Shown: positions 1 through 64,000 of the stretch, piece after piece
How the letters are laid out: each line of letters starts with the position of its first letter
Numbering within the stretch: position 1 is the first letter of the stretch
DNA from: an uncultured bacterium
GTDB taxonomy: Bacteria > Abyssobacteria > SURF-5
DNA length: 64,000 nt
NCBI GenBank assembly: GCA_964607485.1
Contig: CAZSKP010000015.1
Location: forward strand, 1-64,000
Direction of reading: 5' to 3'
The notes under the pieces: generated by a model
Seen by the model: the letters and a program-made list of their open reading frames with translations, nothing else
Database searches by the model: none
Told to the model about the DNA's origin: nothing
Position numbers and translations under genes: made by a program

Positions 1-2
1 AT

Positions 3-617
3 TTCCCACACACCGTTGAGTGGCTTGTCGTCCTCGACCGATTTGACGATGCATGAGGCGATGTCCTCGACCCAGATGGGTTGAAACCGTGTCTTTCCAT
101 CACCCACCACTGGAACAATTGGCGAATAGAGCATCGGCTTGAACGTGTTGAAGAACTTGTCTTCAGGACCGAAGACAAGCGATGGCCGGAGAATCACGTA
201 AGCGATTCCGCTCTCCTTGATGAGCTGTTCAGCCTTCCATTTGGTCCGGAAATATTCGCTCGCCGGCTGGTCCGACGTGCCCAGCGCGCTGATGTGGATG
301 AACCTCTTTACGCCCGCCCTCTTTGCCTCCTCCAGCAGATTCTGAACGCCCTGAACGTGAATGCGCTCGAACGTGGCTTCGCGAGCCTCGACGATTATGC
401 CGATGAAGTTGACGGCGACGTCGCAGCCGTCCATCTTTCCTCTCAGAGAAGTCGGGTCCGTGACGCTACCCTGTGCGTATTCCATCCGCTCAGGAGAGAG
501 GCCGCCCGCCAGACCAAGCCCCGAGTAGGAGAGCAGGCGGAGGCTGTGGCCTCCGTCGGCGAGCTTTCTGACACAGTGACTGCCGATGAAGCCTGTGCCC
601 CCCGCGACGAATATCAT
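3..617 (-). CDS. NAD(P)-dependent epimerase/dehydratase, complex I NDUFA9-like SDR (runs off the window start)
   Basis: Not in the ORF track because it has no stop in the window. Minus-strand translation from ATG 617 is MIFVAGGTGFIGSH..., with a Rossmann GxxGxxG, YFRTKWKAE (YxxxK), LRPSLVFGPED and FQPIWVEDIA. SD AAGGAGG lies upstream. Confidence 0.9.
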   Translation of the reverse strand, partial: MIFVAGGTGFIGSHCVRKLADGGHSLRLLSYSGLGLAGGLSPERMEYAQGSVTDPTSLRGKMDGCDVAVNFIGIIVEAREATFERIHVQGVQNLLEEAKRAGVKRFIHISALGTSDQPASEYFRTKWKAEQLIKESGIAYVILRPSLVFGPEDKFFNTFKPMLYSPIVPVVGDGKTRFQPIWVEDIASCIVKSVEDDKPLNGVWE

Positions 618-651
618 GCGAATCCCTCCTTGCCGACTGGAGAGGGGGAAG

Positions 652-1701
652 CTAGCGTCCCATGAAAAGCTTCACTTCTTCGAGGCGGGCCTTGTCCACC
701 TTCTTTATCTTGCCGACGGCTTCGGCGATGGGCACGCTCACTATCTCCGTCCCTCTCAAGGAGGCCATTTCGCCAAATTTGCCATCGACGATAAGCTGCA
801 CGGCCTTCACGCCCAGACGCGTGCCGGTCATCCTGTCAAACGCCGTCGGCGCGCCGCCCCTCTGCACGTGGCCGAGCACAACCGAACGGGTCTCTTGTCC
901 CGTATTCTTCTCTATGACCTTGGCCAGTCGTTTCGCAATGCCGCCCAGCTTGACGTGGCCGAACTCGTCAACCTTATCATCCTGTGTGATGAATTCACGC
1001 GTATCGGACGGTATCGCGCCTTCCGACACGGCCACGATGGTATAGTTGTAGCCGGCTTTCCGGCGTTCCTTCACCACGTCGCAAATCTCCTTGGGGTCGA
1101 ATTTTTCCTCGGGTAAGAGTATGATGTGAGCGCCGCCCGCCATGCCGGCGTTCAGCGTGAGCCACCCCGAGTAGCGTCCCATGATCTCGACGACCATCAC
1201 TCGGTCGTGCGATTTCGCGGTTGTGTGCAGCCGGTCAAGCGCTTCGGTGGCGATGTTTATGGCCGTGTCGAAACCGAACGTGTAGTCGGTAGCGGAGAGG
1301 TCGTTGTCGATGGTCTTGGGCACACCGACAATCTTGACGCCGGCTTCGTGCAATTTCTGGGCGACGCCGAGCGTGTCGTCTCCTCCGATGGCGATGAGCG
1401 CGTCGCAGCCGAATTTCTCGAGGTTCTTCTTTATCTGTTCCATTCCGTCGGGATATTTTGCCGGATTCGTTCTTGAACTCAGCAGAATCGTGCCGCCGGT
1501 ACGGTGGATGTCGTCCACATCCGTCAGCGAAAGGGGTCTCGCCTCGCCTTCGCCCAGCAGCCCGGCCCATCCGCGCAGGATGCCAACCACACTGATGCCG
1601 TGCTTATTGGCGGTTACCACGATTGCCCGCACCACCGCATTCAGGCCCGGCGCGTCGCCGCCGCCCGTCAAGACTCCTACCTGTTTCACACTCATAATCA
1701 A
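652..1701 (-). CDS. pfkA: 6-phosphofructokinase (short group III type, probably PPi-dependent)
   Basis: TGGGDAPGLN, GGTIL-SSRTNP, IGGDDT, PKTIDND, EIMGR and LGHVQRGG motifs. The start may be ATG 1695. Confidence 0.93.
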   Translation of the reverse strand: MIMSVKQVGVLTGGGDAPGLNAVVRAIVVTANKHGISVVGILRGWAGLLGEGEARPLSLTDVDDIHRTGGTILLSSRTNPAKYPDGMEQIKKNLEKFGCDALIAIGGDDTLGVAQKLHEAGVKIVGVPKTIDNDLSATDYTFGFDTAINIATEALDRLHTTAKSHDRVMVVEIMGRYSGWLTLNAGMAGGAHIILLPEEKFDPKEICDVVKERRKAGYNYTIVAVSEGAIPSDTREFITQDDKVDEFGHVKLGGIAKRLAKVIEKNTGQETRSVVLGHVQRGGAPTAFDRMTGTRLGVKAVQLIVDGKFGEMASLRGTEIVSVPIAEAVGKIKKVDKARLEEVKLFMGR

Positions 1702-1832
1702 TTCCCCCTAATATGAGATTTGATTTGTACTAAGACTCAACACGGAGCGCCTCTCAATGTCTGCGTCCGCAAGCACCGGCCATAATATTAACACAGCAAT
1801 TGGTCTTTATCAAGCGTCTATTGTGGGCCTAG

Positions 1833-1860
1833 CCCTGATGCTCCTGCCCCCTGATGCTCC
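1833..1860. repeat. Perfect 12-bp direct repeat CCCTGATGCTCC (16-bp period) in the divergent pfk/activator intergenic region
   Basis: Copies at 1833-1844 and 1849-1860, read directly. Confidence 0.7.
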
Positions 1861-1937
1861 GACCAGCTTGGTTTGCGCTCGCCGACGCGCGGGTGGTATC
1901 ATAGTATCGGCCCGCATCTGAACGGAGAAGACACGAA

Positions 1938-3326
1938 ATGCGCGAGGAGCAGTCAAACACCGATTTTTCGCCTTACTTTCTCAGATTGGCCGAAAATCTG
2001 AGGTCGATCTTCGACAGCCTTTACGACGGCATCATCACCGTGGACACGGCCGGAAGAATCCAGCAGTTTAACAAATCCGCGGAAAAGATAACCGGCTTCA
2101 CGGCAGATGAGGCGCTGGAAGGGCCGCTTCACAAAGTGCTCAGTTCCCGCAAGGAGGCGGGTCTCACCGAGAAGATAGTCGAGGCCATCCGCCAAGGCCA
2201 CCGTATCGAAGACTATGAGGTTGAAATAACGACCAAGGACGGGCGGCTCAAAACCATCAACATCACGAGCACGGTTCTCTCCGGGCTATATGGAGAAGAG
2301 CCTCCCGGCGCAGTCATCAGCATTGCAGACGTGACCGAAATCTACAGCCTGAAGCAGGAACTGCGGGGAAGATACAAGCTCGACCAAATCATAGGCAAGA
2401 ACTACCTGATGCAGCAGGTGTACAACAGAATTCTGCTCACGGCCGACAGCGATTCGACCGTGCTCATCCACGGTGAGAGCGGCACCGGCAAGGAACTCGT
2501 CGCGCATGCCATACACTATCACAGCCACCGCTCGGACGGTACGTTCATCAAGGTGAACTGCTCGGCGCTCGCCGAGACATTGCTCGAAAGCGAACTTTTC
2601 GGGCATGCAAAAGGCTCCTTCACGGGAGCGCTGTACGATAAGATAGGCCGCTTCGAGGCGGCCAGCGGCGGCACCATTTTCCTCGACGAAGTAGGCGATT
2701 TCAGCCCCTTCATCCAACTGAAATTGCTGCGCGTGCTCCAGGAAAAAGAGTTCGAGCGCGTGGGCGAAACCGTCTCGCGCAAGGTGGACGTCAGGATAAT
2801 AGCCGCGACGAGCCGCAACCTCATGGAACTGGTGCAGGACGGCCGTTTCCGTCCCGACCTGTATTACCGCCTGCGGGTGATTCCGATCTATCTCCCCCCT
2901 CTGCGCGAGAGAAAAGACGACCTTCCGCTCCTCATCAACCATTTCATCGACCAACTGAACAGGAGGATGGGCAAGAGAATCCGGGGCGTGAGCGAATATG
3001 CCATGAGCGCTCTGTGGAGTTATGAATGGCCGGGCAACATACGCGAACTCGAGCACGCCATCGAACATGCGATGGTCCTATCGCGCGGCCAGATGATCGA
3101 GTTCTCCGAACTCCCCATGGAAACAAAGAGGGGCAAGGAGTCGGAGTCGTCTCCGGATGTCAAGAAGCTTTTTCGACGCAACAGCCGCACCAACGCGGAG
3201 GCCGAGCGCTCCATGATAGAGCAGGCGCTCGCCGACGCCTCGGGCAATCGCACCCGCGCCGCCAGGATTCTCGGTATGAGCCGCACGACGCTGTGGCGGA
3301 AGATGAAGGCCCACTCAATAGACTGA
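1938..3326 (+). CDS. Sigma-54-dependent transcriptional activator (PAS + AAA+ + Fis-type HTH)
   Basis: N-terminal PAS (FNKSAEKITG), GESGTGKE, ESELFGH-KGSFTGA, FLDEVG, FRPDLYYRL, WPGNIREL, and C-terminal GNRTRAARILGMSRTTLWRKM. Confidence 0.95.
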   Translation: MREEQSNTDFSPYFLRLAENLRSIFDSLYDGIITVDTAGRIQQFNKSAEKITGFTADEALEGPLHKVLSSRKEAGLTEKIVEAIRQGHRIEDYEVEITTKDGRLKTINITSTVLSGLYGEEPPGAVISIADVTEIYSLKQELRGRYKLDQIIGKNYLMQQVYNRILLTADSDSTVLIHGESGTGKELVAHAIHYHSHRSDGTFIKVNCSALAETLLESELFGHAKGSFTGALYDKIGRFEAASGGTIFLDEVGDFSPFIQLKLLRVLQEKEFERVGETVSRKVDVRIIAATSRNLMELVQDGRFRPDLYYRLRVIPIYLPPLRERKDDLPLLINHFIDQLNRRMGKRIRGVSEYAMSALWSYEWPGNIRELEHAIEHAMVLSRGQMIEFSELPMETKRGKESESSPDVKKLFRRNSRTNAEAERSMIEQALADASGNRTRAARILGMSRTTLWRKMKAHSID

Positions 3327-3378
3327 GACCGACGCTGTTCTTCGAAATTCCACCAATCCCAACGCCCCACGGCGGGTT

Positions 3379-3762
3379 TCACGCGACGGCGATTGCCTCG
3401 ATTTCCACATCTATCGATTCTATCGGAGAGAGCGCCTGCACGGTAACTCGCGCCGGCTCCTGGCCCGGCGGGAAGTATTCGCGATACACCTCGTTCATCT
3501 CGTCGAAGTCCTTCACATCCCTAAGATAGACGACGACCTTCACAACGTCTTCCATTTTGCCGCCGGACGATTCTATGAGGAGTTTCATATTCTCCAAAGC
3601 TCTCCGCGTTTGCTCGGAAATGCCACCCGGTAGAATTTCACCCGTCTTGAGGTCTGCCGACAACTGACTTGTGAGGAACAAGAACCCACTCGCCTTGACA
3701 ACGTGATTGAATGGACCGGTCGGGCGCGCGAGGCTTCCGAAATCAAGGACCTCCTTTTTCAT
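3379..3762 (-). CDS. RidA/YjgF/UK114 family protein
   Basis: QTRRALENMK, VVKVVVYL, MNEVYREYF-PARVTV and VEIEAIA motifs. SD AAGGAG upstream. Confidence 0.9.
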   Translation of the reverse strand: MKKEVLDFGSLARPTGPFNHVVKASGFLFLTSQLSADLKTGEILPGGISEQTRRALENMKLLIESSGGKMEDVVKVVVYLRDVKDFDEMNEVYREYFPPGQEPARVTVQALSPIESIDVEIEAIAVA

Positions 3763-3843
3763 CCATATCTCCTTCTTAAATAGGAACAGACCCTTTTCTT
3801 TTCCCGGGGAGAGTTTGCGGTGAGTGCGTGCGCCGAATGCTCT

Positions 3844-4992
3844 TTACGCGAACATCGCGATGAAAAGGCCCGCCGCCGCGGCGGTTCCGATGACGCCCGC
3901 GAGGTTCGGACCCATTGCATGCAGAAGCAGGTAGTTCTCCGGGTCCTCCTCGAGGCCCACCATCTGCGAGACGCGCGCGGCCATGGGAACGGCGGAAACG
4001 CCTGCGGAGCCGATGAGCGGATTGAGCTTGTCTTTCAGGAAGAGGTTCATCGCCTTCACGGTCAGGATGCCGCCCATTGTGCAGACCGCGAAGTCGGCCA
4101 GCCCGAAGGTGAAGATAACGAGCGGTTTCGTGCTGAGAAACTTTTCGGCGCTCATGGTCGCGCCGACCGAGAGTCCGAGAAAGATGGTAACGATGTTCAT
4201 GAGCGAGCCCTGCGCCGTGTCGCTCAGGCGTCTGACCACGCCGCTTTCGCGCATGAAATTGCCGAGCATCAGCATTCCCATCAGCGGCATGATGGCGGGA
4301 ATCAACAGCGCTATCAGAGCTGTCCCCAGGAGCGGGAAGAGCAGCTTCTCTTTCTGCGAAACCGGCCTGAGCTGACGCATCGCAATGCGGCGCTCCTTTT
4401 TCGATGTCAGCAGGCGAATTATCGGCGGCTGGATGATTGGGACCATTGCCATGTACGAGTAGGCGGCCAGCGCGTTCGGGCCGAGCAAATGAGGGGCAAG
4501 GGCGCTCGTGAGATAGATGGTCGTCGGGCCGTCGGCGCCGCCGATTATACCCACGGATGCCGCCTCCTTCATCGTGAACCCGAATATCAGCGTGGCTGAG
4601 AACGTGATGAACACCCCAAGCTGAGAGCCGGCGCCCACGAGCAACGTCTTTGGGTTGGCGATCAGTGGGCCGAAGTCGGTCAGCGCTCCCAACCCGAGGA
4701 ATATGACGCAGGGGATGACCTCCCAGCCGATGCCGAAGTCATAGAAGATTTGCCACAGGTGCCTGTCTCCCGTTACCGGGTCAACGCCCATGAGCGGCGT
4801 CAGCGGGAAATTGACCATAAAAATCCCAAAGCCGATGGGGAGGAGCAGGAGCGGCTCGTATTTCTTCACAACCGCCAGATACATGAACAGCAGCCCTATC
4901 GCCCACATGACCAAGTGCCCCCATTTCAGGCTGAATATGCCCGTCTGAAGGGCGATGGTGTTCAGGACATCGAAGAATTCCTTTGATGACAT
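3844..4992 (-). CDS. oadB: Sodium ion-translocating decarboxylase beta subunit (OadB/GcdB/MmdB)
   Basis: YEPLLLLPIGFG, TDFGPLIANP, IIGGADGPT, AAYSYMAMVP, GVSAVPMAAR and HAMGPN signatures. Confidence 0.95.
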   Translation of the reverse strand: MSSKEFFDVLNTIALQTGIFSLKWGHLVMWAIGLLFMYLAVVKKYEPLLLLPIGFGIFMVNFPLTPLMGVDPVTGDRHLWQIFYDFGIGWEVIPCVIFLGLGALTDFGPLIANPKTLLVGAGSQLGVFITFSATLIFGFTMKEAASVGIIGGADGPTTIYLTSALAPHLLGPNALAAYSYMAMVPIIQPPIIRLLTSKKERRIAMRQLRPVSQKEKLLFPLLGTALIALLIPAIMPLMGMLMLGNFMRESGVVRRLSDTAQGSLMNIVTIFLGLSVGATMSAEKFLSTKPLVIFTFGLADFAVCTMGGILTVKAMNLFLKDKLNPLIGSAGVSAVPMAARVSQMVGLEEDPENYLLLHAMGPNLAGVIGTAAAAGLFIAMFA

Positions 4993-5085
4993 CTTATAAT
5001 TTTCCTTTTCTCAGGAACCGAATTTCAAGGGAAGCTGTGCGAACGGCAATAAGAGCGGAACGGCTCGACTTATTGGGATTATATT

Positions 5086-5598
5086 TTATTTGGGCCGGTC
5101 CGAAATGTCAAGCGCGGCCAAGGCGGTTCGCAGCTTTTCCGCGTTTACGGAAAAATCGTCGATGGCGGCCTTTTTCGAGTCCTCGATGTATTGCGTGTCC
5201 TCCGTCGTCAGGCGGCCTGCCCGAAAACACTCTTCGACCTCATCCGCATCGAGGACGATGTGCCTGCCGTCGGGGAAAAACCATATGTCGAGCAGCATGT
5301 CGAGATAGCTCAGCGAACCGTCTGAAATCGACACATCCCTGCAGATGTGCACCAGGTATCCCAGCAGCTCTTTCTCCGGCGAGAAGATTCCCCAGAAAAC
5401 ATAGGGGCGCGTTTCCCAATAGAGGGCGATGGTCACGCAGCCGGGGGGAAACGTTATGCCAAGCTTCGCGCTTGCGAACGTGCGGTCGCTGACGTACCGA
5501 AGAACGGCGTGGCCGGGCTCGCTGACCAACAGCTCACACTCATATCGCTCCGTCGGCTTGTTCACATGGCGTTTTATTTCGGTGAATGTTCTGTTCAT
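5086..5598 (-). CDS. DUF402 family protein
   Basis: YLDMLLDIW...VLDADE acidic motif typical of DUF402. Alternative start ATG 5622. Confidence 0.7.
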   Translation of the reverse strand: MNRTFTEIKRHVNKPTERYECELLVSEPGHAVLRYVSDRTFASAKLGITFPPGCVTIALYWETRPYVFWGIFSPEKELLGYLVHICRDVSISDGSLSYLDMLLDIWFFPDGRHIVLDADEVEECFRAGRLTTEDTQYIEDSKKAAIDDFSVNAEKLRTALAALDISDRPK

Positions 5599-5611
5599 GG
5601 TCGCCAAGAGA

Positions 5612-7042
5612 CTAGGGGACATCCAACACGATTGACTGATAAAAGTTCTTCATCTTCCAGGAAAGCGGAACCCCCTGGGGATAATTGGCCACGAAGTACG
5701 GGACCTTGACGTACGGATTCTGCTGGTCGAACCTGGCATAGTAACTGTTTATTATCACGTAGCAGTTCGCGAGCTGGTCGGCGGAGCGGACGTCATACAG
5801 GTTGTGGAACCGGTCGGGCTTTAGCTTGAAGCCCGACGTTATCCTCAGTATGGCCGTCGTGCGAAGGTCGGCATAGATGGGCTTCGGCGGCATCGTTCTC
5901 AAATACTCCTCCACCTTTCGCATGTTCCCGCCGCAAAGCTCGGGGGTCATGTTGGACGAGTATGAATACGGTTTCAGCAGGTACAGAGAAGTTCCCAGCA
6001 CCGCGACCACCACGGCCGAGCGATACCACCCCCGCAGCTGCATGAGCGCCCATGCGGCCAGCAGCATCAAGGGCACTGTGGCGAAGTTGAGGAACTTGCG
6101 CACTTTCACAATCGGAATAAGAGGGTGAAGACTCACGACGCCGAATTGCAGAATCAAGAGGATGGTTCCGGCCCACGCCAGAAGTATGAGCGCGCCGCGC
6201 TCGCGCTTGACGGCGCCGAGGATCATTGCGGGCACAAAGAGGAAGAAATACGGGCCGAAAACGGTCAAGTTCTGGAATACGACCGTCGGGTAGTACCACT
6301 GGCTGGTCGAACATTCGCCCGAGGTGTTGACGGCGATGGCCGCCTTCGCGTTCAGCCGAAAATTGTGCAGCGGGCTCAGCCCGTTCATAACATAATACAG
6401 GCTTTCTGAGAAGACAACCGCCAGAAACCCGGCCACGAACAACAGATGCGAGGACCTCAGTTTCTTCTCGAAGAAAGCGGTGTAGATGAGCAGAAAGGGG
6501 ATGAGAATAACCGCCATCGAACGGCAGGAGTATGCTATCGCCAGCAGCAGACCCGACAAGAAAAAGAGCGCAGGCCTGTATCTCTCGCTTCGGCCCGCCC
6601 GGATGAAGGCGAGAACCGATGCGGCCATCAGGAAGGAAAGCGGAATGTCGGGAAGTATCAACCCGGAATAGTGAATGTCAAGAGGATAGAACGCCAGGAG
6701 CAGGGCTGCGAGCAATCCGGTCCGTGCGTTGAGCACGGACTTGCCCAGGAAGAAGCACACCACCACCGCTCCGAGCGCGCTCAACATCGGCCAGAGCGCC
6801 GCCGAGAACTCGTTCGTCCCGAACAGCTCGTACGATGCAGCGATGGGCAGGAGCATGCCGTAGCGGGTCATCCAGTAGTTGCCGGACGGGTGGTAGGTTC
6901 CCTCGTATATCTGGTACGCGGCAAGGTAATAGTCGTGGTCGTCGCTGCCGATGGGCCCGGTGTAGAATGCAAGGCGCAGCCCGAGCGCCAGGAGTACAAT
7001 CAAGCAGAGAATAACGGCGTCTGCGTATCTCGGCCGCCTCAA
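5612..7042 (-). CDS. GT-C membrane glycosyltransferase (ArnT/PMT family 39-like)
   Basis: Polytopic membrane protein with LRL...SDD-DYY in the first loop and LFGTNEFSA; TTG start. Confidence 0.8.
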   Translation of the reverse strand: MRRPRYADAVILCLIVLLALGLRLAFYTGPIGSDDHDYYLAAYQIYEGTYHPSGNYWMTRYGMLLPIAASYELFGTNEFSAALWPMLSALGAVVVCFFLGKSVLNARTGLLAALLLAFYPLDIHYSGLILPDIPLSFLMAASVLAFIRAGRSERYRPALFFLSGLLLAIAYSCRSMAVILIPFLLIYTAFFEKKLRSSHLLFVAGFLAVVFSESLYYVMNGLSPLHNFRLNAKAAIAVNTSGECSTSQWYYPTVVFQNLTVFGPYFFLFVPAMILGAVKRERGALILLAWAGTILLILQFGVVSLHPLIPIVKVRKFLNFATVPLMLLAAWALMQLRGWYRSAVVVAVLGTSLYLLKPYSYSSNMTPELCGGNMRKVEEYLRTMPPKPIYADLRTTAILRITSGFKLKPDRFHNLYDVRSADQLANCYVIINSYYARFDQQNPYVKVPYFVANYPQGVPLSWKMKNFYQSIVLDVP

Positions 7043-7052
7043 TTGGCGCTCC

Positions 7053-8336
7053 TCACATGCTCGTGGCTTTTCGCGTTACCTTGATGGCGCAGAACTCGCC
7101 GCACATCGTGCAAACTTCACTGTCCGCCGGACGACTGCTCTCGCGCAGCGCGCGCGCCTTCTCCGGGTCTATCGCGAGCGCGATCTGGCCTTCCCAATCG
7201 AGCTTCTTCCGACATCGGGCCATGGCATTGTCGCGTTCGATAGCGCCGGGAACGCCCCGCGCGACATCGGCGGCATGGGCGGCTATGCGGGATGCTATGA
7301 CGCCTTCTCTTACGTCCTCCACGGTGGGAAGCCTCAGGTGTTCGGACGGCGTGACGTAGCACAGGAAGTCTGCGCCCGCCAACGCAGCCAGCGCTCCGCC
7401 TATGGCGGCGGTGATGTGGTCGTATCCGGGCGCGATGTCTGTGACGAGCGGGCCGAGCACATAGAACGGCGCGCCCCGACAGAGCCTTTTCTGGAGGACC
7501 ATGTTGGCCTCTATCTGGTCGAGGGGAACGTGGCCGGGCCCCTCGCACATCACCTGCACCCCGGCCTCCCAACAGCGCTCGACGAGTTCCCCTTGCAGAA
7601 TCAGCTCTTGAACCTGCCCTCTGTCGGTCGCGTCGGCGAGACATCCCGGGCGCATCCCGTCGCCCAGGCTGAGCGACATGTCGTACTTTTTGGCGATGGA
7701 GAGCAATCGGTCGAAATGCTCGTACAGGGGGTTCTCCTTCTTGTTGAAGGCCATCCACTCGAGCATCAGCGCACCGCCCCGGCTGACGATGTCGAGTATG
7801 CGCGCGTGTTTCTTCAGCCGGGCGACCGACTCCTGCGTGACGGTGCAGTGCACCGTAACGAAGTCCACGCCCGCGCTCGCATGTTGTTCGATGGTTTCGA
7901 AAATCTCGTCGGCTTCGAGTTCGACGAAGGATTTTCCCCGCTGCCTGGCATACAAAGCGGCTTGGTAAATCGGAACGGTTCCCACGGGGACGGTGGAGCG
8001 CGCGAGCACCTCGCCGAGCACGTCGGCCACCGGGCCGCCCACGCTCAGGTCCATAACCGTGTCGGCGCCCGCTGCAATTGCGACCTCGAGCTTCTGCATG
8101 TCCTCCTTGATGTCCGCGTGGTCGCCTGAGGTGCCGATGTTGGCGTTGACCTTTGTCCTGAGGCCTTTGCCGATTGCCAGCGTATCAGCGTTCGGATGGC
8201 GATTGTTACGCGTGATGATAATGCTGCCCTCGGCGATTCCCTGCTTTATGTATTCGGGAGAACGCCTTTCGGCTTCGGCCACCTGTTCCATTTCTGTCGT
8301 GATGACGCCCTGTCTGGCTTTCAAAAGCTGAGTCAT
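7053..8336 (-). CDS. thiC: Phosphomethylpyrimidine synthase ThiC
   Basis: MTQLLKARQG start, TKVNANIGTS, ADTVMDLS, SRGG, LGDGMRPG, EGPGH, PGYDHIT, CYVTPSEHL and CTMCGEFC. The 634-aa ORF in the track over-extends upstream. Confidence 0.97.
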   Translation of the reverse strand: MTQLLKARQGVITTEMEQVAEAERRSPEYIKQGIAEGSIIITRNNRHPNADTLAIGKGLRTKVNANIGTSGDHADIKEDMQKLEVAIAAGADTVMDLSVGGPVADVLGEVLARSTVPVGTVPIYQAALYARQRGKSFVELEADEIFETIEQHASAGVDFVTVHCTVTQESVARLKKHARILDIVSRGGALMLEWMAFNKKENPLYEHFDRLLSIAKKYDMSLSLGDGMRPGCLADATDRGQVQELILQGELVERCWEAGVQVMCEGPGHVPLDQIEANMVLQKRLCRGAPFYVLGPLVTDIAPGYDHITAAIGGALAALAGADFLCYVTPSEHLRLPTVEDVREGVIASRIAAHAADVARGVPGAIERDNAMARCRKKLDWEGQIALAIDPEKARALRESSRPADSEVCTMCGEFCAIKVTRKATSM

Positions 8337-8341
8337 TCGAA

Positions 8342-9004
8342 TCAACCTTTCTTTTCCGCAAGTGTTCGGGCCGCGAGGGCTTCTCGCAGGCGTTTCACAA
8401 TTTCGGAGGCGGCCGCTTCGACATCGGGAGCGGACAGAACGGACGAAATCATCCCGATTCCCGCCGCGCCAGCTGATACTACCTCTTCGATCTCGGACGC
8501 TCCAATGCCGCCCAGCGGGAAGACGGGCAGTCTGACGGTTCCGCACACCGTGCGCAGCGACTCCACCCCGACGGGCGGGCCGTACCGCGCCTTCGACGGA
8601 GTATGATAGACTGGTCCATAGGTGATGAAATCGGCGCCCTTTTCCGCCGCCTCCATCGCTTCCGCGACGCTGTGAGTGGAAACACCTATGAGCATTCCCG
8701 GCCCGAGCACCTTCCGGCAGACATCGGCGGGCAGCCCATCCTGCGGCAAATGCACGCCGTCGGCTCCAATGGCGCGCGCCAGCGAGGCGTTGCCGTTGAC
8801 GAAAAGCTTCGCCTGGAATTCGGACGTCAAGCGGCGGAGTTCGGTGCCCAGCTCGAATCGCTCGCGCGTCGAGAGGTCCTTCTCGCGCAACTGGACCGCG
8901 CGCACGCCTCCACGCAGGGCTCGCTCCACCCCGGAGACCAGGTCGCCGCCCCCGCACTGATTCCGGTCGGTTATCAGGTATAGATCAAACTCAACTCGCG
9001 GCAA
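8342..9004 (-). CDS. thiE: Thiamine-phosphate synthase ThiE
   Basis: [34 protein letters not shown] and LGGI motifs; thi operon context. Confidence 0.9.
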
Positions 9005-9770
9005 TGGCTCCCTCCAGCGGGCTGCTGGCCGTCGCGTATAGTTTGCGGGGGATGCGGCCCGCGAGGAACGCCTTCCGGCCCGAATCGACGGCCAGCCGCA
9101 TCGCCTCGGCCATCAACACGGGGTCCTTCGCGCCCGCGACCCCGGTGTTCATCAGCACGCCGTCCACGCCGAGCTCCATCGCGATTGCCGCGTCCGACGC
9201 CGTTCCGACGCCGGCGTCCACGATGACGGGCACCTTGGCGTTCTCGACGATTATCCGAATGTTGTAAGGGTTGCGCACCCCGAGCCCGGAGCCGATGGGC
9301 GCCGCCAGCGGCATGACCGCCGCGCATCCCACATCCTCCAGCTTCTTGCACATAATCGGGTCGTCGTTGGTGTAGGGCATGACGATGAAGCCCTCTTTGA
9401 CCAACACCCTGGCGGCTTCGAGGAGGCCCTGGTTGTCGGGAAACAGCGTCTTCTCGTCTCCGATGACCTCGAGCTTCACCATGTCGGAGAGGCCCGCCTC
9501 TCTTCCCAGACGCGCTGTCCTGATGGCGTCCTCGGCCGTGTAGCAGCCGGCCGTGTTGGGCAGGAGCGCGTATTTGTTCGCGTCGATGTAGTCCAGCAGC
9601 GACTCCTTGCTCCTGTCTGAGATGTTTATCCGGCGAACGGCGACAGTGACGATCTCGGCTCCGGACTTCTCGAGTGCCTCGCGCATGAGCTCGAATGTCG
9701 CGTACTTGCCCGTCCCGATCAGCAGGCGCGAGCGGAATTTGCGACCGGCGATAACAAGTTCATCTGTCAT
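8991..9770 (-). CDS. thiG: Thiazole synthase ThiG
   Basis: [34 protein letters not shown] and [10 protein letters not shown]. Confidence 0.97.
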
Positions 9771-9997
9771 TATTCGTACCCCCAGACGTTATGATGGTTT
9801 CCTCCGCCAACGAAATGGACGACCTCGAGCTGGTCGCCTTCTTTGAGCGACGTCGTGGCATACTGCTCTTTCGGGAGAATGTTCAGGTTGAGCTCCACCG
9901 CGACGCGGGCTTCCTGAATTCCCAATCGCTCCAGCAAACCGGCGACCGTCAGGCCGTCGGGGCTCTCATACGACTCACCGTTCAACCGAATCCGCAT
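9770..9997 (-). CDS. thiS: Sulfur carrier protein ThiS (with C-terminal extension)
   Basis: MRIRLNGE...VAVELN...[14 protein letters not shown], followed by NHHNVWGYE. The stop overlaps the thiG start (TAATG). Confidence 0.92.
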
Positions 9998-10014
9998 TGG
10001 CCGTCGAGCGCTCC

Positions 10015-10048
10015 AAAAAAAACGCCGCACTCCCGTAGGAAATGCGGC
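10015..10048 (-). terminator. Intrinsic terminator, expression platform of the TPP riboswitch
   Basis: Minus strand GCCGCATTTCC-TAC-GGGAGTGCGGC-G-TTTTTTTT, between the aptamer and thiS. Confidence 0.85.
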
Positions 10049-10085
10049 CCTGAACTCATCATTTTCAGCGAAAGCAGCTTCTCTG

Positions 10086-10170
10086 TCCGCTTCCCTACGC
10101 TGGAATTACCCAGATCAGGTTCGAAGGGTTGTCACGAAGACTCTCAGTGTCTCAGCACACCCCTAGCTCA
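10086..10170 (-). ncRNA. TPP riboswitch (THI element)
   Basis: Minus strand GCTAGGGGTG...CTGAGA...ACCCTTCGAACCTGATCTGGGTAATTCCAGCGTAGGGAAGC, upstream of thiS. Confidence 0.95.
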
Positions 10171-10175
10171 CCATA

Positions 10176-10204
10176 ATTCTAACACGCCGCGGGGACGGTG
10201 TCAA
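10176..10204 (-). promoter_or_regulatory. Sigma-70 promoter for the thi leader
   Basis: TTGACA-17 nt-TAGAAT immediately upstream of the riboswitch. Confidence 0.8.
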
Positions 10205-10348
10205 GAAACCAGGGAATCCCCTGTTTTGACCTCTCTTTCTTTTCTCTTCTTACGGACGGTTTGTGACGGCCAAAAACCTCGGAAATTGATGCTTGATGGA
10301 GTATTACACATGGTCGTTGAAAAAAAGGAGGGGAAGGCGTAAGAGAGA

Positions 10349-11320
10349 TTAGATTAGACGCAAGGTATGGTGAAAGAGCTCTGTGAAAAAATCTTCCCGC
10401 ACCTCCGGTTTTTCAAGAATTTCGATAATGCTGAACTTTTTCTCAACGAGACGGTCTTCGCCAATACGCCTTTCTAGCTCGGGAGTGTAAACGGCTCCAA
10501 GGTAAAAGTTCTTGCATCGTGGGCTTGCTTGGATTGCGTGTTGAAACGACTTTGTTGCAGCACCGTAACGTTCCAGAGCTCCGGCGGGGTCCGTTCCACC
10601 TTTGATTTCGATAACGACGGCTAAAACGTCTCCTTGGGTGAATGAAATATCTGGTTCCGAGCCGAATCGCATGATGCTATTATCCCGCAGAGTGCATACA
10701 CGAGGGATACTTTCGTAAACCTTTTGCTTGCTCAGTTCAGGTTCAAGAATAAGGTTCTTTTCAATCAGCCATTCAAGGATAAGGGTTCGGATTCGCTCTT
10801 CAGCTATTTCACCAACCTTGTTCCGCATTCTACCATCGAGGGTTATGCCCAGGTTAGCAATGATTGTGCGGTTGCCGTCCTCAAGGGTCCAATCAGTAGA
10901 ATTCTTGATAATAGAACAAATAAAGACATTATAGGTTCGAGCCATTTTGAGAGCTTTTTCACTACTCAATCGGGCTCGAGGATTGCCCGCCTCGAGAGAA
11001 TCAACAGATCCGAAGTACCCTCTAACAGCCTTTAAAGAGAGGCCGCAAAGGCCTCGGTAGTAGAAACTCGTAACCGGTCTTTCCAAGAGTATGTCCGGAT
11101 GACAGAAAACAAACTTGGGATCATATCCTTGGGCTGTTACGGCATATTCCCATACCTCAGGGTCGATCGAAAGATTACTGAACGGTTTCCACTTAAGATG
11201 TGAGGAAAACTCTTGAATGAGCTTGACGGCTTGAAGGTCGTTCCGTTTCTGGAGAGAAGTGACAATCAATAGCGACTTGATGCGGCGCAGTTCATCTGAG
11301 TAAGGGTTTGATTCTGACAT
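10349..11320 (-). CDS. Type II restriction endonuclease, PD-(D/E)xK (XcyI/AvaI-BsoBI-like)
   Basis: EPDISF...IEIKGGTDPAGA catalytic motif; directly downstream of a DNA methyltransferase; visibly AT-richer than its flanks. Confidence 0.8.
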   Translation of the reverse strand: MSESNPYSDELRRIKSLLIVTSLQKRNDLQAVKLIQEFSSHLKWKPFSNLSIDPEVWEYAVTAQGYDPKFVFCHPDILLERPVTSFYYRGLCGLSLKAVRGYFGSVDSLEAGNPRARLSSEKALKMARTYNVFICSIIKNSTDWTLEDGNRTIIANLGITLDGRMRNKVGEIAEERIRTLILEWLIEKNLILEPELSKQKVYESIPRVCTLRDNSIMRFGSEPDISFTQGDVLAVVIEIKGGTDPAGALERYGAATKSFQHAIQASPRCKNFYLGAVYTPELERRIGEDRLVEKKFSIIEILEKPEVREDFFTELFHHTLRLI

Positions 11321-11346
11321 GACCTAAGTGTCTTGTTCGCGGTTCG

Positions 11347-12801
11347 TTATTGATTCGTCGGTTTTGACCAGACATAGACGCACTTGCGAATTTCGTTTCG
11401 TCCGTAAGCTCCCATCTGCTGGCTGCTGTTTCCTTTCCCTCGCGAGAGGGTCCAAATATGGTCGATTGACAGTCCGGCACTGTCAGCAAAGTCCGAAAGG
11501 ATGAGGTCAACCGGGACTTCTTCGCCATTGTATTGGACGTTGTCGTTAACCATTACAATGCGTCCACCGGGAGCGAGAACGCGGGAAAGTTCCCTTATAA
11601 CCAGATTCATCTCAAGAAAATAATTCTCCACCATTATGGGGATGTTGTTGTTGTTAAGACCGCCGTTTTCACGGCTATTGTATAAGATCTGCAAAACCTC
11701 GTGTAAAGCCTCCTGTCCATTGAAGGCCTCTACAGCGGCTCCAAAGAGATCGCTCTGGTTGCGGGAGCTGTACTCTTGTGCTAGTTGCTCACGTTTCGAT
11801 TTATTCTCCACGGTGCTGGAGAGGAGGGTTTGGCGTAACCTCTTGAGTGCAACTTCGTCATATCCCCAAAATGCCAATTCAAGGGCGTAGGTTCGTGTGT
11901 AGTCATAACGGTTACAATAGGGAGGAGAAGTTATAATCAAATCATAAAAGGAATCAGGAAGCAGGGGAAGTCTTGTAAGACAAGAGCCTTCGATGATTTC
12001 CACGTAAGAGGACACAACTTCATCGTTTCGCTTCTTAATGTCCTCCAACATTACTCGTAATTGGCGGAGGATAGCTTCCCTAAAATCGGGGATATTACCC
12101 TTATTAAATTTTGATCTTAGAGACCTACTGGAGCGAGAATCCCAACGTAAATACTGACCGTCCTTGCGCGTGTAGCTTATTTCCTCCAGTATTGCCAGAC
12201 AGGCAAACCAGAACAAGAAGCGCACGTCGACGTTTCGGATTGAAGCAAGGAAGCTGTTGTAGGCTGAAAGGGCTATTTCTGTGTTTCTTGGAAAAGCTCC
12301 TCTGGTGATTTGCAGATGAGGAAAGTTGAATCTTTTCCCATAGCAGAAATCTAGAGGGACTTTTTCGAGCTTTTCCAAGTGGTACTCGAAGGATCGGATA
12401 CTTACCGTGTCAGCCAAGATCCGGGCCCGAATAGCGGCTACCCCCACGGGAAGGAGCTCAATGCCTGTCGCCATCCATCCAGCCCTTGCTGAGGTTGTTA
12501 GGGTTGTTCCAGCACCGGCAAATGGGTCCAGAACTTTGGGAGTCGAACCCGGGATTACATGGAAGTGGTCAAGAAAATACCGAACAAGTTGGGAAGAAAA
12601 TGCTTCCTTATATTTCAGCCAACGATAGAAAGGAGCACTCTTATTAGCTTGAAAAGAAACCAAGGTGCGGGAAAGGTCTGGATTTGCTGTAAGCTCACTC
12701 GCGTATCGGCGGTACAGTATTGCTCTCTTGGATTGCGATGATCGAATAGTAATTACTTGCGGTTTGTCATTAGACTTTATTGCGAATGATTTCTGCTTCA
12801 A
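11347..12801 (-). CDS. Site-specific DNA methyltransferase, N4-cytosine type, alpha motif order
   Basis: Motif I VLDPFAGAGTT precedes motif IV ITSPPY(CNRYDYTRTYALEL); FYRWLKYKEAFS; TTG start. Confidence 0.9.
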   Translation of the reverse strand: MKQKSFAIKSNDKPQVITIRSSQSKRAILYRRYASELTANPDLSRTLVSFQANKSAPFYRWLKYKEAFSSQLVRYFLDHFHVIPGSTPKVLDPFAGAGTTLTTSARAGWMATGIELLPVGVAAIRARILADTVSIRSFEYHLEKLEKVPLDFCYGKRFNFPHLQITRGAFPRNTEIALSAYNSFLASIRNVDVRFLFWFACLAILEEISYTRKDGQYLRWDSRSSRSLRSKFNKGNIPDFREAILRQLRVMLEDIKKRNDEVVSSYVEIIEGSCLTRLPLLPDSFYDLIITSPPYCNRYDYTRTYALELAFWGYDEVALKRLRQTLLSSTVENKSKREQLAQEYSSRNQSDLFGAAVEAFNGQEALHEVLQILYNSRENGGLNNNNIPIMVENYFLEMNLVIRELSRVLAPGGRIVMVNDNVQYNGEEVPVDLILSDFADSAGLSIDHIWTLSRGKGNSSQQMGAYGRNEIRKCVYVWSKPTNQ

Positions 12802-12859
12802 AGTCAGAACATTCCCCGAGACCTAAGAGAATTTTTCGAATACCGCATCTCCATTTTCA

Positions 12860-12887
12860 ATTATAGTGAATAAACTCGAAATGTCAA
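12860..12887 (-). promoter_or_regulatory. Sigma-70 promoter for the R-M operon
   Basis: TTGACA-16 nt-TATAAT on the minus strand. Confidence 0.65.
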
Positions 12888-12938
12888 GTCCCGAATTATC
12901 GGGCAAGATACGACGCTGGAAAACCCTGATGCATTAGC

Positions 12939-13181
12939 TCAGGAAGAGTATTTCTCTTCCAGGTACTTGTTTATGTCGTCCGACTCGTACATGCGGACGT
13001 CGTTGTCCGTATCGATCAGGAACGGGACCTGCACCTTGCCGCCGAGTTTTTCGAGAAGCGCTTCCTTCTTGCTGCCTGAATCACGCACGTTGCGGCAGAT
13101 GTAGTCCAAGTCCAATTCGGTCATCTTGGCGCGTACCTTCTGGCAATACGGGCATCCTTCTTTTTGGTAAAGTTCGAGCAT
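12939..13181 (-). CDS. Glutaredoxin / GST N-terminal domain protein
   Basis: MLELYQKEGCPYC, GGKVQVPFLID and MYESDDI; SD AGGAGG before ATG 13181. Confidence 0.9.
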   Translation of the reverse strand: MLELYQKEGCPYCQKVRAKMTELDLDYICRNVRDSGSKKEALLEKLGGKVQVPFLIDTDNDVRMYESDDINKYLEEKYSS

Positions 13182-13288
13182 TCTGTTTATCCCTCCTGCT
13201 CCGCTCCTAAGTCGCATGTGTGGGCGCAACGTGCTGCGCCCGAATAAGTATAGATTAATCCCTCCTCACCGATAGCACAGAGCAAAAC

Positions 13289-13744
13289 TTAGTTTTCCGG
13301 CTGGAACATGTCGTCGTACAGCCGCTCCAGCCTCTGCTTGTGTTTCTTCTCTTCCGAGGCGAGCCTGTTGAGAAGATTCTGAAGGCTCTCGCCGGCATGC
13401 TTGGTGAGAGAGCTGTAGAAGTCGAACGCATCAACCTCTTCGGCGATGGCATACTTCAGGACTTCCTGCATCGTGGCTTCCTTCGAAATCTGAGGCCTGT
13501 CGGAAACGCCGCTTAGTTCCGAGCGTGAAATCTTCGGCGTTTTGAACGTTCCCGCATCGTCGGGGTCGATTTTCTCAAGCGCCTGCTTGTGACCCAGTTC
13601 TTCCTGCGCGAGTTCTTTGAGAAGGCCTTTGCTTTGCTTATCCTCGACCTTTCCGGCGTATATCTCGTACATCGTCTTTGCTTCCACTTCCTTGCCTATC
13701 GCCCGATTGAGTATCTGGCGCGGCGTGAAATCGTTGGTTCCCAT
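13289..13744 (-). CDS. Rubrerythrin/ferritin-like di-iron protein
   Basis: Two repeats of E-x6-Y...LAxEExxH; SD GGAGG; no rubredoxin domain. Confidence 0.85.
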   Translation of the reverse strand: MGTNDFTPRQILNRAIGKEVEAKTMYEIYAGKVEDKQSKGLLKELAQEELGHKQALEKIDPDDAGTFKTPKISRSELSGVSDRPQISKEATMQEVLKYAIAEEVDAFDFYSSLTKHAGESLQNLLNRLASEEKKHKQRLERLYDDMFQPEN

Positions 13745-13806
13745 TCTTCTTCTTTCCTCCTGTTTTGGTCAGTCATCCACGGAACGTTCATATGCATCGG
13801 AATCGT

Positions 13807-14811
13807 TCATGCCAGATTCCGGATTATCCGGTCCGCCTCGTCCACTCCCTCTGCCTTCACCTCGATCATGTCTGCGCTGCCCACTCCGAGCCCCAGTTCG
13901 ACGGCTCGCTTTATCATTCTCTGGTCCCAGACGCTCCGTTGCTGAATATCCTCGCGAGTTCCCAGCGTCTTGAGGAGCGCCAGGCCGAGGACATCGCACG
14001 CAACCGGGTCCTTTCCCGCGAACACTATGCCCGTCTCGCGCTCACGGCCCGAATCGGGCCCGCCTTCGACGAACACCTTGCGTCCGTCCAGAACATACAG
14101 GCTGGGCCGAACCGCCAGGTTGATCTCCGCTATTCGCTCCGGCAGCGAAAACGACATGTGCATCAGCATGCAGTTGAACGGGGCAAGCAAGCCTACCGAA
14201 TTCTTCAGCGACATCGTGAAGTTGGCCAGCATATGTGTGCGCACGGTCGGGAGGTAAATCACATGGTCGAATTCCGAGACGGGCGCCGCTATGCGGAATT
14301 CGCCGCCCCAGTTCTTGGCGGCCGGCTGACGGCTGACGCTCCACTTCGCCTTGTCGAACGGAATCACCTCCGCGCCCGCTCTTTTGGCGGCGGGCCCGAT
14401 GCCCGACCTTTCAAGAACCGCCGTGGCGCTCTTGAGAAAGAACGGCTTGTCGGCTACTGCGACGCGGGAGGCTCCCCGCCGCGCGCATTGCTCCACCAAC
14501 AGCGACACCACCGCCGGGTCGGTCGTTGCAGGGAAAGGATTCGATGAGTTCATCGCCGGCTTGATGAGCACGCTTTCGCCCGGTTGGACAAAATCGAGCC
14601 CGCCGGCCATCTCGATTACACGATTGACCGCCTCGAGCCCGTCGCGCGCGCGGACCATCGCGACCTTTGCCTCAACGGGAGGACCGCCTGGTGGCGTGGC
14701 CGGAGGCGTTCCTTCCAATTCGTCGGAAAATACGTTGCCCCCCGTTGCGGCCACGAGTGAGGCCGCTGCTCCGGCTTGAATGAATGCTCTCCTTGAAATG
14801 CGCCGTGTCAT
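13807..14811 (-). CDS. DUF362 domain protein with twin-arginine signal peptide
   Basis: SRRAFIQ Tat motif; VLIKP, TTDP, LPTVRTH, TMSLKN and DPVACD motifs. Confidence 0.8.
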   Translation of the reverse strand: MTRRISRRAFIQAGAAASLVAATGGNVFSDELEGTPPATPPGGPPVEAKVAMVRARDGLEAVNRVIEMAGGLDFVQPGESVLIKPAMNSSNPFPATTDPAVVSLLVEQCARRGASRVAVADKPFFLKSATAVLERSGIGPAAKRAGAEVIPFDKAKWSVSRQPAAKNWGGEFRIAAPVSEFDHVIYLPTVRTHMLANFTMSLKNSVGLLAPFNCMLMHMSFSLPERIAEINLAVRPSLYVLDGRKVFVEGGPDSGRERETGIVFAGKDPVACDVLGLALLKTLGTREDIQQRSVWDQRMIKRAVELGLGVGSADMIEVKAEGVDEADRIIRNLA

Positions 14812-14848
14812 CTGTTTTACACCGATTTTGCGCGGTCAGAATCGAAGG

Positions 14849-15008
14849 GCCGATAGCCTCATAACATCATATCACGCCGCACGTTGAATCGCTATCGGCG
14901 CTTTATGCGCGGGTCGCGCCGGGGTGAACGCATAAAGCGGGGCAGCATCCTTTCTCTCTGTGTCGAATGAATCTCTCAGGCGCGACAAAGGCAAAAAGGG
15001 CGCTGCCC
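14849..15008. repeat. Three consecutive inverted repeats in the intergenic region
   Basis: GCCGATAGC/GCTATCGGC (14849-14857/14891-14899), GCTTTATGCG/CGCATAAAGC (14900-14909/14929-14938) and GGGCAGC..CCTTT/AAAGG..GCTGCCC (14940-15008). Confidence 0.6.
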
Positions 15009-15030
15009 TGGTTGTCTCTCTACGGAAGAG

Positions 15031-15492
15031 CTACCCGAAATAACGGTACAGCACTTCGGCCACGCAGCTGGGTTTGCTTTCGCCCTCGACTTCGAATGTC
15101 AGTTTGATCGTGCTCTGCAGCCCATTGGCGACGTCTTCGACGTTGACGAGGTCGGCCTTTGCCCGTACCTTCTTGCCGACCTTGACCGGAGAGGGAAAGC
15201 GCAGCTTATTGATTCCGTAGTTGATTCCCATCTGGACGCCCTCGACCGCCAGTATCTGGCTGAGCAGGTACGGCGCGAGCGACAGGGTGTAGTATCCGTG
15301 CGCGATGGTCTGTCCCCAGGGGGACTCCTTCTTGCAACGCTCCGGGTCGATGTGAATCCATTGATGGTCGTGGGTGGCCTTGGCGAACGTGTTGATTTCC
15401 TCTTGAGTGACCTCGTGCCACTCGCTTACTCCAAGCTCTTTTCCCTTCATCGATTTCATTTCGTCCAGGCCTTTGATTACCGTCTTAGCCAT
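15031..15492 (-). CDS. MaoC family (R)-enoyl-CoA hydratase/dehydratase
   Basis: FAKATHDHQWIHIDPE, TIAHGY and NYGINKLRFPSPV. Alternative start GTG 15504. Confidence 0.92.
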   Translation of the reverse strand: MAKTVIKGLDEMKSMKGKELGVSEWHEVTQEEINTFAKATHDHQWIHIDPERCKKESPWGQTIAHGYYTLSLAPYLLSQILAVEGVQMGINYGINKLRFPSPVKVGKKVRAKADLVNVEDVANGLQSTIKLTFEVEGESKPSCVAEVLYRYFG

Positions 15493-15604
15493 TGCTCGAT
15501 TCACCTCCCGATTCTTCTCTTCGCAATGTTGAGTTTGAGGCGGTGTCTTGCCGGAGCGGGCAGAGACAGCCGTAGTATATCCAATTTGTACTTATAATGC
15601 AATA

Positions 15605-16861
15605 TCAGTCCGGTCTTGAATCGCTGTCCGACGCGGCCCCTTCCGATGTCTCAGTCCGCTTCCCAAGCAGACCCGCGCGCTGCGCCGCTCCCCGCAGGAG
15701 TTTCTTCGCCCAGACAAACTCCGTCGCGAGTATCGCAAGCCCGGCCGGGATCACAATCACCGCCGGCCCCGGCAGGACAATCATCGCCACGCCGACAAGA
15801 AGCACGCTCGTTCCCACGACGAGGACCACGATTCGTCTGGCCTGCTTGTATGTCAGCGTCAGCAGTTCCTCCAACTCGTCGGCGAGAGGCGACACGAGGG
15901 CCGCGGCATTCCTATTAGTCGCCAGAACGGAGACGACTATGCCGACAAGAAGGATAATGCTGATCACCACGAGGGAGACAAAGGTCGGAATGTGATAATG
16001 GTGGGAGAGGAGCATCTTGACACCCACGAACGCCATCAGGAAGACCAGGCTTATCTTGACGTAGCGGAACCGGTTCATTATGCCGGCGAGGACGAAGTAC
16101 AACGACCGCAGGCCGAGTATCGCGAAGATGTTCGAGGTGAAGACGAGAAACGGGTCGTGTGTAATCGCAAAAATGGCCGGTATGGAATCGACGGCGAAGA
16201 GCACGTCGCTGCTCTCGACCAGAAGCAAGGCGAGAAACAGGGGCGTGATGGCGGTGCGGCCGTTGACACTCGTGAAAAACCTCGCCCCCTCGATATCCGT
16301 GCTGACGGGATACAGCTTCCGGGCGAGCCTGACCAGCGGATTCCTATCGGGCACGAGGTTGTCGTGACGCACTATGAGTATTCGTATGGCTGTCAGAATC
16401 AGCAGGGCGCCGAAGACATAAATTATCCAGTCGAAACGGCGGATGAGAACGCTCCCGGCCGCGATCATCACTCCACGCAACACCAGCGCTCCGAGAATGC
16501 CCCAGAAGAGGACTCGATGCTGATACTTGGAGGGGACGCGGAAATAGGAGAAAATGAGGGCGATAACGAATATGTTGTCGAGGCTGAGACTCTTTTCGAT
16601 GACGTAGCCGGTGAGGAACTGGAGCGCGGCCTGTCGGCCGCCGGCCTCGGCGCCGGGCTGCATGCCGATGCCGAGCCAGTGATGCTCATACATGAAATAG
16701 ACGCCGACATTGAACGCAAGCGCCAGAGCGATCCAAAGAGTTGTCCACGCGAAGGCTTCTTTGATGCCGATTGTGTGCGTTTCTCTGTTGATCACGCCCA
16801 GGTCTAGGGCGAGCATGGCCAGCACAAACGCGATGAAGCCTGTCCAAATCCAGATAATCAT
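15605..16861 (-). CDS. TerC/Alx family membrane protein with C-terminal PGPGW-like domain
   Basis: EKSLSLDNIFV, QHRVLFWGILGALVLRG, FAVDSIPA and SNIFAILGLRSLY; C-terminal LPGP...GLAILATEFVWA. Confidence 0.9.
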   Translation of the reverse strand: MIIWIWTGFIAFVLAMLALDLGVINRETHTIGIKEAFAWTTLWIALALAFNVGVYFMYEHHWLGIGMQPGAEAGGRQAALQFLTGYVIEKSLSLDNIFVIALIFSYFRVPSKYQHRVLFWGILGALVLRGVMIAAGSVLIRRFDWIIYVFGALLILTAIRILIVRHDNLVPDRNPLVRLARKLYPVSTDIEGARFFTSVNGRTAITPLFLALLLVESSDVLFAVDSIPAIFAITHDPFLVFTSNIFAILGLRSLYFVLAGIMNRFRYVKISLVFLMAFVGVKMLLSHHYHIPTFVSLVVISIILLVGIVVSVLATNRNAAALVSPLADELEELLTLTYKQARRIVVLVVGTSVLLVGVAMIVLPGPAVIVIPAGLAILATEFVWAKKLLRGAAQRAGLLGKRTETSEGAASDSDSRPD

Positions 16862-16972
16862 GTCGTAGATGTTTGGTGTAGGTTATGGAGACCGAGAAGG
16901 TACTGCTCTTCTTTCATTCTCGCTCGGCCAATGGAGCGCAATATGGCGGAGGAGATGAAGGGGGCGGCATGC

Positions 16973-18355
<1,383 letters not shown>

Positions 18356-18369
18356 CGGCTGAGTCCTTC

Positions 18370-19572
18370 CTATCTTCCCAGCAGCGCGCGGATACGCAGT
18401 CTGAGCGCATTCAGCCGGATGAATCCCTCGGCGTCGGCCTGGTTGTACACGGTTTCGTGTTCGAACGTGGCGAAATCGGTGTGATACAGCGAGCGGGGAG
18501 ACTTGCGGCCTACCACACTGCACGTGCCCTTGTATAGTTTGAGCCTGACGACGCCGCTCACGCCTTGTTGAGTGTCGTCGATTATCTTTCGCATCAACTC
18601 GGTCTCCGGCGCGAACCAGAAGCCGTAATAGACAAGCTCCGAGTAGCGGGGCACAAGGGAATCTCTCAGGTGCATCACCTCGCGGTCGAGCGCGATCGAT
18701 TCCAGCGCACGATGGGCGGCGTGGAGGACGGTGCCGCCGGGCGTCTCGTAAACGCCCCGCGATTTCATGCCCACGAATCTGTTCTCCACCATATCGACCC
18801 GTCCCACGCCGTTTTTGCCGGCGATTTCGTTCAGTGCGGTCAGGAGCGCCACCGGGCCTCGCCGCTGTCCGTCGAGCGCAACGGGTACGCCGCTCTCGAA
18901 TTCCAGTTCGATATAGGTCGGCTTGTCGGGAGCGCGCTCGGGCGAGGTCGTGAGCGTGAACATGTCCTCCGGCGGCTCTCTCCACGGGTCTTCGAGAATG
19001 CCGCCCTCATAGCTGATGTGGAACAGGTTCCGGTCGCTGCTGTACGGTTTTTCCTCGGTGACCGTGATGGGGATGGCGCAGTCGCGGGCATACGTGATGA
19101 GATCTGAGCGCGATTTGAACGTCCACTCGCGCCACGGCGCTATGACCGTTATCGAGGGCTCGAGGGCGAAATAGGTGAGCTCGAAGCGCACCTGATCGTT
19201 GCCCTTTCCCGTTGCTCCGTGGGCGACGGCGTCGGCGCCCTCTTTGCGCGCTATCTCGATCTGCTTCTTCGCAATCAGCGGGCGCGCTATCGATGTGCCG
19301 AGCAGGTATGTGCCTTCGTAGGCCAGGTTCGCCTTGAGCGCGGGGAAGACGAAGTCGCGCACGAACTCTTCTTTCAAGTCCTCGACGTACACGTTGCTCG
19401 CGCCGGTCTTGCGCGCTTTTTCGTGTAACGGGTCGAGCTCCTCGCCCTGGCCCAGGTCGGCGGTGAACGCGACCACCTCCGCGCTGTAGTTATCCAACAG
19501 CCACCTGAGTATGACGGAGGTGTCGAGCCCGCCCGAATAGGCGAGAACAATCTTTTTGACGTCTTTTTTCAT
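18370..19572 (-). CDS. argG: Argininosuccinate synthase
   Basis: [23 protein letters not shown] and [10 protein letters not shown]; probable start ATG 19572. Confidence 0.97.
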
Positions 19573-19627
19573 CTGTTCACGCTGTCCCTTGGGAATGTCA
19601 CGCTCGTCCAAACCGCTTTAGAGTGTT

Positions 19628-20557
19628 TCAAGTCTCAGCCATCAGGAGCGTCAATATCGCCTTCTGCACATGGAGCCGGTTTTCGGCTTGATCGAAAACA
19701 ATTGACTGCGGGCCGTCGATAACCTCATCGGTAATCTCTTCGTCCCGGTGCGCCGGCAGGCAATGCATCACCAGCGCCTTCGGTCGCGCGAGCGCAAGGG
19801 CTGCCTTGTTCACCTGATACGGCGCAAACACCTGGCGCCGGTGTTCGGCCTCGTTCTCCTGTCCCATGCTCGCCCATACATCCGTGTACACGACGTGGGC
19901 TCCGTCGAGCGCTTTGGCGAGGTCGTGGGTCACGCATATGGTTGGCCCGGCCTCGGCGCGGCATTTGTCGACAATGTCGCTGTTCGGCTCGTAGCCTTGA
20001 GGACAGGCGATTGAAAAGTCCAGGCCGAGCCGCGCGGCGGCATAGAGCCACGAGTTGGCGACGTTGTTGCCGTCTCCGAGAAACGTGACCTTCATCCCGG
20101 CCAAGGAGCCCAGCTTCTCCTGTATGGTAAAACAATCGCTCAGCACCTGGCACGGGTGGAGCAGGTCGGTCAACCCGTTAATGACCGGAACCGTCGCCTC
20201 TCTCGCCAGGTCCACCACGGCATCGTGAGAAAACGTGCGGGCCATTATTCCGTCCACCAGTCGAGACAGATTTTTCGCCGTGTCGGCAACGGTCTCACGC
20301 ACGCCCATGTTGATGTCAGCGGGGCCGAGGAATATGGCGTGACCGCCGAGCTGGGTCATCCCGGTTTCGAACGTGACCCGCGTGCGCAGGCTGGGCTTCT
20401 CGAAGATCATTGCGAGAGTCTTGCCCGCAAGCGGCGTGAATTGGACCTTCTTGTGAAGCCGCTCCTTCAGCGTGGCCGCGAGCGACAGTATCTCCTCAAT
20501 CTCCCCTTTCGTGAGGTCGAAAATGGAGATGAGGTCTTTATGCTTGAGCTTCTTCAT
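19628..20557 (-). CDS. argF: Ornithine carbamoyltransferase
   Basis: FEKPSLRTR, HPCQ, YTDVWASMG, HCLP and QAENR. Confidence 0.96.
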   Translation of the reverse strand: MKKLKHKDLISIFDLTKGEIEEILSLAATLKERLHKKVQFTPLAGKTLAMIFEKPSLRTRVTFETGMTQLGGHAIFLGPADINMGVRETVADTAKNLSRLVDGIMARTFSHDAVVDLAREATVPVINGLTDLLHPCQVLSDCFTIQEKLGSLAGMKVTFLGDGNNVANSWLYAAARLGLDFSIACPQGYEPNSDIVDKCRAEAGPTICVTHDLAKALDGAHVVYTDVWASMGQENEAEHRRQVFAPYQVNKAALALARPKALVMHCLPAHRDEEITDEVIDGPQSIVFDQAENRLHVQKAILTLLMAET

Positions 20558-21746
20558 GCGTGAAAACCTTCAGCAATGGTTCGATGACGGAGATCGCCTC
20601 GTCGATCTCCTCCCGCGTCGTGGTCAGCGGCGGCAGCAGCCGGAGCACCTTTTCGCCCGCCGTGCCCACGATGAGGCCCCGTTCCGCGCAATCGCTCACG
20701 AGCTTCTTGACCGGCGCGTCGAACTCGACGCCTATGAGCATCCCGAGGCCGCGAACTTCTTTGATGAAGTCGTGTTTTGCCGTAATCTCTCTCATCCTTG
20801 TGAAGAGGTATTGCGAGAGGTCGCGGACCCTCTCGAGGAATCCGTCGCCCAGCATGACTTCGAGCGTCGCAACCGCCGCCGCCGAGGCGAGCGGGTTTCC
20901 GCCAAACGTGGCCGCATGGTCGCCCGGTTTGAAAACGTCGGCCACCTTGGGACCGGCGAGCATCGCGCCGATGGGCACCCCGCCGCCGAGCGATTTGGCC
21001 AGTGTTATGATGTCGGGTTCGATGCCGTAGTGCTCATATGCGAACAGCCGGCCTGTGCGGCCCATGCCCGTCTGCACCTCGTCCAGTATCAAGAGCAGGC
21101 CGCGCTCGTCGCAGAGCTTCCGCAGACCTTTCGCAAACTGGTTGTCCGCAACGTTGACCCCGCCTTCGGCCTGAATGAGCTCTATCATTATCGCGCACGT
21201 GCTTCCGTCGAGCGTCCGCTCGACCGATTTCAAATCGTTGAGCGAAGCGTACTTGAAGCCCTCCGGCAGGGGATGGAAGTTGTGTTGGAACTTTTCCTGG
21301 CCGGTGGCCGTTATGGTGGCGAGCGTTCGACCATGAAACGAATTCAGAAGTGTCACTATCCCGGCGCCCTTGCCGGCTAGGTTGCCCCATTTGCGGGCAA
21401 GCTTTATCGCCGCCTCGTTAGCCTCCCCGCCACTGTTGCAGAAGAAGCATTTGGAAGCGAAGGAGTTTCTGACAAGCCGCTCGGCGAGCACGACCTGCGG
21501 CTCAATGTAATAAAGGTTCGACACATGGATCAGCGTTTCGGCCTGAGTCTTGATTGCCTCGACGACCTTCGGATGGCAGTGGCCCAGACCGTTGACGGCA
21601 AGACCCGACAGGAAGTCGAGGTAAAGGCGCCCGTCGGCGTCCTGTACCCTGGAGCCTTCTCCCCTGACCAGCGCCAGGGTTCGGTGCTTCCCGTAAGTGT
21701 CGATCACGTATCGGTGATTCATTTCAATGATTTCTTTTGAGTTCAT
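20538..21746 (-). CDS. argD: Acetylornithine aminotransferase
   Basis: LGHCHP, NSGGEANE, FHGRT, DEVQTGMGRTG, LAKSLGGG and TFGGNP; arg operon context. Confidence 0.93.
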   Translation of the reverse strand: MNSKEIIEMNHRYVIDTYGKHRTLALVRGEGSRVQDADGRLYLDFLSGLAVNGLGHCHPKVVEAIKTQAETLIHVSNLYYIEPQVVLAERLVRNSFASKCFFCNSGGEANEAAIKLARKWGNLAGKGAGIVTLLNSFHGRTLATITATGQEKFQHNFHPLPEGFKYASLNDLKSVERTLDGSTCAIMIELIQAEGGVNVADNQFAKGLRKLCDERGLLLILDEVQTGMGRTGRLFAYEHYGIEPDIITLAKSLGGGVPIGAMLAGPKVADVFKPGDHAATFGGNPLASAAAVATLEVMLGDGFLERVRDLSQYLFTRMREITAKHDFIKEVRGLGMLIGVEFDAPVKKLVSDCAERGLIVGTAGEKVLRLLPPLTTTREEIDEAISVIEPLLKVFTHEEAQA

Positions 21747-21787
21747 CCGCGTTGCTTTCCATGCCGGTGAAAGGGCCGGCTGCAAGG

Positions 21788-22072
21788 TCAGTCTTCCTTC
21801 GATTTCTCCGGTTTCTTTTCTTCTTTCTTGGGTTCCGACGGCTTGGCCGCCGGAGTCTCGCTTTTTGGAGCCGGTCTGCCGGAATTGGATTTCCTCTTGT
21901 AGTCGGTTTCGTAGAAGCCCGATCCCTTGAAGATGATGCCCGCGCCGGCTCCTATCCTTTTTTTCGTGCCACCTCCGCACTCGGGACATTTCACACGCGG
22001 TTTCGCTGTCATGCTGTGGAACACATCGAACACGTGCCCGCACTTGTTGCACTCGTATTCGTAGGTCGGCAT
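21788..22072 (-). CDS. FmdB family zinc-ribbon protein
   Basis: MPTYEYECNKC...CPECG...FKGSGFYETDY; SD GGAGG. Confidence 0.92.
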   Translation of the reverse strand: MPTYEYECNKCGHVFDVFHSMTAKPRVKCPECGGGTKKRIGAGAGIIFKGSGFYETDYKRKSNSGRPAPKSETPAAKPSEPKKEEKKPEKSKED

Positions 22073-22275
22073 TTCCCAAGAACCTCCGTAAAGCCGTTCG
22101 CGTCTTGACTGCTGATAAGAGTAAAGATTAATTATAATCGAAGCCGCTGCAATTTTCAACCACAGCCGGCTTGCGGAGTCTCCCTTGGACAAGCTTCGCA
22201 TGACCTCTTTCGCTGATCGCAGGGCTTTTGGAATCGGGGAAAATGGTCGTTTTTCGCTGTCAAAGAAAAAAGGGC

Positions 22276-22304
22276 TTGACAAACTCGATAGGGGCTGGTA
22301 CAAT
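22276..22304 (+). promoter_or_regulatory. Sigma-70 promoter of the arsR-family gene
   Basis: TTGACA-17 nt-TACAAT with TG extension. Confidence 0.8.
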
Positions 22305-22306
22305 AT

Positions 22307-22326
22307 ATATCGTTAGAACGCGATAT
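22307..22326 (+). promoter_or_regulatory. Putative ArsR-family operator
   Basis: ATATCG-N8-CGATAT palindrome directly after the -10 box; related copies at 22716-22735 and 27709-27728. Confidence 0.7.
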
Positions 22327-22349
22327 TCCGAATTAAGGGGCCACACACG

Positions 22350-22697
22350 ATGAATCAAGAAGAACTTCTCAAAATCTTCAAGGCGCTCGCGAACGAAAAC
22401 CGGCTGAAGATACTCGAAGCCATCAAGAACAACCAGATGCAATGCGCCTGCTGTCCGGAGGACATCGGGCTGTACGATGTGAAAGAGGGAGCCATCTGCT
22501 GCGTGGATGAAATCGTCGGGCAATTCGATATGGCGCAGTCAACGATATCGCAGCATCTCAAGGAGCTCCACAATGCGGGCCTGCTCATACGCCACAAGAA
22601 GGCGCAACTGGTGTACTATACCGTTAACCGCAGCAAGCTGGAGAAGCTTGCCGAGTACCTGCATCAGTTTGCGACCGACCTGATCCAGCAGGAATGA
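22350..22697 (+). CDS. ArsR/SmtB family transcriptional regulator (Cys-rich)
   Basis: FKALANENRLKIL and AQSTISQHLKELHNAGL; CACC and CCV motifs. Confidence 0.92.
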   Translation: MNQEELLKIFKALANENRLKILEAIKNNQMQCACCPEDIGLYDVKEGAICCVDEIVGQFDMAQSTISQHLKELHNAGLLIRHKKAQLVYYTVNRSKLEKLAEYLHQFATDLIQQE

Positions 22698-22815
22698 GAT
22701 TTTTTTTCGGAAACTATTTCGTTAAATTCCTATATTGTGATGAGTCAATAGAATCGACCTGAATCGGCACGTGGCGCAACAACAAGAGATGAATCCGTAA
22801 GGGAGGATCCGAGCC

Positions 22816-23892
22816 ATGGTGAATCGGAGCAACAAGGCCGGCTCGCGAAGCGTGTTCTATACCTGCTCGTATGTGCCCGAGGAAATCATCATGGCGGCGG
22901 GCCTGCTTCCGGTGCGAATGATTCCGCAGCTCCGGCCTTCCGAGGCCGACGCCTATATGCATCCAAACACGTGCCACTATGTGAAAAGCCTGTTGGGTGC
23001 GGCCCTCGCCGGAGACGCCTCACGGGCGGACGGCATTGTGTTCGCTAATTCCTGCGACGGGATGAGAAGGCTTCACGACCTCTGGACGGAATATGTGAAA
23101 ACCGTGCCCGCGCTTTTCATCGATGTTCCAAAGAAGAAAGACCCGGCTTCAATCGAGTTCTTCGCCTCCGAGCTTAAAAGATTCGCCGGCAGTCTGAAGC
23201 AGGCGTTTCCCGGTTCAAGAGTAACCGATGCAAGTTTGAGAGAGGCGATCGGCGCGTGCAATGGCGTGCGCCTCCTAATGGACGAGGTCTTCAAACTCCA
23301 GCGAGATGCACACTCGAGCGTAACGGGTTCGTCCGTCTTCGAGCTGTGCGTGGAGGGCGCCTCTTCCCATCCGGCGGAATTCGCCGGGAGACTGAGACAG
23401 TTCATTTCGAGTTCCAAGAGTGGGAAGGTCCCCGAGGCGGAGCGAAGGATCCTGTTGACCGGCAACGTCGTCCACAGGCCCGACCTGATTGCGCTCATCG
23501 AGGAATCTGGTGGCCGGGTCGTTGTGCTCGATACATGCCCGGGCGTCAGACATTACGACACACTCGTCGAAGAAGACACGGCCGATCCTATGCTGGCGCT
23601 GGCGCGGAGGTATCTGACGAGAGCGTCTTGCGCCAGGATGGAAGGAATCGAGGAACGGTTTCAGCGGCTCAAGAAGTTGGCGGCCGAATCCAATGCCGAT
23701 GCCATCATCTACAGCACGGTGAAGTTCTGCGACACGTACCTGTATGAGTCGCCGCTGATGCGCAACGCGTGCGAGGACGTGGGCGTGCCCGTTCTCTTCC
23801 TCGAAAACGATTACGAATGGTCCGGTCTCGGACAGATGAAGACGCGGGTGGAGGCGTTTCTCGCGATGGCCGTCGAAAGGGACGCAGGCTGA
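22816..23892 (+). CDS. 2-hydroxyacyl-CoA dehydratase family subunit (HgdB/FldC/BcrC-like)
   Basis: CSYVPEEII-AAG, CHYVKS, NSCDGMRR, SCARM, KFCD and GQMKTRVEAF. Confidence 0.88.
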   Translation: MVNRSNKAGSRSVFYTCSYVPEEIIMAAGLLPVRMIPQLRPSEADAYMHPNTCHYVKSLLGAALAGDASRADGIVFANSCDGMRRLHDLWTEYVKTVPALFIDVPKKKDPASIEFFASELKRFAGSLKQAFPGSRVTDASLREAIGACNGVRLLMDEVFKLQRDAHSSVTGSSVFELCVEGASSHPAEFAGRLRQFISSSKSGKVPEAERRILLTGNVVHRPDLIALIEESGGRVVVLDTCPGVRHYDTLVEEDTADPMLALARRYLTRASCARMEGIEERFQRLKKLAAESNADAIIYSTVKFCDTYLYESPLMRNACEDVGVPVLFLENDYEWSGLGQMKTRVEAFLAMAVERDAG

Positions 23893-23900
23893 ACTGTTAA
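23791..23900 (+). repeat. Direct repeat copy 1 (3' end of the first dehydratase gene plus gene junction)
   Basis: Aligns without gaps to 26341-26450, with 12 mismatches in 110 nt by manual comparison. Confidence 0.92.
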
Positions 23901-24000
23901 GCACGATGGTAAGGATAATGGAACACGATGCAGTGTCTGCACATCGCGCGCGCGAGAGGCCAAGTCTATCATTTGTCGATGAGAAGAACAAAGGAATGTC

Positions 24001-26307
24001 GTGAAAAGGAAACTTTTCCACTTCATTATCAACCACAAGATTTTTGTTTCAACTCTGCTGCTAGGCCTCACGATATTCTTCGGCTGGCATGCTGCAAGAA
24101 TCGAAATTAACACCGACATTGAAGATTTCTATTTGAAAGACGACGTCGAACGTTACAGTCGATTCTTGGAAGAGTTCGGGACGGATCAAGTTGTCGCCAT
24201 CGCCTTTGAAACAGAGGACCCCTTTAGTCCCGAGAACCTCAGGATTGTCGACTCGATCAGCACTAGAATTAAAGAGTTGCCGACTGTCAATAGGGTGTAC
24301 AGCCTCACCACTGCCAAGACGATTTATGGAGAAGATGATACCGTCCACTTCAAGCACTTGATGGATGAAATTCCCCCCACCGGGCAAGCTCTAACCCACA
24401 TCAAGCAAAGGGCTCTTGACGATCCCTTTATTCCCGGAATTCTGATGTCACCGGAAAAGGAGAATACGGCGATCATTGCCGAGGTCGATCATGTCGTCGG
24501 CGAGTCTTACAGAGATGAGATCGAACTGGCAAGAAGAATAAAAAGCGTTCTTAAGGAAGAGGAGAAAAGAACCGGCAAAAACTTCTACATCGGAGGCAAT
24601 CTCATTATTGAAGAAGCCCTATCCCGCTATACTCAGGGGGATAATATGCGAATGGTCGCGCTGAGCGCACTGTTTATGCTGACTATTACATATATCATGT
24701 TTCGCCAGGTAGCAATGACTATCTTGCCCATGGCAGTTGTTCTGCTTACAACAATCTGGACCCATGGCTTCATGGTTCTTATGGGGTACGAGGTCAATAC
24801 CATCAACATCATTATCCGAGCGCTGCTCATGGCAGTTGCGACCGCGGGCTCGATGCATTTCATCGCCGATTACCTCCAGAAAGCAGCCGTAGGCAACCAT
24901 ACGAAGCAAGAATATATTGGGCGGGCGTTTCTTGATGTGGTCACACCCTGTTTCATGGCCGCCGTGACTACCGCAATCGGGCTGTTATCACTGCTGACCT
25001 CGGATATAGCGCCTCTCCGAAAATTCGGGTTGACGGGCGCAGTGGGTGTGATGTTCTCTTTCATCATAAGCATATTTCTCTTGCCGATACTGCTTTCAAT
25101 AATTCCTCTCCCCAAAGGCGGATACCGTGAGCGGATCGAAGGAGGTCTGATTGCCAAGTCCCTCATCTGGCTCGGCCGCTGGCACAAAAGCCGGGCGGTC
25201 ATAACAATCCTGACCGGTTCCGTGGTCATTATTCCAGCATTATTGTGCTTGCCCATGAATGTTGTCGGCACAAACACTATTCGCTATTTGAGAAAGAACG
25301 ACGATGTTCGAAAGCAGATTGAATGGCTTGATACAAACATCAGCGGGACGCGCTCACTGGAATTTTCCATCGATGGCGAACGGGAAGACGCCGCAAAAGA
25401 TCCCTCTTTTCTCAGGAAGATAGAGCGCTTCCAGGATTACCTGAAGGGAATCGACGAAGTTACGGAGGTCTATTCGGCGGTTGATCTCGTAAAGACATTG
25501 AACAGGGCATTTCATGATGGGAAAGAGGAAGAATACAGAATTCCGGATTCATTTTCCGAAGTGAACCAACAGCTTTTCATCATCGAAGGAAGCGAAGAGC
25601 TTGAGCGGTTCCTATCGTATGATTATTCTAAAGCGAGAGTCATGGCAAGAGTCAAGGCTGACAGGGGACTGAGCGTTTATAAACAGATGCCCAAAATTGA
25701 AAGAGCCATGCATGAGATATTCGGCGATTCCGCGAGTATTACAACCACCGGACACCTTTATTCGCATCAAAGGATGGAAGAATACATCGTGACAAACCAG
25801 ATTCGGAGTTTCGTTCTCGCTTTCATCGTGATAGAAATAGTAATGACCGTCATACTCCGCTCTTTCAGGCTGGGAATGCTCGCGATGGTACCGAATTTTT
25901 TGCCGATTCTGCTTGGTGCGATGATGTTGCCGATTCTGGGATTTCATCTCGACATCGGCACAACGATGCCCGCCATCGTCACGTTGGGGTTGGTTGTCGA
26001 TGATACTATTCATTTTCTTTCCAGGCTACGACTGGAATGGGACAAGGCGTTCGATATCAAGACCGCCATCGCGAATTCCATGAGCCAGGTGGGCAGGCCG
26101 ATAATATTTACAAGTCTCATATTGGGGCTTGGGTTCCTGGCGGTGCTCCCCTCCAAGTTCGTTCCCGGCGCCCAATTTGCGGTTCTTGCGGCAATTGTTG
26201 TGATGCTGGCGCTCGTGTATGATCTGTTTGTTCTTCCTGCAATCATGGGTCTTGTCTGGTCGCATCGCGAACAGGGGCGGCTCGCAGTGGACCCGCAGTC
26301 GTATTAG
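24001..26307 (+). CDS. MMPL/RND family transporter (hydrophobe/amphiphile efflux-3-like)
   Basis: Duplicated TM1-periplasmic loop-5TM architecture; LGLVVDDTIHFL and GRPIIFTSLIL; AT-richer than its neighbours. Confidence 0.9.
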   Translation: MKRKLFHFIINHKIFVSTLLLGLTIFFGWHAARIEINTDIEDFYLKDDVERYSRFLEEFGTDQVVAIAFETEDPFSPENLRIVDSISTRIKELPTVNRVYSLTTAKTIYGEDDTVHFKHLMDEIPPTGQALTHIKQRALDDPFIPGILMSPEKENTAIIAEVDHVVGESYRDEIELARRIKSVLKEEEKRTGKNFYIGGNLIIEEALSRYTQGDNMRMVALSALFMLTITYIMFRQVAMTILPMAVVLLTTIWTHGFMVLMGYEVNTINIIIRALLMAVATAGSMHFIADYLQKAAVGNHTKQEYIGRAFLDVVTPCFMAAVTTAIGLLSLLTSDIAPLRKFGLTGAVGVMFSFIISIFLLPILLSIIPLPKGGYRERIEGGLIAKSLIWLGRWHKSRAVITILTGSVVIIPALLCLPMNVVGTNTIRYLRKNDDVRKQIEWLDTNISGTRSLEFSIDGEREDAAKDPSFLRKIERFQDYLKGIDEVTEVYSAVDLVKTLNRAFHDGKEEEYRIPDSFSEVNQQLFIIEGSEELERFLSYDYSKARVMARVKADRGLSVYKQMPKIERAMHEIFGDSASITTTGHLYSHQRMEEYIVTNQIRSFVLAFIVIEIVMTVILRSFRLGMLAMVPNFLPILLGAMMLPILGFHLDIGTTMPAIVTLGLVVDDTIHFLSRLRLEWDKAFDIKTAIANSMSQVGRPIIFTSLILGLGFLAVLPSKFVPGAQFAVLAAIVVMLALVYDLFVLPAIMGLVWSHREQGRLAVDPQSY

Positions 26308-26340
26308 CGTGAACGGCAAAAATATAGTGGGAATACGCTC

Positions 26341-26450
26341 GTTTTCTTTCTCGGAAACGATTACGAATGGTCCGGCCTCGGACAGATGAAGACGCGAATG
26401 GAGGCGTTTCTCGCGATGGCCGTCGAAAGGGGGTCAAGCTGAAATGTTCA
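26341..26450 (+). repeat. Direct repeat copy 2 (non-coding relic of the dehydratase 3' end, carrying the RBS and start of the next gene)
   Basis: Translates VFFLGNDYEWSGLGQMKTRMEAFLAMAVERGSS*, versus VLFLENDYEWSGLGQMKTRVEAFLAMAVERDAG* in copy 1. Confidence 0.92.
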
Positions 26451-27658
26451 AGACAATGCTTCAGATGATGGAAGGGCAGGCCCAGGCCGTACTCGCTGAA
26501 AAAGAGAGCGCAACGTCGCTTTGGCTCAACGAGTGGGCCAAGCTCTTCTTGAAAGCGTACGAGCCGGACAGCAAGGTCGTCTATACCTCCGCCTATGCTT
26601 TTCCCATGGAGCTCCTTGCCGCATTCGACGTCGTCCCGTTCGACTTCGAGATTGCCGGCGCCATGATCGCCTCAACAGAAATGGGCGTGCCAACGATGAA
26701 AGAGGCCGAGGACAGGGGATACGCGCTGGACGTGTGCTCCTTCCACCGGACCGCCCTGGGCGCTTCCTTCAACGATTATTTTCCAAAACCGGATATTCTT
26801 CTCACGACCTCGTACTATTGCGACCAGAAGACAAAGGCGAACGAGATATATTCAATCCTGCAGGGGAAGGAACCGTTCCTCCTCTATGTTCCCTCGGAGA
26901 TAAACAAAGAGTCGGTCGCCTACGTGGAGAAACAGCTTCGGGAAATCGCGCAAAAGGTCGGCGACGTCGCAGGGCAGAAGCTGGACGAAGACCGGCTCAA
27001 GGAGGCCGTCCGCAGTTCGAACCGGGCAAGGCAGTCGCGCTTGAGACTGATGGATTTGCTCAAACACCGTCCCGCCCCGTGGGGCGGGATCCAGATGATC
27101 GGGTTTTCGATCAATAGCTTGCTCTTCGCAGGAACCGAGATCATGGAGAAGCTGAATGAAGCGTTCATACGGAGGGCTGAACGGATAATCCAAACGGGAA
27201 AGCTGAGGCCCGAAAGATACAGGCTCTATTGGTTTGCGTGGTTCCCGACGTATGAATGCAACCTTTTCGACGTCCTCGAAGAAAACGAAGTCGGCGTGCC
27301 GCTCTGCGAGACGCTCAGGGTGCACTGGGACGAGATCGACGAGGACCGTCCGTTCGAAGGGCTCGCGTTGAAATGCCTGAAGAATATCTTCATCGGACCG
27401 GCGACAAGGAGAACCGAAGGACTCGACAAGCTCGTTGACGAATACCACATCGACGGGGCGCTGCTCTTCGCCACGCCGGCGTGCAGGCACGCAAATGGCG
27501 CTTACGGAGTCCTGAAGGAGTCGGTGACAAAGCTGGGCATTCCTTTTCTCATGCTCGACGTGGACATCAGCGACCCGCGCAATTATTCACCCGAACAGAC
27601 GAAGACCCGGCTTGAGGGCTTCATCGAAGTTATGGAGCAGAGGAGGCAGATGTCTTGA
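26444..27658 (+). CDS. 2-hydroxyacyl-CoA dehydratase family subunit (HgdA/FldB/BcrB-like)
   Basis: PMELLAAFD, DVCSFHR, YCD, ACR and DPRNYSPEQTKTRLEGFIE. Confidence 0.88.
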   Translation: MFKTMLQMMEGQAQAVLAEKESATSLWLNEWAKLFLKAYEPDSKVVYTSAYAFPMELLAAFDVVPFDFEIAGAMIASTEMGVPTMKEAEDRGYALDVCSFHRTALGASFNDYFPKPDILLTTSYYCDQKTKANEIYSILQGKEPFLLYVPSEINKESVAYVEKQLREIAQKVGDVAGQKLDEDRLKEAVRSSNRARQSRLRLMDLLKHRPAPWGGIQMIGFSINSLLFAGTEIMEKLNEAFIRRAERIIQTGKLRPERYRLYWFAWFPTYECNLFDVLEENEVGVPLCETLRVHWDEIDEDRPFEGLALKCLKNIFIGPATRRTEGLDKLVDEYHIDGALLFATPACRHANGAYGVLKESVTKLGIPFLMLDVDISDPRNYSPEQTKTRLEGFIEVMEQRRQMS

Positions 27659-27823
27659 ATATGGTTGCCAGCAGATTGGCGGAACAGGGGAAAAATTTTT
27701 GGGCTATTACTTCGGATAATAGCGATAATTCAATAAATGGGCGGGAATCGGGCGTTATCGGAAAGACGCCTTGGAACATACGCCTGAGTTGGAACCTCGG
27801 GCGGAAAGGAAAGGAGCAACACC

Positions 27824-28213
27824 GTGACAACGAACAACGGAGGATGCTGCGGCGCAACCAGTCAACAGGCGACGTGCGGTGAGTCAGCGGCGAAGAAAGT
27901 CAAAAGGGAGCAGAAGCAAGACGACGCTCCCCAGCTCATCGACCACAAGGTCACGCTGCTCATCGCGGCCGGCGCGGCGATGGCCGCCAACTGCGAGGCG
28001 TGCATCAACAAGATCGTCCCCGAGCTCAGGGAAGCGGGAGTCGCCGAAGCCGACATATGCAGGGCGGTCGAGATCGGCCAGTTTGTCAAGGACAAGCCCG
28101 CCGGTCGCATGAAGAACCTGGCCGACAAGCTCACCGGCACCCGTCTTGCGAAGGGGCCGGTGCTGGAGGAATGCCCCGCCGACAAGATGAAGCGGGAAGC
28201 CACCTGCGGGTAG
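27824..28213 (+). CDS. Carboxymuconolactone decarboxylase/AhpD family protein, Cys-rich termini
   Basis: LIAAGAAMAANCEAC (CxxC), GV-EADI-RAVEIG and N-terminal GCCG; SD AAGGAG before GTG. Confidence 0.82.
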   Translation: MTTNNGGCCGATSQQATCGESAAKKVKREQKQDDAPQLIDHKVTLLIAAGAAMAANCEACINKIVPELREAGVAEADICRAVEIGQFVKDKPAGRMKNLADKLTGTRLAKGPVLEECPADKMKREATCG

Positions 28214-28233
28214 TTTCTTGCAAGTCGTAATGT

Positions 28234-28274
28234 CCGGACAAGGGCGGCTCCCTCGCCGTTGTCCGGCCGCTTTT
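28234..28274 (+). terminator. Putative terminator hairpin after the CMD gene
   Basis: CCGGACAA...TTGTCCGG stem followed by CCGCTTTT. Confidence 0.5.
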
Positions 28275-28289
28275 CTAGCGCCGAATGCT

Positions 28290-28318
28290 TTGACATGGCG
28301 GTTCGACTCAGCTATAAT
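28290..28318 (+). promoter_or_regulatory. Consensus sigma-70 promoter
   Basis: Perfect TTGACA-17 nt-TATAAT upstream of the GT9 gene. Confidence 0.85.
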
Positions 28319-28366
28319 TCACACTGAATATTATTCTTAGAAACACACGCACGAGCGACCGTCATA

Positions 28367-29476
28367 ATGAGTGTTCCGCCAGAAAATCTTTCGCCGAAAC
28401 GCATTTTGATTATCAGGCTGAGTTCCATCGGCGACGTCGTCCGCACCCTGCCCGCGCTCGCCTCTCTCAGGCGGCAATTTCCACGCGCCCACATTGCCTG
28501 GGCCGTCGAGGACAAGTCGAGCGGCTTGCTCGAGGGGCATCCTCATCTCGATGAAATCGTGACGCTTGAGAGGAAGAAAATTGTCCAATCCTTCAGGAAC
28601 CCTTTGCGGTTTCACGAAGGCCTTTCTCTGCTCGCTCGATTTGCTGTGAGGATAAGCCGCCCTCGATACGACCTGGCGTTTGATTTCCACGGGATATTCA
28701 AGAGCGGTCTCATCGCCGCCCTGTCGCGTTCGCCGAAAAGGGTCGGTTTCAGAAGGGGGTTCGTGAAAGAGTTCAGCTACGTGTTCACCAACACGAGGGT
28801 GAGCCCATCGGATGCGAGATTGTCGCGAGTGACGAGGAACCTCGAACTGATAAAGCCGTTCGTCCGTCCCGAAAACCTTACGGATAGACCGCTGCTCGCC
28901 CCCGCATACGAGCACCGCGACAAGGCGACTGCGTTCATAAGAGGAAAGTTCGGCGACTCTCATCCCGTCGTGGCCGTTCACCCGGGAACAAGCCGGCAGC
29001 TCAAGAAATGGTTTCCGCAGTCATTTGCCCGGCTCTGCGATATGATGGCCGAGTCGCTTGGGGCGAGGGTGATGCTCACATGGGGACCGGGCGAGCGGGA
29101 TGAAGTGGAGCACATCCGTTCGCTCGCGCGCACGAGCCCCGAAATCGGAATACAAACTAACGGCCTGCTCGAGCTTGCCGCTCTCTTTGAGATGTGCGAT
29201 CTTATGATCACGGTCGATTCCGGCCCGATGCATATCGCCTCCGCTGTGGGAACTCCCGTGGTGGCGATTTTCGGACCGACCGACATTCGCGTCAACGCGC
29301 CGCATTGGCCGCCGCACAAGATAGTGTCGAGCGGTCTCGACTGCTGCCCGTGCGACGAGAACTGCGATTTCGCACGGTGCATGGATGCGGTCACGCCAGA
29401 GGGCGTGCTCGAAGCCGCGCGGGAACTGCTCACGCAGACACGTGTCGCAACGCCGGAACAAACAACGGGCGGATGA
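28367..29476 (+). CDS. Glycosyltransferase family 9 (LPS heptosyltransferase, WaaC/WaaF-like)
   Basis: RILIIRLSSIGDVV, DFHGIFKS, HPGTS-KKW and DSGPMHIA...FGPT. Confidence 0.92.
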   Translation: MSVPPENLSPKRILIIRLSSIGDVVRTLPALASLRRQFPRAHIAWAVEDKSSGLLEGHPHLDEIVTLERKKIVQSFRNPLRFHEGLSLLARFAVRISRPRYDLAFDFHGIFKSGLIAALSRSPKRVGFRRGFVKEFSYVFTNTRVSPSDARLSRVTRNLELIKPFVRPENLTDRPLLAPAYEHRDKATAFIRGKFGDSHPVVAVHPGTSRQLKKWFPQSFARLCDMMAESLGARVMLTWGPGERDEVEHIRSLARTSPEIGIQTNGLLELAALFEMCDLMITVDSGPMHIASAVGTPVVAIFGPTDIRVNAPHWPPHKIVSSGLDCCPCDENCDFARCMDAVTPEGVLEAARELLTQTRVATPEQTTGG

Positions 29477-29531
29477 ATGTTCTTCCCTGTTTCACACTGA
29501 AAGAAGACATGTTTCGTTCCAAGAGGAGGTA

Positions 29532-30938
29532 ATGATGCTGCATCGGCAAAAAGTCGTTTTTGCGATTGGCGTGCTTGTCGTTTTGCTCGGAGTTGTGCTA
29601 CAGATGACCGCGCTCTGTGAAGAAGAAAAGGCCCCGCCGGAACAGGGGGCAGAAAAATATTCGCCGCTGCTCGGCATCGCCACCCAGACCGACCCCTTTG
29701 CACCCTCCAGGCTCGAGACCGCCACAGGAGAGGTTGTCTCGTCGGAACAGTTTCTGAATCCGGACCGCTGCAAGACGTGCCACCCGGAAATCTACGCCCA
29801 ATGGAAGGGCTCGATGCACTCGAACTCATGGAACGACCCTCTCTTTCAGGCGCTGGTGAAGGTCGCCAGCAAGGAGACCGGCGGGGCAACCGACAAACTC
29901 TGTCTCGGCTGTCACACGCCGGTAGGCCTGATTTCGGGAGAAGTTCCCCCCGTCGCCGACGCCAAGCTGAGCGAGGTCGCCGCGATGGGCGTCTTTTGCG
30001 ATTTCTGCCATACGGTCAGCAAGACCAAGGGCGTGGGCAATCTCCCGGCAATTTCAGAGCCGGGAATTGTGAAGAGGGGACCCTTCAACGACTTCAAGTC
30101 TCCGTTTCACAAGGTGCAGTTTTCCACGCTGCACACCTCTGCCGAGTTCTGCGGCCTGTGCCACAATGTATCGCATCCGGCGAGCGGACTTCCGATAGAA
30201 CAGACGTACAGCGAATGGCTCGCGGGACCGTATCGCGCGGCCGGAGTCACGTGCCAGGACTGCCACATGACTCCCCCCAACCCGCCGACGGCGTTTACGA
30301 AAAATCCCGGAAAGGCCTGCGTCATGGGGCCCGACCGCGAGCACTGGTGGACCCACCAATTCGTTGGTGGCAATGTCGTCGTCCCCGAGCTGAGGGGGTC
30401 GAAGATGCACAGCGATTACGCAAGGAATCGTCTGAAGGCGGCCGCAAAGGTGGAAATCGCTCCGCCCGACAAGATTCAGCAACCCGGTCTGCTGGAGTTC
30501 ACGGTGAAGGTCAGCAACGTCGGATGCGGACATTATCTGCCAACCGGCCTGACCGAGACCCGCGAGATGTGGCTCGACGTGAGCGTTACCGATGCCGACG
30601 GCAATGAGCTCTACCGTTCCGGCGCGCTGGATGAACACGGCGAGATTGAGCCCGATGCCGTCGTCTATCACACCGTCGTCGGCGATGCGAACGGCAATCC
30701 CACCTGGAAGGTGTGGGAGGGCTCGCGCATACTGTACGACTATCGCATCGCGCCGAAAGGCTACCGAATCGAGCGCTACGCCGCTTACGTCCCGGCCGAC
30801 GCCAAGCTGCCGCTGACCGTGCGCGCCACGCTGAACTATCGCAGCGCATCGCCTCATCTCGTCAAGATACTTCTGGGCGATAAAGCGGTCGATATTTCCG
30901 TAATCGAAATGACTCGCGCAGAGGCGTCGGTGGAATGA
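29532..30938 (+). CDS. Periplasmic pentaheme c-type cytochrome with C-terminal Ig-like domain
   Basis: Five CxxCH motifs (CKTCH, CLGCH, CDFCH, CGLCH, CQDCH), N-terminal hydrophobic signal and GHYLPTG; SD GGAGGT before ATG 29532. Confidence 0.9.
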   Translation: MMLHRQKVVFAIGVLVVLLGVVLQMTALCEEEKAPPEQGAEKYSPLLGIATQTDPFAPSRLETATGEVVSSEQFLNPDRCKTCHPEIYAQWKGSMHSNSWNDPLFQALVKVASKETGGATDKLCLGCHTPVGLISGEVPPVADAKLSEVAAMGVFCDFCHTVSKTKGVGNLPAISEPGIVKRGPFNDFKSPFHKVQFSTLHTSAEFCGLCHNVSHPASGLPIEQTYSEWLAGPYRAAGVTCQDCHMTPPNPPTAFTKNPGKACVMGPDREHWWTHQFVGGNVVVPELRGSKMHSDYARNRLKAAAKVEIAPPDKIQQPGLLEFTVKVSNVGCGHYLPTGLTETREMWLDVSVTDADGNELYRSGALDEHGEIEPDAVVYHTVVGDANGNPTWKVWEGSRILYDYRIAPKGYRIERYAAYVPADAKLPLTVRATLNYRSASPHLVKILLGDKAVDISVIEMTRAEASVE

Positions 30939-30945
30939 GCCAGCC

Positions 30946-31626
30946 ATGGCCGAGCTTGCCGAGAAAGTGTGGGGAAATGTTTACCTCGTCGGCGGGAGCG
31001 AAATCTCGCATCCCGCCGATTGTTCGGTCTATCTAATCGACGGGGGAGAGGAACTGGCTCTGATCGACTCGGGCGCCGGACCGGGAATCTCCAACATCAT
31101 CGAGAACATAAGGGCGCTCGGCTTCCCTCCCGAGAAGATAACGCTCGTCGTGTCAACCCACGCCCACATCGACCACATCGGCGGAAACGCTCACCTCAAC
31201 CGCGAATTCGGCTGCCAGATATTCGCGCATCAGCTCGACGCGCACCGAATCGAAACCGGCGAGATGGTCGGGGCCGAGTTCTACGGGGTGTCATACGAAC
31301 CATGCACAGTGGCAAGAATGATGCTGGGCTCGGAAGAGGAACTGCGCGTGGGAAGCGTAAAGTTGAACGCGATACACATTCCGGGCCATACACCGGGCTC
31401 GATCGCTCTGTGGACGGAGGCCGACGGGTTGCGGGTGCTGTTCGGGCAGGATGTCCACGGTCCCTATGTGGCCCAATGGGGAGCGATAATGGGTGAGGTC
31501 GGCGCGTCGCTCAGAAAATTGAAGGCTCTCGATGCCGACATCCTTTGCGAAGGCCACTTCGGCGTCTTTCGTCCGCGCGAAGAGGTGAGCAGCTACATCG
31601 ACCAGTATCTCGTCCGCTATGCCTGA
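30946..31626 (+). CDS. MBL-fold metallo-hydrolase
   Basis: LIDSG, THAHIDHIGG, PGHTPGS and EGH. Confidence 0.92.
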   Translation: MAELAEKVWGNVYLVGGSEISHPADCSVYLIDGGEELALIDSGAGPGISNIIENIRALGFPPEKITLVVSTHAHIDHIGGNAHLNREFGCQIFAHQLDAHRIETGEMVGAEFYGVSYEPCTVARMMLGSEEELRVGSVKLNAIHIPGHTPGSIALWTEADGLRVLFGQDVHGPYVAQWGAIMGEVGASLRKLKALDADILCEGHFGVFRPREEVSSYIDQYLVRYA

Positions 31627-31679
31627 CGGGGCGGGTAAAGCTGCGTCGAACGTCCTGCCTAAACTGCCCGCCGCCGTTC

Positions 31680-31708
31680 TTGACTTATCCGATTTACAGA
31701 GGTACCAT
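31680..31708 (+). promoter_or_regulatory. Putative sigma-70 promoter
   Basis: TTGACT-17 nt-TACCAT upstream of the small Cys-rich ORF. Confidence 0.6.
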
Positions 31709-31843
31709 TAACTCGATAGCTCTGCAAGACTCTTTTTTGGGGGGATCACCCGCCGACAGCATGCCGCGTCAATGAGCCATGACGACGGCAGCGGGCCGGG
31801 CGAAACCGTCTGTCTGATTCGAGACGGCGGAAGGAGGCATGTC

Positions 31844-32044
31844 ATGAGCCAGTACCAGGCGCTTATGAACCCGGAAACAAGAATGCCCATCAAGTGCCCC
31901 ACCCAGAGGGACGCCTCCTGCAACAACCACTGCGCATGGTTCGACAGCGCGAATCGTCAATGTTCCGTGTTGACCATTGCGAGCGCCTTGGCAAAACTCT
32001 CTCAAGCGAGCGAGTCCGGACAGGCCACGTCGGCGCTGCATTGA
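31844..32044 (+). CDS. Small Cys-rich hypothetical protein (66 aa)
   Basis: SD AAGGAGG before ATG 31844; CP-x6-C-x3-CAW-x7-C pattern; fills an otherwise empty gap. Confidence 0.7.
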   Translation: MSQYQALMNPETRMPIKCPTQRDASCNNHCAWFDSANRQCSVLTIASALAKLSQASESGQATSALH

Positions 32045-32124
32045 GAACAAGAAACCGACCCCATCTACTGTGTAGAGGAGTAGGGAATCGGTGGAAGCGG
32101 GATAGTCTGCGATTCTGCTCCGGA

Positions 32125-33192
32125 TCAACCTCTCCTCGCGTACTTCTCGAGCATCTCCGTTGCGGCGCTTATGACCATCTCCGGCGTGATCCTCGTCATG
32201 CACTCATGGTTCGTGGGACATTCCTTGATGTGACAGGGGACACAGTCAAGGTCGTCCACTCTGAGCACCGTCGTCTTTTCGAGGTTGCAGTTCGTGTAGC
32301 GCGGGTCGGTCGGCCCCATCAGGACCACAACGGGCCTGTCGAATGCGACCGCGAAATGCCGCGGCCCGGAATCGACGGTTATCAACAGATCGCATCGCTT
32401 GATGACGGACTTGAGAAGGTCGAGCGCCACGTCTTCTTCGGCGAAGTTCGCCGGCCGTGAGCGAGCCGCTCCGGCGATATCGGCAACTATCTGCTTTTCG
32501 CCCGGTCCTCCCAGGAGCGCCACGTCGCAGTTCTTGCGCTCGACAAGGTTGTCGGCCACCTCGGCGAAGCGCGCCAGCTCCCATAGCTTCGACGAGCCAT
32601 AGGCCGCTCCTGGATTGATAGCGACGACCGCCTTTTCCTTTCCGATTCCGTGCTTGTCGAACAATTCCTCCGCGCGCTGCTCCGAGGCCGCATCGACGAA
32701 AAGTTCTGTCTTCTTCGAGTCCGCCGTGGCGCCGACCGCCTCGCAAAGCCGAAGGTAGTAGTCCACCATCGGTTGAGGCACGAACGTGCCGTTATCGGTG
32801 GGAGGGGGAATGGGGTCGGTCAGCAGGAAGCCGCGTCCCTGCCGGTCGTATCCGACGCGGCGTTTCGCGCCGGAGAGGAACGCGAGAAGGGCGGAGCTGA
32901 ACGAGTTGGGGAGCACCACCGCGAGGTCGTACCGGTTCCGTCGAAGCGCGCGAACGTAGCCGAGGAGCCCCGTCACTCCCCTGTGCTCGCCGTGGCGAGA
33001 GTATTCGATAATCCCGTCGAACCAGGGCGCGCTCTCGACGATCTTGCGGACATACGGGACCAGCATCAGGTCGATGCGCGCGCTGGGGAAATGCAGCCGG
33101 AGGCAGCGGAGCGCGGGCGTCGCCATGACGACGTCGCCCACCCAGTTGGGGAGCCGAACGAGAATGCGTTTGTAGTCCGAAGAGGTATTAAT
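32125..33192 (-). CDS. waaF: LPS heptosyltransferase II (GT9)
   Basis: KRILVRLPNWVGDVVMATP, LPNSFSSA, NPGAAYGSSKLW and DSGPRHFA. The conserved N-terminus lies upstream of the track's GTG 33141, so the start is inferred at ATT 33192. Confidence 0.9.
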   Translation of the reverse strand: MNTSSDYKRILVRLPNWVGDVVMATPALRCLRLHFPSARIDLMLVPYVRKIVESAPWFDGIIEYSRHGEHRGVTGLLGYVRALRRNRYDLAVVLPNSFSSALLAFLSGAKRRVGYDRQGRGFLLTDPIPPPTDNGTFVPQPMVDYYLRLCEAVGATADSKKTELFVDAASEQRAEELFDKHGIGKEKAVVAINPGAAYGSSKLWELARFAEVADNLVERKNCDVALLGGPGEKQIVADIAGAARSRPANFAEEDVALDLLKSVIKRCDLLITVDSGPRHFAVAFDRPVVVLMGPTDPRYTNCNLEKTTVLRVDDLDCVPCHIKECPTNHECMTRITPEMVISAATEMLEKYARRG

Positions 33193-34687
33193 AGCTCCTC
33201 ACCGCTGTGAACAGATTGTATTTGTAGCCGTAGTGCGGTTCCCGCGAGAGCGTCAGCGCCCGCGAAACCTCTTTGTCAATCCGCACGATTGAGTCCTGTG
33301 CCTCGGCCCAGTCTGCGGCCGGGATTTTCTCGGCGTGCTCGATGAGCCTGGCGTACAGTGAAGAACTCGAAAACTCCGCGCGGGCGTTGACGTGCCATGG
33401 AAACGTCGTCTTCAGCTTCTGCAGGAACAGGTTGTGCTCAGGCCCGAAGTCGAGCGCGGATTCGTCGGTGAAATTCGTCAGCCTGTCGAGCTTATCGAAA
33501 TCTATGAATCCTCCCTCGCGCGCGATGTCGTACGCCCGCGTGTTCACATAGGGGAAGAAGACCGACCAGCGGAACCGGCCGGGTTTTATGCGCGCAAGGA
33601 GGTCGATTGTCTCGTGCACTTCGGCCATCGTCTCGTGCGGGAACCCTATGATGACGAAGGCCGACGTGTGAAGTCCGAAGCGTTCGGCGGTGGAAAAGGC
33701 GCGCGCTATGTCGTCGTTCGACATGCGTCGGTTCAGTATCTCGCGTCTTACGCGCTCGCTTCCGCTTTCCAGTCCGAACTTCACGATGCGGCAGCCGGCG
33801 TCCTTCAGGCAGCCGGCCACCTCCTCGTCGAACGCCTTCACGTGCGCATTGCACACAAACGGCATGCCGATGCGCGAGCGGTATTCCTCGCAAAATTCTT
33901 TCAGGTGTTTCTTGTTGAGCGTGAACAGGTCGTCGTCGAAGATTATCATGTTGATGTTCGCGTACGACGAAAGCAGCGTTTCTATTTCCTCGACGACATC
34001 GTTCACGGCATGGTGGCGGATGTAGCCGAGCTCAGAGGCGGCACAGCCGAGGTCGCGCTGATAGAGCTCGCGCAGCCGATGATTGAAACAGTAAGAGCAA
34101 CTGAACGGGCAGCCTCGCGAGCTCATGATGCCGACCCATCCGTCCTTCGCGTCGATCATTTTCTGGAAGTCGAAGATTTCGTAGTCTTTTCGGGGAAGTG
34201 ATCCGAGCGGGACGAACGGACGCACCTTGTTGCGGATGACGCTGCCGTTGCATTTGCACCAGATATTTTCTATTTCGGTCGCCGGTTTCCCTTTGTCCAT
34301 TGAATCGGCAAGCTCCACCATCGCCTGCTCGCCTTCGCCGATGCACACATAATCGAAGCAGTCCTCCTGCAGCACGCCTTCGGGGTCCATCGTGGGATGA
34401 ATGCCGCCGCAGACGATGGGAACGTCGGAATAGCTCTTGATGTCGCACGCGATCTCGCGCGCGATGGAGTACTGGTTTGTCACCACCGAAAATCCGATCA
34501 AGTCGGGCTCGAAGGCGGCGACCTCTTCCCGCACCCTTGGAAGGTCGAACCCGAAACCCAATTGCTCGTTCATATTGAGCAGCGCCGTCGAGTGGCCGTG
34601 CTCCTTCAGACACGCCGACAGGAACGCCACGCCGTAGTTGAATCCCACCTGCGCGTTGAGGTTCGGATATATGAAGAGCACCTTCAT
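33188..34687 (-). CDS. B12-binding-domain radical SAM protein
   Basis: N-terminal cobalamin-binding fold (PDLIGFS, GGIHPT, GEGE), SRGCPFSCSYC, FDDDLF, GLESGS and IGFPHET. Confidence 0.92.
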   Translation of the reverse strand: MKVLFIYPNLNAQVGFNYGVAFLSACLKEHGHSTALLNMNEQLGFGFDLPRVREEVAAFEPDLIGFSVVTNQYSIAREIACDIKSYSDVPIVCGGIHPTMDPEGVLQEDCFDYVCIGEGEQAMVELADSMDKGKPATEIENIWCKCNGSVIRNKVRPFVPLGSLPRKDYEIFDFQKMIDAKDGWVGIMSSRGCPFSCSYCFNHRLRELYQRDLGCAASELGYIRHHAVNDVVEEIETLLSSYANINMIIFDDDLFTLNKKHLKEFCEEYRSRIGMPFVCNAHVKAFDEEVAGCLKDAGCRIVKFGLESGSERVRREILNRRMSNDDIARAFSTAERFGLHTSAFVIIGFPHETMAEVHETIDLLARIKPGRFRWSVFFPYVNTRAYDIAREGGFIDFDKLDRLTNFTDESALDFGPEHNLFLQKLKTTFPWHVNARAEFSSSSLYARLIEHAEKIPAADWAEAQDSIVRIDKEVSRALTLSREPHYGYKYNLFTAVRSY

Positions 34688-34717
34688 GCCAAACTGCGCT
34701 CCGGAATCTTCATGCTG

Positions 34718-36190
34718 TTAAATTCGTTTTCTGTTTTTCACAATCCGCGACATGATGCCCGAGCTTGATGTTCCCTCGATAAGCGGGGCAAGCTCCACCC
34801 GGCCGCCGTACGATTCCACGAAGTCGCGGCCGACCACGGTATCCTTCGTGTAGTCGGCCCCCTTCACGAGCACGTCGGGCTTTATGGCCTTGATGAGTCT
34901 GAGCGGTGTGGTCTCGCCGAATATCACGATGTAATCCACCTGCTCGATGGCCGAAAGGATGTAAGCGCGCTCGTTCTGGTCCAACACCGGCCTTCCCGCT
35001 CCCTTGAGCTTTCTGACCGACGCGTCCGAATTCAGGCCCACGATGAGAATTTCGCCGTTGTTCTTCGCGAATTGAAACAGCTTGATATGGCCGACGTGAA
35101 GCAGGTCGAAGCAGCCGTTGGTGAACACGACTCGCTGGTTTCGCCGCCGGTGTTCTTTGCAGATGGAAATGAGCTCGTCGAGCGGTTTCACCTTGTGCGA
35201 CGCGATGTGATGAAAACCGAGCAGCTCCTGAATGATTTCCGCCCTCGTGACCTGCGCGGCGCCGACCTTGCCGACGACTATTCCTCCGGCCACGTTGGCG
35301 ATCTCGGCGGCCTCCTCGATGGTTCCTCCTCCGGCAAGCACGTATCCGAGCAGGCTGAGGACAGTGTCGCCCGCGCCCGTTATGTCGAACACAGGCCGGC
35401 TCAGACCGGCGATGTGGACGGGCTTGGACGCCTTCCTGAAAATCGTCATTCCCTCGCTTCCCTGCGTGATGACGAGATGCTTTGCCTTTGTCATGCTCAG
35501 GAGCTTGCGGGCCGCCGCCTCGAGCGAAGGCTTGTCAACTATCTCGATGCCCGACGCCTGCGCGGCCTCCGCGCTGTTCGGCTTCAGCACGGCGCATCCG
35601 TTGTAAGAGCGGAAGTCTCTCTGCCGCGCCGGGTCGATGAGCGCAGGCTTGTCGTATTTCCTGCACGCCGACAGAATATCCGCGACCAGTTCGTCGGGAA
35701 TCGTTCCCTTCCCGTAATCAGAGAGCAGCACGGCGTCGCACGAAGGAAGCAGCCGCTCGATGTTTTTCAGCATTTTGGCTTGAAGCGATTGGCTGAGCTC
35801 GCGCGCCTCCTCCTTGTCCACCCGGAGCAGTTGCTGGCTGTGAGCAATCATCCGGGTCTTCACAATGGTCGGGCGCGTCTTATCCCGGAGTACTCCCGAT
35901 GTATCGGCCTTGAGCCTGCCGAGCATCCGGCAGAGGGAGCGGCCGTGGGTGTCGTCGCCCACGACTCCGCAGCAGAGCACGCGCGCGCCGAGCGCGGCAA
36001 GGTTGGCCGCGACGTTGCCCGCGCCGCCTGGCCGGGACTCTTCCGATTTCACCTTCAACACCTGCACGGGCGCCTCGGGCGAGATTCGCTCGACGTCGCC
36101 CCACACGTAGAGGTCGAGCATCAGATCGCCGACCACCAGGACGGTGGGTGGCTGAATCGATTCCAACCGGGCAAGGAGCGTACTTTTCAT
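34718..36190 (-). CDS. hldE: Bifunctional heptose 7-phosphate kinase / heptose 1-phosphate adenylyltransferase
   Basis: GDLMLD...RISPEAPV, GGAGNVA, SDYGKG and DITGAGDT; FTNGCFDLLHVGH and LVKGADY. Confidence 0.96.
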   Translation of the reverse strand: MKSTLLARLESIQPPTVLVVGDLMLDLYVWGDVERISPEAPVQVLKVKSEESRPGGAGNVAANLAALGARVLCCGVVGDDTHGRSLCRMLGRLKADTSGVLRDKTRPTIVKTRMIAHSQQLLRVDKEEARELSQSLQAKMLKNIERLLPSCDAVLLSDYGKGTIPDELVADILSACRKYDKPALIDPARQRDFRSYNGCAVLKPNSAEAAQASGIEIVDKPSLEAAARKLLSMTKAKHLVITQGSEGMTIFRKASKPVHIAGLSRPVFDITGAGDTVLSLLGYVLAGGGTIEEAAEIANVAGGIVVGKVGAAQVTRAEIIQELLGFHHIASHKVKPLDELISICKEHRRRNQRVVFTNGCFDLLHVGHIKLFQFAKNNGEILIVGLNSDASVRKLKGAGRPVLDQNERAYILSAIEQVDYIVIFGETTPLRLIKAIKPDVLVKGADYTKDTVVGRDFVESYGGRVELAPLIEGTSSSGIMSRIVKNRKRI

Positions 36191-37143
36191 CGACCTTTCC
36201 CCTCGGCCATGCAGATGATTCCCATACGCAGCAGCGGCAGCATGATTTCATGATGGCCGGTTATGGAATAGCCGCGCTTCGTCGGCCTGCCGACGACATT
36301 CGTGTTGGGCCGGTAATGCTGGTGCATGTCCAGATTGGCCGTCGTAAATTTCTCTATCCGGTTGCCGAGATTGCGGGCGACGCTGAGAGCCTTGAGGAAC
36401 ACCTCGGGCATGATCACCGCCGAGCCTATGTTCATCCACACGCCTCCTTCGAGGTCCGCCACGACCGAGACAAGCGTGCGGAAATCCACGTGGCTGGCTG
36501 CGGCCAGCTTCTCGGGCGCAAAGTTCGGGTGCATGCTCACCGTATCGGTTCCGAGCGCCAGCATCACGGCGGCGGGCCGGTCGAGTTCGGCTGCGGCGGC
36601 CAGGATGCTGTATCGCGAGTACGGGTTCTTCTGCGAGAGTATCAGCCTGCCGAGCGCTTGTCCGAGTCCGGTTCTCTTCTTCCCGGCCAGGCGGGCGGCA
36701 CGGGCGAATGCCGATGGAGTCTCGCGCACCATCCCGAACGAGCCGTCCCTGAGCGCGGCATCGACATCCTCGGAGGTGCGGCCGACGAGCGAGATTTCGT
36801 AATCATGTATGGCGGTCGCTCCGTGCATTGCGACGGCTGTGATGAATCCTCTTTCCATCAGGTCTATCACGACAGGGCCGAGCCCGCACTTGACGACGTG
36901 CCCGCCGAAGGCGGCGACGACTGGCCTGGAGTGTTCCCTCGCGGCGACGATGTCCTTCATTAGCGCCTTCAGGTTCGAGGCTGCGAGCACTTCGGGGAGC
37001 GATGAGATGAACTCGGCGAAGGTGGCGTCGGGCTCGGGCAGGGAAGCGAACTGTCGCAGCGACACCTTCGTCTTCCGGTCGGTAACGCCGTGTGTCTTCA
37101 CCCGCTTGAGGCTGGCTGGTTTATATTTCTTTTTCTTTGCCAT
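36187..37143 (-). CDS. Conserved hypothetical protein with deoxyhypusine-synthase-like fold, coupled to hldE
   Basis: GGHVVKCG, AIHDYE, TSEDV, GSFGM-ET, NIGSAVIMPEVFLKA and GHHEIM; its stop overlaps the hldE start. Confidence 0.7.
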   Translation of the reverse strand: MAKKKKYKPASLKRVKTHGVTDRKTKVSLRQFASLPEPDATFAEFISSLPEVLAASNLKALMKDIVAAREHSRPVVAAFGGHVVKCGLGPVVIDLMERGFITAVAMHGATAIHDYEISLVGRTSEDVDAALRDGSFGMVRETPSAFARAARLAGKKRTGLGQALGRLILSQKNPYSRYSILAAAAELDRPAAVMLALGTDTVSMHPNFAPEKLAAASHVDFRTLVSVVADLEGGVWMNIGSAVIMPEVFLKALSVARNLGNRIEKFTTANLDMHQHYRPNTNVVGRPTKRGYSITGHHEIMLPLLRMGIICMAEGKGR

Positions 37144-37166
37144 CGAATCCTGCCGGTTGAATGTTG

Positions 37167-38063
37167 TCAGTATAGTGGAGCCTCTCCGGGAGGCCGGGTT
37201 CGCCATCTGCGGTGAACCCAAAACCACTGGCCCGGATACTTTCTGACGTACTCTTCAAGGACGTCCACGCATTTTTGCGTTGTGGCGACCACGTCGGCTT
37301 CCAGGTCGCCCGTCTGGACGACCTCTATCGGTTTTTCGACTATCAGCCTGTGTTTGCCCGGGGCTTCCCGGAGCATGAACGCCGGCACGAGAGCGGCGCC
37401 CGTTCTCAGGGCGAGCACTGCCGGTCCGGGCGTCGTCGCGGCCTTAATTCCGAAGAAATCGACAAAGACATTCTCTTTACGGGTATTCTGGTCGGCGAGA
37501 ATTCCCACTATTTCGTTTCGCTTCAGCTTCCGCACTATCCCGAGCGCCGACGTGCGCCGCGCCATCATCTTCAGCCCCGATGATTCCCTGATTTTGCGTA
37601 CTACTTCCTCCAGTTCGGGGTCGTCGAGCGGCCTTGCCACCGCCGATATCTTGTATCCGGCTATCGCTCCTGCTGCGGCCATCAGCTCCCAGTTGCCGAA
37701 ATGAGAGGCGAGCAGCACCACTCCCTTTCCCGCCTCCAGACACGCATCCAGCCGCTCCCCGTGTTCGGGAGTAATAAACTTGACGCCCTGATCGTAGGTG
37801 AGCGACGGAATCCGCATGAATTCGACTGCGGTCTGACCGACATTGCGAAAGACATCCTTTATTATTTGGTCGATCTCTTCGTCCGACTTGGAGTCGCCGA
37901 AGACCATGCGCAGGTTGTGGCGCGCCACTCTTCGATGACGTGCGTCAAGAATGCGCCCGACATCTCCCAGGACTATCCCGACGCGAGCGGCGGCGACGGG
38001 CGACAACCGACCGAAGAAGCGTGTCAGAACCGCTGCGATGCATCTTAGAATAGCTCCCTTCAT
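37167..38063 (-). CDS. Lipid A biosynthesis lauroyl/myristoyl acyltransferase (HtrB/LpxL family)
   Basis: HFGNWEL, ILADQ, VDFFG and PGQWFWVHRRWRT. Confidence 0.92.
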   Translation of the reverse strand: MKGAILRCIAAVLTRFFGRLSPVAAARVGIVLGDVGRILDARHRRVARHNLRMVFGDSKSDEEIDQIIKDVFRNVGQTAVEFMRIPSLTYDQGVKFITPEHGERLDACLEAGKGVVLLASHFGNWELMAAAGAIAGYKISAVARPLDDPELEEVVRKIRESSGLKMMARRTSALGIVRKLKRNEIVGILADQNTRKENVFVDFFGIKAATTPGPAVLALRTGAALVPAFMLREAPGKHRLIVEKPIEVVQTGDLEADVVATTQKCVDVLEEYVRKYPGQWFWVHRRWRTRPPGEAPLY

Positions 38064-38199
38064 CTACCCCCAGCCGGCGTGTATTGTCGTAACCTGTTAG
38101 CATGCAAGGGACTATAGTCTGAATATCATTATAGGGGAATGGCGCTGAAAACTCAAGCGTTGAAGAAAAGGAGTCCGGAGACAGTTCTTTCCGAACGAG

Positions 38200-39882
38200 C
38201 TACAGTCCCCACGTGTGGCTGAACCCGATGCTGGCGGTCCAGTCGCGCGAGTGGTCGTTCAGGCCGGTGGACGCGGCGACGCCCCATTTCCAATCGTGAA
38301 GGAAACCGATGTCGGGCAGCGGTCCGGTCAGACCCAGGCGGGCCTCCGCATATGCATTGCCGAAGTCGCCCTGAGAAATGTTGGCAGTGGTCTTCCCATT
38401 GGTGGAGCCCTCGACCTCTGACCACAGCACGAGCATGGGCACAATCTCGTATTCCGCCGCAACGCCCCAGACGAAATAATCGTCCTGGCGCGCGAGTCTT
38501 TGCGGGTCTCCCTGTATGGCTATTCCGGCGTTCAGGTGGGTCGTCAGGCGGCCCAAGGGAGAGTCGCCGGCTAGTTGCGACCAATCGGTTGAAAAGAGAG
38601 CTTTGGCTATGAAGTCGGCCTCATCCGTGCCGAGAGCCTTCTCGTTGTCTGAACTGGGCGCCTTCGTCACAAACTGGATGCTGGCCCTTCCGTACCTGCA
38701 TTCAAACGGCGATGCCTTGAACTTTATCCTCACATCGCCCCTTCCGTGCTCATTCACATCGGTTTCCACGACGGCTCCTCCCGAGCCGAAGCGCACGCTA
38801 TCCTCAACCTTCAGATATTGGAATTCGAGCTCGACGTCGGCCCACGGCCCGACTCCCCATCCTACGGTCAGGTCGGGCAGGATGTAGAGGTCGGAGTCGT
38901 CGGGCTGGTTGACATAACCGAGCGCCAGTTCCGCGCGGAAGTTGCGTTCGCCGATCGTGTAAGCCTCCTCGGTCTTAAGAGGATTATAGTACGACTCGGG
39001 GGCGGCGCCTTCTCTGCGAGGGGGTGTCGCAACTTCGGTCGGGCCGCCGGGGCCCCACATTCTGCTCATGCCAAACTGAACGCCCCAGTCCTCCGTGTGG
39101 CTGTTGACGCCCTTGAAGCCGCTGACGCCCCATCTCCAATCGCCTATCGGGCCTGTGAGCGCCAGCCGGGCTCTCGCCCGTGCCACGCCCTCTGAACTCT
39201 CTGCGATGTTCTCCGTAAACCCGACGGTTCCGTGTTCCGCCGCGGTGGAGCCCTCGATTTCTCCCATCAGCGTGAGAGAATCCGTGAGCGCATACTCACC
39301 GCCGACACCCCAGACAAAGAAATCGTTCTGGTTTGAATTCCTCGAGGGGTCGCCGAGCACGGCGAAGCCGGCGTTCAGATGTGTGGTGAGCCGGCCCCAA
39401 TCGCTCGAGAGGAGCGCTTGCGAGGTAAAGTCGGTCTCATTTGTACCGAGCCCTTCGCCCTGGTCGGCGTTGGGAAGCTTGGTTATGAACTGAAAGCCCA
39501 TCCGGTGGCGACCGAACTCGTATGGGACGACCTTCAGCTTGATTCTCAGGTCGCCCGTGCCTTCGTCATCGTGGTCGATGTTGGTTTTTCCGGTGGCATA
39601 TTCGGTGAAGTCGGTGCCCCTCACGATGAGGTATTCATATTCAAACTCCAGGTCGGCCCAATCGCTCAGGCCGTAGGTCAGTCGCACGCGGGGAAGGTTG
39701 TACAATTCGGAGGCATCGGGCTGTTTGGTGACGCCGAACTCAATTTCGGTCTGAAAAATTCCCTGCCCGACCGTATACGCCTCTTCCGTGTCGAGCATGT
39801 GATATTCTTCCGCGAAGCATCTGAAGGGGGACAGAAGTGAGCACAGGAGGGACAAGGAGACACACACCAGTGATGCTCGCAT
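38200..39882 (-). CDS. Putative outer-membrane beta-barrel protein made of two tandem homologous domains
   Basis: Signal peptide; LDTEEAYTVG/LKTEEAYTIG, GDLRIKLK/GDVRIKFK, LGTNETDF/LGTDEADF and TTHLNAG twice; amphipathic strands. Confidence 0.75.
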   Translation of the reverse strand: MRASLVCVSLSLLCSLLSPFRCFAEEYHMLDTEEAYTVGQGIFQTEIEFGVTKQPDASELYNLPRVRLTYGLSDWADLEFEYEYLIVRGTDFTEYATGKTNIDHDDEGTGDLRIKLKVVPYEFGRHRMGFQFITKLPNADQGEGLGTNETDFTSQALLSSDWGRLTTHLNAGFAVLGDPSRNSNQNDFFVWGVGGEYALTDSLTLMGEIEGSTAAEHGTVGFTENIAESSEGVARARARLALTGPIGDWRWGVSGFKGVNSHTEDWGVQFGMSRMWGPGGPTEVATPPRREGAAPESYYNPLKTEEAYTIGERNFRAELALGYVNQPDDSDLYILPDLTVGWGVGPWADVELEFQYLKVEDSVRFGSGGAVVETDVNEHGRGDVRIKFKASPFECRYGRASIQFVTKAPSSDNEKALGTDEADFIAKALFSTDWSQLAGDSPLGRLTTHLNAGIAIQGDPQRLARQDDYFVWGVAAEYEIVPMLVLWSEVEGSTNGKTTANISQGDFGNAYAEARLGLTGPLPDIGFLHDWKWGVAASTGLNDHSRDWTASIGFSHTWGL

Positions 39883-40093
39883 TCCGATATCCTTTCCACA
39901 TGTCACCGTTGGCTCCGGAATCTCTATAGAACATAGAACTCACCTCCGTGCGAATCCTTGCCAGGGGATTGCCGGAACGATTCTTGGGGTCTGTCGTCTG
40001 AACGCGCAATAAAGAAATATAGCACGGGATTGCGCCGTTGTCAAAAGGCGGCCGCAACGCCTCGCCGCAGGCCGTTACCTTTCATTCCGGGCT

Positions 40094-43000
40094 CTATCGG
40101 GAGTTGGCATTGGCGTGAGCGCTGAACCAGACGGAACCCTCTCCCATCAGCGCTTCGATCTGCTGCTTGGCCCGGGCGTCGGGCTTGAGGCCTTTGCCGG
40201 AAGAGGACTCTACTATTACGACGTGGTGGTCGGGGGTGACGCAGTGGATGAATAGCTTGCAGACGCCCTCGTTTGCGGCAACTATGCCGGACAGTTCCTC
40301 GAGCGTTTTCTCCTCCATCCCTGCCGTCATGAATTTAACGTGGGCGGTGCGGGCAAACTGCTCCTCCGCTTTTTCGATCGGCACGACATCCTCGGCTATG
40401 ACCTTCGCTTCCCTGTCCTTGTAGCTTATGCGTCCCGAGATCATGATCAGTGAATCTTCGTAGAGCAGCATGGAGGTTCGGCTGAACAAGTCGGAGAACA
40501 CGAGCACCTCAAAAAAACCGTCCATGTCCTCCACCGTGACAAAAGCCATGCGCTCCTGCTTTCGCTTGGGCACATACGTCTTGATTTTCGAGACTATTCC
40601 GCCCACGACGACGGCATCGCCGTCCTTCGAACTCTGAAGGTTCGCCGAGCCCATCGTGGTGAGGGCGCGCAGCCTGTCGGCATGTTTGGCGAGGGGATGG
40701 CCCGTAATGAAAAGGCCGAGCACTTCTTTCTCATACTTGAGCTGTTTGAAATCGGGCCAGTCCTCGACGTCGGGATAGCGGACCGGCCCGAGCGATTCCT
40801 CGCCGCCGCCGACCATGTCGAACAGATGTGCCTGCCCCATCTCCCTGTCGCGCTGCGTCGCCTGTCCCTGTTCCAACGCCATGTCGATGGCGCCGAAGAG
40901 CTGGCTCCTCTTGGCTCCCACCGTATCGAAAGCTCCACACTTGACCAGACTCTCGACCACGCGTTTGTTGATGAGCCGGCTGTCGACTCGCGCGCAGAAA
41001 TCGAAGAGCGACTTGAAGTGGCCCTCGTTCTCACGGTCCTCGATAATGGCTTTGATCGCGTTTTCGCCCACGTTCTTGACTGCCGCGAGACCGAAGCGGA
41101 TTTCGCCCTCGGCCGCCGTGAACCTCAAGTCGCTCAGGTTGACGTCGGGCGGGAGCACGGAGATGTTCATCCTGCGGCATTCCTCGATGTAGGTGGCGAG
41201 CTTGGGGGTGTTGCCCATCTCGCTGCTCAGCAACGAAGCCATGTATTCGAGGGGATAGTTGGCTTTCAGATAGGCTGTTTGATATGCGATCAGCGCGTAA
41301 GCCGCGCTGTGTGACTTATTGAACCCGTAGCCGGCGAACTGCGCCATCTTCTTGTAGATTTGCTCTGCGGTTTTAGCGGGGATGCCGTTCTTGGCGGCTC
41401 CCTTGATGAAGGCCTCGCGGTTGCGCTCCATGACCGCCGGAATCTTTTTTCCCATCGCCTTGCGCAGAATGTCGGCCTCGCTGAGCGAGAAGCCTCCCAG
41501 CTCGCTTGCAATCTTCATGACCTGCTCTTGATAGAGCATGACGCCGTAGGTTTCCTTGAGTATCGGCTCCTGCTCGGGTGTGTCGTAGTCGATCTCCGTC
41601 TCGCCGTGTTTGCGCTTGATGTAGTCGGGCAGCATGTGCATGGGGCCGGGCCGAAACAGCGCGACCACTGCGACGAGGTCGTCGAAACTGTCGATGCCGA
41701 CTTTGCGCGCGAGATCGCGCATGCCCGCGCTTTCAAGCTGGAACACGCCGAAGGTCTGCGCGTTGTTGAGAAGCGCGAACGTGTTCGGGTCGTCGAGGGG
41801 AATTTTGTCGATATCGACCTCTTCGCCTCGCAGGCGCTTTATCATCTGCAGCGTCTGGTCGATTACGGTGAGCGTCTTGAGGCCCAGGAAATCCATCTTC
41901 AGCAGGCCTATTTCTTCGAGGTTCGTCATCGAGTACTGCGTGGTGACGTCGCCCGTGTTGCTCTGATAGAGAGGAACGAACTCGTATATCGGTTTTGGCG
42001 AGATGACCACTCCCGCCGCGTGAGTAGACGCGTGTCGCGAGATTCCCTCGAGCGACTGCGCTATGTCGAGCAGTTGACTCACGTCGTCATCCTGCTTGAT
42101 GTTTTCCTGAAGTTCAGGCACGCGCGCGATGGCGTCTTTGAGCGTTATGTTCAGCTCGTTGGGCACGAGTTTCGCTATCTCATCGACCCTTCCGTAGGGG
42201 AGGCCGAGGGCGCGGCCTACGTCCCGAATGGCCGCCTTCGCCGCCATGGTGCCGAAGGTTATTATCTGCGCCACGTTGTCCTTGTGGTACTTCTCGACGA
42301 CGTAGTCTATGATTTCTCCACGACGCTCGTAACAGAAGTCGATGTCGATGTCAGGCAATGAGATTCGTTCCGGGTTGAGGAATCGCTCGAACAGAAGCCC
42401 GTGTTTGAGCGGGTCGAGGTTCGTTATCCTCAGCAGATATGCCACCAGGCTGCCCGCTGCGGAGCCTCGTCCCGGCCCCACGGGAATGTCCCGCGACCGC
42501 GCGAACCTGACGAAATCGGAGACAATGAGGAAATAGCCGGAGTAGCCCATCTTAAAGATGACGTCCAGCTCTATTTCGAGCCGCTCACGGATTTCGGCCG
42601 ACGCCTCCGCATACCGTTGCTTCAGGCCGTCTTCGCAGAGTTTGCGGAGGTAACTGTCGGGGGTGTAGCTTTCGGGCACGTCGAAGTGGGGCAACTGCGG
42701 CGCGGCCTCTCTGGGCTGGTAGTTGCAGCGCTCGGCTACCTGGAGGGTATTCTGCACGGCCTCGGGTATCTCTTTGAACAGGGCCGCCATCTGCTCGGGC
42801 GTCTTCAGATAAAATTCCTGCGAACCGAAGCGAAGCCGGTTCGGGTCTTTTATCGTCGTATTCGTCTGGATGCACATGAGGACATCCTGCGCGAGAGAGT
42901 CATCTTTGTCCACGTAATGAACGACGTTCGTGGCGACGAGTCCCGCGCCGGAGAGGCGCGCCAGCTCCATCATCGCCGGGATGACGCGTTTCTGGTCTTT

Positions 43001-43549
43001 CAGGCCGTTGTCCTGCACCTCGAGAAAATAGTTCTCGGGCCCGAACATCTCCTGGCAGGACTTCACTGCTGCCAGCGCCTTTTCCTTCCTCCCGTGCAGC
43101 AGCAGATTGGCCGGCTCTCCCTCGAGGCATCCGCTGAGGGCGACAAGTCCTTCGCAGTGGTCGCGGAGGATTTTCTTGTCTATGCGAGGTTTGTAGTATA
43201 ATCCCTCCCGGTAACTGACGGAGGACAGGTACATGAGATTCTTGTAGCCTGTTTCGTCTTTTACGAGAAGGGTAAGGTGATGATAGTCTCTGGTTTTCTC
43301 CGAAGACTTACGGTCGAACCGGCTGCCTTTCGCCACGTACATTTCCGAGCCGACAATCGGCTTGACGCCGCGCTTTCTCGCGGCGTTGCAGAAATCGATT
43401 ACGCCGAACATGTTGCCGTGATCGGTGATGGCGATTGCGGGCATCTTGTACTCGGAGGCGCGGTCGAGCAGTCTTCCGATCATGCATGCGCCGTCGAGCA
43501 GGCTGTACTCGGTGTGAACGTGCAGATGTACGAAATCAGCGTGTTTCAA
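40094..43549 (-). CDS. dnaE: DNA polymerase III alpha subunit
   Basis: HLHVHTEYSLLDG, GPGRGSAAGS, PDIDID, STHAAG, KMDFLGL, YGFNKSH and an OB fold; no intein-sized insertion. Confidence 0.98.
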   Translation of the reverse strand: MKHADFVHLHVHTEYSLLDGACMIGRLLDRASEYKMPAIAITDHGNMFGVIDFCNAARKRGVKPIVGSEMYVAKGSRFDRKSSEKTRDYHHLTLLVKDETGYKNLMYLSSVSYREGLYYKPRIDKKILRDHCEGLVALSGCLEGEPANLLLHGRKEKALAAVKSCQEMFGPENYFLEVQDNGLKDQKRVIPAMMELARLSGAGLVATNVVHYVDKDDSLAQDVLMCIQTNTTIKDPNRLRFGSQEFYLKTPEQMAALFKEIPEAVQNTLQVAERCNYQPREAAPQLPHFDVPESYTPDSYLRKLCEDGLKQRYAEASAEIRERLEIELDVIFKMGYSGYFLIVSDFVRFARSRDIPVGPGRGSAAGSLVAYLLRITNLDPLKHGLLFERFLNPERISLPDIDIDFCYERRGEIIDYVVEKYHKDNVAQIITFGTMAAKAAIRDVGRALGLPYGRVDEIAKLVPNELNITLKDAIARVPELQENIKQDDDVSQLLDIAQSLEGISRHASTHAAGVVISPKPIYEFVPLYQSNTGDVTTQYSMTNLEEIGLLKMDFLGLKTLTVIDQTLQMIKRLRGEEVDIDKIPLDDPNTFALLNNAQTFGVFQLESAGMRDLARKVGIDSFDDLVAVVALFRPGPMHMLPDYIKRKHGETEIDYDTPEQEPILKETYGVMLYQEQVMKIASELGGFSLSEADILRKAMGKKIPAVMERNREAFIKGAAKNGIPAKTAEQIYKKMAQFAGYGFNKSHSAAYALIAYQTAYLKANYPLEYMASLLSSEMGNTPKLATYIEECRRMNISVLPPDVNLSDLRFTAAEGEIRFGLAAVKNVGENAIKAIIEDRENEGHFKSLFDFCARVDSRLINKRVVESLVKCGAFDTVGAKRSQLFGAIDMALEQGQATQRDREMGQAHLFDMVGGGEESLGPVRYPDVEDWPDFKQLKYEKEVLGLFITGHPLAKHADRLRALTTMGSANLQSSKDGDAVVVGGIVSKIKTYVPKRKQERMAFVTVEDMDGFFEVLVFSDLFSRTSMLLYEDSLIMISGRISYKDREAKVIAEDVVPIEKAEEQFARTAHVKFMTAGMEEKTLEELSGIVAANEGVCKLFIHCVTPDHHVVIVESSSGKGLKPDARAKQQIEALMGEGSVWFSAHANANSR

Positions 43550-43610
43550 CGTGCTTCCGCCTCCCCTTGGAAAAGATGATTTATGATGAGCTGAAGACTG
43601 GGCCGCGCTT

Positions 43611-44084
43611 TCAGCGCTTTAGCGTCTGTATCAGAAGCTCCAGGGCAGCCTCCGCAGACTGTCTCTTCACCTGGAGCCTTGTGCCTTTGAAATTGTATTT
43701 TTTCGCGCGAACCGACCCGTCCGGAGCGCAGACGGCGATGTACACGAGGCCGACGGGCTTTTTCGGACCGCCGCCGGTGGGTCCTGCTATGCCCGTCACG
43801 CCGAGGCCGACGCTTGCCCCGGCCGCCTTCTTTGCTCCCGCGGCCATCGAGCAGGCGACCGGTCGGCTCACGGCTCCATGTTTCCTTATCAGCCCCGCTC
43901 TCACTCCAAGCAGCTCAGTCTTCGAGCGGTTGCTGTAAGCGACGAACCCGCGCTCGAAGTAGTTCGAGCTTCCCGACACGTTCGTTATTCGGTGCGCAAC
44001 GAGGCCGCCCGTGCACGATTCGGCCACTGCGAGTGTGAGACCGAGTCGGGTGAGCAGGGCGCCCAGTTCGTGTTCCGGCTTCAT
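43611..44084 (-). CDS. CinA C-terminal domain protein (NMN deamidase PncC-like)
   Basis: AESCTGG, SGSSNYF, YSNRSK and TGIAGP-GG-KPVG. Confidence 0.92.
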   Translation of the reverse strand: MKPEHELGALLTRLGLTLAVAESCTGGLVAHRITNVSGSSNYFERGFVAYSNRSKTELLGVRAGLIRKHGAVSRPVACSMAAGAKKAAGASVGLGVTGIAGPTGGGPKKPVGLVYIAVCAPDGSVRAKKYNFKGTRLQVKRQSAEAALELLIQTLKR

Positions 44085-44108
44085 AAGCGGCGGCCCCGGA
44101 GAAAATGG

Positions 44109-44591
44109 TCAAAAGATCAGCATAATCAGACGAAACGCAAGGTTAGCGTAAATGCCCGCGACAACGTCGTCCGCCATGATTCCGATCCCGCCCGGCAGCC
44201 GTTCGGATTGACGGGCCGGAAACGGCTTGAAAATGTCGAAGACCCTGTAGAGGACAAACACCGCGGCGACGGAACTCCACGTCATCGGAAGCCACAGAAA
44301 CGCGACGAGCATCCCTACGAATTCATCTATCGTTACTTCGGACGGGTCTTTTCGGCCGAGTATCGTTGCGGCCCGAGAGGAACCCGCCGTGCCGAGCGCG
44401 AGCAAGATGAGAGCAAGCAGCAAGAGGAGCGTCGGCCTGTGATTGAGCCACAGCGCGACAACTATGGCCGGCAGGCTCCCGACTGTTCCGGAAGCCACCG
44501 GCGAATAGCCCAGGAACAGAACGGAGGCAAAACCTAATGCCACACTGTCCCCCCGTCCTCGATTCACCACTGCGGAAGTTCGTTCGTCCAT
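44109..44591 (-). CDS. pgpA: Phosphatidylglycerophosphatase A
   Basis: ASGTVGSL, DPSEVTIDE, YRVFDIFKP and GIMADDVVAG. Confidence 0.93.
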   Translation of the reverse strand: MDERTSAVVNRGRGDSVALGFASVLFLGYSPVASGTVGSLPAIVVALWLNHRPTLLLLLALILLALGTAGSSRAATILGRKDPSEVTIDEFVGMLVAFLWLPMTWSSVAAVFVLYRVFDIFKPFPARQSERLPGGIGIMADDVVAGIYANLAFRLIMLIF

Positions 44592-44611
44592 GTATTATCG
44601 TCCTATCCGGC

Positions 44612-45232
44612 TTACGCTGCCGTGGCTGGCGCTCTAAGCGATTCCCAGAAGAGGTGCCTGTTTGCGCGCAGGTAATTGTAGCCCGAGATGACCGTCATGA
44701 TGAGAGTGATGAGAACGAGCACATGTATTCCTATTTGCGCCCAATCCTTGATCGATTCCCAGTATGAAACCGCCGGCAGTTTCTCCGACAATTTGTGGTA
44801 AACCAGAACGTTCAAAATAGCGATGATCACCGTCAACTGGCTTATCGTCTTCAGCTTGCCCGCCTTGTCGGCCGCGACTATCTTTCCCTTCGATGCGGCC
44901 AGCATCCTGATGCCCGAAACGGCGAATTCGCGCGCGATGATAATCGTGACTATCCACGCGGGTATGTACGGGTACGAGCCGACGAAGTAGATGAACGCGG
45001 CGGAGATGAGGATCTTGTCCGCCAACGGGTCCATCAGGCGGCCGAAATCGGTCTCCAGCGAGCGCTCTCGCGCAATCTTGCCGTCATAGTAGTCGGTGAT
45101 CGCGGCGACGACGAATGTGACGAGCGCAAGCGTGTGCGAATAGATGCTTTCCACTGACAAGAACGCGAGGAACAGCGGAACGAGCCCTATTCGTATCAAC
45201 GTGAGTTTGTTCGGAAGATTGATGGAGCTCAT
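44612..45232 (-). CDS. pgsA: CDP-diacylglycerol--glycerol-3-phosphate 3-phosphatidyltransferase
   Basis: NLPNKLTLIRI and TDYYDGKIAR...FGRLMDPLADK. Confidence 0.95.
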   Translation of the reverse strand: MSSINLPNKLTLIRIGLVPLFLAFLSVESIYSHTLALVTFVVAAITDYYDGKIARERSLETDFGRLMDPLADKILISAAFIYFVGSYPYIPAWIVTIIIAREFAVSGIRMLAASKGKIVAADKAGKLKTISQLTVIIAILNVLVYHKLSEKLPAVSYWESIKDWAQIGIHVLVLITLIMTVISGYNYLRANRHLFWESLRAPATAA

Positions 45233-46560
45233 AGCGGTCTCCCTTCAAGCTCATAGTCGTGCGCTTCGGTTATCCTGACTTGAATGAATTCGCCGATGGG
45301 AGGGGACCCACTGTATGATATCCGGATAAGCCCATCGACTTCGGGGGCGTCGCGATACGTTCGCCCAACAAGTGTATTCGACGCGGAATCATCCATGCCC
45401 TCGACCAGGACCTCCATTTTCTTCCCGACGAGCGACTGGTTCAACTTCCGCGACAACATCGACTGTTCCCGCATCAAGGCCTCGTATCTCTCTTCCTTGA
45501 CCTCTTCGGGCACCTGCTTCCGCAGGCGTGCGGCAGGGGTGCCGGCCTCGCGCGAATATTTGAACACGCCCAGCCTGTCGAACTTCGTTTCCTGCACGAA
45601 CCTGAGCAGCTTCTCAAAATGCTTGTCGGTCTCGCCCGGAAACCCGACCATGAGCGTCGTCCGAAGGGAGAGGTCGGGAATCTCGTCTCGCAGTGTGTCG
45701 ACCGCCCTGCGGATGTCGTCGGACGTGCCTTTGCGTCCCATCGCTTTCAAGACGCTGTCGCATATGTGCTGGACGGGCATGTCGAGATAATGGCACACCG
45801 AACGCGAGTCGTAGATGGCTCGCGCCACCGCGTTTGTGATTCGGGCCGGATGCGCATACAGCAGCCGCAGCCATTTCTTCGCCCTGATTCTGTCCAGCTC
45901 TCGCAGAAGGTGTGTGAGTTGTTCTTCCCCGGCCTCGGGCACACCGAAGTAGGTCGTATCCTGCGCGATCAGGTTTATCTCTTTGGTGCCTTGATTGACC
46001 AGATTCCGAACCTCCTTGACGACCGAATCGGTCGAGCGGCTCCGGTAACGTCCCCGGATGTTGGGGATGGCGCAGTAGCCGCACCTGTTGTCGCAGCCCT
46101 CGGCGATTTTTACGTACACCGACGTGACTCCGTCCAGGAGCGCACGGGGCGTCGTGTGGTCGTAAAGATATTCGGGCGCTCCGACCGCGGAGAATTTTGC
46201 TCCTTCGAGAGTATTGCGGCACGCATCGGCGATTTTCGTCAGCTCACCGCATCCCACGAAGGCGTCAACTTCGGGCATCTCCTTTGAGAGGTCTTCTCCA
46301 TAGCGCTGGTAGAGGCAGCCGGCGACTATCAACCCTCTGCACGAGCCCGCCTCCTTCATGCTGACCATCTCCAGTATGGACTCGATGGATTCCTCCGCGG
46401 CGGGCTCGATGAACCCGCAGGTGTTAACGATTATCAGGTCGGCCTGCTGAGAGTTCGCGGCGACGCTGAATCCCTCGGCCACCAGAAAACCGAGCATAAC
46501 CTCGGAGTCCACCTGGTTCTTCGCACATCCGAGGGTCTCTATCCATATTTTTTGTGACAA
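45229..46560 (-). CDS. rimO: Ribosomal protein S12 methylthiotransferase
   Basis: LGCAKNQVDSE, NTCGFI, KIAEGCDNRCGYC and DAPEVDG (TRAM); start at TTG 46560 or 46605. Confidence 0.95.
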   Translation of the reverse strand: MSQKIWIETLGCAKNQVDSEVMLGFLVAEGFSVAANSQQADLIIVNTCGFIEPAAEESIESILEMVSMKEAGSCRGLIVAGCLYQRYGEDLSKEMPEVDAFVGCGELTKIADACRNTLEGAKFSAVGAPEYLYDHTTPRALLDGVTSVYVKIAEGCDNRCGYCAIPNIRGRYRSRSTDSVVKEVRNLVNQGTKEINLIAQDTTYFGVPEAGEEQLTHLLRELDRIRAKKWLRLLYAHPARITNAVARAIYDSRSVCHYLDMPVQHICDSVLKAMGRKGTSDDIRRAVDTLRDEIPDLSLRTTLMVGFPGETDKHFEKLLRFVQETKFDRLGVFKYSREAGTPAARLRKQVPEEVKEERYEALMREQSMLSRKLNQSLVGKKMEVLVEGMDDSASNTLVGRTYRDAPEVDGLIRISYSGSPPIGEFIQVRITEAHDYELEGRPL

Positions 46561-46715
46561 GGCTGCATCAACTCGCAGTAAGGGGTGGTCTGTTTCTTTA
46601 TACAACTATAACCACGGCATGAAAATAATTCAATAGGAATCTGATGCGGACTGAAGCGGTTCGGCTGCGCTATTGGGTTGTGTTCGACCGGTTCCGGTGA
46701 GAAAACCGTATCGGC

Positions 46716-49028
46716 CTAATCTCGATAGGCGCCGCGGGTGCGCAGGTAATCTTGCGCGACGAGTATCTCTCTCGCCTGACTGCCCTGAGACGGGCCCACG
46801 ATGCCGTCGAGCTCCATCATGTCTATCAACCGTGCGGCCCGGGCGTAGCCGACGCGGAGTCGCCGCTGTATCATCGAGATGGACGCCTGCTGTGTGTTGA
46901 GAACGAGCCGCACGGCGTCCTCGTAGAGCGGGTCGTCGTGGTCGTCGGTCGCTCTTGAATGACTGCTGACCACCTCGTCGAGCGCTTCCCGTTCCGGGTC
47001 GAGGTATTCGGCCTCTCGTTGGGCCGTCAGGAACTCCACGATGCGGTTTATCTCGTGGTCCGTGATGTACACGCCCTGCGCCCTGATGGGCTTGGACAGG
47101 CCGGCAGGCAAGTACAGGAGGTCGCCGTTGCCTATCAGCTTCTCCGCGCCGTTCATGTCCAGAACCGTCCGCGAATCGACCCGCGAGGACACCTGGAACG
47201 AGATGCGCGCCGGGAAGTTGGCCTTGATGACTCCCGTGATGACATCCACCGAGGGCCGCTGCGTAGCGAGCACGAGATGGATGCCGACCGCCCTCGCCAA
47301 CTGTGCCAGCCGCATGATCGCGTCTTCCACCTCTATCGATGCCACCATCATCAGGTCGGCCAGTTCGTCTATGACGGTCACGATGTAAGGCAGCGGCTGA
47401 AGGAGCTGTTCTCCGAGAAACTCGCTCGAACCCAGCGGGGGAGAGACACCGCCGCTCACCTTCTGGTTGTACGATTCTATATTGCGGGCGCCCGCGCGAG
47501 CGAGCGTCTTGTAGCGGTCCTCCATCTCGTTGACGAGCCAGTGAAGATACTTTCCCGCCTCCTTCGGGTCGGTGATGACGGGCCAGAGCAGGTGCGGGAT
47601 TCCGTTATACGGGCTGAGCTCGACCACTTTCGGGTCTATCATCATGAAGCGTACTTCCTCGGGTGTGCAATTGTAGAGGATGCTGGCGATGAGGGAGTTG
47701 ACGCAGACCGTCTTGCCCGACCCGGTCGCGCCTGCGATGAGCAGGTGCGGCATGCCGGCCAGGTCGGCCACGAGCGGGTCGCCGGTGATCGTCTTCCCGA
47801 GCGAAATCGTGAGCTTCGAGCGCGAGTTGTGGAACTGCTCCGAGTCTATCACCTCGCGCAGGCACACGTCATCGCGCACCTTGTTGGGAACCTCGATGCC
47901 GACCGCGGCCTTGCCGGGAATGGGCGCCTCGATTCGCACGCGGTAGGCCTCGAGTGCGAGCGCGAGGTCGTCGGACAGCGCGAGTATCTTGTTCACCTTG
48001 ATCCCGGGCGCCAGCTTGAGCTCGAAGCGGGTGACGGCCGGGCCGCAGCTTATCTCCACCACCTGCGCCTCGATTCCAAACGTGGCAAGCGTGGATTCGA
48101 GCAGTTCGGACATTTCCGCGAGCGCTTGGCGGCGGTTCCTGTCGTTGCTGGCTTTCGGAGGATCGAGCAGCGACACCGGCGGCAGCTCGAATTCGCCCGC
48201 AGAGCGTCGGGGCGATTTGCTGACTTTCGCGCGGGCCGACGTTCGGCTTTTCAAGAGCTTCTTCGCAATGCTCGTTACCGGCTTCGCTCGTTTCGGCTCA
48301 TTGATCTTGACTTCCTCGCGCTGGAGACCCTCCTGTGCAGCCGCGTCGCCTCTCTTTATGACGTATTCCCCCTTCTTGGTCATCTTCGGCGGCTTCTTCT
48401 TCAGCGCGATTGACAGGCCGCCGGGCAGTTTGGCATTGCCCGTGATGCCTTCATAGGCGAATCGGCCGACCTTCATAAGCATGGTAACCGACACCGCCCC
48501 CGCGATGGCCGCGAACGAAAAGAAGAGGAATTCGGTTGTAAGCAGAATGGATATCATGAAGAAGGTGAAGGCTACGACGCGGGCGCCTATCAGGCCGAAC
48601 AGCCCCGCGAGGGCGTCGGAAACGTAGGGACCCATGACGCCCCCCGCGCTGAAGTAGCTCCCGGCGACCGTGAAATCGAACATGTGGGCGAGGCCGCTGA
48701 CCGAAAGCAGCATCGTCACTAAGCCTATCAGCTTGAGGTAGATATCCTTGCCGGTCTTGCCCCAGAACGTGTTCCATGCCCATACCAGGAGGACGAGCGG
48801 AAGCAGATAGGCCGCTATTCCCACCGAGAACAACAGGCCCTCGGCCACGTTCGCGCCGACGACGCCGATCATGTTTTGCGCGGGCATATTGGGCGCGGAG
48901 GTGCGTGCGGACGTGTCCAGCGGGTTATACGACGCCAGACTCAGAAAGATCATTAACGCGAGACAGAGCAGCAGGAACCCCAATATCTCGCTTTTCAGGT
49001 TCGTCCTCAGCTTGGCCAGCGTTTGCAT
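46716..49028 (-). CDS. ftsK: DNA translocase FtsK/SpoIIIE
   Basis: N-terminal 4TM region, PHLLIAGATGSGKT, IDELADLMM, ATQRPS and gamma domain VGYARAARLID. Confidence 0.97.
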   Translation of the reverse strand: MQTLAKLRTNLKSEILGFLLLCLALMIFLSLASYNPLDTSARTSAPNMPAQNMIGVVGANVAEGLLFSVGIAAYLLPLVLLVWAWNTFWGKTGKDIYLKLIGLVTMLLSVSGLAHMFDFTVAGSYFSAGGVMGPYVSDALAGLFGLIGARVVAFTFFMISILLTTEFLFFSFAAIAGAVSVTMLMKVGRFAYEGITGNAKLPGGLSIALKKKPPKMTKKGEYVIKRGDAAAQEGLQREEVKINEPKRAKPVTSIAKKLLKSRTSARAKVSKSPRRSAGEFELPPVSLLDPPKASNDRNRRQALAEMSELLESTLATFGIEAQVVEISCGPAVTRFELKLAPGIKVNKILALSDDLALALEAYRVRIEAPIPGKAAVGIEVPNKVRDDVCLREVIDSEQFHNSRSKLTISLGKTITGDPLVADLAGMPHLLIAGATGSGKTVCVNSLIASILYNCTPEEVRFMMIDPKVVELSPYNGIPHLLWPVITDPKEAGKYLHWLVNEMEDRYKTLARAGARNIESYNQKVSGGVSPPLGSSEFLGEQLLQPLPYIVTVIDELADLMMVASIEVEDAIMRLAQLARAVGIHLVLATQRPSVDVITGVIKANFPARISFQVSSRVDSRTVLDMNGAEKLIGNGDLLYLPAGLSKPIRAQGVYITDHEINRIVEFLTAQREAEYLDPEREALDEVVSSHSRATDDHDDPLYEDAVRLVLNTQQASISMIQRRLRVGYARAARLIDMMELDGIVGPSQGSQAREILVAQDYLRTRGAYRD

Positions 49029-49160
49029 GCGCCGATCACCCCTTTTTCACGCGTCCGTACCGGATTTCGTACTAGGAAACATAATAGCACAATATAATGA
49101 GGTATGTCAAGGGAAATGGGCGCTAAAATGCGACATCTTGCGGTGTCAAGAGGCAGACCG

Positions 49161-49604
49161 TCAGACGCCCGTGTGGCCGAAGCCGCCGGGACCGCGGGGG
49201 GTGGGGTCGAGGTCGGATGTCTCCTCGAGGGCGACCGGGGCGACGGGGGCTATTATCAACTGCGCGATGCGGTCGCCGCGCTTGAGCGTGACCGGCTCGC
49301 GGCCGAGGTTGACGAGAATGACCTTGAGCTCGCCCCGGTAATCGGCGTCGATTGTGCCGGGCGCGTTGATAATGGTGAGTCCGTGGTTGGCCGCCAGCCC
49401 GCTCCGGGGACGCACCTGGCCTTCATAGCCGGGCGGGATGGCGAAGGCGAAGCCGGTCGGGACGAGCCCGGTCGAGCCGGGGGATATGCTGAGCGGCCCG
49501 TCGAGCGCCGCCATGAGGTCCAGCCCGGAGCTGTGTTCGCTCATCTTCTTCGGGAGCGGCAGGTCGGGATTATGCGGAAGTCGTTTTATTTTGACGGTAA
49601 CCAT
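49161..49604 (-). CDS. dut: dUTP diphosphatase
   Basis: [26 protein letters not shown] and [10 protein letters not shown]. Confidence 0.97.
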
Positions 49605-49621
49605 GTCCGCAAAATTGGGTT

Positions 49622-49733
49622 AAAAGGGGAAAAGGGGAAAAACAACGACTCCGCAACTGAACATCATGAATCCCGAACTCTAAACCCTAAATCAATATCC
49701 CCTTTCGCCCTTCGCCTTGCTCCTTTCGCCTTT
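49622..49733. repeat. Short 7-8-mer tandem repeats in the intergenic spacer
   Basis: AAAAGGGG twice; GAACTCT-AAACCCT; CCTTTCG-CCCTTCG-CCTTGCT-CCTTTCG-CCTTTC. Confidence 0.55.
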
Positions 49734-50972
49734 CTAAAGCTCCCGGAGGTCGAGCTTCTTGAGTGGGCCGAGGGCGACCACGTTGAGGACCTCATCCCGG
49801 AACAGTTCATGCGCGAGGTCTCTGATCTCGTCCGCGGTCACACTATCGATCTTGCGCATGATGGTCTGCAGGCCCTCGACGCGGTCGAGCGCGAGTATCG
49901 AACGCGCCAGGCGCATCATGCGTCCCGACGTGCTTTCCAGCGACAGCACGATGTTGCCCTTGAGCTGTTCCTTTGCGCTCCTGAGCTCGTCGTCGGGGAC
50001 CTTTCTCCTTTTCATTCTCGCCATCTCATCGAGGATGATATCAGAGGCCTTCTGCGTCTGCTTGGGGTTGAGCGCGGCGTACACGCCCAGCAGGCCCGTG
50101 TTTTCGTAGGAACTCAGAAACGTGTTGATCTGGTATGCCAGCCCCTCGTCCTCTCTCACGCGCTGATAGAGTCTCGAGGTCGAAGAGCCGCCGAGGATGT
50201 TGGAGAGCAGGTTGAACGAATAGCGCTTGTCGTCGCTCGCGCTCACCCCGGGCACGCCGAGACAGAGGTGCACCTGCCCGATCCGACGGTGGAATATCCT
50301 GTTGGCCGCCCGCACCTTGGGCGGCGGGTAAGCGTGCCGATTGTCCGATCCCCTCAGCCCGCCGAAGTGCTTTTCGCAGAGTTTTGTGAGCGATTCATCT
50401 TTGAAGTGGCCGGCGGCTGCGATGAGCACGTTTGAGGGGACATACCAGCGATGGTAGTAATCCCTCACGACTCGCCGGTTCAGCCTGGACAGCGCGCGCT
50501 TTGAGCCCGTTATCGGAAAGCCGAGGGAATGTCTCCGCCACATGACCGAAGAGAGCAGGTCCACCACGTGTTCTTCAGGCGCGTCTATGTAAGATTGAAT
50601 CTCTTCGGCGACGACGGCCTTTTCTTTTTCGAGGTCGCGGAACGTGGAATTGAGCAACACATCGGCCAGAATCTCCACGGCCACGTCGATGTGCGTATCG
50701 AGGATTTTGGCGTACAGACACGTGTACTCGCGGCTGGTAAAGGCGTTGGCCGAGCCCCCCATGCCCTCGAGCAGCTCCATTATCTGGCGTGCGGTGCGGG
50801 TCTTTGTTCCCTTGAAGAACAGGTGCTCGAGCAGATGCGAGACCCCGTTGACCTCCGGGGTCTCGTTCACCGACCCCGCCCGGATCCATACACCGAGCGT
50901 CGCCGATTTGAAATGGGGTAGCCGCTCCGTTACGAGTTCGATTTTATTTGAGAGGCGGTGTCGTCTCAGCAA
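49734..50972 (-). CDS. M16 family zinc peptidase
   Basis: HLLEHLFFKGT (HxxEH), NAFTSRE and SSTSRLYQRVRE; conserved pnp-M16-dut synteny. Confidence 0.93.
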   Translation of the reverse strand: MLRRHRLSNKIELVTERLPHFKSATLGVWIRAGSVNETPEVNGVSHLLEHLFFKGTKTRTARQIMELLEGMGGSANAFTSREYTCLYAKILDTHIDVAVEILADVLLNSTFRDLEKEKAVVAEEIQSYIDAPEEHVVDLLSSVMWRRHSLGFPITGSKRALSRLNRRVVRDYYHRWYVPSNVLIAAAGHFKDESLTKLCEKHFGGLRGSDNRHAYPPPKVRAANRIFHRRIGQVHLCLGVPGVSASDDKRYSFNLLSNILGGSSTSRLYQRVREDEGLAYQINTFLSSYENTGLLGVYAALNPKQTQKASDIILDEMARMKRRKVPDDELRSAKEQLKGNIVLSLESTSGRMMRLARSILALDRVEGLQTIMRKIDSVTADEIRDLAHELFRDEVLNVVALGPLKKLDLREL

Positions 50973-50975
50973 TTC

Positions 50976-53084
50976 TCAATTTCCTGCGCCCACTTCTTTG
51001 TCGGCGGCCCGCTTGCTCAGGTTGATGCGGTTCTGTCGGTCTATCTCGATACACTTGACCGTCACGGTGTCGCCCTCTCTCAGGACGTCTTCGACCCGGC
51101 GGACGCGATGGTCGCTGAGCTCCGAGATGTGGACGAGGCCCTCCTTGCCGGGCAGAATCTCGACGAAAGCGCCGAATTTGAGAACGCGCTTGACCTTGCC
51201 GGTGTATATCTTGCCCACCTCGGCGTCCTCGACCAGTGCGCGTATCGTGTTGTACGCTTTCTCGCCCGCCTCCGAGTTCACGGCGGCGATGAGCACGCGC
51301 CCGTCGTCCTCCACGTTTATCTCAGCTCCGGTTTCGGCCACGATGCCGCGAATCACGCGTCCTCCCGGCCCGATGACGTCGCGAATCTTCTCGGGGTCAA
51401 TGCGCATGTGGATTATCTTCGGGGCGTGCTTGGATATCTCGGCTCTCGGCGCCGCTATGGCCTCGAGCATTTTTTCGAGGATGAAGTTGCGGCCCTCGCG
51501 AGCCTGCTCGAGCGCCCGGGAGAGAATTTCCAGGTCGAGGCCCTCCGTCTTTATGTCGAGTTGAAAGCCGGTGATCCCGTTCTTGCTGCCGGCGACCTTG
51601 AAGTCCATGTCGCCGAGGTAGTCTTCGATTCCCAGGATGTCGCTCAAGATGACGGCCTCGCCGCCTTCCTGCACCAGCCCCATCGCGATCCCGGCGACGG
51701 GCGCCTTGATGGCGACGCCGGCGTCCATAAGCGACAACGTAGCGCCGCAGACGGTCGCCATGGACGAGGAACCGTTGGATTCGAGGATGTCCGACACCAC
51801 GCGAATGGTATATGGAAATTCCTCGAACGAGGGCATCATGCTGACGAGCGAGCGTTCGGCGAGCGCGCCGTGGCCTATCTCGCGTCGTCCGGGGCCCCGG
51901 ATGGGTCGTACCTCGCCGACGCTGTACGGCGGGAAATTGTAGTGGAGCATGAACGTCTTCTTGTATTCGCCGAAAAGCGAATCCATTATTTGCTCGTCGG
52001 TCGAGGTACCGAGCGTCGTCGCGACGAGGGCCTGAGTTTCTCCCCGCGTAAACAGCGACGAGCCGTGCACCCTCGGGAGCAGTCCGATCTCGCAACTTAT
52101 CGGCCGGATCTCTTTCGGCCCTCGGCCGTCGGCCCTCAGTTTGTCTTTCAGTATCATGTTGCGGAGCAACTTCTTTTCGAGGCTGCCGAAAGCGGCTTTG
52201 ATTTGGGCGACTTCCTCTTCTTTGGCGTCGGGAAAGCGCTTCATGGTCTCTTCGAGCAGATGGTCGGTTTGTTCGCGGCGCTTGAGCTTATCGGCAACCC
52301 TGAATATTTCCATAAGCTTGGCGCTCGCGGATGACTCGACTTGCGCGATGATGTTCGCGTCGAGAACCACCTGCGGCGCAGGCAGCTTGAACTTGCCGCA
52401 GCGCGCCACCAGTTCCTCCTGCATCTTGATCGTGTCCTTGAGCATCTGATGGCCGAATTCGAGAGCGGCGATCATCGTCTCTTCATTGACTTCCTTGGCG
52501 CCTCCCTCGACCATCATTATTGCGTTCTTCGTGCCCGCAATCACGAGGTCGATGTCGCTCAGTTCGAGGTCTTTATAACTTGGGTTGACGACAAATTCGC
52601 CGTTGATTCTTCCCACTCTGACCGCGCCGATTATCTTCGTGAAGGGAATCTGCGAGATGGCCAGGGCCGCCGAAGCGCCTATTATCGACAACACGTCGGG
52701 GTCGTTTTCCTGGTCGTGCGAAATGACGGTCGCCATTATCTGCGTTTCGTTGAAGTAGCCGTCGGGGAACAGCGGTCTCAACGGCCTGTCGATGAGCCTG
52801 GAGGTCAGCGTCTCCTTCTCGCTGGGTCTTCCTTCTCGTTTGAAGAATCCGCCCGGAATCTTTCCCGCGGCGTACGTCTTCTCTCGATAATCGACGGTAA
52901 GCGGCAGGAAATCGATTCCCTCGCGGATGTCGGATGAAGCCACGGCGGTCACCAGGACGGCGGTATCGGCGTAAAATACACATGCGGCGCCATCGGCCTG
53001 CTTAGCCATGTGGCCGGTTTCAATTACCAGGTTGTGCCTTCCAAGCTTGGTTTCTACTTTCTCAATCATTACCGGTTTCTCCAT
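50976..53084 (-). CDS. pnp: Polyribonucleotide nucleotidyltransferase
   Basis: FLPLTVDY, RLIDRPLRP, RREIGHG, SNGSSS and GDMDFK, plus KH and S1 domains. Confidence 0.98.
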   Translation of the reverse strand: MEKPVMIEKVETKLGRHNLVIETGHMAKQADGAACVFYADTAVLVTAVASSDIREGIDFLPLTVDYREKTYAAGKIPGGFFKREGRPSEKETLTSRLIDRPLRPLFPDGYFNETQIMATVISHDQENDPDVLSIIGASAALAISQIPFTKIIGAVRVGRINGEFVVNPSYKDLELSDIDLVIAGTKNAIMMVEGGAKEVNEETMIAALEFGHQMLKDTIKMQEELVARCGKFKLPAPQVVLDANIIAQVESSASAKLMEIFRVADKLKRREQTDHLLEETMKRFPDAKEEEVAQIKAAFGSLEKKLLRNMILKDKLRADGRGPKEIRPISCEIGLLPRVHGSSLFTRGETQALVATTLGTSTDEQIMDSLFGEYKKTFMLHYNFPPYSVGEVRPIRGPGRREIGHGALAERSLVSMMPSFEEFPYTIRVVSDILESNGSSSMATVCGATLSLMDAGVAIKAPVAGIAMGLVQEGGEAVILSDILGIEDYLGDMDFKVAGSKNGITGFQLDIKTEGLDLEILSRALEQAREGRNFILEKMLEAIAAPRAEISKHAPKIIHMRIDPEKIRDVIGPGGRVIRGIVAETGAEINVEDDGRVLIAAVNSEAGEKAYNTIRALVEDAEVGKIYTGKVKRVLKFGAFVEILPGKEGLVHISELSDHRVRRVEDVLREGDTVTVKCIEIDRQNRINLSKRAADKEVGAGN

Positions 53085-53191
53085 TCTCAGTTCGGGTCAT
53101 ATTTATCTAAAGTCCGCATTGGACATGTTTCCCTTCCGGGCGGAATCGTTGCGTTTTCCTCGGCATGGATATGGCGGCGGAACGGGTCATG

Positions 53192-53461
53192 CTATTTCCG
53201 GAGGCCGAGGTCGCCGATGATTTTGCGGTAGCGTTCAATATCTTTTTGCTTCAGGTAGTTCAGAAGGCTGCGCCTTCGTCCGACCATCTTCAACAGGCCG
53301 CGGCGCGAATGGTGGTCCTTCTTGTGCGTCTCGAAGTGGTTGGTCAGCCCGTTAATGCGTTCGGTGAGCAGGGCGATCTGGACTTCCGGCGAGCCGGTGT
53401 CGCCGTCGTGAACTCGGTACTTGTTGATAATCCTGTGTTTTTCCTCTTTGGTGATCGTCAT
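53192..53461 (-). CDS. rpsO: 30S ribosomal protein S15
   Basis: [13 protein letters not shown] and [20 protein letters not shown] before ATG 53461. Confidence 0.98.
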
Positions 53462-53484
53462 CGATGTTTCTCCTCCTTTTTGGT

Positions 53485-53541
53485 GGTTTATCCCCATTCC
53501 CAAGTGTGGCGTCGGAGTGTCGCCGACCTAGTGAATGGTTC
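53485..53541 (-). ncRNA. Putative S15 (rpsO) autoregulatory leader
   Basis: Minus strand AACCATTC...GGCGACACTCCGACGCC...GAATGGGGATAAA: nested stems directly upstream of the rpsO SD. It resembles the Firmicutes-type S15 leader (from recall). Confidence 0.65.
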
Positions 53542-53560
53542 CGAAGCTGCTCCGAGCGGG

Positions 53561-54745
53561 CTATCGATCGGTGAGAGCCTCGATTCCGGGGAGTTTCTTG
53601 CCCTCCAGAATCTCGAGCGATGCGCCGCCGCCCGTGGAAATGTGAGACATTTTGCCGGACAGGCCGAATTGAGTTATGGCAGCGGCGGTGTCTCCCCCTC
53701 CTATGACAGAGGTGGCATCGGAATCGGCCACGTACTGCGCAATCCTTCGTGTCCCCTCTGCAAACGGCTTCATCTCGAACGCGCCGAGCGGCCCGTTCCA
53801 CACAACGGTTGCGGCGGCGTCGAGTTCGCGGCAAAACAGGTCGATGGTCTTCGGCCCAATGTCGAGCCCCATCCATCCAGCGTCGATGTCTTCTCCTTCC
53901 GTCACTTTGACGTTGGCGTTCTCGCTAAACTTTTCTGCGATTACATTATCGACAGGCAAGATGAACGCCTTCTTGAGACGCTTCGCCTTGTCTAAGGCCT
54001 CGCGGGCGACATCCATCTTGTCTTCTTCGAAAAGCGAATTTCCTATCGAGTGGCCCCGCGTTCGAAGGAACGTGTACGCCATGCCTCCGCCGATAAGAAA
54101 CTTGTCGGCTTTGTCCATCAGGCTGTTTATCGCTCCGATCTTGTCCGATACCTTCGCGCCTCCGAGTATCGTCACGAACGGCCTGACGGGACTGTTGAGC
54201 ACCCTCGAGAAATATTCGATCTCCTTCCCCATGAGGAGGCCCGCCACCGATTTGTCAACGAACCTGGTGATGCCCTCGGTCGAGGCGTGGGCGCGGTGGG
54301 CGGTCCCGAAGGCGTCGTTGACGTATATGTCGGCCAGCTTGGCCAACGCTTTGGCAAAATATTCGTCGTTCGCCTCTTCCTGCTCGTGGAAACGCAGGTT
54401 CTCGAGCAGAACGACGTCGCCCGGCTTCATGCCGGATACGGCTTTCTCGACGTCCTCTCCCACGCAGTCATCGACCTTCAGCACGGGCCTGCCCAGCAGT
54501 TCGCTCAGCCGCTTCGCCACGGGGTTCATCCGGAGTTTTTCCACCACCTTGCCCTTGGGACGGCCGAGATGGGACGCGAGTATGGCTTTTCCGTTGCGGT
54601 CGATGACGTAGCGTATCGTCGGGATGGTCTTGGATATCCGCGTGTCGTCCGAGACGCTCCCGTTCTCCAGGGGAACATTGAAATCGACGCGGATGAAGAC
54701 CCTCTTGCCGTCGAGCGGAACATCTTTTATGGTAAGCTTGTTCAT
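53561..54745 (-). CDS. pgk: Phosphoglycerate kinase
   Basis: RVDFNVP, SHLGRP, LENLRF, NDAFGTAHRAHAS, GGGDT and STGGGASLE. Confidence 0.98.
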   Translation of the reverse strand: MNKLTIKDVPLDGKRVFIRVDFNVPLENGSVSDDTRISKTIPTIRYVIDRNGKAILASHLGRPKGKVVEKLRMNPVAKRLSELLGRPVLKVDDCVGEDVEKAVSGMKPGDVVLLENLRFHEQEEANDEYFAKALAKLADIYVNDAFGTAHRAHASTEGITRFVDKSVAGLLMGKEIEYFSRVLNSPVRPFVTILGGAKVSDKIGAINSLMDKADKFLIGGGMAYTFLRTRGHSIGNSLFEEDKMDVAREALDKAKRLKKAFILPVDNVIAEKFSENANVKVTEGEDIDAGWMGLDIGPKTIDLFCRELDAAATVVWNGPLGAFEMKPFAEGTRRIAQYVADSDATSVIGGGDTAAAITQFGLSGKMSHISTGGGASLEILEGKKLPGIEALTDR

Positions 54746-54766
54746 TGACAGCTTTCACGTCATGCG

Positions 54767-55765
54767 CTAGCCGGCCATTCTTATAATCAGATCCACGCAG
54801 CGCTTCGAGTAGCCCCATTCGTTGTCGTACCAGGACACGACCTTGAACATCTTCGAGCCCATGGTCATGGTGAGTTGGGCGTCGAAAATGGACGAGTGCG
54901 GGTTTCCTATTATGTCGACCGACACCACCGGGTCCTCGCAGTATTCTATGATGCCCTTGTGCGTCGTCTCGGCCGCCTTCTTCATCACCCGGTTTATCGC
55001 ATCCACCGACACATCCTTTTTCGCTATCGCGACAAGGTCCGTCACCGAGGCGTCCTGAACGGGCACACGGAGCGCCATTCCGTCCAGCTTGCCGTTGAGC
55101 TCGGGAATCACCTTGCCCACCGCCTTGGCCGCGCCCGTAGTCGTGGGCACGATGGAAACGGCTGCCGAGCGTGCCCGCCTGAGGTCCTTGTGCGGCGCGT
55201 CAACAAGCCGCTGGTCGGCGGTGTATGCGTGCACCGTCGTTATCAGTCCCCACTCTATCGTGAACGCCTTGTTCAGCACATTCGCCATCGGGGCCAGACA
55301 GTTGGTCGTGCACGACGCGTTGGAAACGATTGTATGCTCCGGCTTCAGCGCGACATCGTTCGCTCCGAGCACTATCATCGCGTCCACGTCGCCCTTCGGA
55401 GGAACGGTCAGCAGAACCTTCTTGGCGCCCGCCTTGACATGCTTTGCGCAGTCGTCGCGCTTGCGAAAGATGCCCGTGGATTCCACAACGACTTTTACAT
55501 CAAGGTCCTTCCACGGCAGTTTCGCCGGGTCGCGCTCGGCCAGCACCTTCACCTGCTTCTTGCCCACGACCAGTGCGCCGTCCTTGACTGAGACCTGTTC
55601 CGGGAACCGACGGTGGGTGGAATCGTATTTAAGAAGATGGGCCAGTGTAGAGGCATCGGTGATATCGTTGACGGCAACCACTTCGATTTCGGGGTGTTCG
55701 CGCGTGGCCCGATAAACCATGCGCCCTATTCGTCCAAATCCGTTGATTCCGACTCTGATGGCCAT
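54767..55765 (-). CDS. gap: Type I glyceraldehyde-3-phosphate dehydrogenase
   Basis: GINGFGRIG, SNASCTTNCLAP and WYDNEWGYS; start ATG 55765. Confidence 0.98.
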   Translation of the reverse strand: MAIRVGINGFGRIGRMVYRATREHPEIEVVAVNDITDASTLAHLLKYDSTHRRFPEQVSVKDGALVVGKKQVKVLAERDPAKLPWKDLDVKVVVESTGIFRKRDDCAKHVKAGAKKVLLTVPPKGDVDAMIVLGANDVALKPEHTIVSNASCTTNCLAPMANVLNKAFTIEWGLITTVHAYTADQRLVDAPHKDLRRARSAAVSIVPTTTGAAKAVGKVIPELNGKLDGMALRVPVQDASVTDLVAIAKKDVSVDAINRVMKKAAETTHKGIIEYCEDPVVSVDIIGNPHSSIFDAQLTMTMGSKMFKVVSWYDNEWGYSKRCVDLIIRMAG

Positions 55766-55953
55766 CTTTTCCCCTTTCACTAGGTTTTTTCTGCCCATAA
55801 ACCTTCTAATATATCCAGCAATTATGTCACAAATGAAAAGAGAAGTCAATCGCCCCGGCGTGGGGGTTCAGCGGCGCTTCGGCGGAGTTGCTTCCTCAAA
55901 CGAAGAGTGTTGCGGTTTCCTGCGATGGCCTGCGAAGGTGTAGGGAGATGATT

Positions 55954-56361
55954 TCAGCGGCGTCGTTGCGAGCCGGCCTGCAGCCGTCTGTTCATCATGG
56001 CGACCCGGCCCGCCATGGCCCATGAGCCGGCGGTTATGCCCGTGTGGGCGTGAGGCGCCTCGGATTTCTGTTCCGATTCCATGGCAATTGCGATGGCGGC
56101 TCCTATGACGGCGACCATTTCTTCCTCGCCCGCCTCCCGCTCGTGTATTTCGGCCAGGCCGGCGGCCGGCGTTTCCACTTTATGTTTTTGCGCGCCTCTC
56201 GCCTCCTGCCGTGCGACGATTCGTGAGACGATCGCGCCGAGCAGTTGCATCGCGATCAGCAAAATCGCGAGCACGATGAACACTCCCACAAACCGAATGA
56301 GCAGGGTGCTCATTATGAAGCCCCACGGCAGCTCGACGGCTCTTTGGATCAGCTCTTGCAC
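55954..56361 (-). CDS. OadG/GcdD/MmdD-like decarboxylase gamma/delta subunit
   Basis: Single TM with GVFIVLAIL, a linker, EEMVAVIGAAI, and C-terminal SWAMAGR..M; SD GAGGT before GTG 56361. Confidence 0.78.
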   Translation of the reverse strand: MQELIQRAVELPWGFIMSTLLIRFVGVFIVLAILLIAMQLLGAIVSRIVARQEARGAQKHKVETPAAGLAEIHEREAGEEEMVAVIGAAIAIAMESEQKSEAPHAHTGITAGSWAMAGRVAMMNRRLQAGSQRRR

Positions 56362-56536
56362 GGGCACCTCGCGCGTACGCGTCAAGAAGCGCGGTTTTCA
56401 CACATTTGCGCCAACGACGCCTATTATACAAATTCTGGGGAAAAAATCAACTCGACGGCGGCAGGTCGGGGAAATTAAGCAATACAAAAGATACATTCGC
56501 GGGAGGCATTGGAGCGACGAGAGGACATCTTCTTCC

Positions 56537-57160
56537 TTATTTCTGTTCGTCCAGCTTGACGCGGGTGCTGATGAACACGTGGTCGTCCTCTATCGAGTAG
56601 GCGAGACCGGTCTGCTGACAGATGCGCGTTATGATGGTCCTGAGCGGCAGCGGGTTGTCTGTCCTGATGCTGACTTCCGAATCCAGCAGGCCCTTGGATT
56701 CGGCGAGCACCGTCTCATCCACTATGATGTTCACATCGGTCAAGAATGTAAGCGACTTGGCGACGTTGCGGACGTCCTCCTCCGAGAAATCCACCTGAAC
56801 CAGTTGATTCAGCTTCTGGTAAAACTTGTCCTGGGCCTCGCCCTTGTCCTTTATCTCTTCGATGACTTTCTTGCAGCACTCTATCGATTCATCCACCATG
56901 CGATCGATGCCGTGTGGACGCTCGTCGGGCAGGTTGGGATAATCTTTCCAGATGTTCTCGTACCCGCGGAGCGCCTCTCTGTACTTCCGCAGCGCGAGCG
57001 CGTAGTCCTTTCCCTCGAGCGCTTCCGCAGCCTGTTCCTCTATGGGTTTCACCTCGTGCAGAAACACGAACAGCGCGGATTTTTGAATCTCGAACGCCCC
57101 GACCTCGACCGAGGTCATGCACGACAACAGGACGATGAGAAGCAACGTCGCTCGCTTCAT
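56537..57160 (-). CDS. Exported protein: helical (TPR-like) domain plus secretin/TonB N-terminal (STN-like) domain
   Basis: Signal peptide; KDYALALRKYREAL helix pair; C-terminal VDF...VNIIVD...PLRTII..I..GLAYSIEDDHVFIS pattern. Confidence 0.6.
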   Translation of the reverse strand: MKRATLLLIVLLSCMTSVEVGAFEIQKSALFVFLHEVKPIEEQAAEALEGKDYALALRKYREALRGYENIWKDYPNLPDERPHGIDRMVDESIECCKKVIEEIKDKGEAQDKFYQKLNQLVQVDFSEEDVRNVAKSLTFLTDVNIIVDETVLAESKGLLDSEVSIRTDNPLPLRTIITRICQQTGLAYSIEDDHVFISTRVKLDEQK

Positions 57161-57864
57161 CGGCTTTCACCCGACAGCAAATTGCGGAAAGTTCCCGAAA
57201 TGTTGTCGTAGATGTGCTCCAACCCATGTTTGCCGAACTCTATCAGCTTCAGCGGATTGGCGGCGATCTCGAGGCGGCCGGCCTTGACGGCGTCGATTAT
57301 GGCCTCCGTGTTTTTTTCGGCCTCGACGAGCGAGTAGGCCGAGCCGAATTTCTCCAGGTGATGACAATCGGACGTGCACACCAGCGGGAGCCCATGCTTC
57401 GCGGCCGTCCGGAGGGCGAACATGTTGAAATTTATCCGGCTGTGATAGAACCATGAAAATTCTAACGCATCAAACACATCGATGTTTCTTCCCACAAGCC
57501 ACATGAGAGAAGAAAAGTCGGGGAAATATGGATGAGGAGCCACGACCATATTCTCAGGAGTTCGGAGCCTCCTCAGGTCGTCAAGGCTGCGTGCCTCGAG
57601 GATTTCATCGCGCGCGTTCACAACAAGCACGTGCTTTCCCCGGATATTCGCCTCGACGCCCGGAATGAGAACAATTCCCCGCTCACGCGCATAGTCCCGC
57701 AGATAGCTGCTGAAAGAAACGGCGTTGTGATTCGTGATGCTTATCGCGTCGAATCCCAGGTAGTACGCCTTATCTATCAACTCACAGCTTGTGTGCAGGA
57801 CTGGCTCTTCCGGGTCGTCTGCAGTGTGTGTATGAAGGTCGACTTTCAGAAATTTCTTGGGCAT
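57157..57864 (-). CDS. PHP domain metal-dependent phosphoesterase
   Basis: VDLHTHT, ITNHN, PGVE, APHPY and SDCH; start uncertain (57864, 57885 or 57906). Confidence 0.88.
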   Translation of the reverse strand: MPKKFLKVDLHTHTADDPEEPVLHTSCELIDKAYYLGFDAISITNHNAVSFSSYLRDYARERGIVLIPGVEANIRGKHVLVVNARDEILEARSLDDLRRLRTPENMVVAPHPYFPDFSSLMWLVGRNIDVFDALEFSWFYHSRINFNMFALRTAAKHGLPLVCTSDCHHLEKFGSAYSLVEAEKNTEAIIDAVKAGRLEIAANPLKLIEFGKHGLEHIYDNISGTFRNLLSGESR

Positions 57865-57963
57865 CTCAACTTCGATTTCTCTCATCAGGCGAAGCTTCTC
57901 CCACAATTTTAGTTGTGCAAAACAGATTTGTCAACGATGCCAGTGTTACATCAGTTATTCTGG

Positions 57964-57980
57964 TGCATAATTTGTGCCAG
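57964..57980 (-). promoter_or_regulatory. Putative sigma-54 (-24/-12) promoter
   Basis: Minus strand CTGGCACAAATTATGCA (GG-N10-GC) upstream of the PHP gene. Confidence 0.6.
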
Positions 57981-58007
57981 AAAAAGATTCGCTCAGCCTC
58001 CCGACGA

Positions 58008-58036
58008 TTGACTTTTCATATTTCGGGAAATATAAT
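58008..58036 (+). promoter_or_regulatory. Sigma-70 promoter of the kinase-Clp operon
   Basis: TTGACT-17 nt-TATAAT. Confidence 0.8.
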
Positions 58037-58081
58037 GCGGAAGGAGCGGAGTGTGTCCCAACTCTGAGGGAGGGGGCTCTG

Positions 58082-60286
58082 GTGTTCGATATTGGCCAGT
58101 GGATTGAAGACCAATATCTCGTCCTCGAACGACACCGCGGCAGGCGGTGGACCGTCTATGTGGTGCAGGACCGCATTTCGGAGAATGTGTTCGTCATCAA
58201 GAGACCCTCGGAAGTTCTGCTTCCCGACCCCCTCGCGGCGGACCATTTCGTCAACGAAGCGAGAATCTGGATAAACATCGGCGAATGCGATGAGGTCGTC
58301 AACGCGTACCTTATCAAGGAGTTTGAGGGAATACCCCACCTGTTCCTTGAGTACACTGACGGCCCCAGTCTCGAAGACATCCTAAGCTCGCGCCCCGGGA
58401 AACCGCTCCCCACCGACCAGGCCGTCGCCCTCATGAGGCAGCTCATTAACGGCATGAAGTTTCTTCATTCGGCGAGTCTGACGCCTGGAAATCGGGGTGT
58501 CGTACACGGCAGCCTGACCCCCCACGCCATCTTGACCAAATCGGGGAACATCAAGATAACCGACGTCGGCCTGGCCCACGCGTTGCGCCAGTCTTCCAGG
58601 ATGCTTAATGCCGGCCACTTTCTCTGGGACATTTCATACATGGCGCCCGAGCAGTTACAGGACCTCCGCGAGGCCGACAAACTGACCGATATTTACTCGT
58701 TCGGTGCAATAATGTACGAAGTCGCGACGGGTACGTCGCCGATGATGGGGAAAAAACCCGAGGACCCCTTGAGCGACATCGTCCGGTTCGAGCCGGCTCA
58801 CCCCCGGACGCGCAATCGCTCGTGCCCTCGGTGGCTGGAGGAAACGATTCTGAAATGCATGGCGCGGGAGCGGGCAAACCGCTTCCAGAGCTTCGAGCTG
58901 ATTGACGCGTTCGTGAGCGAAGTGCTCAGGGGAGAGGAGGAAGCCTCGCCGGCTCGTGACGCGAAGGAGGAAACGGATTCCGCCCATACCTCGCGGGTGG
59001 CGCGTGTGCGCGGAGTGGCGAAGAAGGAATCGCGCCGGCTCGACCACTATTACGTCGGCGTCGAACACCTGATGCTCGGCCTCATTGCCGAAGAGGAAAG
59101 CGTCGTTGTGAGTTGTTTCGGCGACGCGGTAGACGCGGAACGGCTCCGTTCGGAAATTCTCTCCCATTTGCCGAAGGGGGAGGGGCCGTGGTATTGGGAC
59201 GATATAAGAAAGACCCCGCGGTACAAACGCGTAATGAAGCTGGCGCGCAAGATAAAACGGGAACACAGCGACGACCGCATGCTCCCACAACACATCCTCC
59301 TCGCGATACTGAAGGAGGGACGGAACGTGCCGGTCCGCGTGCTCAAGGGATTGAACGTCGATGTCAAAGCCGCGGCCCGAAACCTGCGGCGGGAGATGAA
59401 GCGCAGAAGGCCGGCAATCTTCGTTGCCGATTCCGAACCTGGCGCGATTAGTTTCACGATCAAGGTGGCCTGCACGACCGACATCCCCTGTTCCATTCCC
59501 TTCGTCGGCCGGCGCTCGGAACTGGAAAGAGCTCGCGGGCTGCTCCTCGACGACAGAAGAAGCGTCATGATAGTGGGCGAACCGGGGGTCGGAAAGACGG
59601 CCTTCGTGCACGAACTTGAGTGTCTTGTTTCGGAAGCGTCGGGCGACGCAGGGCGCGAGAGCGGCGGCCTGGTCAAACTTCACGTCGCGTCCCTCATCGC
59701 GAGCACCGAGGGAGGGGAACAGATTATCTCTAATCTCACGGACGCCATCAACTCGGTCGTCGGTTCCAAATCCATCCTGGTGATAGAGGACCTTCCGGTG
59801 GTTGTCGGCCTCGGCGGAAAACTGCCGCCGGGGGCTGTCGGCAGGATGCTCGAAGAGTACATCGTGTCCAAAGGGCTGGTCGTCGTGGCAACGACCACGC
59901 GCGCAGGGTACGTGTCGTGCGAAGCGGAGCACGAGAACCTGGTCCCGTTTCTCGAAGTGATAAACCTGCGCGAGCCTTCGAGTGAAGAGACGTTCGAGAT
60001 GCTGGTGGCGGCGAAGGAGACTCTTGAGAACGAGCACTCCGTCAGGATCGTCGATGAGGCGCTGACCGCCTCGGTCGACCTTTCGCGAGAGATCCAGGGG
60101 AGAGCGCTTCCTGCAAGGGCGTTCGAGCTGCTCGACCGCGCATGCGTCGGCGCGAGGTTGAGCGCAAGCACGCCTGAGCAGGCTCGCGAGCAGATCGTCA
60201 TCGATGCGGAACGAGTGGAATATGCCCTGGCCGAAGCTCGGCAGCTCGAGCGGGCTCGGTCCGACCAAGAGCGTGGAGTCGTATAG
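58082..60286 (+). CDS. Fusion protein: Ser/Thr pseudokinase + Clp N-terminal repeat domain + ClpA/B/C NBD1-like AAA+ domain
   Basis: Kinase part: VIK, FVNEARIW, KITDVGLA, YMAPEQ, DIYSFG. ClpN: HYYVGVEHLMLGL and TPRYKRVMKLA...QHILLAIL. AAA+: FVGR, GEPGVGKT, LPARAFELLDRAC. Start placed at GTG 58082 (SD GGAGG, downstream of the promoter). Confidence 0.88.
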   Translation: MFDIGQWIEDQYLVLERHRGRRWTVYVVQDRISENVFVIKRPSEVLLPDPLAADHFVNEARIWINIGECDEVVNAYLIKEFEGIPHLFLEYTDGPSLEDILSSRPGKPLPTDQAVALMRQLINGMKFLHSASLTPGNRGVVHGSLTPHAILTKSGNIKITDVGLAHALRQSSRMLNAGHFLWDISYMAPEQLQDLREADKLTDIYSFGAIMYEVATGTSPMMGKKPEDPLSDIVRFEPAHPRTRNRSCPRWLEETILKCMARERANRFQSFELIDAFVSEVLRGEEEASPARDAKEETDSAHTSRVARVRGVAKKESRRLDHYYVGVEHLMLGLIAEEESVVVSCFGDAVDAERLRSEILSHLPKGEGPWYWDDIRKTPRYKRVMKLARKIKREHSDDRMLPQHILLAILKEGRNVPVRVLKGLNVDVKAAARNLRREMKRRRPAIFVADSEPGAISFTIKVACTTDIPCSIPFVGRRSELERARGLLLDDRRSVMIVGEPGVGKTAFVHELECLVSEASGDAGRESGGLVKLHVASLIASTEGGEQIISNLTDAINSVVGSKSILVIEDLPVVVGLGGKLPPGAVGRMLEEYIVSKGLVVVATTTRAGYVSCEAEHENLVPFLEVINLREPSSEETFEMLVAAKETLENEHSVRIVDEALTASVDLSREIQGRALPARAFELLDRACVGARLSASTPEQAREQIVIDAERVEYALAEARQLERARSDQERGVV

Positions 60287-60637
60287 TTGAAGTCCGACAA
60301 GTCCCCCGCCGGGAAAACCGATAAAATCATCGTCGAGGTCATGAACGGGCCTGAGGACGGGCGCGTTGTCGTGTGCGACAAGATTCCTGTATCGATAGGC
60401 AGAGGAACCGACAACCGAGTATGCATTCCCTACGACCATCTCGTTTCGCGGCATCACGCCAAGATCGCAGGATCAGAGGGTAAGTTTCTCCTGTGCGATT
60501 TGAACAGCACCAACGGCACTTTCGTGGGGAGCGAACGGGTTCGGGAAGACACGCCCATTGAGCCCAACAAGCTGTTTCGCGTGGGCGCGACCCTGCTGAT
60601 GCTCAAACTCCGCTCAGCCGACGCATCGCCGAAATAG
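60287..60637 (+). CDS. Stand-alone FHA domain protein
   Basis: IGR, VSRHHA and DLNSTNGTFV; the TTG start abuts the upstream stop. Confidence 0.93.
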   Translation: MKSDKSPAGKTDKIIVEVMNGPEDGRVVVCDKIPVSIGRGTDNRVCIPYDHLVSRHHAKIAGSEGKFLLCDLNSTNGTFVGSERVREDTPIEPNKLFRVGATLLMLKLRSADASPK

Positions 60638-60646
60638 ACGAGGAGC

Positions 60647-62557
60647 GTGACGTCCATGGCACATGAGAAGGAGCCTGCGGCCGCCCGAAATCGTACGAAA
60701 CACCGCCGCAAGCTTCCCTGCGCCAACCACCCGAGAAATCCCGCCGCAGCCCGCTGCGAGGTCTGTGGAAATCCGATATGCAGGGAGTGCGTGCAGTTCT
60801 ACGACGGCGCGCACATCTGCGGTGAGCTGTGCTGGAACAAGAAGCGGTTGGACGAATCGGCAAAAGCCTCCAAAGAGGACAGGCTCCGGCGGCGACAAAA
60901 GGAAAAGAAAGCAAACCGTGCCGTGACGGTGGGGCTGTTGGCGGCGCTGGTCGTGGTTCTGGGGGCGGTCGGCGCTTTCGTGTACACTGTCGTGTCCGAC
61001 CACTCGGGAGACAAAGCCTGGGAATTCGAGAATCCGGGAGGGTCCTTCGATTACGCGGTCCGACCGAACCTGAACTCCGTCTTCCTTCTGTCGGCGGACG
61101 GAAACGTAGAGACAATCGACGCCTTGACCGGCGTGCTAAAATGGCGCGTCAAATTGCCCGAGAGGTCCGGCCACTCGGAACTGATGATAATCGATGAAGA
61201 CCACTGTCTCGTCTATTTCGGGAACACGGTCTTGCTCTGTAAATCGGGCCGAGCGGCGCCGGCGTGGGAATTCAGTGCACCACAGCCTTTTCTGTGCGCC
61301 GAGCCGGTGCATTTGGATGACCGTCTCTACGCGGTAAGCTCCCCGGTCGGCTCCTTCTTCCAGGTGTTTCCCGAGCTGGAAGAGATGAGGTCTGCGCTCT
61401 TGATGTCTCCCGAGCTCGAATCGCTGAGGTCCGTGGTCCGGGCGCCGAGGCCGCAGTCAGATTCGGCCGGCGCAATCCCGCCCCCACGGGAACAACCGGA
61501 GACGGCCGGCGAGCAAGCCGAAGTGGAGCGGCTCTCCACGGTCAGCGCCGTGGACATGGCCTCCGGCAAAGGACTGTGGGACACCGAACTGGTAGGTCTT
61601 AGGGTCGAGGGCCTGCTGGCGGATGAAAGTCGGGTCTACGCGGTCGGCTATCAGTGGAGAGAATACGGGAGGTACGGCGCGGCCCCGGAACCGGAAGAGC
61701 CCAAACAGGAGGACTCCGCCGGCGACCAAGAAGCCTCACACGTCAGCTCCACCCAGCTTTGGGCGCTGAACGCGACAACCGGCGAGCCGGAGTGGAAGCT
61801 GGAAGGGATGGGCAATTTTCTGGTTTCTCCCATGAAGAGCGACGAGGGCATCGTCTTCTCGACAATGGAGAATATCTACTTGATCTCGCCCGAGGGAAAG
61901 ATAAAATGGAAATATTCCCTCGGCGAGAGAGGTGTTTACGCGTTTCAGCCGAGCTATGACAAGCTCTTTGTCTCAACGGGCGACGGATTCCTTGTCTGCA
62001 TCGACCTCGCCTCCGGACGCGAAAAGTGGACGACCGAGGTCGGCATGGGAGCCGACAGGATAGTCGTCAGTTCTCCGCTCGCATACGTCTCGTCACTGGT
62101 CAAGGTGGAGAAGGAAGCCCGGAGAGTAATAATGACGAAACGCTGGAAGGGGTCGGAGGACCTGTTGAAAAAAGCGCTGAAGCGAGACGAAGTGAGCTAT
62201 GAAAGAGTCATCCACGGCATCGACGTCGAGAGCGGTGAGACGCGCTGGTCGATTCCGAAGATCGAGGGCGAGTTCGAATATGGGCGGGGATTTCTGTACG
62301 CGTTGCGCTATTTCGAGAGGCTGCAACTCCTCGATGCCTCGGTCGACTCCAGCCAGATAGCCAAGACGGTGTCGAATCTGGGCGCGTACGACTGCCTGAC
62401 CGGCGAGAAAGTCTGGGAGACCGGTATTGACGGCTACGCATCGGACCTGCGTCTGACCCCATTCGTCGGCATCGTGAAGTCACGCTCGCAAGTGCTTACC
62501 GTCGGCGCGGCGGCCGAACAGCGTCCCGGACGCCTGATCGGAATTTCTCTCGAGTGA
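60647..62557 (+). CDS. B-box-type zinc finger + single TM + PQQ/BamB-like beta-propeller protein
   Basis: CANHP...CEVCGNPICREC...CGELC; hydrophobic span; repeated (A/C)-x-(D/N)-x-x-(T/S)G-x-x-x-W docking motifs. The start may be ATG 60656. Confidence 0.85.
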   Translation: MTSMAHEKEPAAARNRTKHRRKLPCANHPRNPAAARCEVCGNPICRECVQFYDGAHICGELCWNKKRLDESAKASKEDRLRRRQKEKKANRAVTVGLLAALVVVLGAVGAFVYTVVSDHSGDKAWEFENPGGSFDYAVRPNLNSVFLLSADGNVETIDALTGVLKWRVKLPERSGHSELMIIDEDHCLVYFGNTVLLCKSGRAAPAWEFSAPQPFLCAEPVHLDDRLYAVSSPVGSFFQVFPELEEMRSALLMSPELESLRSVVRAPRPQSDSAGAIPPPREQPETAGEQAEVERLSTVSAVDMASGKGLWDTELVGLRVEGLLADESRVYAVGYQWREYGRYGAAPEPEEPKQEDSAGDQEASHVSSTQLWALNATTGEPEWKLEGMGNFLVSPMKSDEGIVFSTMENIYLISPEGKIKWKYSLGERGVYAFQPSYDKLFVSTGDGFLVCIDLASGREKWTTEVGMGADRIVVSSPLAYVSSLVKVEKEARRVIMTKRWKGSEDLLKKALKRDEVSYERVIHGIDVESGETRWSIPKIEGEFEYGRGFLYALRYFERLQLLDASVDSSQIAKTVSNLGAYDCLTGEKVWETGIDGYASDLRLTPFVGIVKSRSQVLTVGAAAEQRPGRLIGISLE

Positions 62558-62583
62558 ACGGCAGATGAACAATCTGGGAGACT

Positions 62584-63708
62584 ATGACCGGGAACAGGAG
62601 AAAAGAGGCAGGTCCCTCCCGCGGCGAGGCCGTCGCCAACTACATCACCGACCTTCTTAAGAACTCTATCGAGATAGTCACCGACTATTCCTGCAAGTAT
62701 CATCCCGACCGCGCCGCCACCGCCGTCTGCGAATGGTGCAGCGCCGACCTTTGCTCCGATTGCGCGCACGTTCGAGGCCATCGGCTCGTGTGCCGCAATT
62801 GCATGGGCTCACTCGACAGGACGTTTGCGGGAACGGGCGCCGCGTCGGTTCTGACGCGGCTGCTCACGCACCCAATTGTGGTCGCATTGGTGCTGACGAC
62901 ATTGCTCGGAGGCCTGCTCGTCGGCCTCGGCAGGATTCATCGCAAGGGACTGCTGGGGGAAGTTCCGGCGACCGCCAGCGGGGTCGAAAAACAGTTTCGT
63001 CTGAAGCTCGTCCTGTATGCGCAGAAAGCCGACCGCATCGAAACCCACGCCGATGAACTCCAGAAAGTCGGCCGCACCGATGAGGCGGCGGCGGACTATG
63101 ACCGCGCCAGGTCCATCCACGAGATGCTGGCCCGCGAGGCCGCCGGCAGATGGGAGGAGCAGGCTTTCACTCTGGCGAGAGCGAGAATCCTGGAAAAAAC
63201 GGGCGAACGCGCCTATGCCCAAGGGCTGTACGAAAACGTCGCCAACCTGCCCGGCGCAGACAAAACCTATCCCGTCATCGCGCAGTTTCATCTGGCCAAA
63301 CTCCAGGAAAAGACGAACCCGGAAGAGGCGGTGGCGACGTACACGCGACTCCTGCGCGACGTCAACTTCGTTCCCGACAATTTCTCCCGCGCGGTCAACA
63401 TGATGGCGCATTCGCAGGGCGCTTACAACTACGACAGCCGGATACAATTTCACACGCGCACCGACTTCGATTTCGACACGGTCAAAGTGGAGACGCTGCT
63501 GGAGATGGGTCGGCTGTTGGCTGCTATGGGACGTACCGACGAGGCTGCGTTCAGACTGGGGCAGGCGGCCAACGAGGGATTTGGCACGAAGCTGGGCGAG
63601 CAGGCCACGGCTGAACTCAGGAAGCTCCACACCGTCGATGTGCCCGAGGAACCTCCCGAAGAAGAGGCCGAGAAAGAAGAAGAACTGACCATAACTCACT
63701 TCGACTGA
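62584..63708 (+). CDS. B-box-type zinc finger + single TM + TPR-like protein
   Basis: CKYHP...CEWCSADLCSDC...CRNC; TM IVVALVLTTLLGGLLVGL; repeated helical hairpins (LARARILEKTG, FHLAKLQE, LEMGRLLAAMGR). Confidence 0.82.
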   Translation: MTGNRRKEAGPSRGEAVANYITDLLKNSIEIVTDYSCKYHPDRAATAVCEWCSADLCSDCAHVRGHRLVCRNCMGSLDRTFAGTGAASVLTRLLTHPIVVALVLTTLLGGLLVGLGRIHRKGLLGEVPATASGVEKQFRLKLVLYAQKADRIETHADELQKVGRTDEAAADYDRARSIHEMLAREAAGRWEEQAFTLARARILEKTGERAYAQGLYENVANLPGADKTYPVIAQFHLAKLQEKTNPEEAVATYTRLLRDVNFVPDNFSRAVNMMAHSQGAYNYDSRIQFHTRTDFDFDTVKVETLLEMGRLLAAMGRTDEAAFRLGQAANEGFGTKLGEQATAELRKLHTVDVPEEPPEEEAEKEEELTITHFD

Positions 63709-63744
63709 CGCCCGCGGCCGCTGCTGACGTCATGAGGACGGAAT

Positions 63745-64000
63745 ATGCTTTTTCCGGTCAAAATTGAGACAGAGATAGAAAAGTTTCCGATCTTCACCTA
63801 TCTCATAATAGTCGCAAACGCGGTCGTATTCCTGTCCATGCGGTTCCTTCCCGCGTCGGCGCTGGAAATGGCGTATTACGATTACGGATTCATCCCCGAC
63901 CACATCGACGCCGTCTCGATGTTCACGTCGCTGTTTGTCCACGCGGGCTGGCTGCACATCGTTGGCAACATGTATTTTCTGTGGCTGTTTGGGCGGGCGG
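63745..64000 (+). CDS. Rhomboid family intramembrane serine protease (runs off the window end)
   Basis: Not in the ORF track. Translation from ATG 63745 is MLFPVK...PIFTYLIIVANAVVF...YGFIP...FTSLFVHAGWLHIVGNMYFLWLFG. Confidence 0.92.
   Translation, partial: MLFPVKIETEIEKFPIFTYLIIVANAVVFLSMRFLPASALEMAYYDYGFIPDHIDAVSMFTSLFVHAGWLHIVGNMYFLWLFGRA

Follow-up and report, generated by a model that had tools for sequence, protein, structure and literature searches.

The window, that is, the whole 64,000-nucleotide stretch of DNA analysed here, ends in five co-oriented open reading frames on the forward strand, which encode, in order, a kinase-ClpN-AAA+ fusion (g1), an FHA protein (g2), a B-box/TM/PQQ-propeller protein (g3), a B-box/TM/TPR protein (g4) and a rhomboid (g5) (Table 1). 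Spacers of 0, 9, 26 and 36 nt separate them in the ORF listing, and the tight operon behind a consensus promoter described in a first-pass annotation was thereby borne out; promoter-like sites number 6 in the 7-kb stretch compared with 1.8 +/- 1.2 in shuffles. The longest g1 ORF opens at 57974, such that the promoter falls within it. Judged from the sequence, the true start is most likely the GTG at 58082, located 7 nt past the RBS GAGGGAGGGGG (58065-58075), use of which yields the N-terminus MF(D/E)IGQW, the family consensus. The divergent PHP gene is a conserved neighbor and is not counted here as a member of the system. The operon had been suspected to continue beyond the window; in the downstream sequence it ends with g5, approximately 1 kb outside the window, and is followed by cstA in convergent orientation.

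Table 1. Features of the operon and its upstream region (window positions unless stated otherwise)
Feature	Position	Strand	Remarks
PHP-family phosphoesterase gene, divergent	57157..57906	-	intergenic region shared with g1
Mirror promoter-like site	57934-57906	-	back to back with g1 promoter; serves divergent PHP gene
Sigma-70-like promoter TTGACT-17-TATAAT	58008..58036	+	near-consensus, 11/12 matches
g1, 734 aa	58082..60286	+	predicted pseudokinase, double ClpN, degenerate D1-type AAA+ with lid
g1 pseudokinase domain, residues 1-285	58082..58936	+	motif states in 32 relatives
g1 double ClpN domain, residues 304-442	58991..59407	+	best-conserved part of g1
g1 AAA+ D1-like module with lid, residues 473-715	59498..60226	+	motif comparison
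g2, 116 aa, FHA-only	60287..60637	+	Pfam FHA 3.4e-15
g3, 636 aa	60647..62557	+	zf-B_box 25.6 bits (cut-off 24.1); PQQ_2 4e-18
g3 cytoplasmic two-zinc B-box, residues 22-63	60710-60835	+	
g3 TM, residues 93-111	60923-60979	+	preceded by basic juxtamembrane stretch
g4, 374 aa	62584..63708	+	Pfam TPR families
g4 B-box-like finger	62692-62802	+	ligands C37, H40, C49, C52, C57, C60, C70, C73
g4 invariant C-terminal I-T-H-F	63691-63702	+	
g5 rhomboid protease	63745..64000 in window	+	85 N-terminal residues of 406; gene extends to contig position 64965

Pfam matches on g1 comprise Pkinase (9.9e-26), Clp_N in two stretches (9.5e-19), AAA_lid_9 (7.9e-14) and AAA_16 across the P-loop, and neither an M-domain nor a D2 ring is present. 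The kinase domain, which resembles S. aureus PknB (4eqm) in Foldseek (TM 0.84), retains the beta3 Lys in 32/32 relatives and the DxG Asp in 31/32; its HRD motif is altered to HG[N/S/G/V], the Asp surviving in just 2/32, and its Gly loop is degenerate (RGRRW), in agreement with the pseudokinase assignment made earlier. The AAA+ module recognized at the same time is indeed present, with the correction that it is predicted to be catalytically degenerate, as is the kinase. Residues 304 to 727 align to B. subtilis ClpC NTD-D1 (3e-34), and ClpC is also the top Foldseek match (g1 structure model pLDDT 81, pTM 0.81). Walker A is mostly intact among relatives and identical to that of ClpC in this alignment; the Walker B "DE" occurs in 0/32 relatives (ED 25, EN 3, EG 2, DD 2), the ClpC Tyr is missing from the acidic pore loop, and the Arg-finger pair is missing in the window protein (VPF) and variable among relatives. 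The decayed D1 ring can at most, on these motif states, be expected to bind nucleotide and, as D2 is absent, would form no ClpP-docking ring. The lost HRD Asp, Walker B DE, pore-loop Tyr and D2 together point to g1 as a non-catalytic scaffold.

Conservation in g1 is highest in the ClpN domain (majority-residue fraction 0.79/0.73, compared with 0.66 in the kinase and 0.58/0.56 in the AAA+ module). Repeat 1 reads GVEH in 32/32 relatives, its Glu aligning with E32 of the pArg2 pocket of ClpC, and repeat 2 reads PQH in 31/32, with Gln in place of ClpC E106 (pocket residues according to PMC12583610). Because the second pocket has this Gln for Glu and the first has Val at the position of a ClpC Thr, pArg binding may have been lost. 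The adjoining g2 is predicted to bind phospho-threonine in the canonical FHA manner; its pThr-binding residues G38-R39, S54, H57 and N76 are invariant in 10/10 orthologues. Its best NCBIfam match is FhaB/FipA (5.6e-20; 72 bits, under the cut-off of 125), and no conserved Thr fit as an FHA target could be identified in alignments of g1, g3 and g4.

The periplasmic part of g3 is a PQQ/BamB-like beta-propeller with two low-complexity inserts. Lys and Arg residues number 5 to 9 ahead of the TM versus 1 to 4 behind it (9/10 orthologues where the TM was scored), a bias which clearly indicates an N-in/C-out topology. In g4, a TM helix (residues ~97-119) is followed by a TPR solenoid (129-351) and an acidic linker; its topology is ambiguous, and its TPR likeness to YfgM, BamD and LapB is generic only. 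The domain inventory of the first-pass annotation proved correct by Pfam, including the g4 finger, which scores under the zf-B_box cut-off (17.0 bits) yet has all eight Zn ligands invariant in 9/9 orthologues. B-box N-termini also occur on five other ORFs of the source genome, and the finger may accordingly be a generic module. Pfam matches on g5 comprise Rhomboid (2.1e-27) and a C-terminal TPR, and the protein consists of a 13-residue N-terminus, six TM segments and a highly conserved, cytoplasmic TPR-like tail of ~190 aa, which is confined to the host family (28/28 matches at 58% identity or more). In six-TM bacterial rhomboids the active site faces the periplasm; H66, H71, N75, S127 and H197 of g5 are invariant in 9/9 orthologues, and the protein is predicted to be an active rhomboid.

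Confined to one family (f1) of a tiny phylum of uncultured sediment bacteria, with Ca. Abyssubacteria as named relatives, the operon is inherited vertically and at a fixed position. Co-occurrence in other genomes, a check proposed beforehand, was observed: g1-g2-g3 occur in the same order in 10/10 family genomes (9 genera) and all five genes in order in 8/10, and of the 80 loci retained in a metagenome scan, the three that belong to the family preserve the order to each contig's end. The module is absent from the single genome of the sister family (f2). One family genome (G002, 97% complete) has no orthologue of g4 or g5, and its g3 adjoins cstA; another (G010) retains g1-g2-g3a and carries a second set, g3b-g4-g5, on a different contig. 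This loss and this relocation indicate that g3 goes with both halves of the operon and that g4 and g5 behave as a pair. It is highly unlikely, in our view, that the five genes are unrelated neighbors which stay adjacent just because synteny is strong in so small a clade. Synteny is high throughout the family, and that of the PHP gene equals that of the operon, the gene lying upstream of g1 in 7/8 other family genomes with a sufficiently long contig, such that conserved order alone overstates functional linkage, and the linkage evidence comes entirely from one family and hence from few independent evolutionary replicates. Set against this are the 0-36 nt spacing, the joint loss of g4 and g5 and their joint relocation alongside a g3 copy, the B-box common to g3 and g4, and the recurrence of FHA beside ClpN/kinase-like proteins at unrelated loci.

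The paired behavior of g4 and g5 also bears on a suggestion of the first-pass annotation, namely, that g3 and/or g4 are rhomboid substrates. Spelled out, cleavage would free their B-box ends for capture by the ClpN/FHA scaffold, in a counterpart to regulated intramembrane proteolysis of the RseA type that does without a sigma factor. The arrangement of a cytoplasmic zinc domain, one TM and a periplasmic sensor in g3 and g4 resembles that of anti-sigma factors, which would favor such a route. Gly residues lie within the TMs of both proteins, an invariant His-Pro stands where the g4 TM begins, and conserved juxtamembrane motifs flank the outer side (DHSGEKLWE in g3, RKGLL in g4). In known bacterial substrates, however, the recognition motif lies at or before the N-terminal, outward TM end and is docked in the outward-facing active site (PMC2941825, available text); the N-in/C-out topology of g3 makes it an unlikely canonical substrate, and its proposed cleavage is doubtful. 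Moreover, G002 retains g3 in the absence of any g5 orthologue. We consider this route unlikely as the function of the operon.

Outside the operon, the pairing of FHA with ClpN and kinase-like domains was also encountered. A kinase-ClpN paralogue in the source genome adjoins FHA proteins, and at 14 of the 77 non-family ClpN metagenome loci the ClpN match has a co-oriented FHA match at a distance of 28 to 99 nt. All complete ClpN ORFs at these loci (8/8) combine ClpN with a TCAD9 kinase-like domain. The ClpN signature of this gene pair is that of g1, HYY[LI]GVEH, and its small FHA-only partner is 30-44% identical to g2, at gene spacings of about -4 to +11 nt. A Clp-FHA-kinase order was found at two further loci. 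On these sequences, FHA-ClpN-kinase looks like a recurrent triad. The unrelated FHA-Clp-kinase locus L113 includes a SIR2-TPR gene, and among further kinase-Clp fusions there is one that has a CHAT protease (P0202).

These last two associations, together with matches of the g1 kinase domain to the PADLOC models PD-T4-6 and mad6, could be read in favor of an anti-phage or conflict system, a role that had been raised earlier and that now appears very improbable. The PADLOC matches reflect generic kinase homology, and none was obtained for g2 to g5; the operon is flanked by housekeeping genes (GAPDH, PGK, PNPase, FtsK and CstA), its position and vertical inheritance hold over nine genera, and, with both g1 enzymes predicted to be dead, the rhomboid is the sole effector domain.

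The most economical reading is the phosphorylation-gated Clp-type scaffold put forward in the first-pass annotation, to which the FHA genes beside ClpN/kinase-like genes elsewhere lend indirect support. We favor tentatively, at somewhat less than an even chance, a form of it in which the phospho-gated scaffold is non-catalytic and works with membrane sensors and a rhomboid. The module is best read as a vertically inherited, lineage-restricted trans-envelope signaling system whose cytoplasmic core is predicted to have no enzyme activity of its own, and the operon looks like an undescribed route for envelope signals into the cell. From what was observed, namely, the order of the genes, their domains and motif states, the g3 and g5 topologies and the phyletic pattern, we infer a scheme of contacts, cue, rhomboid substrate and output as follows. 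The g3 protein would be the hub receptor, with its BamB-like propeller outside, one N-in TM and the two-zinc B-box inside; g1 and g2 would form a reader/scaffold pair, and g4 and g5 a second, separable sub-module supplying intramembrane proteolysis. The propeller and the TPR domain would sense a periplasmic protein cue, upon which the B-box ends would change their engagement with g1, g2 and the rhomboid tail. Gating would depend on modifications made by enzymes encoded elsewhere: g2 would recognize pThr left by one of the many Hanks kinases of the genome, and the single intact ClpN pocket of g1 possibly pArg left by McsB. The source genome holds 13 matches to g1 at E <= 1e-20, mostly to the kinase domain alone, and 17 FHA matches. 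The rhomboid would then cleave a partner or client, and the bound protein would be sequestered, released or handed to the real ClpC/ClpP or FtsH. Kinases, phosphatases, sigma factors and DNA-binding outputs are all missing from the five gene products, which makes both input and output of the module guesses.

To our knowledge, the only well-known system in bacteria to unite a Hanks kinase, an FHA protein and an AAA+ protein with ClpN is the threonine-phosphorylation pathway of the T6SS (PpkA-PppA-Fha1 with ClpV). The operon resembles it in weak g1/g2 matches to ClpV1 (86 versus a cut-off of 885 bits) and VI_FHA (36 versus 120), whereas a search of the 97.5%-complete source genome for the TssC sheath family found none, and no T6SS genes lie near the operon, which corresponds to neither a defence system nor a type VI system. 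ClpC/McsB is like g1 in the NTD-D1 alignment and in one pArg-pocket Glu, and the source genome encodes ClpB as well as an McsB-type arginine kinase directly upstream of clpC. Unlike ClpC, g1 has no Walker B DE, pore-loop Tyr, M-domain or D2, bears Gln in the second pocket and carries a pseudokinase in front. The non-proteolytic pArg sensor ClpC2 illustrates that a ClpN fold can sense a ligand outside an unfoldase (PMC13345244, available text).

In B. subtilis, YqgP (GluP), a rhomboid protease with TPRs that is also an AAA+ protease adaptor, cooperates with the AAA+-type machinery of FtsH (PMC7231995, as far as its text is available). A quality-control role of this style, in which the rhomboid would cut or present damaged or surplus membrane proteins, g1 and g2 would pass fragments as adaptors to ClpC/ClpP or FtsH, and g3 and g4 would pick periplasmic clients, draws on the ClpC-type ancestry of g1, on the ClpC, ClpB and McsB encoded in the genome, and on the likeness of g3 to BamB-type propellers and the generic one of the g4 TPR to YfgM, BamD and LapB. 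We regard it as rather unlikely. In YqgP, a large cytosolic domain that senses metal forms the N-terminus and the C-terminal TPR is extracellular, in contrast to the short N-terminus and cytoplasmic tail of g5; g1 lacks the pore loops and D2; plain quality control has no need of a pseudokinase and an FHA protein; and the absence of the module from the sister family argues against a general housekeeping need.

A precedent for the preferred scaffold reading is provided by M. tuberculosis MviN (MurJ)-PknB-FhaA, in which the MviN pseudokinase, a dead Hanks-type fold phosphorylated by PknB, is a membrane docking platform that recruits FhaA, the FHA domain reading the pThr of another kinase (PMC12599244, available part). 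By analogy, the pseudokinase-FHA pair of the operon could tune an envelope or cell-wall assembly machine, with periplasmic load sensed via the BamB-like and BamD/YfgM-like domains, types common to BAM and Sec-associated factors. The sub-cut-off FhaB/FipA match of g2 fits this idea, which we nevertheless hold to be quite improbable, since no peptidoglycan, LPS or BAM gene lies within or adjoining the operon and the periplasmic likenesses are those of generic repeat folds. The MviN pseudokinase domain sits on a lipid II flippase, whereas the g1 pseudokinase is part of a soluble protein, with ClpN and the decayed AAA+ ring as its fusion partners, and, as a further difference, retains the beta3 Lys and DxG Asp. 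In the text of the same review (PMC12599244), none of the pseudokinase families ActPs1-3, GLW, CP1, DYD and DLHK is Clp-, AAA- or rhomboid-linked, "AAA" and "rhomboid" do not occur, and "Clp" occurs in references only.

A literature search and PADLOC, the latter returning its generic kinase matches only, revealed no named system with this five-gene set, as the first-pass annotation had anticipated. We know of no description of the FHA-to-ClpN-TCAD9 gene pair either, which has in common with the operon the three domain types, the ClpN signature and the small FHA partner. In ClpN-TCAD9 proteins the domain order is reversed, with ClpN first, and the kinase-like part is of the TCAD9/APH type, whereas that of g1 is Hanks-type; their loci have no AAA+ module and neither a B-box protein nor a rhomboid nearby.

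The contig from which the window derives is 110 kb in length, the window covering its first 64 kb, and the ORF listing places five co-oriented ORFs between position 57974 and the window's end. These encode a kinase-ClpN-AAA+ fusion (g1), an FHA protein (g2), a B-box protein with a transmembrane (TM) segment and a PQQ propeller (g3), a B-box/TM/TPR protein (g4), and a rhomboid (g5). The tight packing described in the first-pass annotation was borne out by intergenic gaps of 0, 9, 26, and 36 nt. Its suggestion that the operon may run beyond the window applies only to the remainder of g5, as examination of the next 20 kb of the contig placed the end of this gene (406 aa) at position 64965 of the contig. 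The cstA gene follows 15 nt later in convergent orientation, and the operon, therefore, consists of exactly five genes. A query for sequencing runs yielded four DNA runs from a single study and none of RNA.

The consensus promoter proposed ahead of g1 requires qualification. The TTGACT-17-TATAAT site matches at 11 of 12 positions, and six promoter-like sites were observed in a 7-kb stretch versus 1.8 +/- 1.2 in shuffles; however, this site falls within the longest g1 ORF. It is followed in the 3′ direction by GAGGGAGGGGG, 7 nt, and a GTG codon at position 58082, which yields the N-terminus MFDIGQW, where most relatives also begin. Because GAGGGAGGGGG and the 7 nt precede this codon and the resulting N-terminus matches that of the relatives, the start of g1 was moved to this GTG, giving a product of 734 aa. 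A second promoter-like site faces the divergent gene of a PHP-family phosphoesterase. Coordinates are collected in the table.

Coordinates of features in the window, in the window's own genome (G000; C, contig) and in metagenome loci (L)
Feature	Location	Strand
Promoter-like site TTGACT-17-TATAAT	window 58008-58036	+
Second promoter-like site	window 57934-57906	-
g1	window 58082-60286	+
Invariant g4 C-terminus	window 63691-63702	+
207-aa ORF	window 56537-57160	-
Signaling cluster of the kinase-ClpN paralog	G000:C20 (L031:103-8677)	
McsB-type arginine kinase gene upstream of clpC	G000:C8:134648-136861	
Four other B-box-like proteins (L032-L034)	G000:C21:34894; C40:39561; C45:2266; C45:15894	
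FHA -> ClpN-TCAD9 pairs	L048:7600-9902; L066:7602-9905; L094:170-2466; L098:2560-4833; L102:100-2403; L103:7607-9905; L110:7601-9883; L114:7530-9884	
SIR2_2/TPR, FHA (228 aa), two-ring Clp ATPase, kinase-TPR	L113:3-7425	-
Two more kinase-TPR genes	L113:7827-13147	+

The neighbors of the operon encode GAPDH, PGK, PNPase, FtsK, a MiaB-like enzyme, an OAD gamma chain, the PHP phosphoesterase, CstA, and an MMPL transporter. The PHP gene lies upstream of g1 in seven of the eight other genomes whose contig extends that far, a warning that synteny is generally high in this clade. The end of the same gene is overlapped by 4 nt by a 207-aa ORF whose N-terminus resembles a signal peptide and which has no Pfam match. 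An anti-phage defense function was rejected on this housekeeping context and on the output of PADLOC 2.0, in which only the kinase domain of g1 matches (PD-T4-6, mad6), generically, while g2 to g5 match 0 families; both lines argue against the envelope-associated defense role that had initially been entertained.

A phylum-level genome search retrieved 11 species genomes, comprising 10 of the window's family, f1 (nine genera, G000 included), and one of the sister family, f2. A full-length g1 ortholog (50 to 58% identity) is present in all 10 f1 genomes and absent from the sole f2 genome, whose only match is its real ClpC; g3 and g4 were not found in the latter either, and its best rhomboid is 38% identical. 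All five genes occur in the same order in seven of the nine other f1 genomes. In G002 (97% complete), g1-g2-g3 is followed directly by cstA, and no orthologs of g4 and g5 were found in this genome, while G010 harbors g1-g2-g3a (29% identity) with g3b-g4-g5 on another contig, g3b being split over two contig ends. These patterns define a constant g1-g2-g3 core and a g4-g5 pair that moves together, with g3 accompanying either half. Three close loci from genome contigs repeat the same patterns and were kept outside the counts owing to possible overlap with the f1 genomes, and three family loci from metagenomes retain the gene order over the span that their contigs cover.

Fused relatives of g1 number 30, after which the E-value drops from 1e-149 to 1e-49, and a g1 profile applied to 1.84 billion representatives recovered two full-length clusters and five fragments, followed by multi-kinase and Clp proteins. 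The 10 relatives of g3 and the 28 relatives of the g5 tail (identity of at least 58%) all belong to the window's family, and the g1, g3, and g5-tail sequence searches yielded no relatives of the set further out; named relatives are labeled Candidatus Abyssobacteria/Abyssubacteria or Hydrogenedentota. The neighborhood search confirms that the gene set recognized in the window co-occurs elsewhere: the operon is real, conserved, and restricted to one lineage.

Pfam and NCBIfam assign to g1 a Pkinase domain, two Clp_N repeats, a P-loop, and AAA_lid_9, the motifs of which were compared with those of solved ClpC, an active kinase-ClpN paralog of G000, and 32 family members. The catalytic loop reads HGSLTPHA in the window versus HRDxKxxN in active Hanks-type kinases and HRDLKPSN in the paralog. 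Across the family, the HRD position reads HG[N/S/G/V], with Asp there in only 2 of the 32 members, and the Gly loop is degenerate (RGRRW or variants instead of GxGxxG); the beta3 Lys (VAIK) is present in all 32 and the Asp of D[IV]G (the DFG Asp) in 31. The absent HRD Asp and the degenerate Gly loop appear to rule out an active Hanks-type Ser/Thr kinase and agree with the original designation of this domain as a pseudokinase.

The double ClpN, matched by Pfam Clp_N in two stretches and aligning to ClpC residues 6 to 137, is the best-conserved part of g1 (majority-residue fractions of 0.79 and 0.73, versus 0.66 for the kinase and 0.58/0.56 for the AAA+ part), with 37 invariant columns among 139. 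ClpC residues E32 and E106 are described, in the accessible part of the source, as crucial to the two phospho-arginine (pArg) pockets (PMC12583610). The first of these positions reads GVEH in g1, with Glu in 32/32 family members, and the second reads PQH, with Gln in 31/32.

The AAA+ part retains a mostly intact Walker A (Lys in 31/32), while Walker B reads ILVIEDLP versus ILFIDELH in ClpC, the DE pair occurring in 0/32 members (ED 25, EN 3, EG 2, DD 2). The pore loop is EGGEQII in the window versus KYRGEFE in ClpC, being acidic and variable in relatives, and the Arg-finger region is VPFLE versus ERRFQ, the RR pair being kept in 3/32. Neither an M-domain nor a D2 ring was found in g1, which ends after the D1 lid with no AAA_2 or D2-small match in Pfam, and its NCBIfam ClpB/ClpA scores are approximately 100 bits against cut-offs of 993 to 1232. 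Assignment as a class I Clp/Hsp100 unfoldase was, therefore, rejected: the double ClpN is present, but the Walker B DE, pore aromatic, Arg fingers, and D2 are missing. AlphaFold predicts a compact structure for g1 with good confidence (pLDDT 81, pTM 0.81), and Foldseek returned, as expected, only ClpC/Hsp104 and PknB-type kinases, the ClpC match being to its NTD-D1. Judged by its motifs, g1 would be dead twice, predicted to be capable of neither phosphorylation nor unfolding, and the alignments indicate that its ClpN and kinase C-lobe are under constraint. Such strong constraint on ClpN between two non-catalytic domains points to a signaling role for ClpN independent of them.

The domain inventory of the remaining genes also agrees with Pfam and NCBIfam, the one reservation being the B-box-like finger of g4, which falls below the Pfam cut-off (17.0 bits). 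The g2 protein is FHA only, and its residues G38, R39, S54, H57, N76, and G77, which we take to fill the FHA motif roles (Gly-Arg, Ser-x-x-His, Asn-Gly), are invariant in 10/10 orthologs; no convincing conserved Thr as an FHA target was apparent in the g1, g3, and g4 alignments. The g3 protein comprises a B-box (25.6 bits; cut-off, 24.1), one TM segment, and a PQQ_2/BamB-like propeller. Its eight Cys/His ligands, in cross-brace spacing, are invariant in 10/10 orthologs, forming a predicted zinc finger. Five to nine Lys/Arg residues precede the TM and one to four follow it (in the 9/10 orthologs where the TM scored), and g3 is, therefore, oriented N-in, so that the zinc finger faces the cytoplasm and the propeller the periplasm.

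The finger of g4, which is accompanied by TPRs, possesses eight Cys/His ligands that are invariant in 9/9 orthologs and spaced as in g3, the two fingers sharing 29% identity over 38 residues. The charge balance flanking the g4 TM is ambiguous, and the finger is tentatively placed inside on grounds of ligand chemistry, because eight reduced ligands are needed. The g4 model is a confident TPR solenoid with only generic TPR matches in Foldseek (YfgM [TMt 0.69], LapB, and BamD), and a protein-atlas search yielded nothing beyond generic TPR clusters (best score, 0.86). Following an acidic linker, g4 terminates in Ile-Thr-His-Phe, invariant in 9/9 orthologs, which may represent a docking peptide.

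The g5 protein is a rhomboid (Pfam Rhomboid, 2.1e-27) with six TM segments, the first beginning at residue 14, and a C-terminal TPR. Active rhomboids carry a Ser-His dyad, its Ser in a GxSG motif of TM4 and its His in TM6, together with an HxxxN motif of TM2; the corresponding residues of g5 (S127, H197, H71, and N75) are invariant in 9/9 orthologs, as expected of an active protease. Identity with the GlpG or rhombosortase equivalogs was rejected (NCBIfam, 22.1 bits versus 250 and 21.7 versus 84). Three to five Lys/Arg residues follow the last TM in all six orthologs where it scored, placing the conserved tail of approximately 190 aa in the cytoplasm. On these conserved features, g2 to g5 all look functional.

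G000 is rich in Ser/Thr signaling (17 FHA matches and many kinase matches) and holds seven B-box ORFs and three rhomboids. Four of its other B-box-like proteins carry the finger at their head, their domain sets being B-box-DUF6982-TPR, GYF-B-box, B-box-Yip1, and a 245-aa B-box protein encoded divergently from a SpoIIE/PP2C phosphatase; a fifth further B-box ORF is located on contig C55. Judging from the four proteins scanned, B-box-like fingers are apparently widespread as cytoplasmic modules in this lineage. In G000, the gene immediately preceding the real clpC encodes an McsB-type arginine kinase, and this Gram-negative-type lineage, therefore, probably has phospho-arginine marking.

The kinase-ClpN paralog of G000 (446 aa; 31% identical to g1 residues 9 to 436) is apparently active, with HRD and DFG intact, and sits between a CHASE2-cyclase-kinase and an FHA-GAF-cyclase, beside a VWA-FecR-FHA-DUF6982 protein. 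A metagenome scan with the ClpN signatures [HQ]YY[LI]GVEH and P[KT]GEGPWxW returned 77 non-family loci, of which 61 hold an ordinary ClpC-like gene without a neighboring FHA and 14 possess a same-strand FHA match at a distance of 28 to 99 nt from that of ClpN. Among these FHA-linked loci, all eight complete ClpN ORFs scanned encode ClpN plus TCAD9 (kinase-like) proteins of 637 to 652 aa, with an FHA-only gene (116 to 144 aa) ahead of every one at a spacing of about -4 to +11 nt. We know of no description of this gene pair. At least three of the pair loci have EPSP synthase (aroA) upstream, and the pairs may, therefore, come from one lineage. The FHA-linked ClpN domains share HYY[LI]GVEH with g1.

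Two further loci show related arrangements, two-ring Clp-FHA-kinase in L041 and SIR2/TPR-FHA-two-ring Clp-kinase/TPR in L113, the latter having the appearance of a conflict-type cluster that varies this FHA-Clp-kinase theme. Independent fusions of Hanks kinases with complete D1+D2 Clp ATPases were also encountered (proteins P0173, P0259, and P0202, the last, of 2257 aa, also carrying a CHAT protease domain), as was a stand-alone ClpN-D1-only protein (P0240; 525 aa). Given the other loci combining FHA, ClpN, and kinase-like parts, the co-occurrence of the three is not peculiar to the g1-g5 operon, and the triad seems to reach well beyond the window's family. It is possible, if rather unlikely, that FHA, 'GVEH'-type ClpN, and a kinase-like fold constitute a widespread undescribed phospho-signaling triad, in which ClpN, taken from unfoldases, would serve in docking or sensing that depends on phosphorylation, and which in the Abyssubacteria-like family gained a fossil AAA+ ring and B-box membrane receptors wired to a rhomboid, amounting to sigma-independent regulated intramembrane proteolysis.

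A signaling scaffold appears to be the most economical explanation of the operon, because g1 is predicted to be non-catalytic, its ClpN and kinase C-lobe are constrained, and it is constantly accompanied by a pThr reader and a zinc-finger membrane receptor. Marks written in trans (pThr, perhaps pArg) would gate assembly of g1/g2 on the cytoplasmic ends of g3 and g4, and the rhomboid g5, docked via its tail, would act as effector. The first-pass annotation had considered g3 and g4 as either receptors or rhomboid substrates; the former role is retained here, while the latter is weakened for g3. According to the accessible part of the source, the rhomboid substrates studied are recognized through a motif that is positioned at the N-terminal end of the TM or ahead of it and that docks in a solvent-exposed active site (PMC2941825), a placement at odds with the N-in orientation of g3; furthermore, G002 keeps g3 without the rhomboid. 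Regulated intramembrane proteolysis of the anti-sigma type was rejected, as the operon holds no cognate sigma factor gene, and no sigma-factor domain was found in the five genes or the flanking genes scanned.

To our knowledge, no function has been assigned to bacterial pseudokinases or to most bacterial rhomboids, and the operon supplies a defined candidate partner set for one of each. It also provides, in g1, a rare case of a kinase fold and a Clp ring that both appear non-catalytic in one polypeptide. As the same ClpN signature lies beside small FHA genes in unrelated contigs, the idea of ClpN as a signaling domain is testable outside the uncultured lineage. Should the rhomboid prove to be the effector, the operon would represent a bacterial pathway linking intramembrane proteolysis to the reading of Ser/Thr (perhaps Arg) phosphorylation instead of to a sigma factor.

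Among known systems, a type VI secretion (T6SS) accessory role (TPP module) was rejected, as the sheath family PF05943 (TssC/VipB) has 0 matches in G000 (97.5% complete), and no T6SS core genes were found among the operon neighbors. A literature search, with supplements outside its scope, retrieved no published description of the g1-g5 gene set. The accessible text of a 2025 review of bacterial pseudokinase families (ActPs1-3, GLW, CP1, DYD, and DLHK) mentions neither AAA nor rhomboid, Clp occurring in its references only. Similarly, in the accessible texts of two Aravind-group conflict-system papers, rhomboid is absent from both and TCAD9 from that of 2020, while B-box (2021 only) and ClpN (2020 only) appear in passing. 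The initial impression that the combination resembles no named system thus stands, PADLOC and T6SS comparisons having given no assignment.

The following precedents are cited from the accessible parts of their sources. The nearest for a g1/g2 scaffold comes from the pseudokinase of MviN, to which FhaA is recruited once PknB has phosphorylated it (PMC12599244), and in ClpC2 a ClpN fold senses pArg without being part of a protease (PMC13345244). YqgP, a TPR-bearing rhomboid, cooperates with an AAA+ machine and possesses an N-terminal cytosolic domain and an extracellular C-terminal TPR (PMC7231995). In contrast, g5 lacks such an N-terminal domain, and its tail is predicted to be cytoplasmic (six orthologs scored), which excludes it as a YqgP-type rhomboid. 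The parts of the operon are of known kinds, namely, pseudokinase-FHA scaffolding, ClpN ligand reading, and rhomboid proteolysis; the gene combination is new, as is the doubly dead kinase-ClpN-AAA+ protein.

Follow-up and report, generated by a model that had tools for sequence, protein, structure and literature searches.

The gene at positions 58082 to 60286 of the window, the whole 64,000-nucleotide stretch of DNA that was analysed, belongs to an uncultured sediment bacterium and encodes a protein in which a kinase fold precedes a ClpC-like half; the name PKClp was coined for it in this analysis. As judged from its sequence, PKClp is best explained as a cytoplasmic, catalytically inert two-module protein, and its architecture is a new one assembled from known kinds. 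Its probable role is that of a scaffold or switch that binds nucleotide and forms the cytoplasmic hub of a five-gene membrane phospho-signalling module. The view that the gene is not a case of simple decay and that its product is neither a canonical kinase nor an unfoldase is well supported, because the substitutions are conserved among homologs, the gene is under purifying selection and it is kept as a single copy.

Architecture and conservation of PKClp

The open frame extends from a GTG at 57974 to the stop codon at 60284–60286, and this upstream in-frame start would yield a protein of 770 aa. The start at 58082 is also a GTG, with a GGAGG-rich stretch just 5' of it, and the N-termini of the homologs (MFEIGQW) line up with residue 37 of the 770-aa frame. 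Since the homologs begin where the GTG at 58082 lies, the shorter length given in Table 1 was adopted, whereas the residue numbers of the motifs and Pfam domains refer to the 770-aa frame. The original prediction had described the frame as intact over more than 2.2 kb, and the frame is indeed open and the gene real.

As shown in Table 1, a Hanks-type kinase fold is followed by a double Clp_N domain and a single ClpC-like AAA+ D1 with its lid, after which the chain stops. In addition to the Pkinase match, Pfam assigned Clp_N as two stretches (E 1e-18), AAA_16 from residue 509 and AAA_lid_9 at residues 669–762 (E 8e-14). After the D1 lid, Pfam gave no match to an M-domain, AAA_2/D2 or ClpB_D2-small, and the C-terminal end lies at the same place in 9/9 orthologs compared, as expected from the earlier claim that the protein ends without NBD2 or a ClpP-docking loop. 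The top PDB sequence match was Bacillus subtilis ClpC, residues 6–441 (E 3e-34), and ClpC was also the top Foldseek match. The AlphaFold2 model has a mean pLDDT of 81.6 and a pTM of 0.80. No hydrophobic segment as strong as those of the B-box neighbours described below was found in PKClp.

Table 1. Positions in the window of PKClp, its domains and motifs (residue numbers of the 770-aa frame in brackets) and its neighbouring genes.
Feature	Position	Strand	Basis
PKClp coding sequence: pseudokinase, Clp_N and degenerate AAA+ D1, 734 aa	58082..60286	+	ORF list, translation
Replaced Gly-rich loop RHRGRRWTVY (53–62)	58130..58159	+	translation, family alignment
Pseudokinase domain (Pkinase 60–308)	58151..58897	+	Pfam E 1e-25; Foldseek
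Catalytic loop HGSLTPHA (178–185) for HRDLKPxN	58505..58528	+	translation, family alignment
DVG (197–199) for DFG	58562..58570	+	family alignment
Double Clp_N repeat, ClpC-type N-domain	59018..59392	+	Pfam; 59018–59170 and 59243–59392
Walker A GEPGVGKT (535–542)	59576..59599	+	alignments
Site corresponding to the D1 pore loop, ASTEGGEQII	59699..59728	+	alignments
Walker B ILVIED (601–606), Glu-Asp for Asp-Glu	59774..59791	+	aligned with ILFIDE of ClpC
NLVPFL (655–660) for the ALERRF Arg-finger segment	59936..59953	+	alignments with ClpC
D1 lid (AAA_lid_9)	59978..60259	+	Pfam; ClpC would go on to M-domain and D2
Small FHA protein, 116 aa from TTG (putative start)	60287..60637	+	Pfam FHA E 3e-15
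B-box-PQQ membrane protein	60647..62557	+	domain matches, hydrophobicity, ortholog loci
B-box-TPR membrane protein	62584..63708	+	domain matches, hydrophobicity, ortholog loci
Rhomboid-family intramembrane protease, gene start	63745..64000	+	Rhomboid E 6.5e-8; runs past window end
Divergent pair: PHP-family metallohydrolase (57157..57906) and 207-aa protein (56537..57160)	56537..57906	-	

The family alignment consists of 30 sequences, namely PKClp and 29 other protein clusters at 48–70% identity, and contains 58 invariant columns. The same substitutions are found throughout the family, which indicates that the degenerate motifs are not a private decay of this copy. Purifying selection acts on the gene, omega being approximately 0.12–0.20. 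Usable dN/dS ratios come only from the three most closely related pairs of orthologs (0.12, 0.19 and 0.20) and are rough, as synonymous change is close to saturation (mean pS 0.71; dS defined in 31/36 whole-gene pairs). The value of pN is lowest for Clp_N (0.20), followed by the kinase (0.28), AAA (0.35) and lid (0.36) regions and the linkers (0.40–0.53). The frame is open in all nine orthologs compared. The original prediction had argued against simple decay and had proposed an alignment of homologs and the dN/dS ratio as checks, and both results, together with the single copy in most genomes, bear it out.

One copy of PKClp is present in 10/11 genomes of the phylum, the named relatives of the lineage being Candidatus Abyssubacteria/Abyssobacteria. 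In the sister family, represented by one genome, PKClp is absent and the Clp_N genes are of the ClpC and ClpB types only. A profile search of 1.84 billion representatives gave two full-length sequences and five fragments of the family among the best 150 matches, and these 150 included no distant full-length relative.

Motifs of the kinase-like and ClpC-like modules

The kinase-like module superimposes on the listed PknB/Stk1 kinase chains with Foldseek TM values of 0.78–0.85 (target-length normalised). At the site of the Gly-rich loop, which is covered by 27 sequences, no GxGxxG is found; the segment is basic, reads R-G-R-R-W in most members and carries a near-invariant Trp where the third Gly would be. 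This Trp might fill the pocket in which a kinase fold would bind ATP. In the catalytic loop, His is present in 30/30 and the following Gly in 29/30 sequences, and the HRD Arg is absent from all 30. The position of the HRD Asp is occupied by Asn in 21, Gly in 5, Asp in 2, Ser in 1 and Val in 1 of the 30, so that the Asp is absent from 28/30, and it is Ser in the PKClp of this genome. The catalytic-loop Lys is found in 0/30 sequences. The final Asn of the loop is present in 24/30 and is Ala in this copy.

The metal-binding Asp of the DFG motif is retained in 29/30 and its Gly in 30/30 sequences, with Ile (20), Val (7), Pro (2) or Met (1) as the middle residue. Since the Asp and Gly are conserved, having D[IV]G in place of DFG would not by itself inactivate a kinase. 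The β3 (VAIK) Lys, K76, is present in 28/28 sequences, and the APE motif at 224–226 in 29/30. The loss of the Gly-rich loop, the altered catalytic loop, the DVG motif and the retained β3 Lys and APE had all been recognised in the original prediction. Its further statement that the αC Glu is retained is true of this copy (E95) and is overstated for the family, in which the residue is Glu in 1/28 sequences and mostly Lys (16) or Arg (7). This indicates that the αC Glu is not a retained functional feature and that a salt bridge between the β3 Lys and the αC Glu is not a family trait.

The nearest kinase outside the family, P0032 (37% identity), is active-looking and forms a fusion with a zinc ribbon and PQQ propeller. 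The same genome has 27 kinase-domain matches, and the nearest kinase in it, P0126, is also active-looking and is fused to a Clp_N domain.

Clp_N, with the lowest pN of all domains, is the most conserved part of PKClp, and the two stretches found by Pfam agree with the earlier observation that both N-domain repeats are kept. A family-specific invariant insert, PKGEGPW.W, sits between the repeats. Residues E32 and E106 of ClpC are determinants of phosphoarginine (pArg) binding, and E106 is called the most relevant one in the part of the source consulted (PMC12583610). In the PKClp family, the Glu equivalent to E32 is kept in 30/30 sequences, whereas the equivalent of E106 is Gln in 28/30 and His in 2/30, and each of the two positions is preceded by Val or Pro where ClpC has Thr.

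In the AAA+ D1 module, the Walker A motif is conserved, with its Lys and its Thr each in 28/29 sequences, and the sensor-1 Thr is also kept in the family alignment. The Walker B motif ends in Glu-Asp in 22, Glu-Asn in 3, Glu-Gly in 2 and Asp-Asp in 2 of the 29 sequences, and in Asp-Glu in none. The Arg-finger pair is Pro-Phe in this copy; in the family, both Arg residues are present in 3/29, the first in 10/29 and the second in 6/29 sequences. The kept Walker A, the altered Walker B and the replaced Arg-finger segment were thus correctly read in the original prediction. The loss of the D1 pore loop is additional to its list of altered motifs. At the place where ClpC and ClpB have G(T/S)K(Y/F)RG.FEERL, TEGGEQI of PKClp aligns with KYRGEFE of ClpC; the stretch is acidic and unalike in all 29 sequences, and the pore Tyr is gone. 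In the same alignment, the ClpC and ClpB of this genome have all canonical D1 motifs, with FIDELH at Walker B, and the Clp part of PKClp is 27% identical to the ClpC of its own genome. In that genome mcsB lies directly upstream of clpC, and clpB and clpP are also present.

Gene neighbourhood and proposed role

PKClp heads a cluster in which the order PKClp, FHA, B-box-PQQ, B-box-TPR and rhomboid is the same across related loci. The FHA gene directly abuts the stop codon of PKClp and has orthologs downstream of PKClp in 8/8 loci. The Gly-Arg, Ser-x-x-His and Asn-Gly loops form the phosphothreonine (pThr) site of FHA domains, and the corresponding residues GR, SRxH and S(T/A)NGT are identical in 9/9 orthologs. 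The B-box-PQQ protein, with orthologs in 8/8 loci, has an N-terminal B-box-like zinc finger whose Cys/His ligands are invariant in 9/9 sequences, one hydrophobic helix (93–111; KD19 2.55) and a PQQ-type β-propeller, which matches the propeller part of AfsK. The B-box-TPR protein is built of an N-terminal B-box-like zinc finger with conserved ligands, one hydrophobic helix (98–116; KD19 2.46) and a TPR region; its orthologs are found in 7/8 loci, the one without being L003. Rhomboid orthologs are present in 7/8 loci. A complex prediction for PKClp and the B-box region (1–92) of the PQQ protein gave 0.00 in two runs made without controls, a score that weighs neither way on binding.

Upstream of PKClp, the PHP gene and the gene of the 207-aa protein, which has a signal-like N-terminus, are both present in 6/8 loci, and the tie of this divergent pair to the PKClp module is uncertain. 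A role of the PHP neighbour as a protein phosphatase was considered and dropped, its matches being only weak and of the generic PHP metallohydrolase kind. Glycolysis genes lie beside PKClp. The listed sequencing runs that contain positions 57900–62600 are four DNA runs of one sediment study, with no RNA run among them.

The kinase fold of the proposed scaffold has lost its catalytic base together with the HRD Arg and the Lys of the catalytic loop; its Gly-rich loop is gone and so, across the family, is the αC Glu. What remains are the β3 Lys, the DxG Asp, APE and, in most members, the catalytic-loop Asn. The ClpC-like half keeps the double N-domain and the P-loop, and nucleotide binding is still expected of the latter; its conservation suggests that the AAA module binds ATP, and the kinase fold may perhaps bind it as well. 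The same half is predicted to be unable to thread or unfold substrates, because it has no pore-loop aromatic, conserved Arg finger or catalytic Walker B Glu and no M-domain, second ring or ClpP-docking part. The partners would be the pThr-reading FHA protein, the two single-pass membrane proteins, each with its B-box zinc finger predicted in the cytoplasm and its PQQ propeller or TPR domain outside, and the rhomboid protease. These partners may dock on PKClp, the highly conserved N-domain being the likeliest docking surface. An active kinase encoded elsewhere in the genome presumably writes the pThr mark that the FHA protein reads, and the rhomboid protease may process the two B-box membrane proteins. 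The hub role is proposed from the gene neighbourhood.

As an alternative, PKClp could still be an enzyme, either a slow or unusual kinase with Asn at the base position or a slow ATPase timer with the Glu-Asp Walker B. The fully conserved β3 Lys (28/28), the DxG Asp (29/30), the Asn in 24/30 members, Walker A (28/29) and the sensor-1 Thr would fit residual activity, as would HGD in 2/30 and RR in 3/29 members, and the swap to Glu-Asp in 22/29 is conservative and might support slow hydrolysis. A precedent is offered by the human pseudokinase HER3, which carries Asn in place of the HRD Asp, can bind ATP and is weakly active. However, the site of the catalytic Walker B Glu is variable (Asp, Asn or Gly), as are the two Arg-finger positions, the Gly-loop, αC Glu and catalytic-loop Lys are all lost, and the catalytic-loop Asn is Ala in this copy; residual activity is therefore considered unlikely. 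The joint loss of many catalytic motifs would also be expected of a neutrally evolving remnant of a kinase-Clp fusion, but this reading is refuted by the open frames in 9/9 orthologs, the dN/dS of 0.12–0.20, the 58 invariant columns and the family-wide substitutions, and its probability is negligible.

PKClp might instead serve the McsB/ClpC/ClpP system of its own genome as a decoy or as a regulator. Its N-domain would compete for pArg-marked substrates or adaptors, or its D1 would enter ClpC rings and poison them. The genome has mcsB next to clpC as well as clpB and clpP, the N-domain is the most constrained part of PKClp, and the equivalent of E32, a pArg determinant in the part of PMC12583610 consulted, is present in all 30 sequences; mycobacterial ClpC2, described in parts of PMC13345244 and PMC10030653 as a sponge and pArg sensor, is a precedent. 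Against it, the E106 equivalent is Gln or His (28/30 and 2/30) and the preceding residues are Val or Pro rather than Thr, mixed rings seem unlikely at an identity of 27% to the own ClpC, and the gene lies not beside clpC but among genes of membrane proteins in a conserved cluster. The original prediction had inferred a nucleotide-binding scaffold, adaptor or decoy; of these, a decoy directed at ClpC is less favoured by the conserved operon than a part in membrane signalling, and the probability of a decoy or regulator role is low. The cluster could also be an anti-phage defence or conflict system with the kinase-like/AAA protein as its sensor or switch, since PADLOC kinase models (PD-T4-6, mad6) and MADS6 of NCBIfam are among the matches of its kinase domain, and a fusion of Clp_N with the kinase-like TCAD9 domain of 'ternary' systems exists in Anaerolineae. 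The PADLOC matches are, however, limited to the generic kinase fold, and the four neighbours gave no match to defence models except for a weak PHP one. The single copy in 10/11 genomes, the constant neighbours and the adjoining glycolysis genes form the pattern of a core gene and not of a mobile island, and a defence function is very improbable.

A more specific form of the membrane signalling role can be drawn, although it is speculative and unlikely to hold as a whole. PKClp would be the cytoplasmic receiver of an undescribed bacterial transmembrane pathway. The PQQ- and TPR-receptors, each with a cytoplasmic B-box, would dock on the invariant PKGEGPW.W surface of the N-domain and would be cut by the rhomboid protease. 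The dead kinase and the dead AAA module would act as switches gated by nucleotide and by phospho-marks, namely pThr through the FHA protein and possibly pArg through the N-domain, and would hold or release the cleaved zinc-finger stubs. If this were true, PKClp would be without precedent in having both an unfoldase half and a kinase converted to readers in one signalling scaffold.

Comparison with known systems and significance

PKClp shares with the ClpC of B. subtilis, S. aureus and its own genome the double Clp_N, a D1 whose large subdomain has Walker A and sensor 1, and the D1 lid. Unlike ClpC, it has no pore Tyr, a Glu-Asp Walker B, no conserved Arg finger and no M-domain, D2 ring, D2-small or ClpP docking, and it carries a kinase fold in front. 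With PknB and Stk1/StkP it shares the kinase fold, the β3 Lys, the DxG Asp and APE; the catalytic Asp, the HRD Arg, the catalytic-loop Lys, the Gly-loop and the αC Glu are lost. Eukaryotic ATP-binding pseudokinases of the HER3 type keep the VAIK Lys and the DFG Asp, have Asn for the HRD Asp and no αC Glu, and work as allosteric partners rather than enzymes. Their pattern resembles that of the PKClp family, which is an analogy only, as apart from the kinase superfamily there is no relationship. In AfsK-type kinase-PQQ proteins the propeller is fused to the kinase, whereas here it belongs to a separate membrane protein beside PKClp; a kinase-PQQ subfamily (CCM1) appears in the main text of the bacterial kinase atlas (bioRxiv 10.1101/2025.01.12.632604).

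A parallel is offered by the MviN pseudokinase of Mycobacterium tuberculosis, which, according to passages of a review, is phosphorylated by PknB and then recruits FhaA (PMC12599244). There too a bacterial pseudokinase is combined with an FHA protein, the tie being gene adjacency in the case of PKClp; unlike PKClp, MviN joins its pseudokinase to a lipid II flippase and is without a Clp part in these passages. MviN belongs to the family ActPs3, which the atlas describes in its main text as without the VAIK Lys (bioRxiv 10.1101/2025.01.12.632604). The CP1 (pseudo)kinases of cyanobacteria and proteobacteria, of which approximately 40% are pseudokinases, are like PKClp joined to a P-loop NTPase, cytosolic and without a membrane helix in the same review passages (PMC12599244). 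Their NTPase is a COG3899 predicted ATPase and not a Clp D1, and no Clp_N is described for them there. ClpC2 of mycobacteria and Streptomyces, a homologue of the ClpC N-domain, is presented in parts of two sources as a non-proteolytic ligand sponge and pArg sensor that keeps one of two pArg sites (PMC13345244; PMC10030653). As described there, it is a small DNA-binding repressor without kinase or AAA modules, and in PKClp the pArg site is partly changed.

According to the atlas main text, each of its seven pseudokinase families (ActPs1-3, GLW, CP1, DYD and DLHK) includes at least some members that lack the VAIK Lys. With this Lys in 28/28 sequences, PKClp falls outside the seven families as they are described there, the comparison being one with the descriptions and not with the family models. 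The words Clp and AAA are absent from the atlas main text (bioRxiv 10.1101/2025.01.12.632604), and a Clp fusion is described neither there nor in the review passages (PMC12599244). No description of a kinase/Clp_N/D1 fusion was found in the literature searched; the supplementary tables of the atlas might list one.

Both pseudokinases and degenerate AAA+ modules have been described before, but little work has been done on bacterial pseudokinases. In PKClp, two unrelated ATP-using machines are fused and catalysis is stripped from both, with the nucleotide-binding residues under selection. The reach of the finding is limited because the organisms are uncultured. PKClp is a core single-copy gene across an uncultured lineage and bears on the uses of the ClpC N-domain and D1 outside an unfoldase, and the five-gene module may connect the cell surface with the cytoplasm in a new way.

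Architecture and motifs of PKClp

PKClp is a fusion of a pseudokinase, a double Clp_N domain, and a ClpC-like AAA+ D1 module with its lid, and it is encoded in a single open frame. The originally predicted start is a GTG behind a GGAGG-rich sequence that coincides with the N-termini (MFEIGQW...) of 26 of the 29 homologous clusters, and the product is likely to begin there.

Coordinates of the features (window positions unless a genome, G, or locus, L, is named; residues are numbered on the 770-aa frame, and subtracting 36 gives the number in the 734-aa protein)
Feature	Position	Strand	Remark
PKClp open frame	57974..60286	+	770 codons
PKClp from GTG	58082..60286	+	734 residues, likely product
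Pkinase (Pfam)	residues 60-308
Clp_N, first stretch (Pfam)	residues 349-399
Clp_N, second repeat (Pfam)
P-loop region (Pfam)	from residue 509
AAA_lid_9 (Pfam)	residues 669-762
376-aa ORF	56081..57211	+	probably a shadow frame
207-aa ORF	56537..57160	-	signal-like hydrophobic N-terminus; no Pfam family
Small ORF	55954..56385	-	oxaloacetate decarboxylase gamma-chain match (E 1e-8)
mcsB-clpC pair	G000 C8:134648-137900 (L104: 1972-3027, 3034-5511)
Protein-kinase array	G000 C2:81266-96190	-	at least eight genes; frames of 278-1051 aa
Signalling cluster around P0126	L100 (G000 C20:58000-70000), 103-8680		four genes
P0126	L100, 5703-7043
Small ORF, sister-family genome	G001 C99:4717-4995 (L106)		E 1e-13
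Small ORF, sister-family genome	G001 C2:70887-71117 (L107)		E 1e-7
Clp_N-TCAD9 genes, Anaerolineae	L023:7962-9905; L041:7923-9881		about 650 aa

The NCBIfam models of ClpB, ClpA, and ClpV were matched in their N-terminal halves (model positions about 3-440 of 730-850), and there were also matches to kinase models of the PknB type, every NCBIfam match being far under the full-length cut-offs. Among solved structures, the best relative is B. subtilis ClpC over its residues 6-441 (E 3e-34), a stretch consisting of the N-domain, D1, and the lid, and nothing further. The AlphaFold2 model, computed with the family alignment as input, has a mean pLDDT of 81.6 and a pTM of 0.80, with low confidence limited to two inter-domain linkers and one kinase loop. 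Its Foldseek matches are ClpC, Hsp104, and ClpA chains together with PknB and Stk1 kinase domains; for the listed PknB/Stk1 chains, the TM-scores (target-length normalised) are 0.78-0.85.

All the originally predicted motifs were found as written. In alignments to B. subtilis ClpC and to the ClpC and ClpB of the resident genome, ILVIED aligns on the Walker B ILFIDE of ClpC, and NLVPFL on ALERRF or ALARRF. A loss beyond that list is the pore loop KYRG.FE, on which TEGGEQI aligns. As shown in the following table, the catalytic substitutions belong to the whole PKClp family, whereas the alphaC Glu, described as retained, is so in the window copy but not in the family.

Motif counts from the 30-row family alignment (n varies, some rows being partial)
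Position	Count
beta3 Lys	28/28
alphaC Glu	1/28 (window copy only); Lys 16, Arg 7
Catalytic-loop His	30/30
HRD Arg position	Gly 29/30
Catalytic Asp position	Asn 21, Gly 5, Asp 2, Ser 1 (window copy), Val 1
Catalytic-loop Lys position	Lys in none
Closing Asn of catalytic loop	24/30; Ala in window copy
DxG	Asp 29/30, Gly 30/30
APE	29/30
Walker A Lys	28/29
Walker B	ED 22, EN 3, EG 2, DD 2; DE 0 of 29
Arg-finger pair	RR 3/29; second Arg 6/29; first Arg 10/29
Pore-loop stretch	acidic; no two alike among 29

These counts indicate that the residues touching the nucleotide are kept, while those for chemistry, inter-subunit contact, and substrate grip are lost or variable. PKClp departs from an active Hanks kinase in the catalytic Asp, the Gly-loop, and the Lys-Glu pair, and from a class I Clp unfoldase in Walker B, the Arg finger, the pore loop, and D2; both folds are nonetheless present. 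By analogy, the pattern resembles the eukaryotic HER3 type, where the VAIK Lys and the DxG Asp are kept and the HRD Asp is lost.

Distribution and selection

The word-indexed search gave 388 matches among 8000 scored candidates. The top 30, with one identical Pfam string, are the window protein and 29 clusters that are 48-70% identical (E 7e-202 or better), after which E falls to 2e-48. Four of these 30 have a named source, three being Candidatus Abyssobacteria/Abyssubacteria and one Hydrogenedentota. In the profile search of 1.84 billion 50%-identity representatives, the best 150 matches included two full-length proteins and five fragments, and the remainder matched a single part only, either kinase or Clp; no full-length relative at a greater distance was thus present among these 150. 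The phylum comprises 11 genomes in the species-level genome collection, and exactly one copy occurs in ten of them, namely the window's genome and all nine others of its family. At E 1e-60, PKClp is absent from the one genome of the sister family, whose Clp_N genes are of the ClpC and ClpB types only.

Selection was evaluated on a codon alignment of nine orthologs, from the window and eight related loci (L001-L008). Because synonymous differences are close to saturation (mean pS 0.71), the dN/dS ratios are rough; for the three closest pairs they are 0.12 (L001/L002), 0.19 (L004/L005), and 0.20 (window/L007). The pN value is smallest in Clp_N (0.20), followed by the kinase (0.28), AAA D1 (0.35), the lid (0.36), and the linkers (0.40 and 0.53). 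The majority of invariant columns lie in the Clp N-domain, including the family-specific PKGEGPW.W between the two repeats. The original argument against simple decay is therefore borne out by purifying selection, and simple decay of the gene is excluded.

Neighbouring genes and resident machines

The start of a gene for a 116-aa FHA protein abuts the PKClp stop codon. Ten bases after it lies the gene of a 636-aa protein that has a B-box-type zinc finger at its N-terminus and a beta-propeller of the PQQ type. The next product, of 374 aa, combines a similar finger with TPR repeats, and the last gene encodes a rhomboid and runs past the window end. In a Kyte-Doolittle scan, both finger proteins show a single 19-mer of strong hydrophobicity (2.55 and 2.46), immediately after the finger, a reading of which would place the finger inside and the propeller or TPR outside; the maximum of PKClp, 1.62, is the Walker B strand, with nothing comparable to these 19-mers. 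Two small ORFs in the sister-family genome match the B-box-plus-helix part of the PQQ protein.

When the neighbours were searched by tblastn against the eight related loci, their order was identical. FHA and B-box-PQQ were found in all eight, B-box-TPR and rhomboid in seven (not in L003), and an upstream pair, a divergent PHP hydrolase and the 207-aa signal-bearing protein, in six; of the other two loci, L006 carries different genes in that place, and for L008 there is no DNA on that side. With PKClp, the four downstream genes make up a conserved five-gene cluster. In the FHA orthologs, GR, SRxH, and S(T/A)NGT are conserved in 9/9, and the zinc-finger Cys/His ligands are kept in 9/9 and 8/8 of the two finger proteins. 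The 207-aa ORF shows 67-73% identity in relatives, compared with 36-50% for the overlapping 376-aa plus frame. The oxaloacetate decarboxylase gamma-chain-like ORF lies between gap and the module, and a homolog is also upstream in L003.

The resident genome (4.70 Mb, 97.5% complete) encodes a complete ClpC with mcsB directly upstream, as well as ClpB and ClpP; PKClp therefore does not take the place of the genuine machinery. Between its Clp part and the resident proteins, identity is 27% for ClpC and 23% for ClpB. The mcsB-type arginine kinase (PF00217, E 8.5e-64) and the 825-aa ClpC form a Firmicute-style phospho-arginine/ClpC pair in a deep-branching uncultured lineage.

Among 27 kinase-domain matches in this genome, some of them in a tandem array, the PKClp kinase is the weakest of those that cover the greater part of the Pfam model (94 bits vs 133-206). 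The nearest resident kinase is the active-looking P0126 (446 aa), 35% identical over the kinase (E 4e-48; next best E 1e-25), with HRDLKPSN, DFG, beta3 Lys, and alphaC Glu intact, followed by Clp_N and without an AAA part. PKClp and P0126 can be aligned collinearly along 431 residues (31%, E 3e-58), and the Clp_N part alone, being too diverged, was not found by tblastn. P0126 has orthologs in only four of the ten genomes of the family, and its gene neighbours are FHA, cyclase, and CHASE2 signalling genes. Its cluster encodes a VWA-FecR-FHA-DUF6982 protein, a CHASE2-cyclase-kinase, P0126, and an FHA-GAF-cyclase.

Proposed role and relation to known systems

We regard PKClp as probably a non-catalytic scaffold or switch. 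The AAA module would still bind ATP with poor or no hydrolysis, and would thus offer a cofactor site with a structural or switching role. The kinase fold may act as an interaction or allosteric module and may or may not bind ATP, since its Gly-loop has a near-invariant Trp in place of the third Gly. The Clp N-domain, the most constrained part, may be the docking surface. The FHA protein would read pThr written by one of many active kinases, and the membrane side of the module would consist of the rhomboid and the pair of B-box membrane proteins.

Precedents exist for both halves. The MviN pseudokinase is described as recruiting FhaA once phosphorylated by PknB (PMC12599244), and ClpC2, a homologue of the ClpC N-domain, is described as a pArg-responsive sensor without proteolytic function and as an antibiotic sponge (PMC13345244; PMC10030653). 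The pArg sites of ClpC are named as E32 and E106 (PMC12583610). PKClp has Glu at the first equivalent position in 30/30 and Gln at the second in 28/30, so that pArg reading by its N-domain is possible but not indicated.

Residual or unusual catalysis by PKClp appears unlikely. Slightly less probable again is a decoy or regulator of McsB/ClpC. The glycolysis genes pgk and gap lie just upstream of the module, and there is no base-composition break around it; its location is a core-genome context, and the cluster is very improbable as a defence system. Neutral decay, set against the purifying selection, has practically no probability. The non-catalytic scaffold or switch is the reading that we retain.

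In P0032, the nearest kinase outside the family, an active-looking kinase is combined with a zinc ribbon and with a propeller of the PQQ type, a fusion that links the kinase lineage of PKClp to the protein type encoded two genes downstream. Two metagenomic proteins contain a complete two-ring Clp ATPase, P0165 (1319 aa) with an N-terminal kinase and intact kinase and D1 motifs, and P0251 (1142 aa) with a C-terminal kinase; in P0226, a Clp protein with D1 only, Walker B is intact and the pore loop and RR are absent. In Anaerolineae, Clp_N is joined to TCAD9, the kinase-like domain of 'ternary complex' systems, which is another, independent pairing of the Clp N-domain with a kinase-like fold.

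An atlas of bacterial Ser/Thr kinases lists 42 families, seven of them pseudokinase families, and the words Clp and AAA are absent from its main text (bioRxiv 10.1101/2025.01.12.632604). In a 2025 review of the atlas families, Clp occurs in the reference list only, and the closest architecture is that of CP1, in which a kinase or pseudokinase is fused to the predicted ATPase COG3899 (PMC12599244). No description of a PKClp-type fusion was found in the literature searched, although the supplementary tables of the atlas preprint may list it. The fusions of P0126, P0165, P0251, and Clp_N-TCAD9 indicate that kinase-like folds and Clp parts have been joined several times, and the doubly dead form is confined to the PKClp lineage. 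PKClp joins known kinds, a pseudokinase and a degenerate AAA+ module, in a new form rather than constituting a new category.
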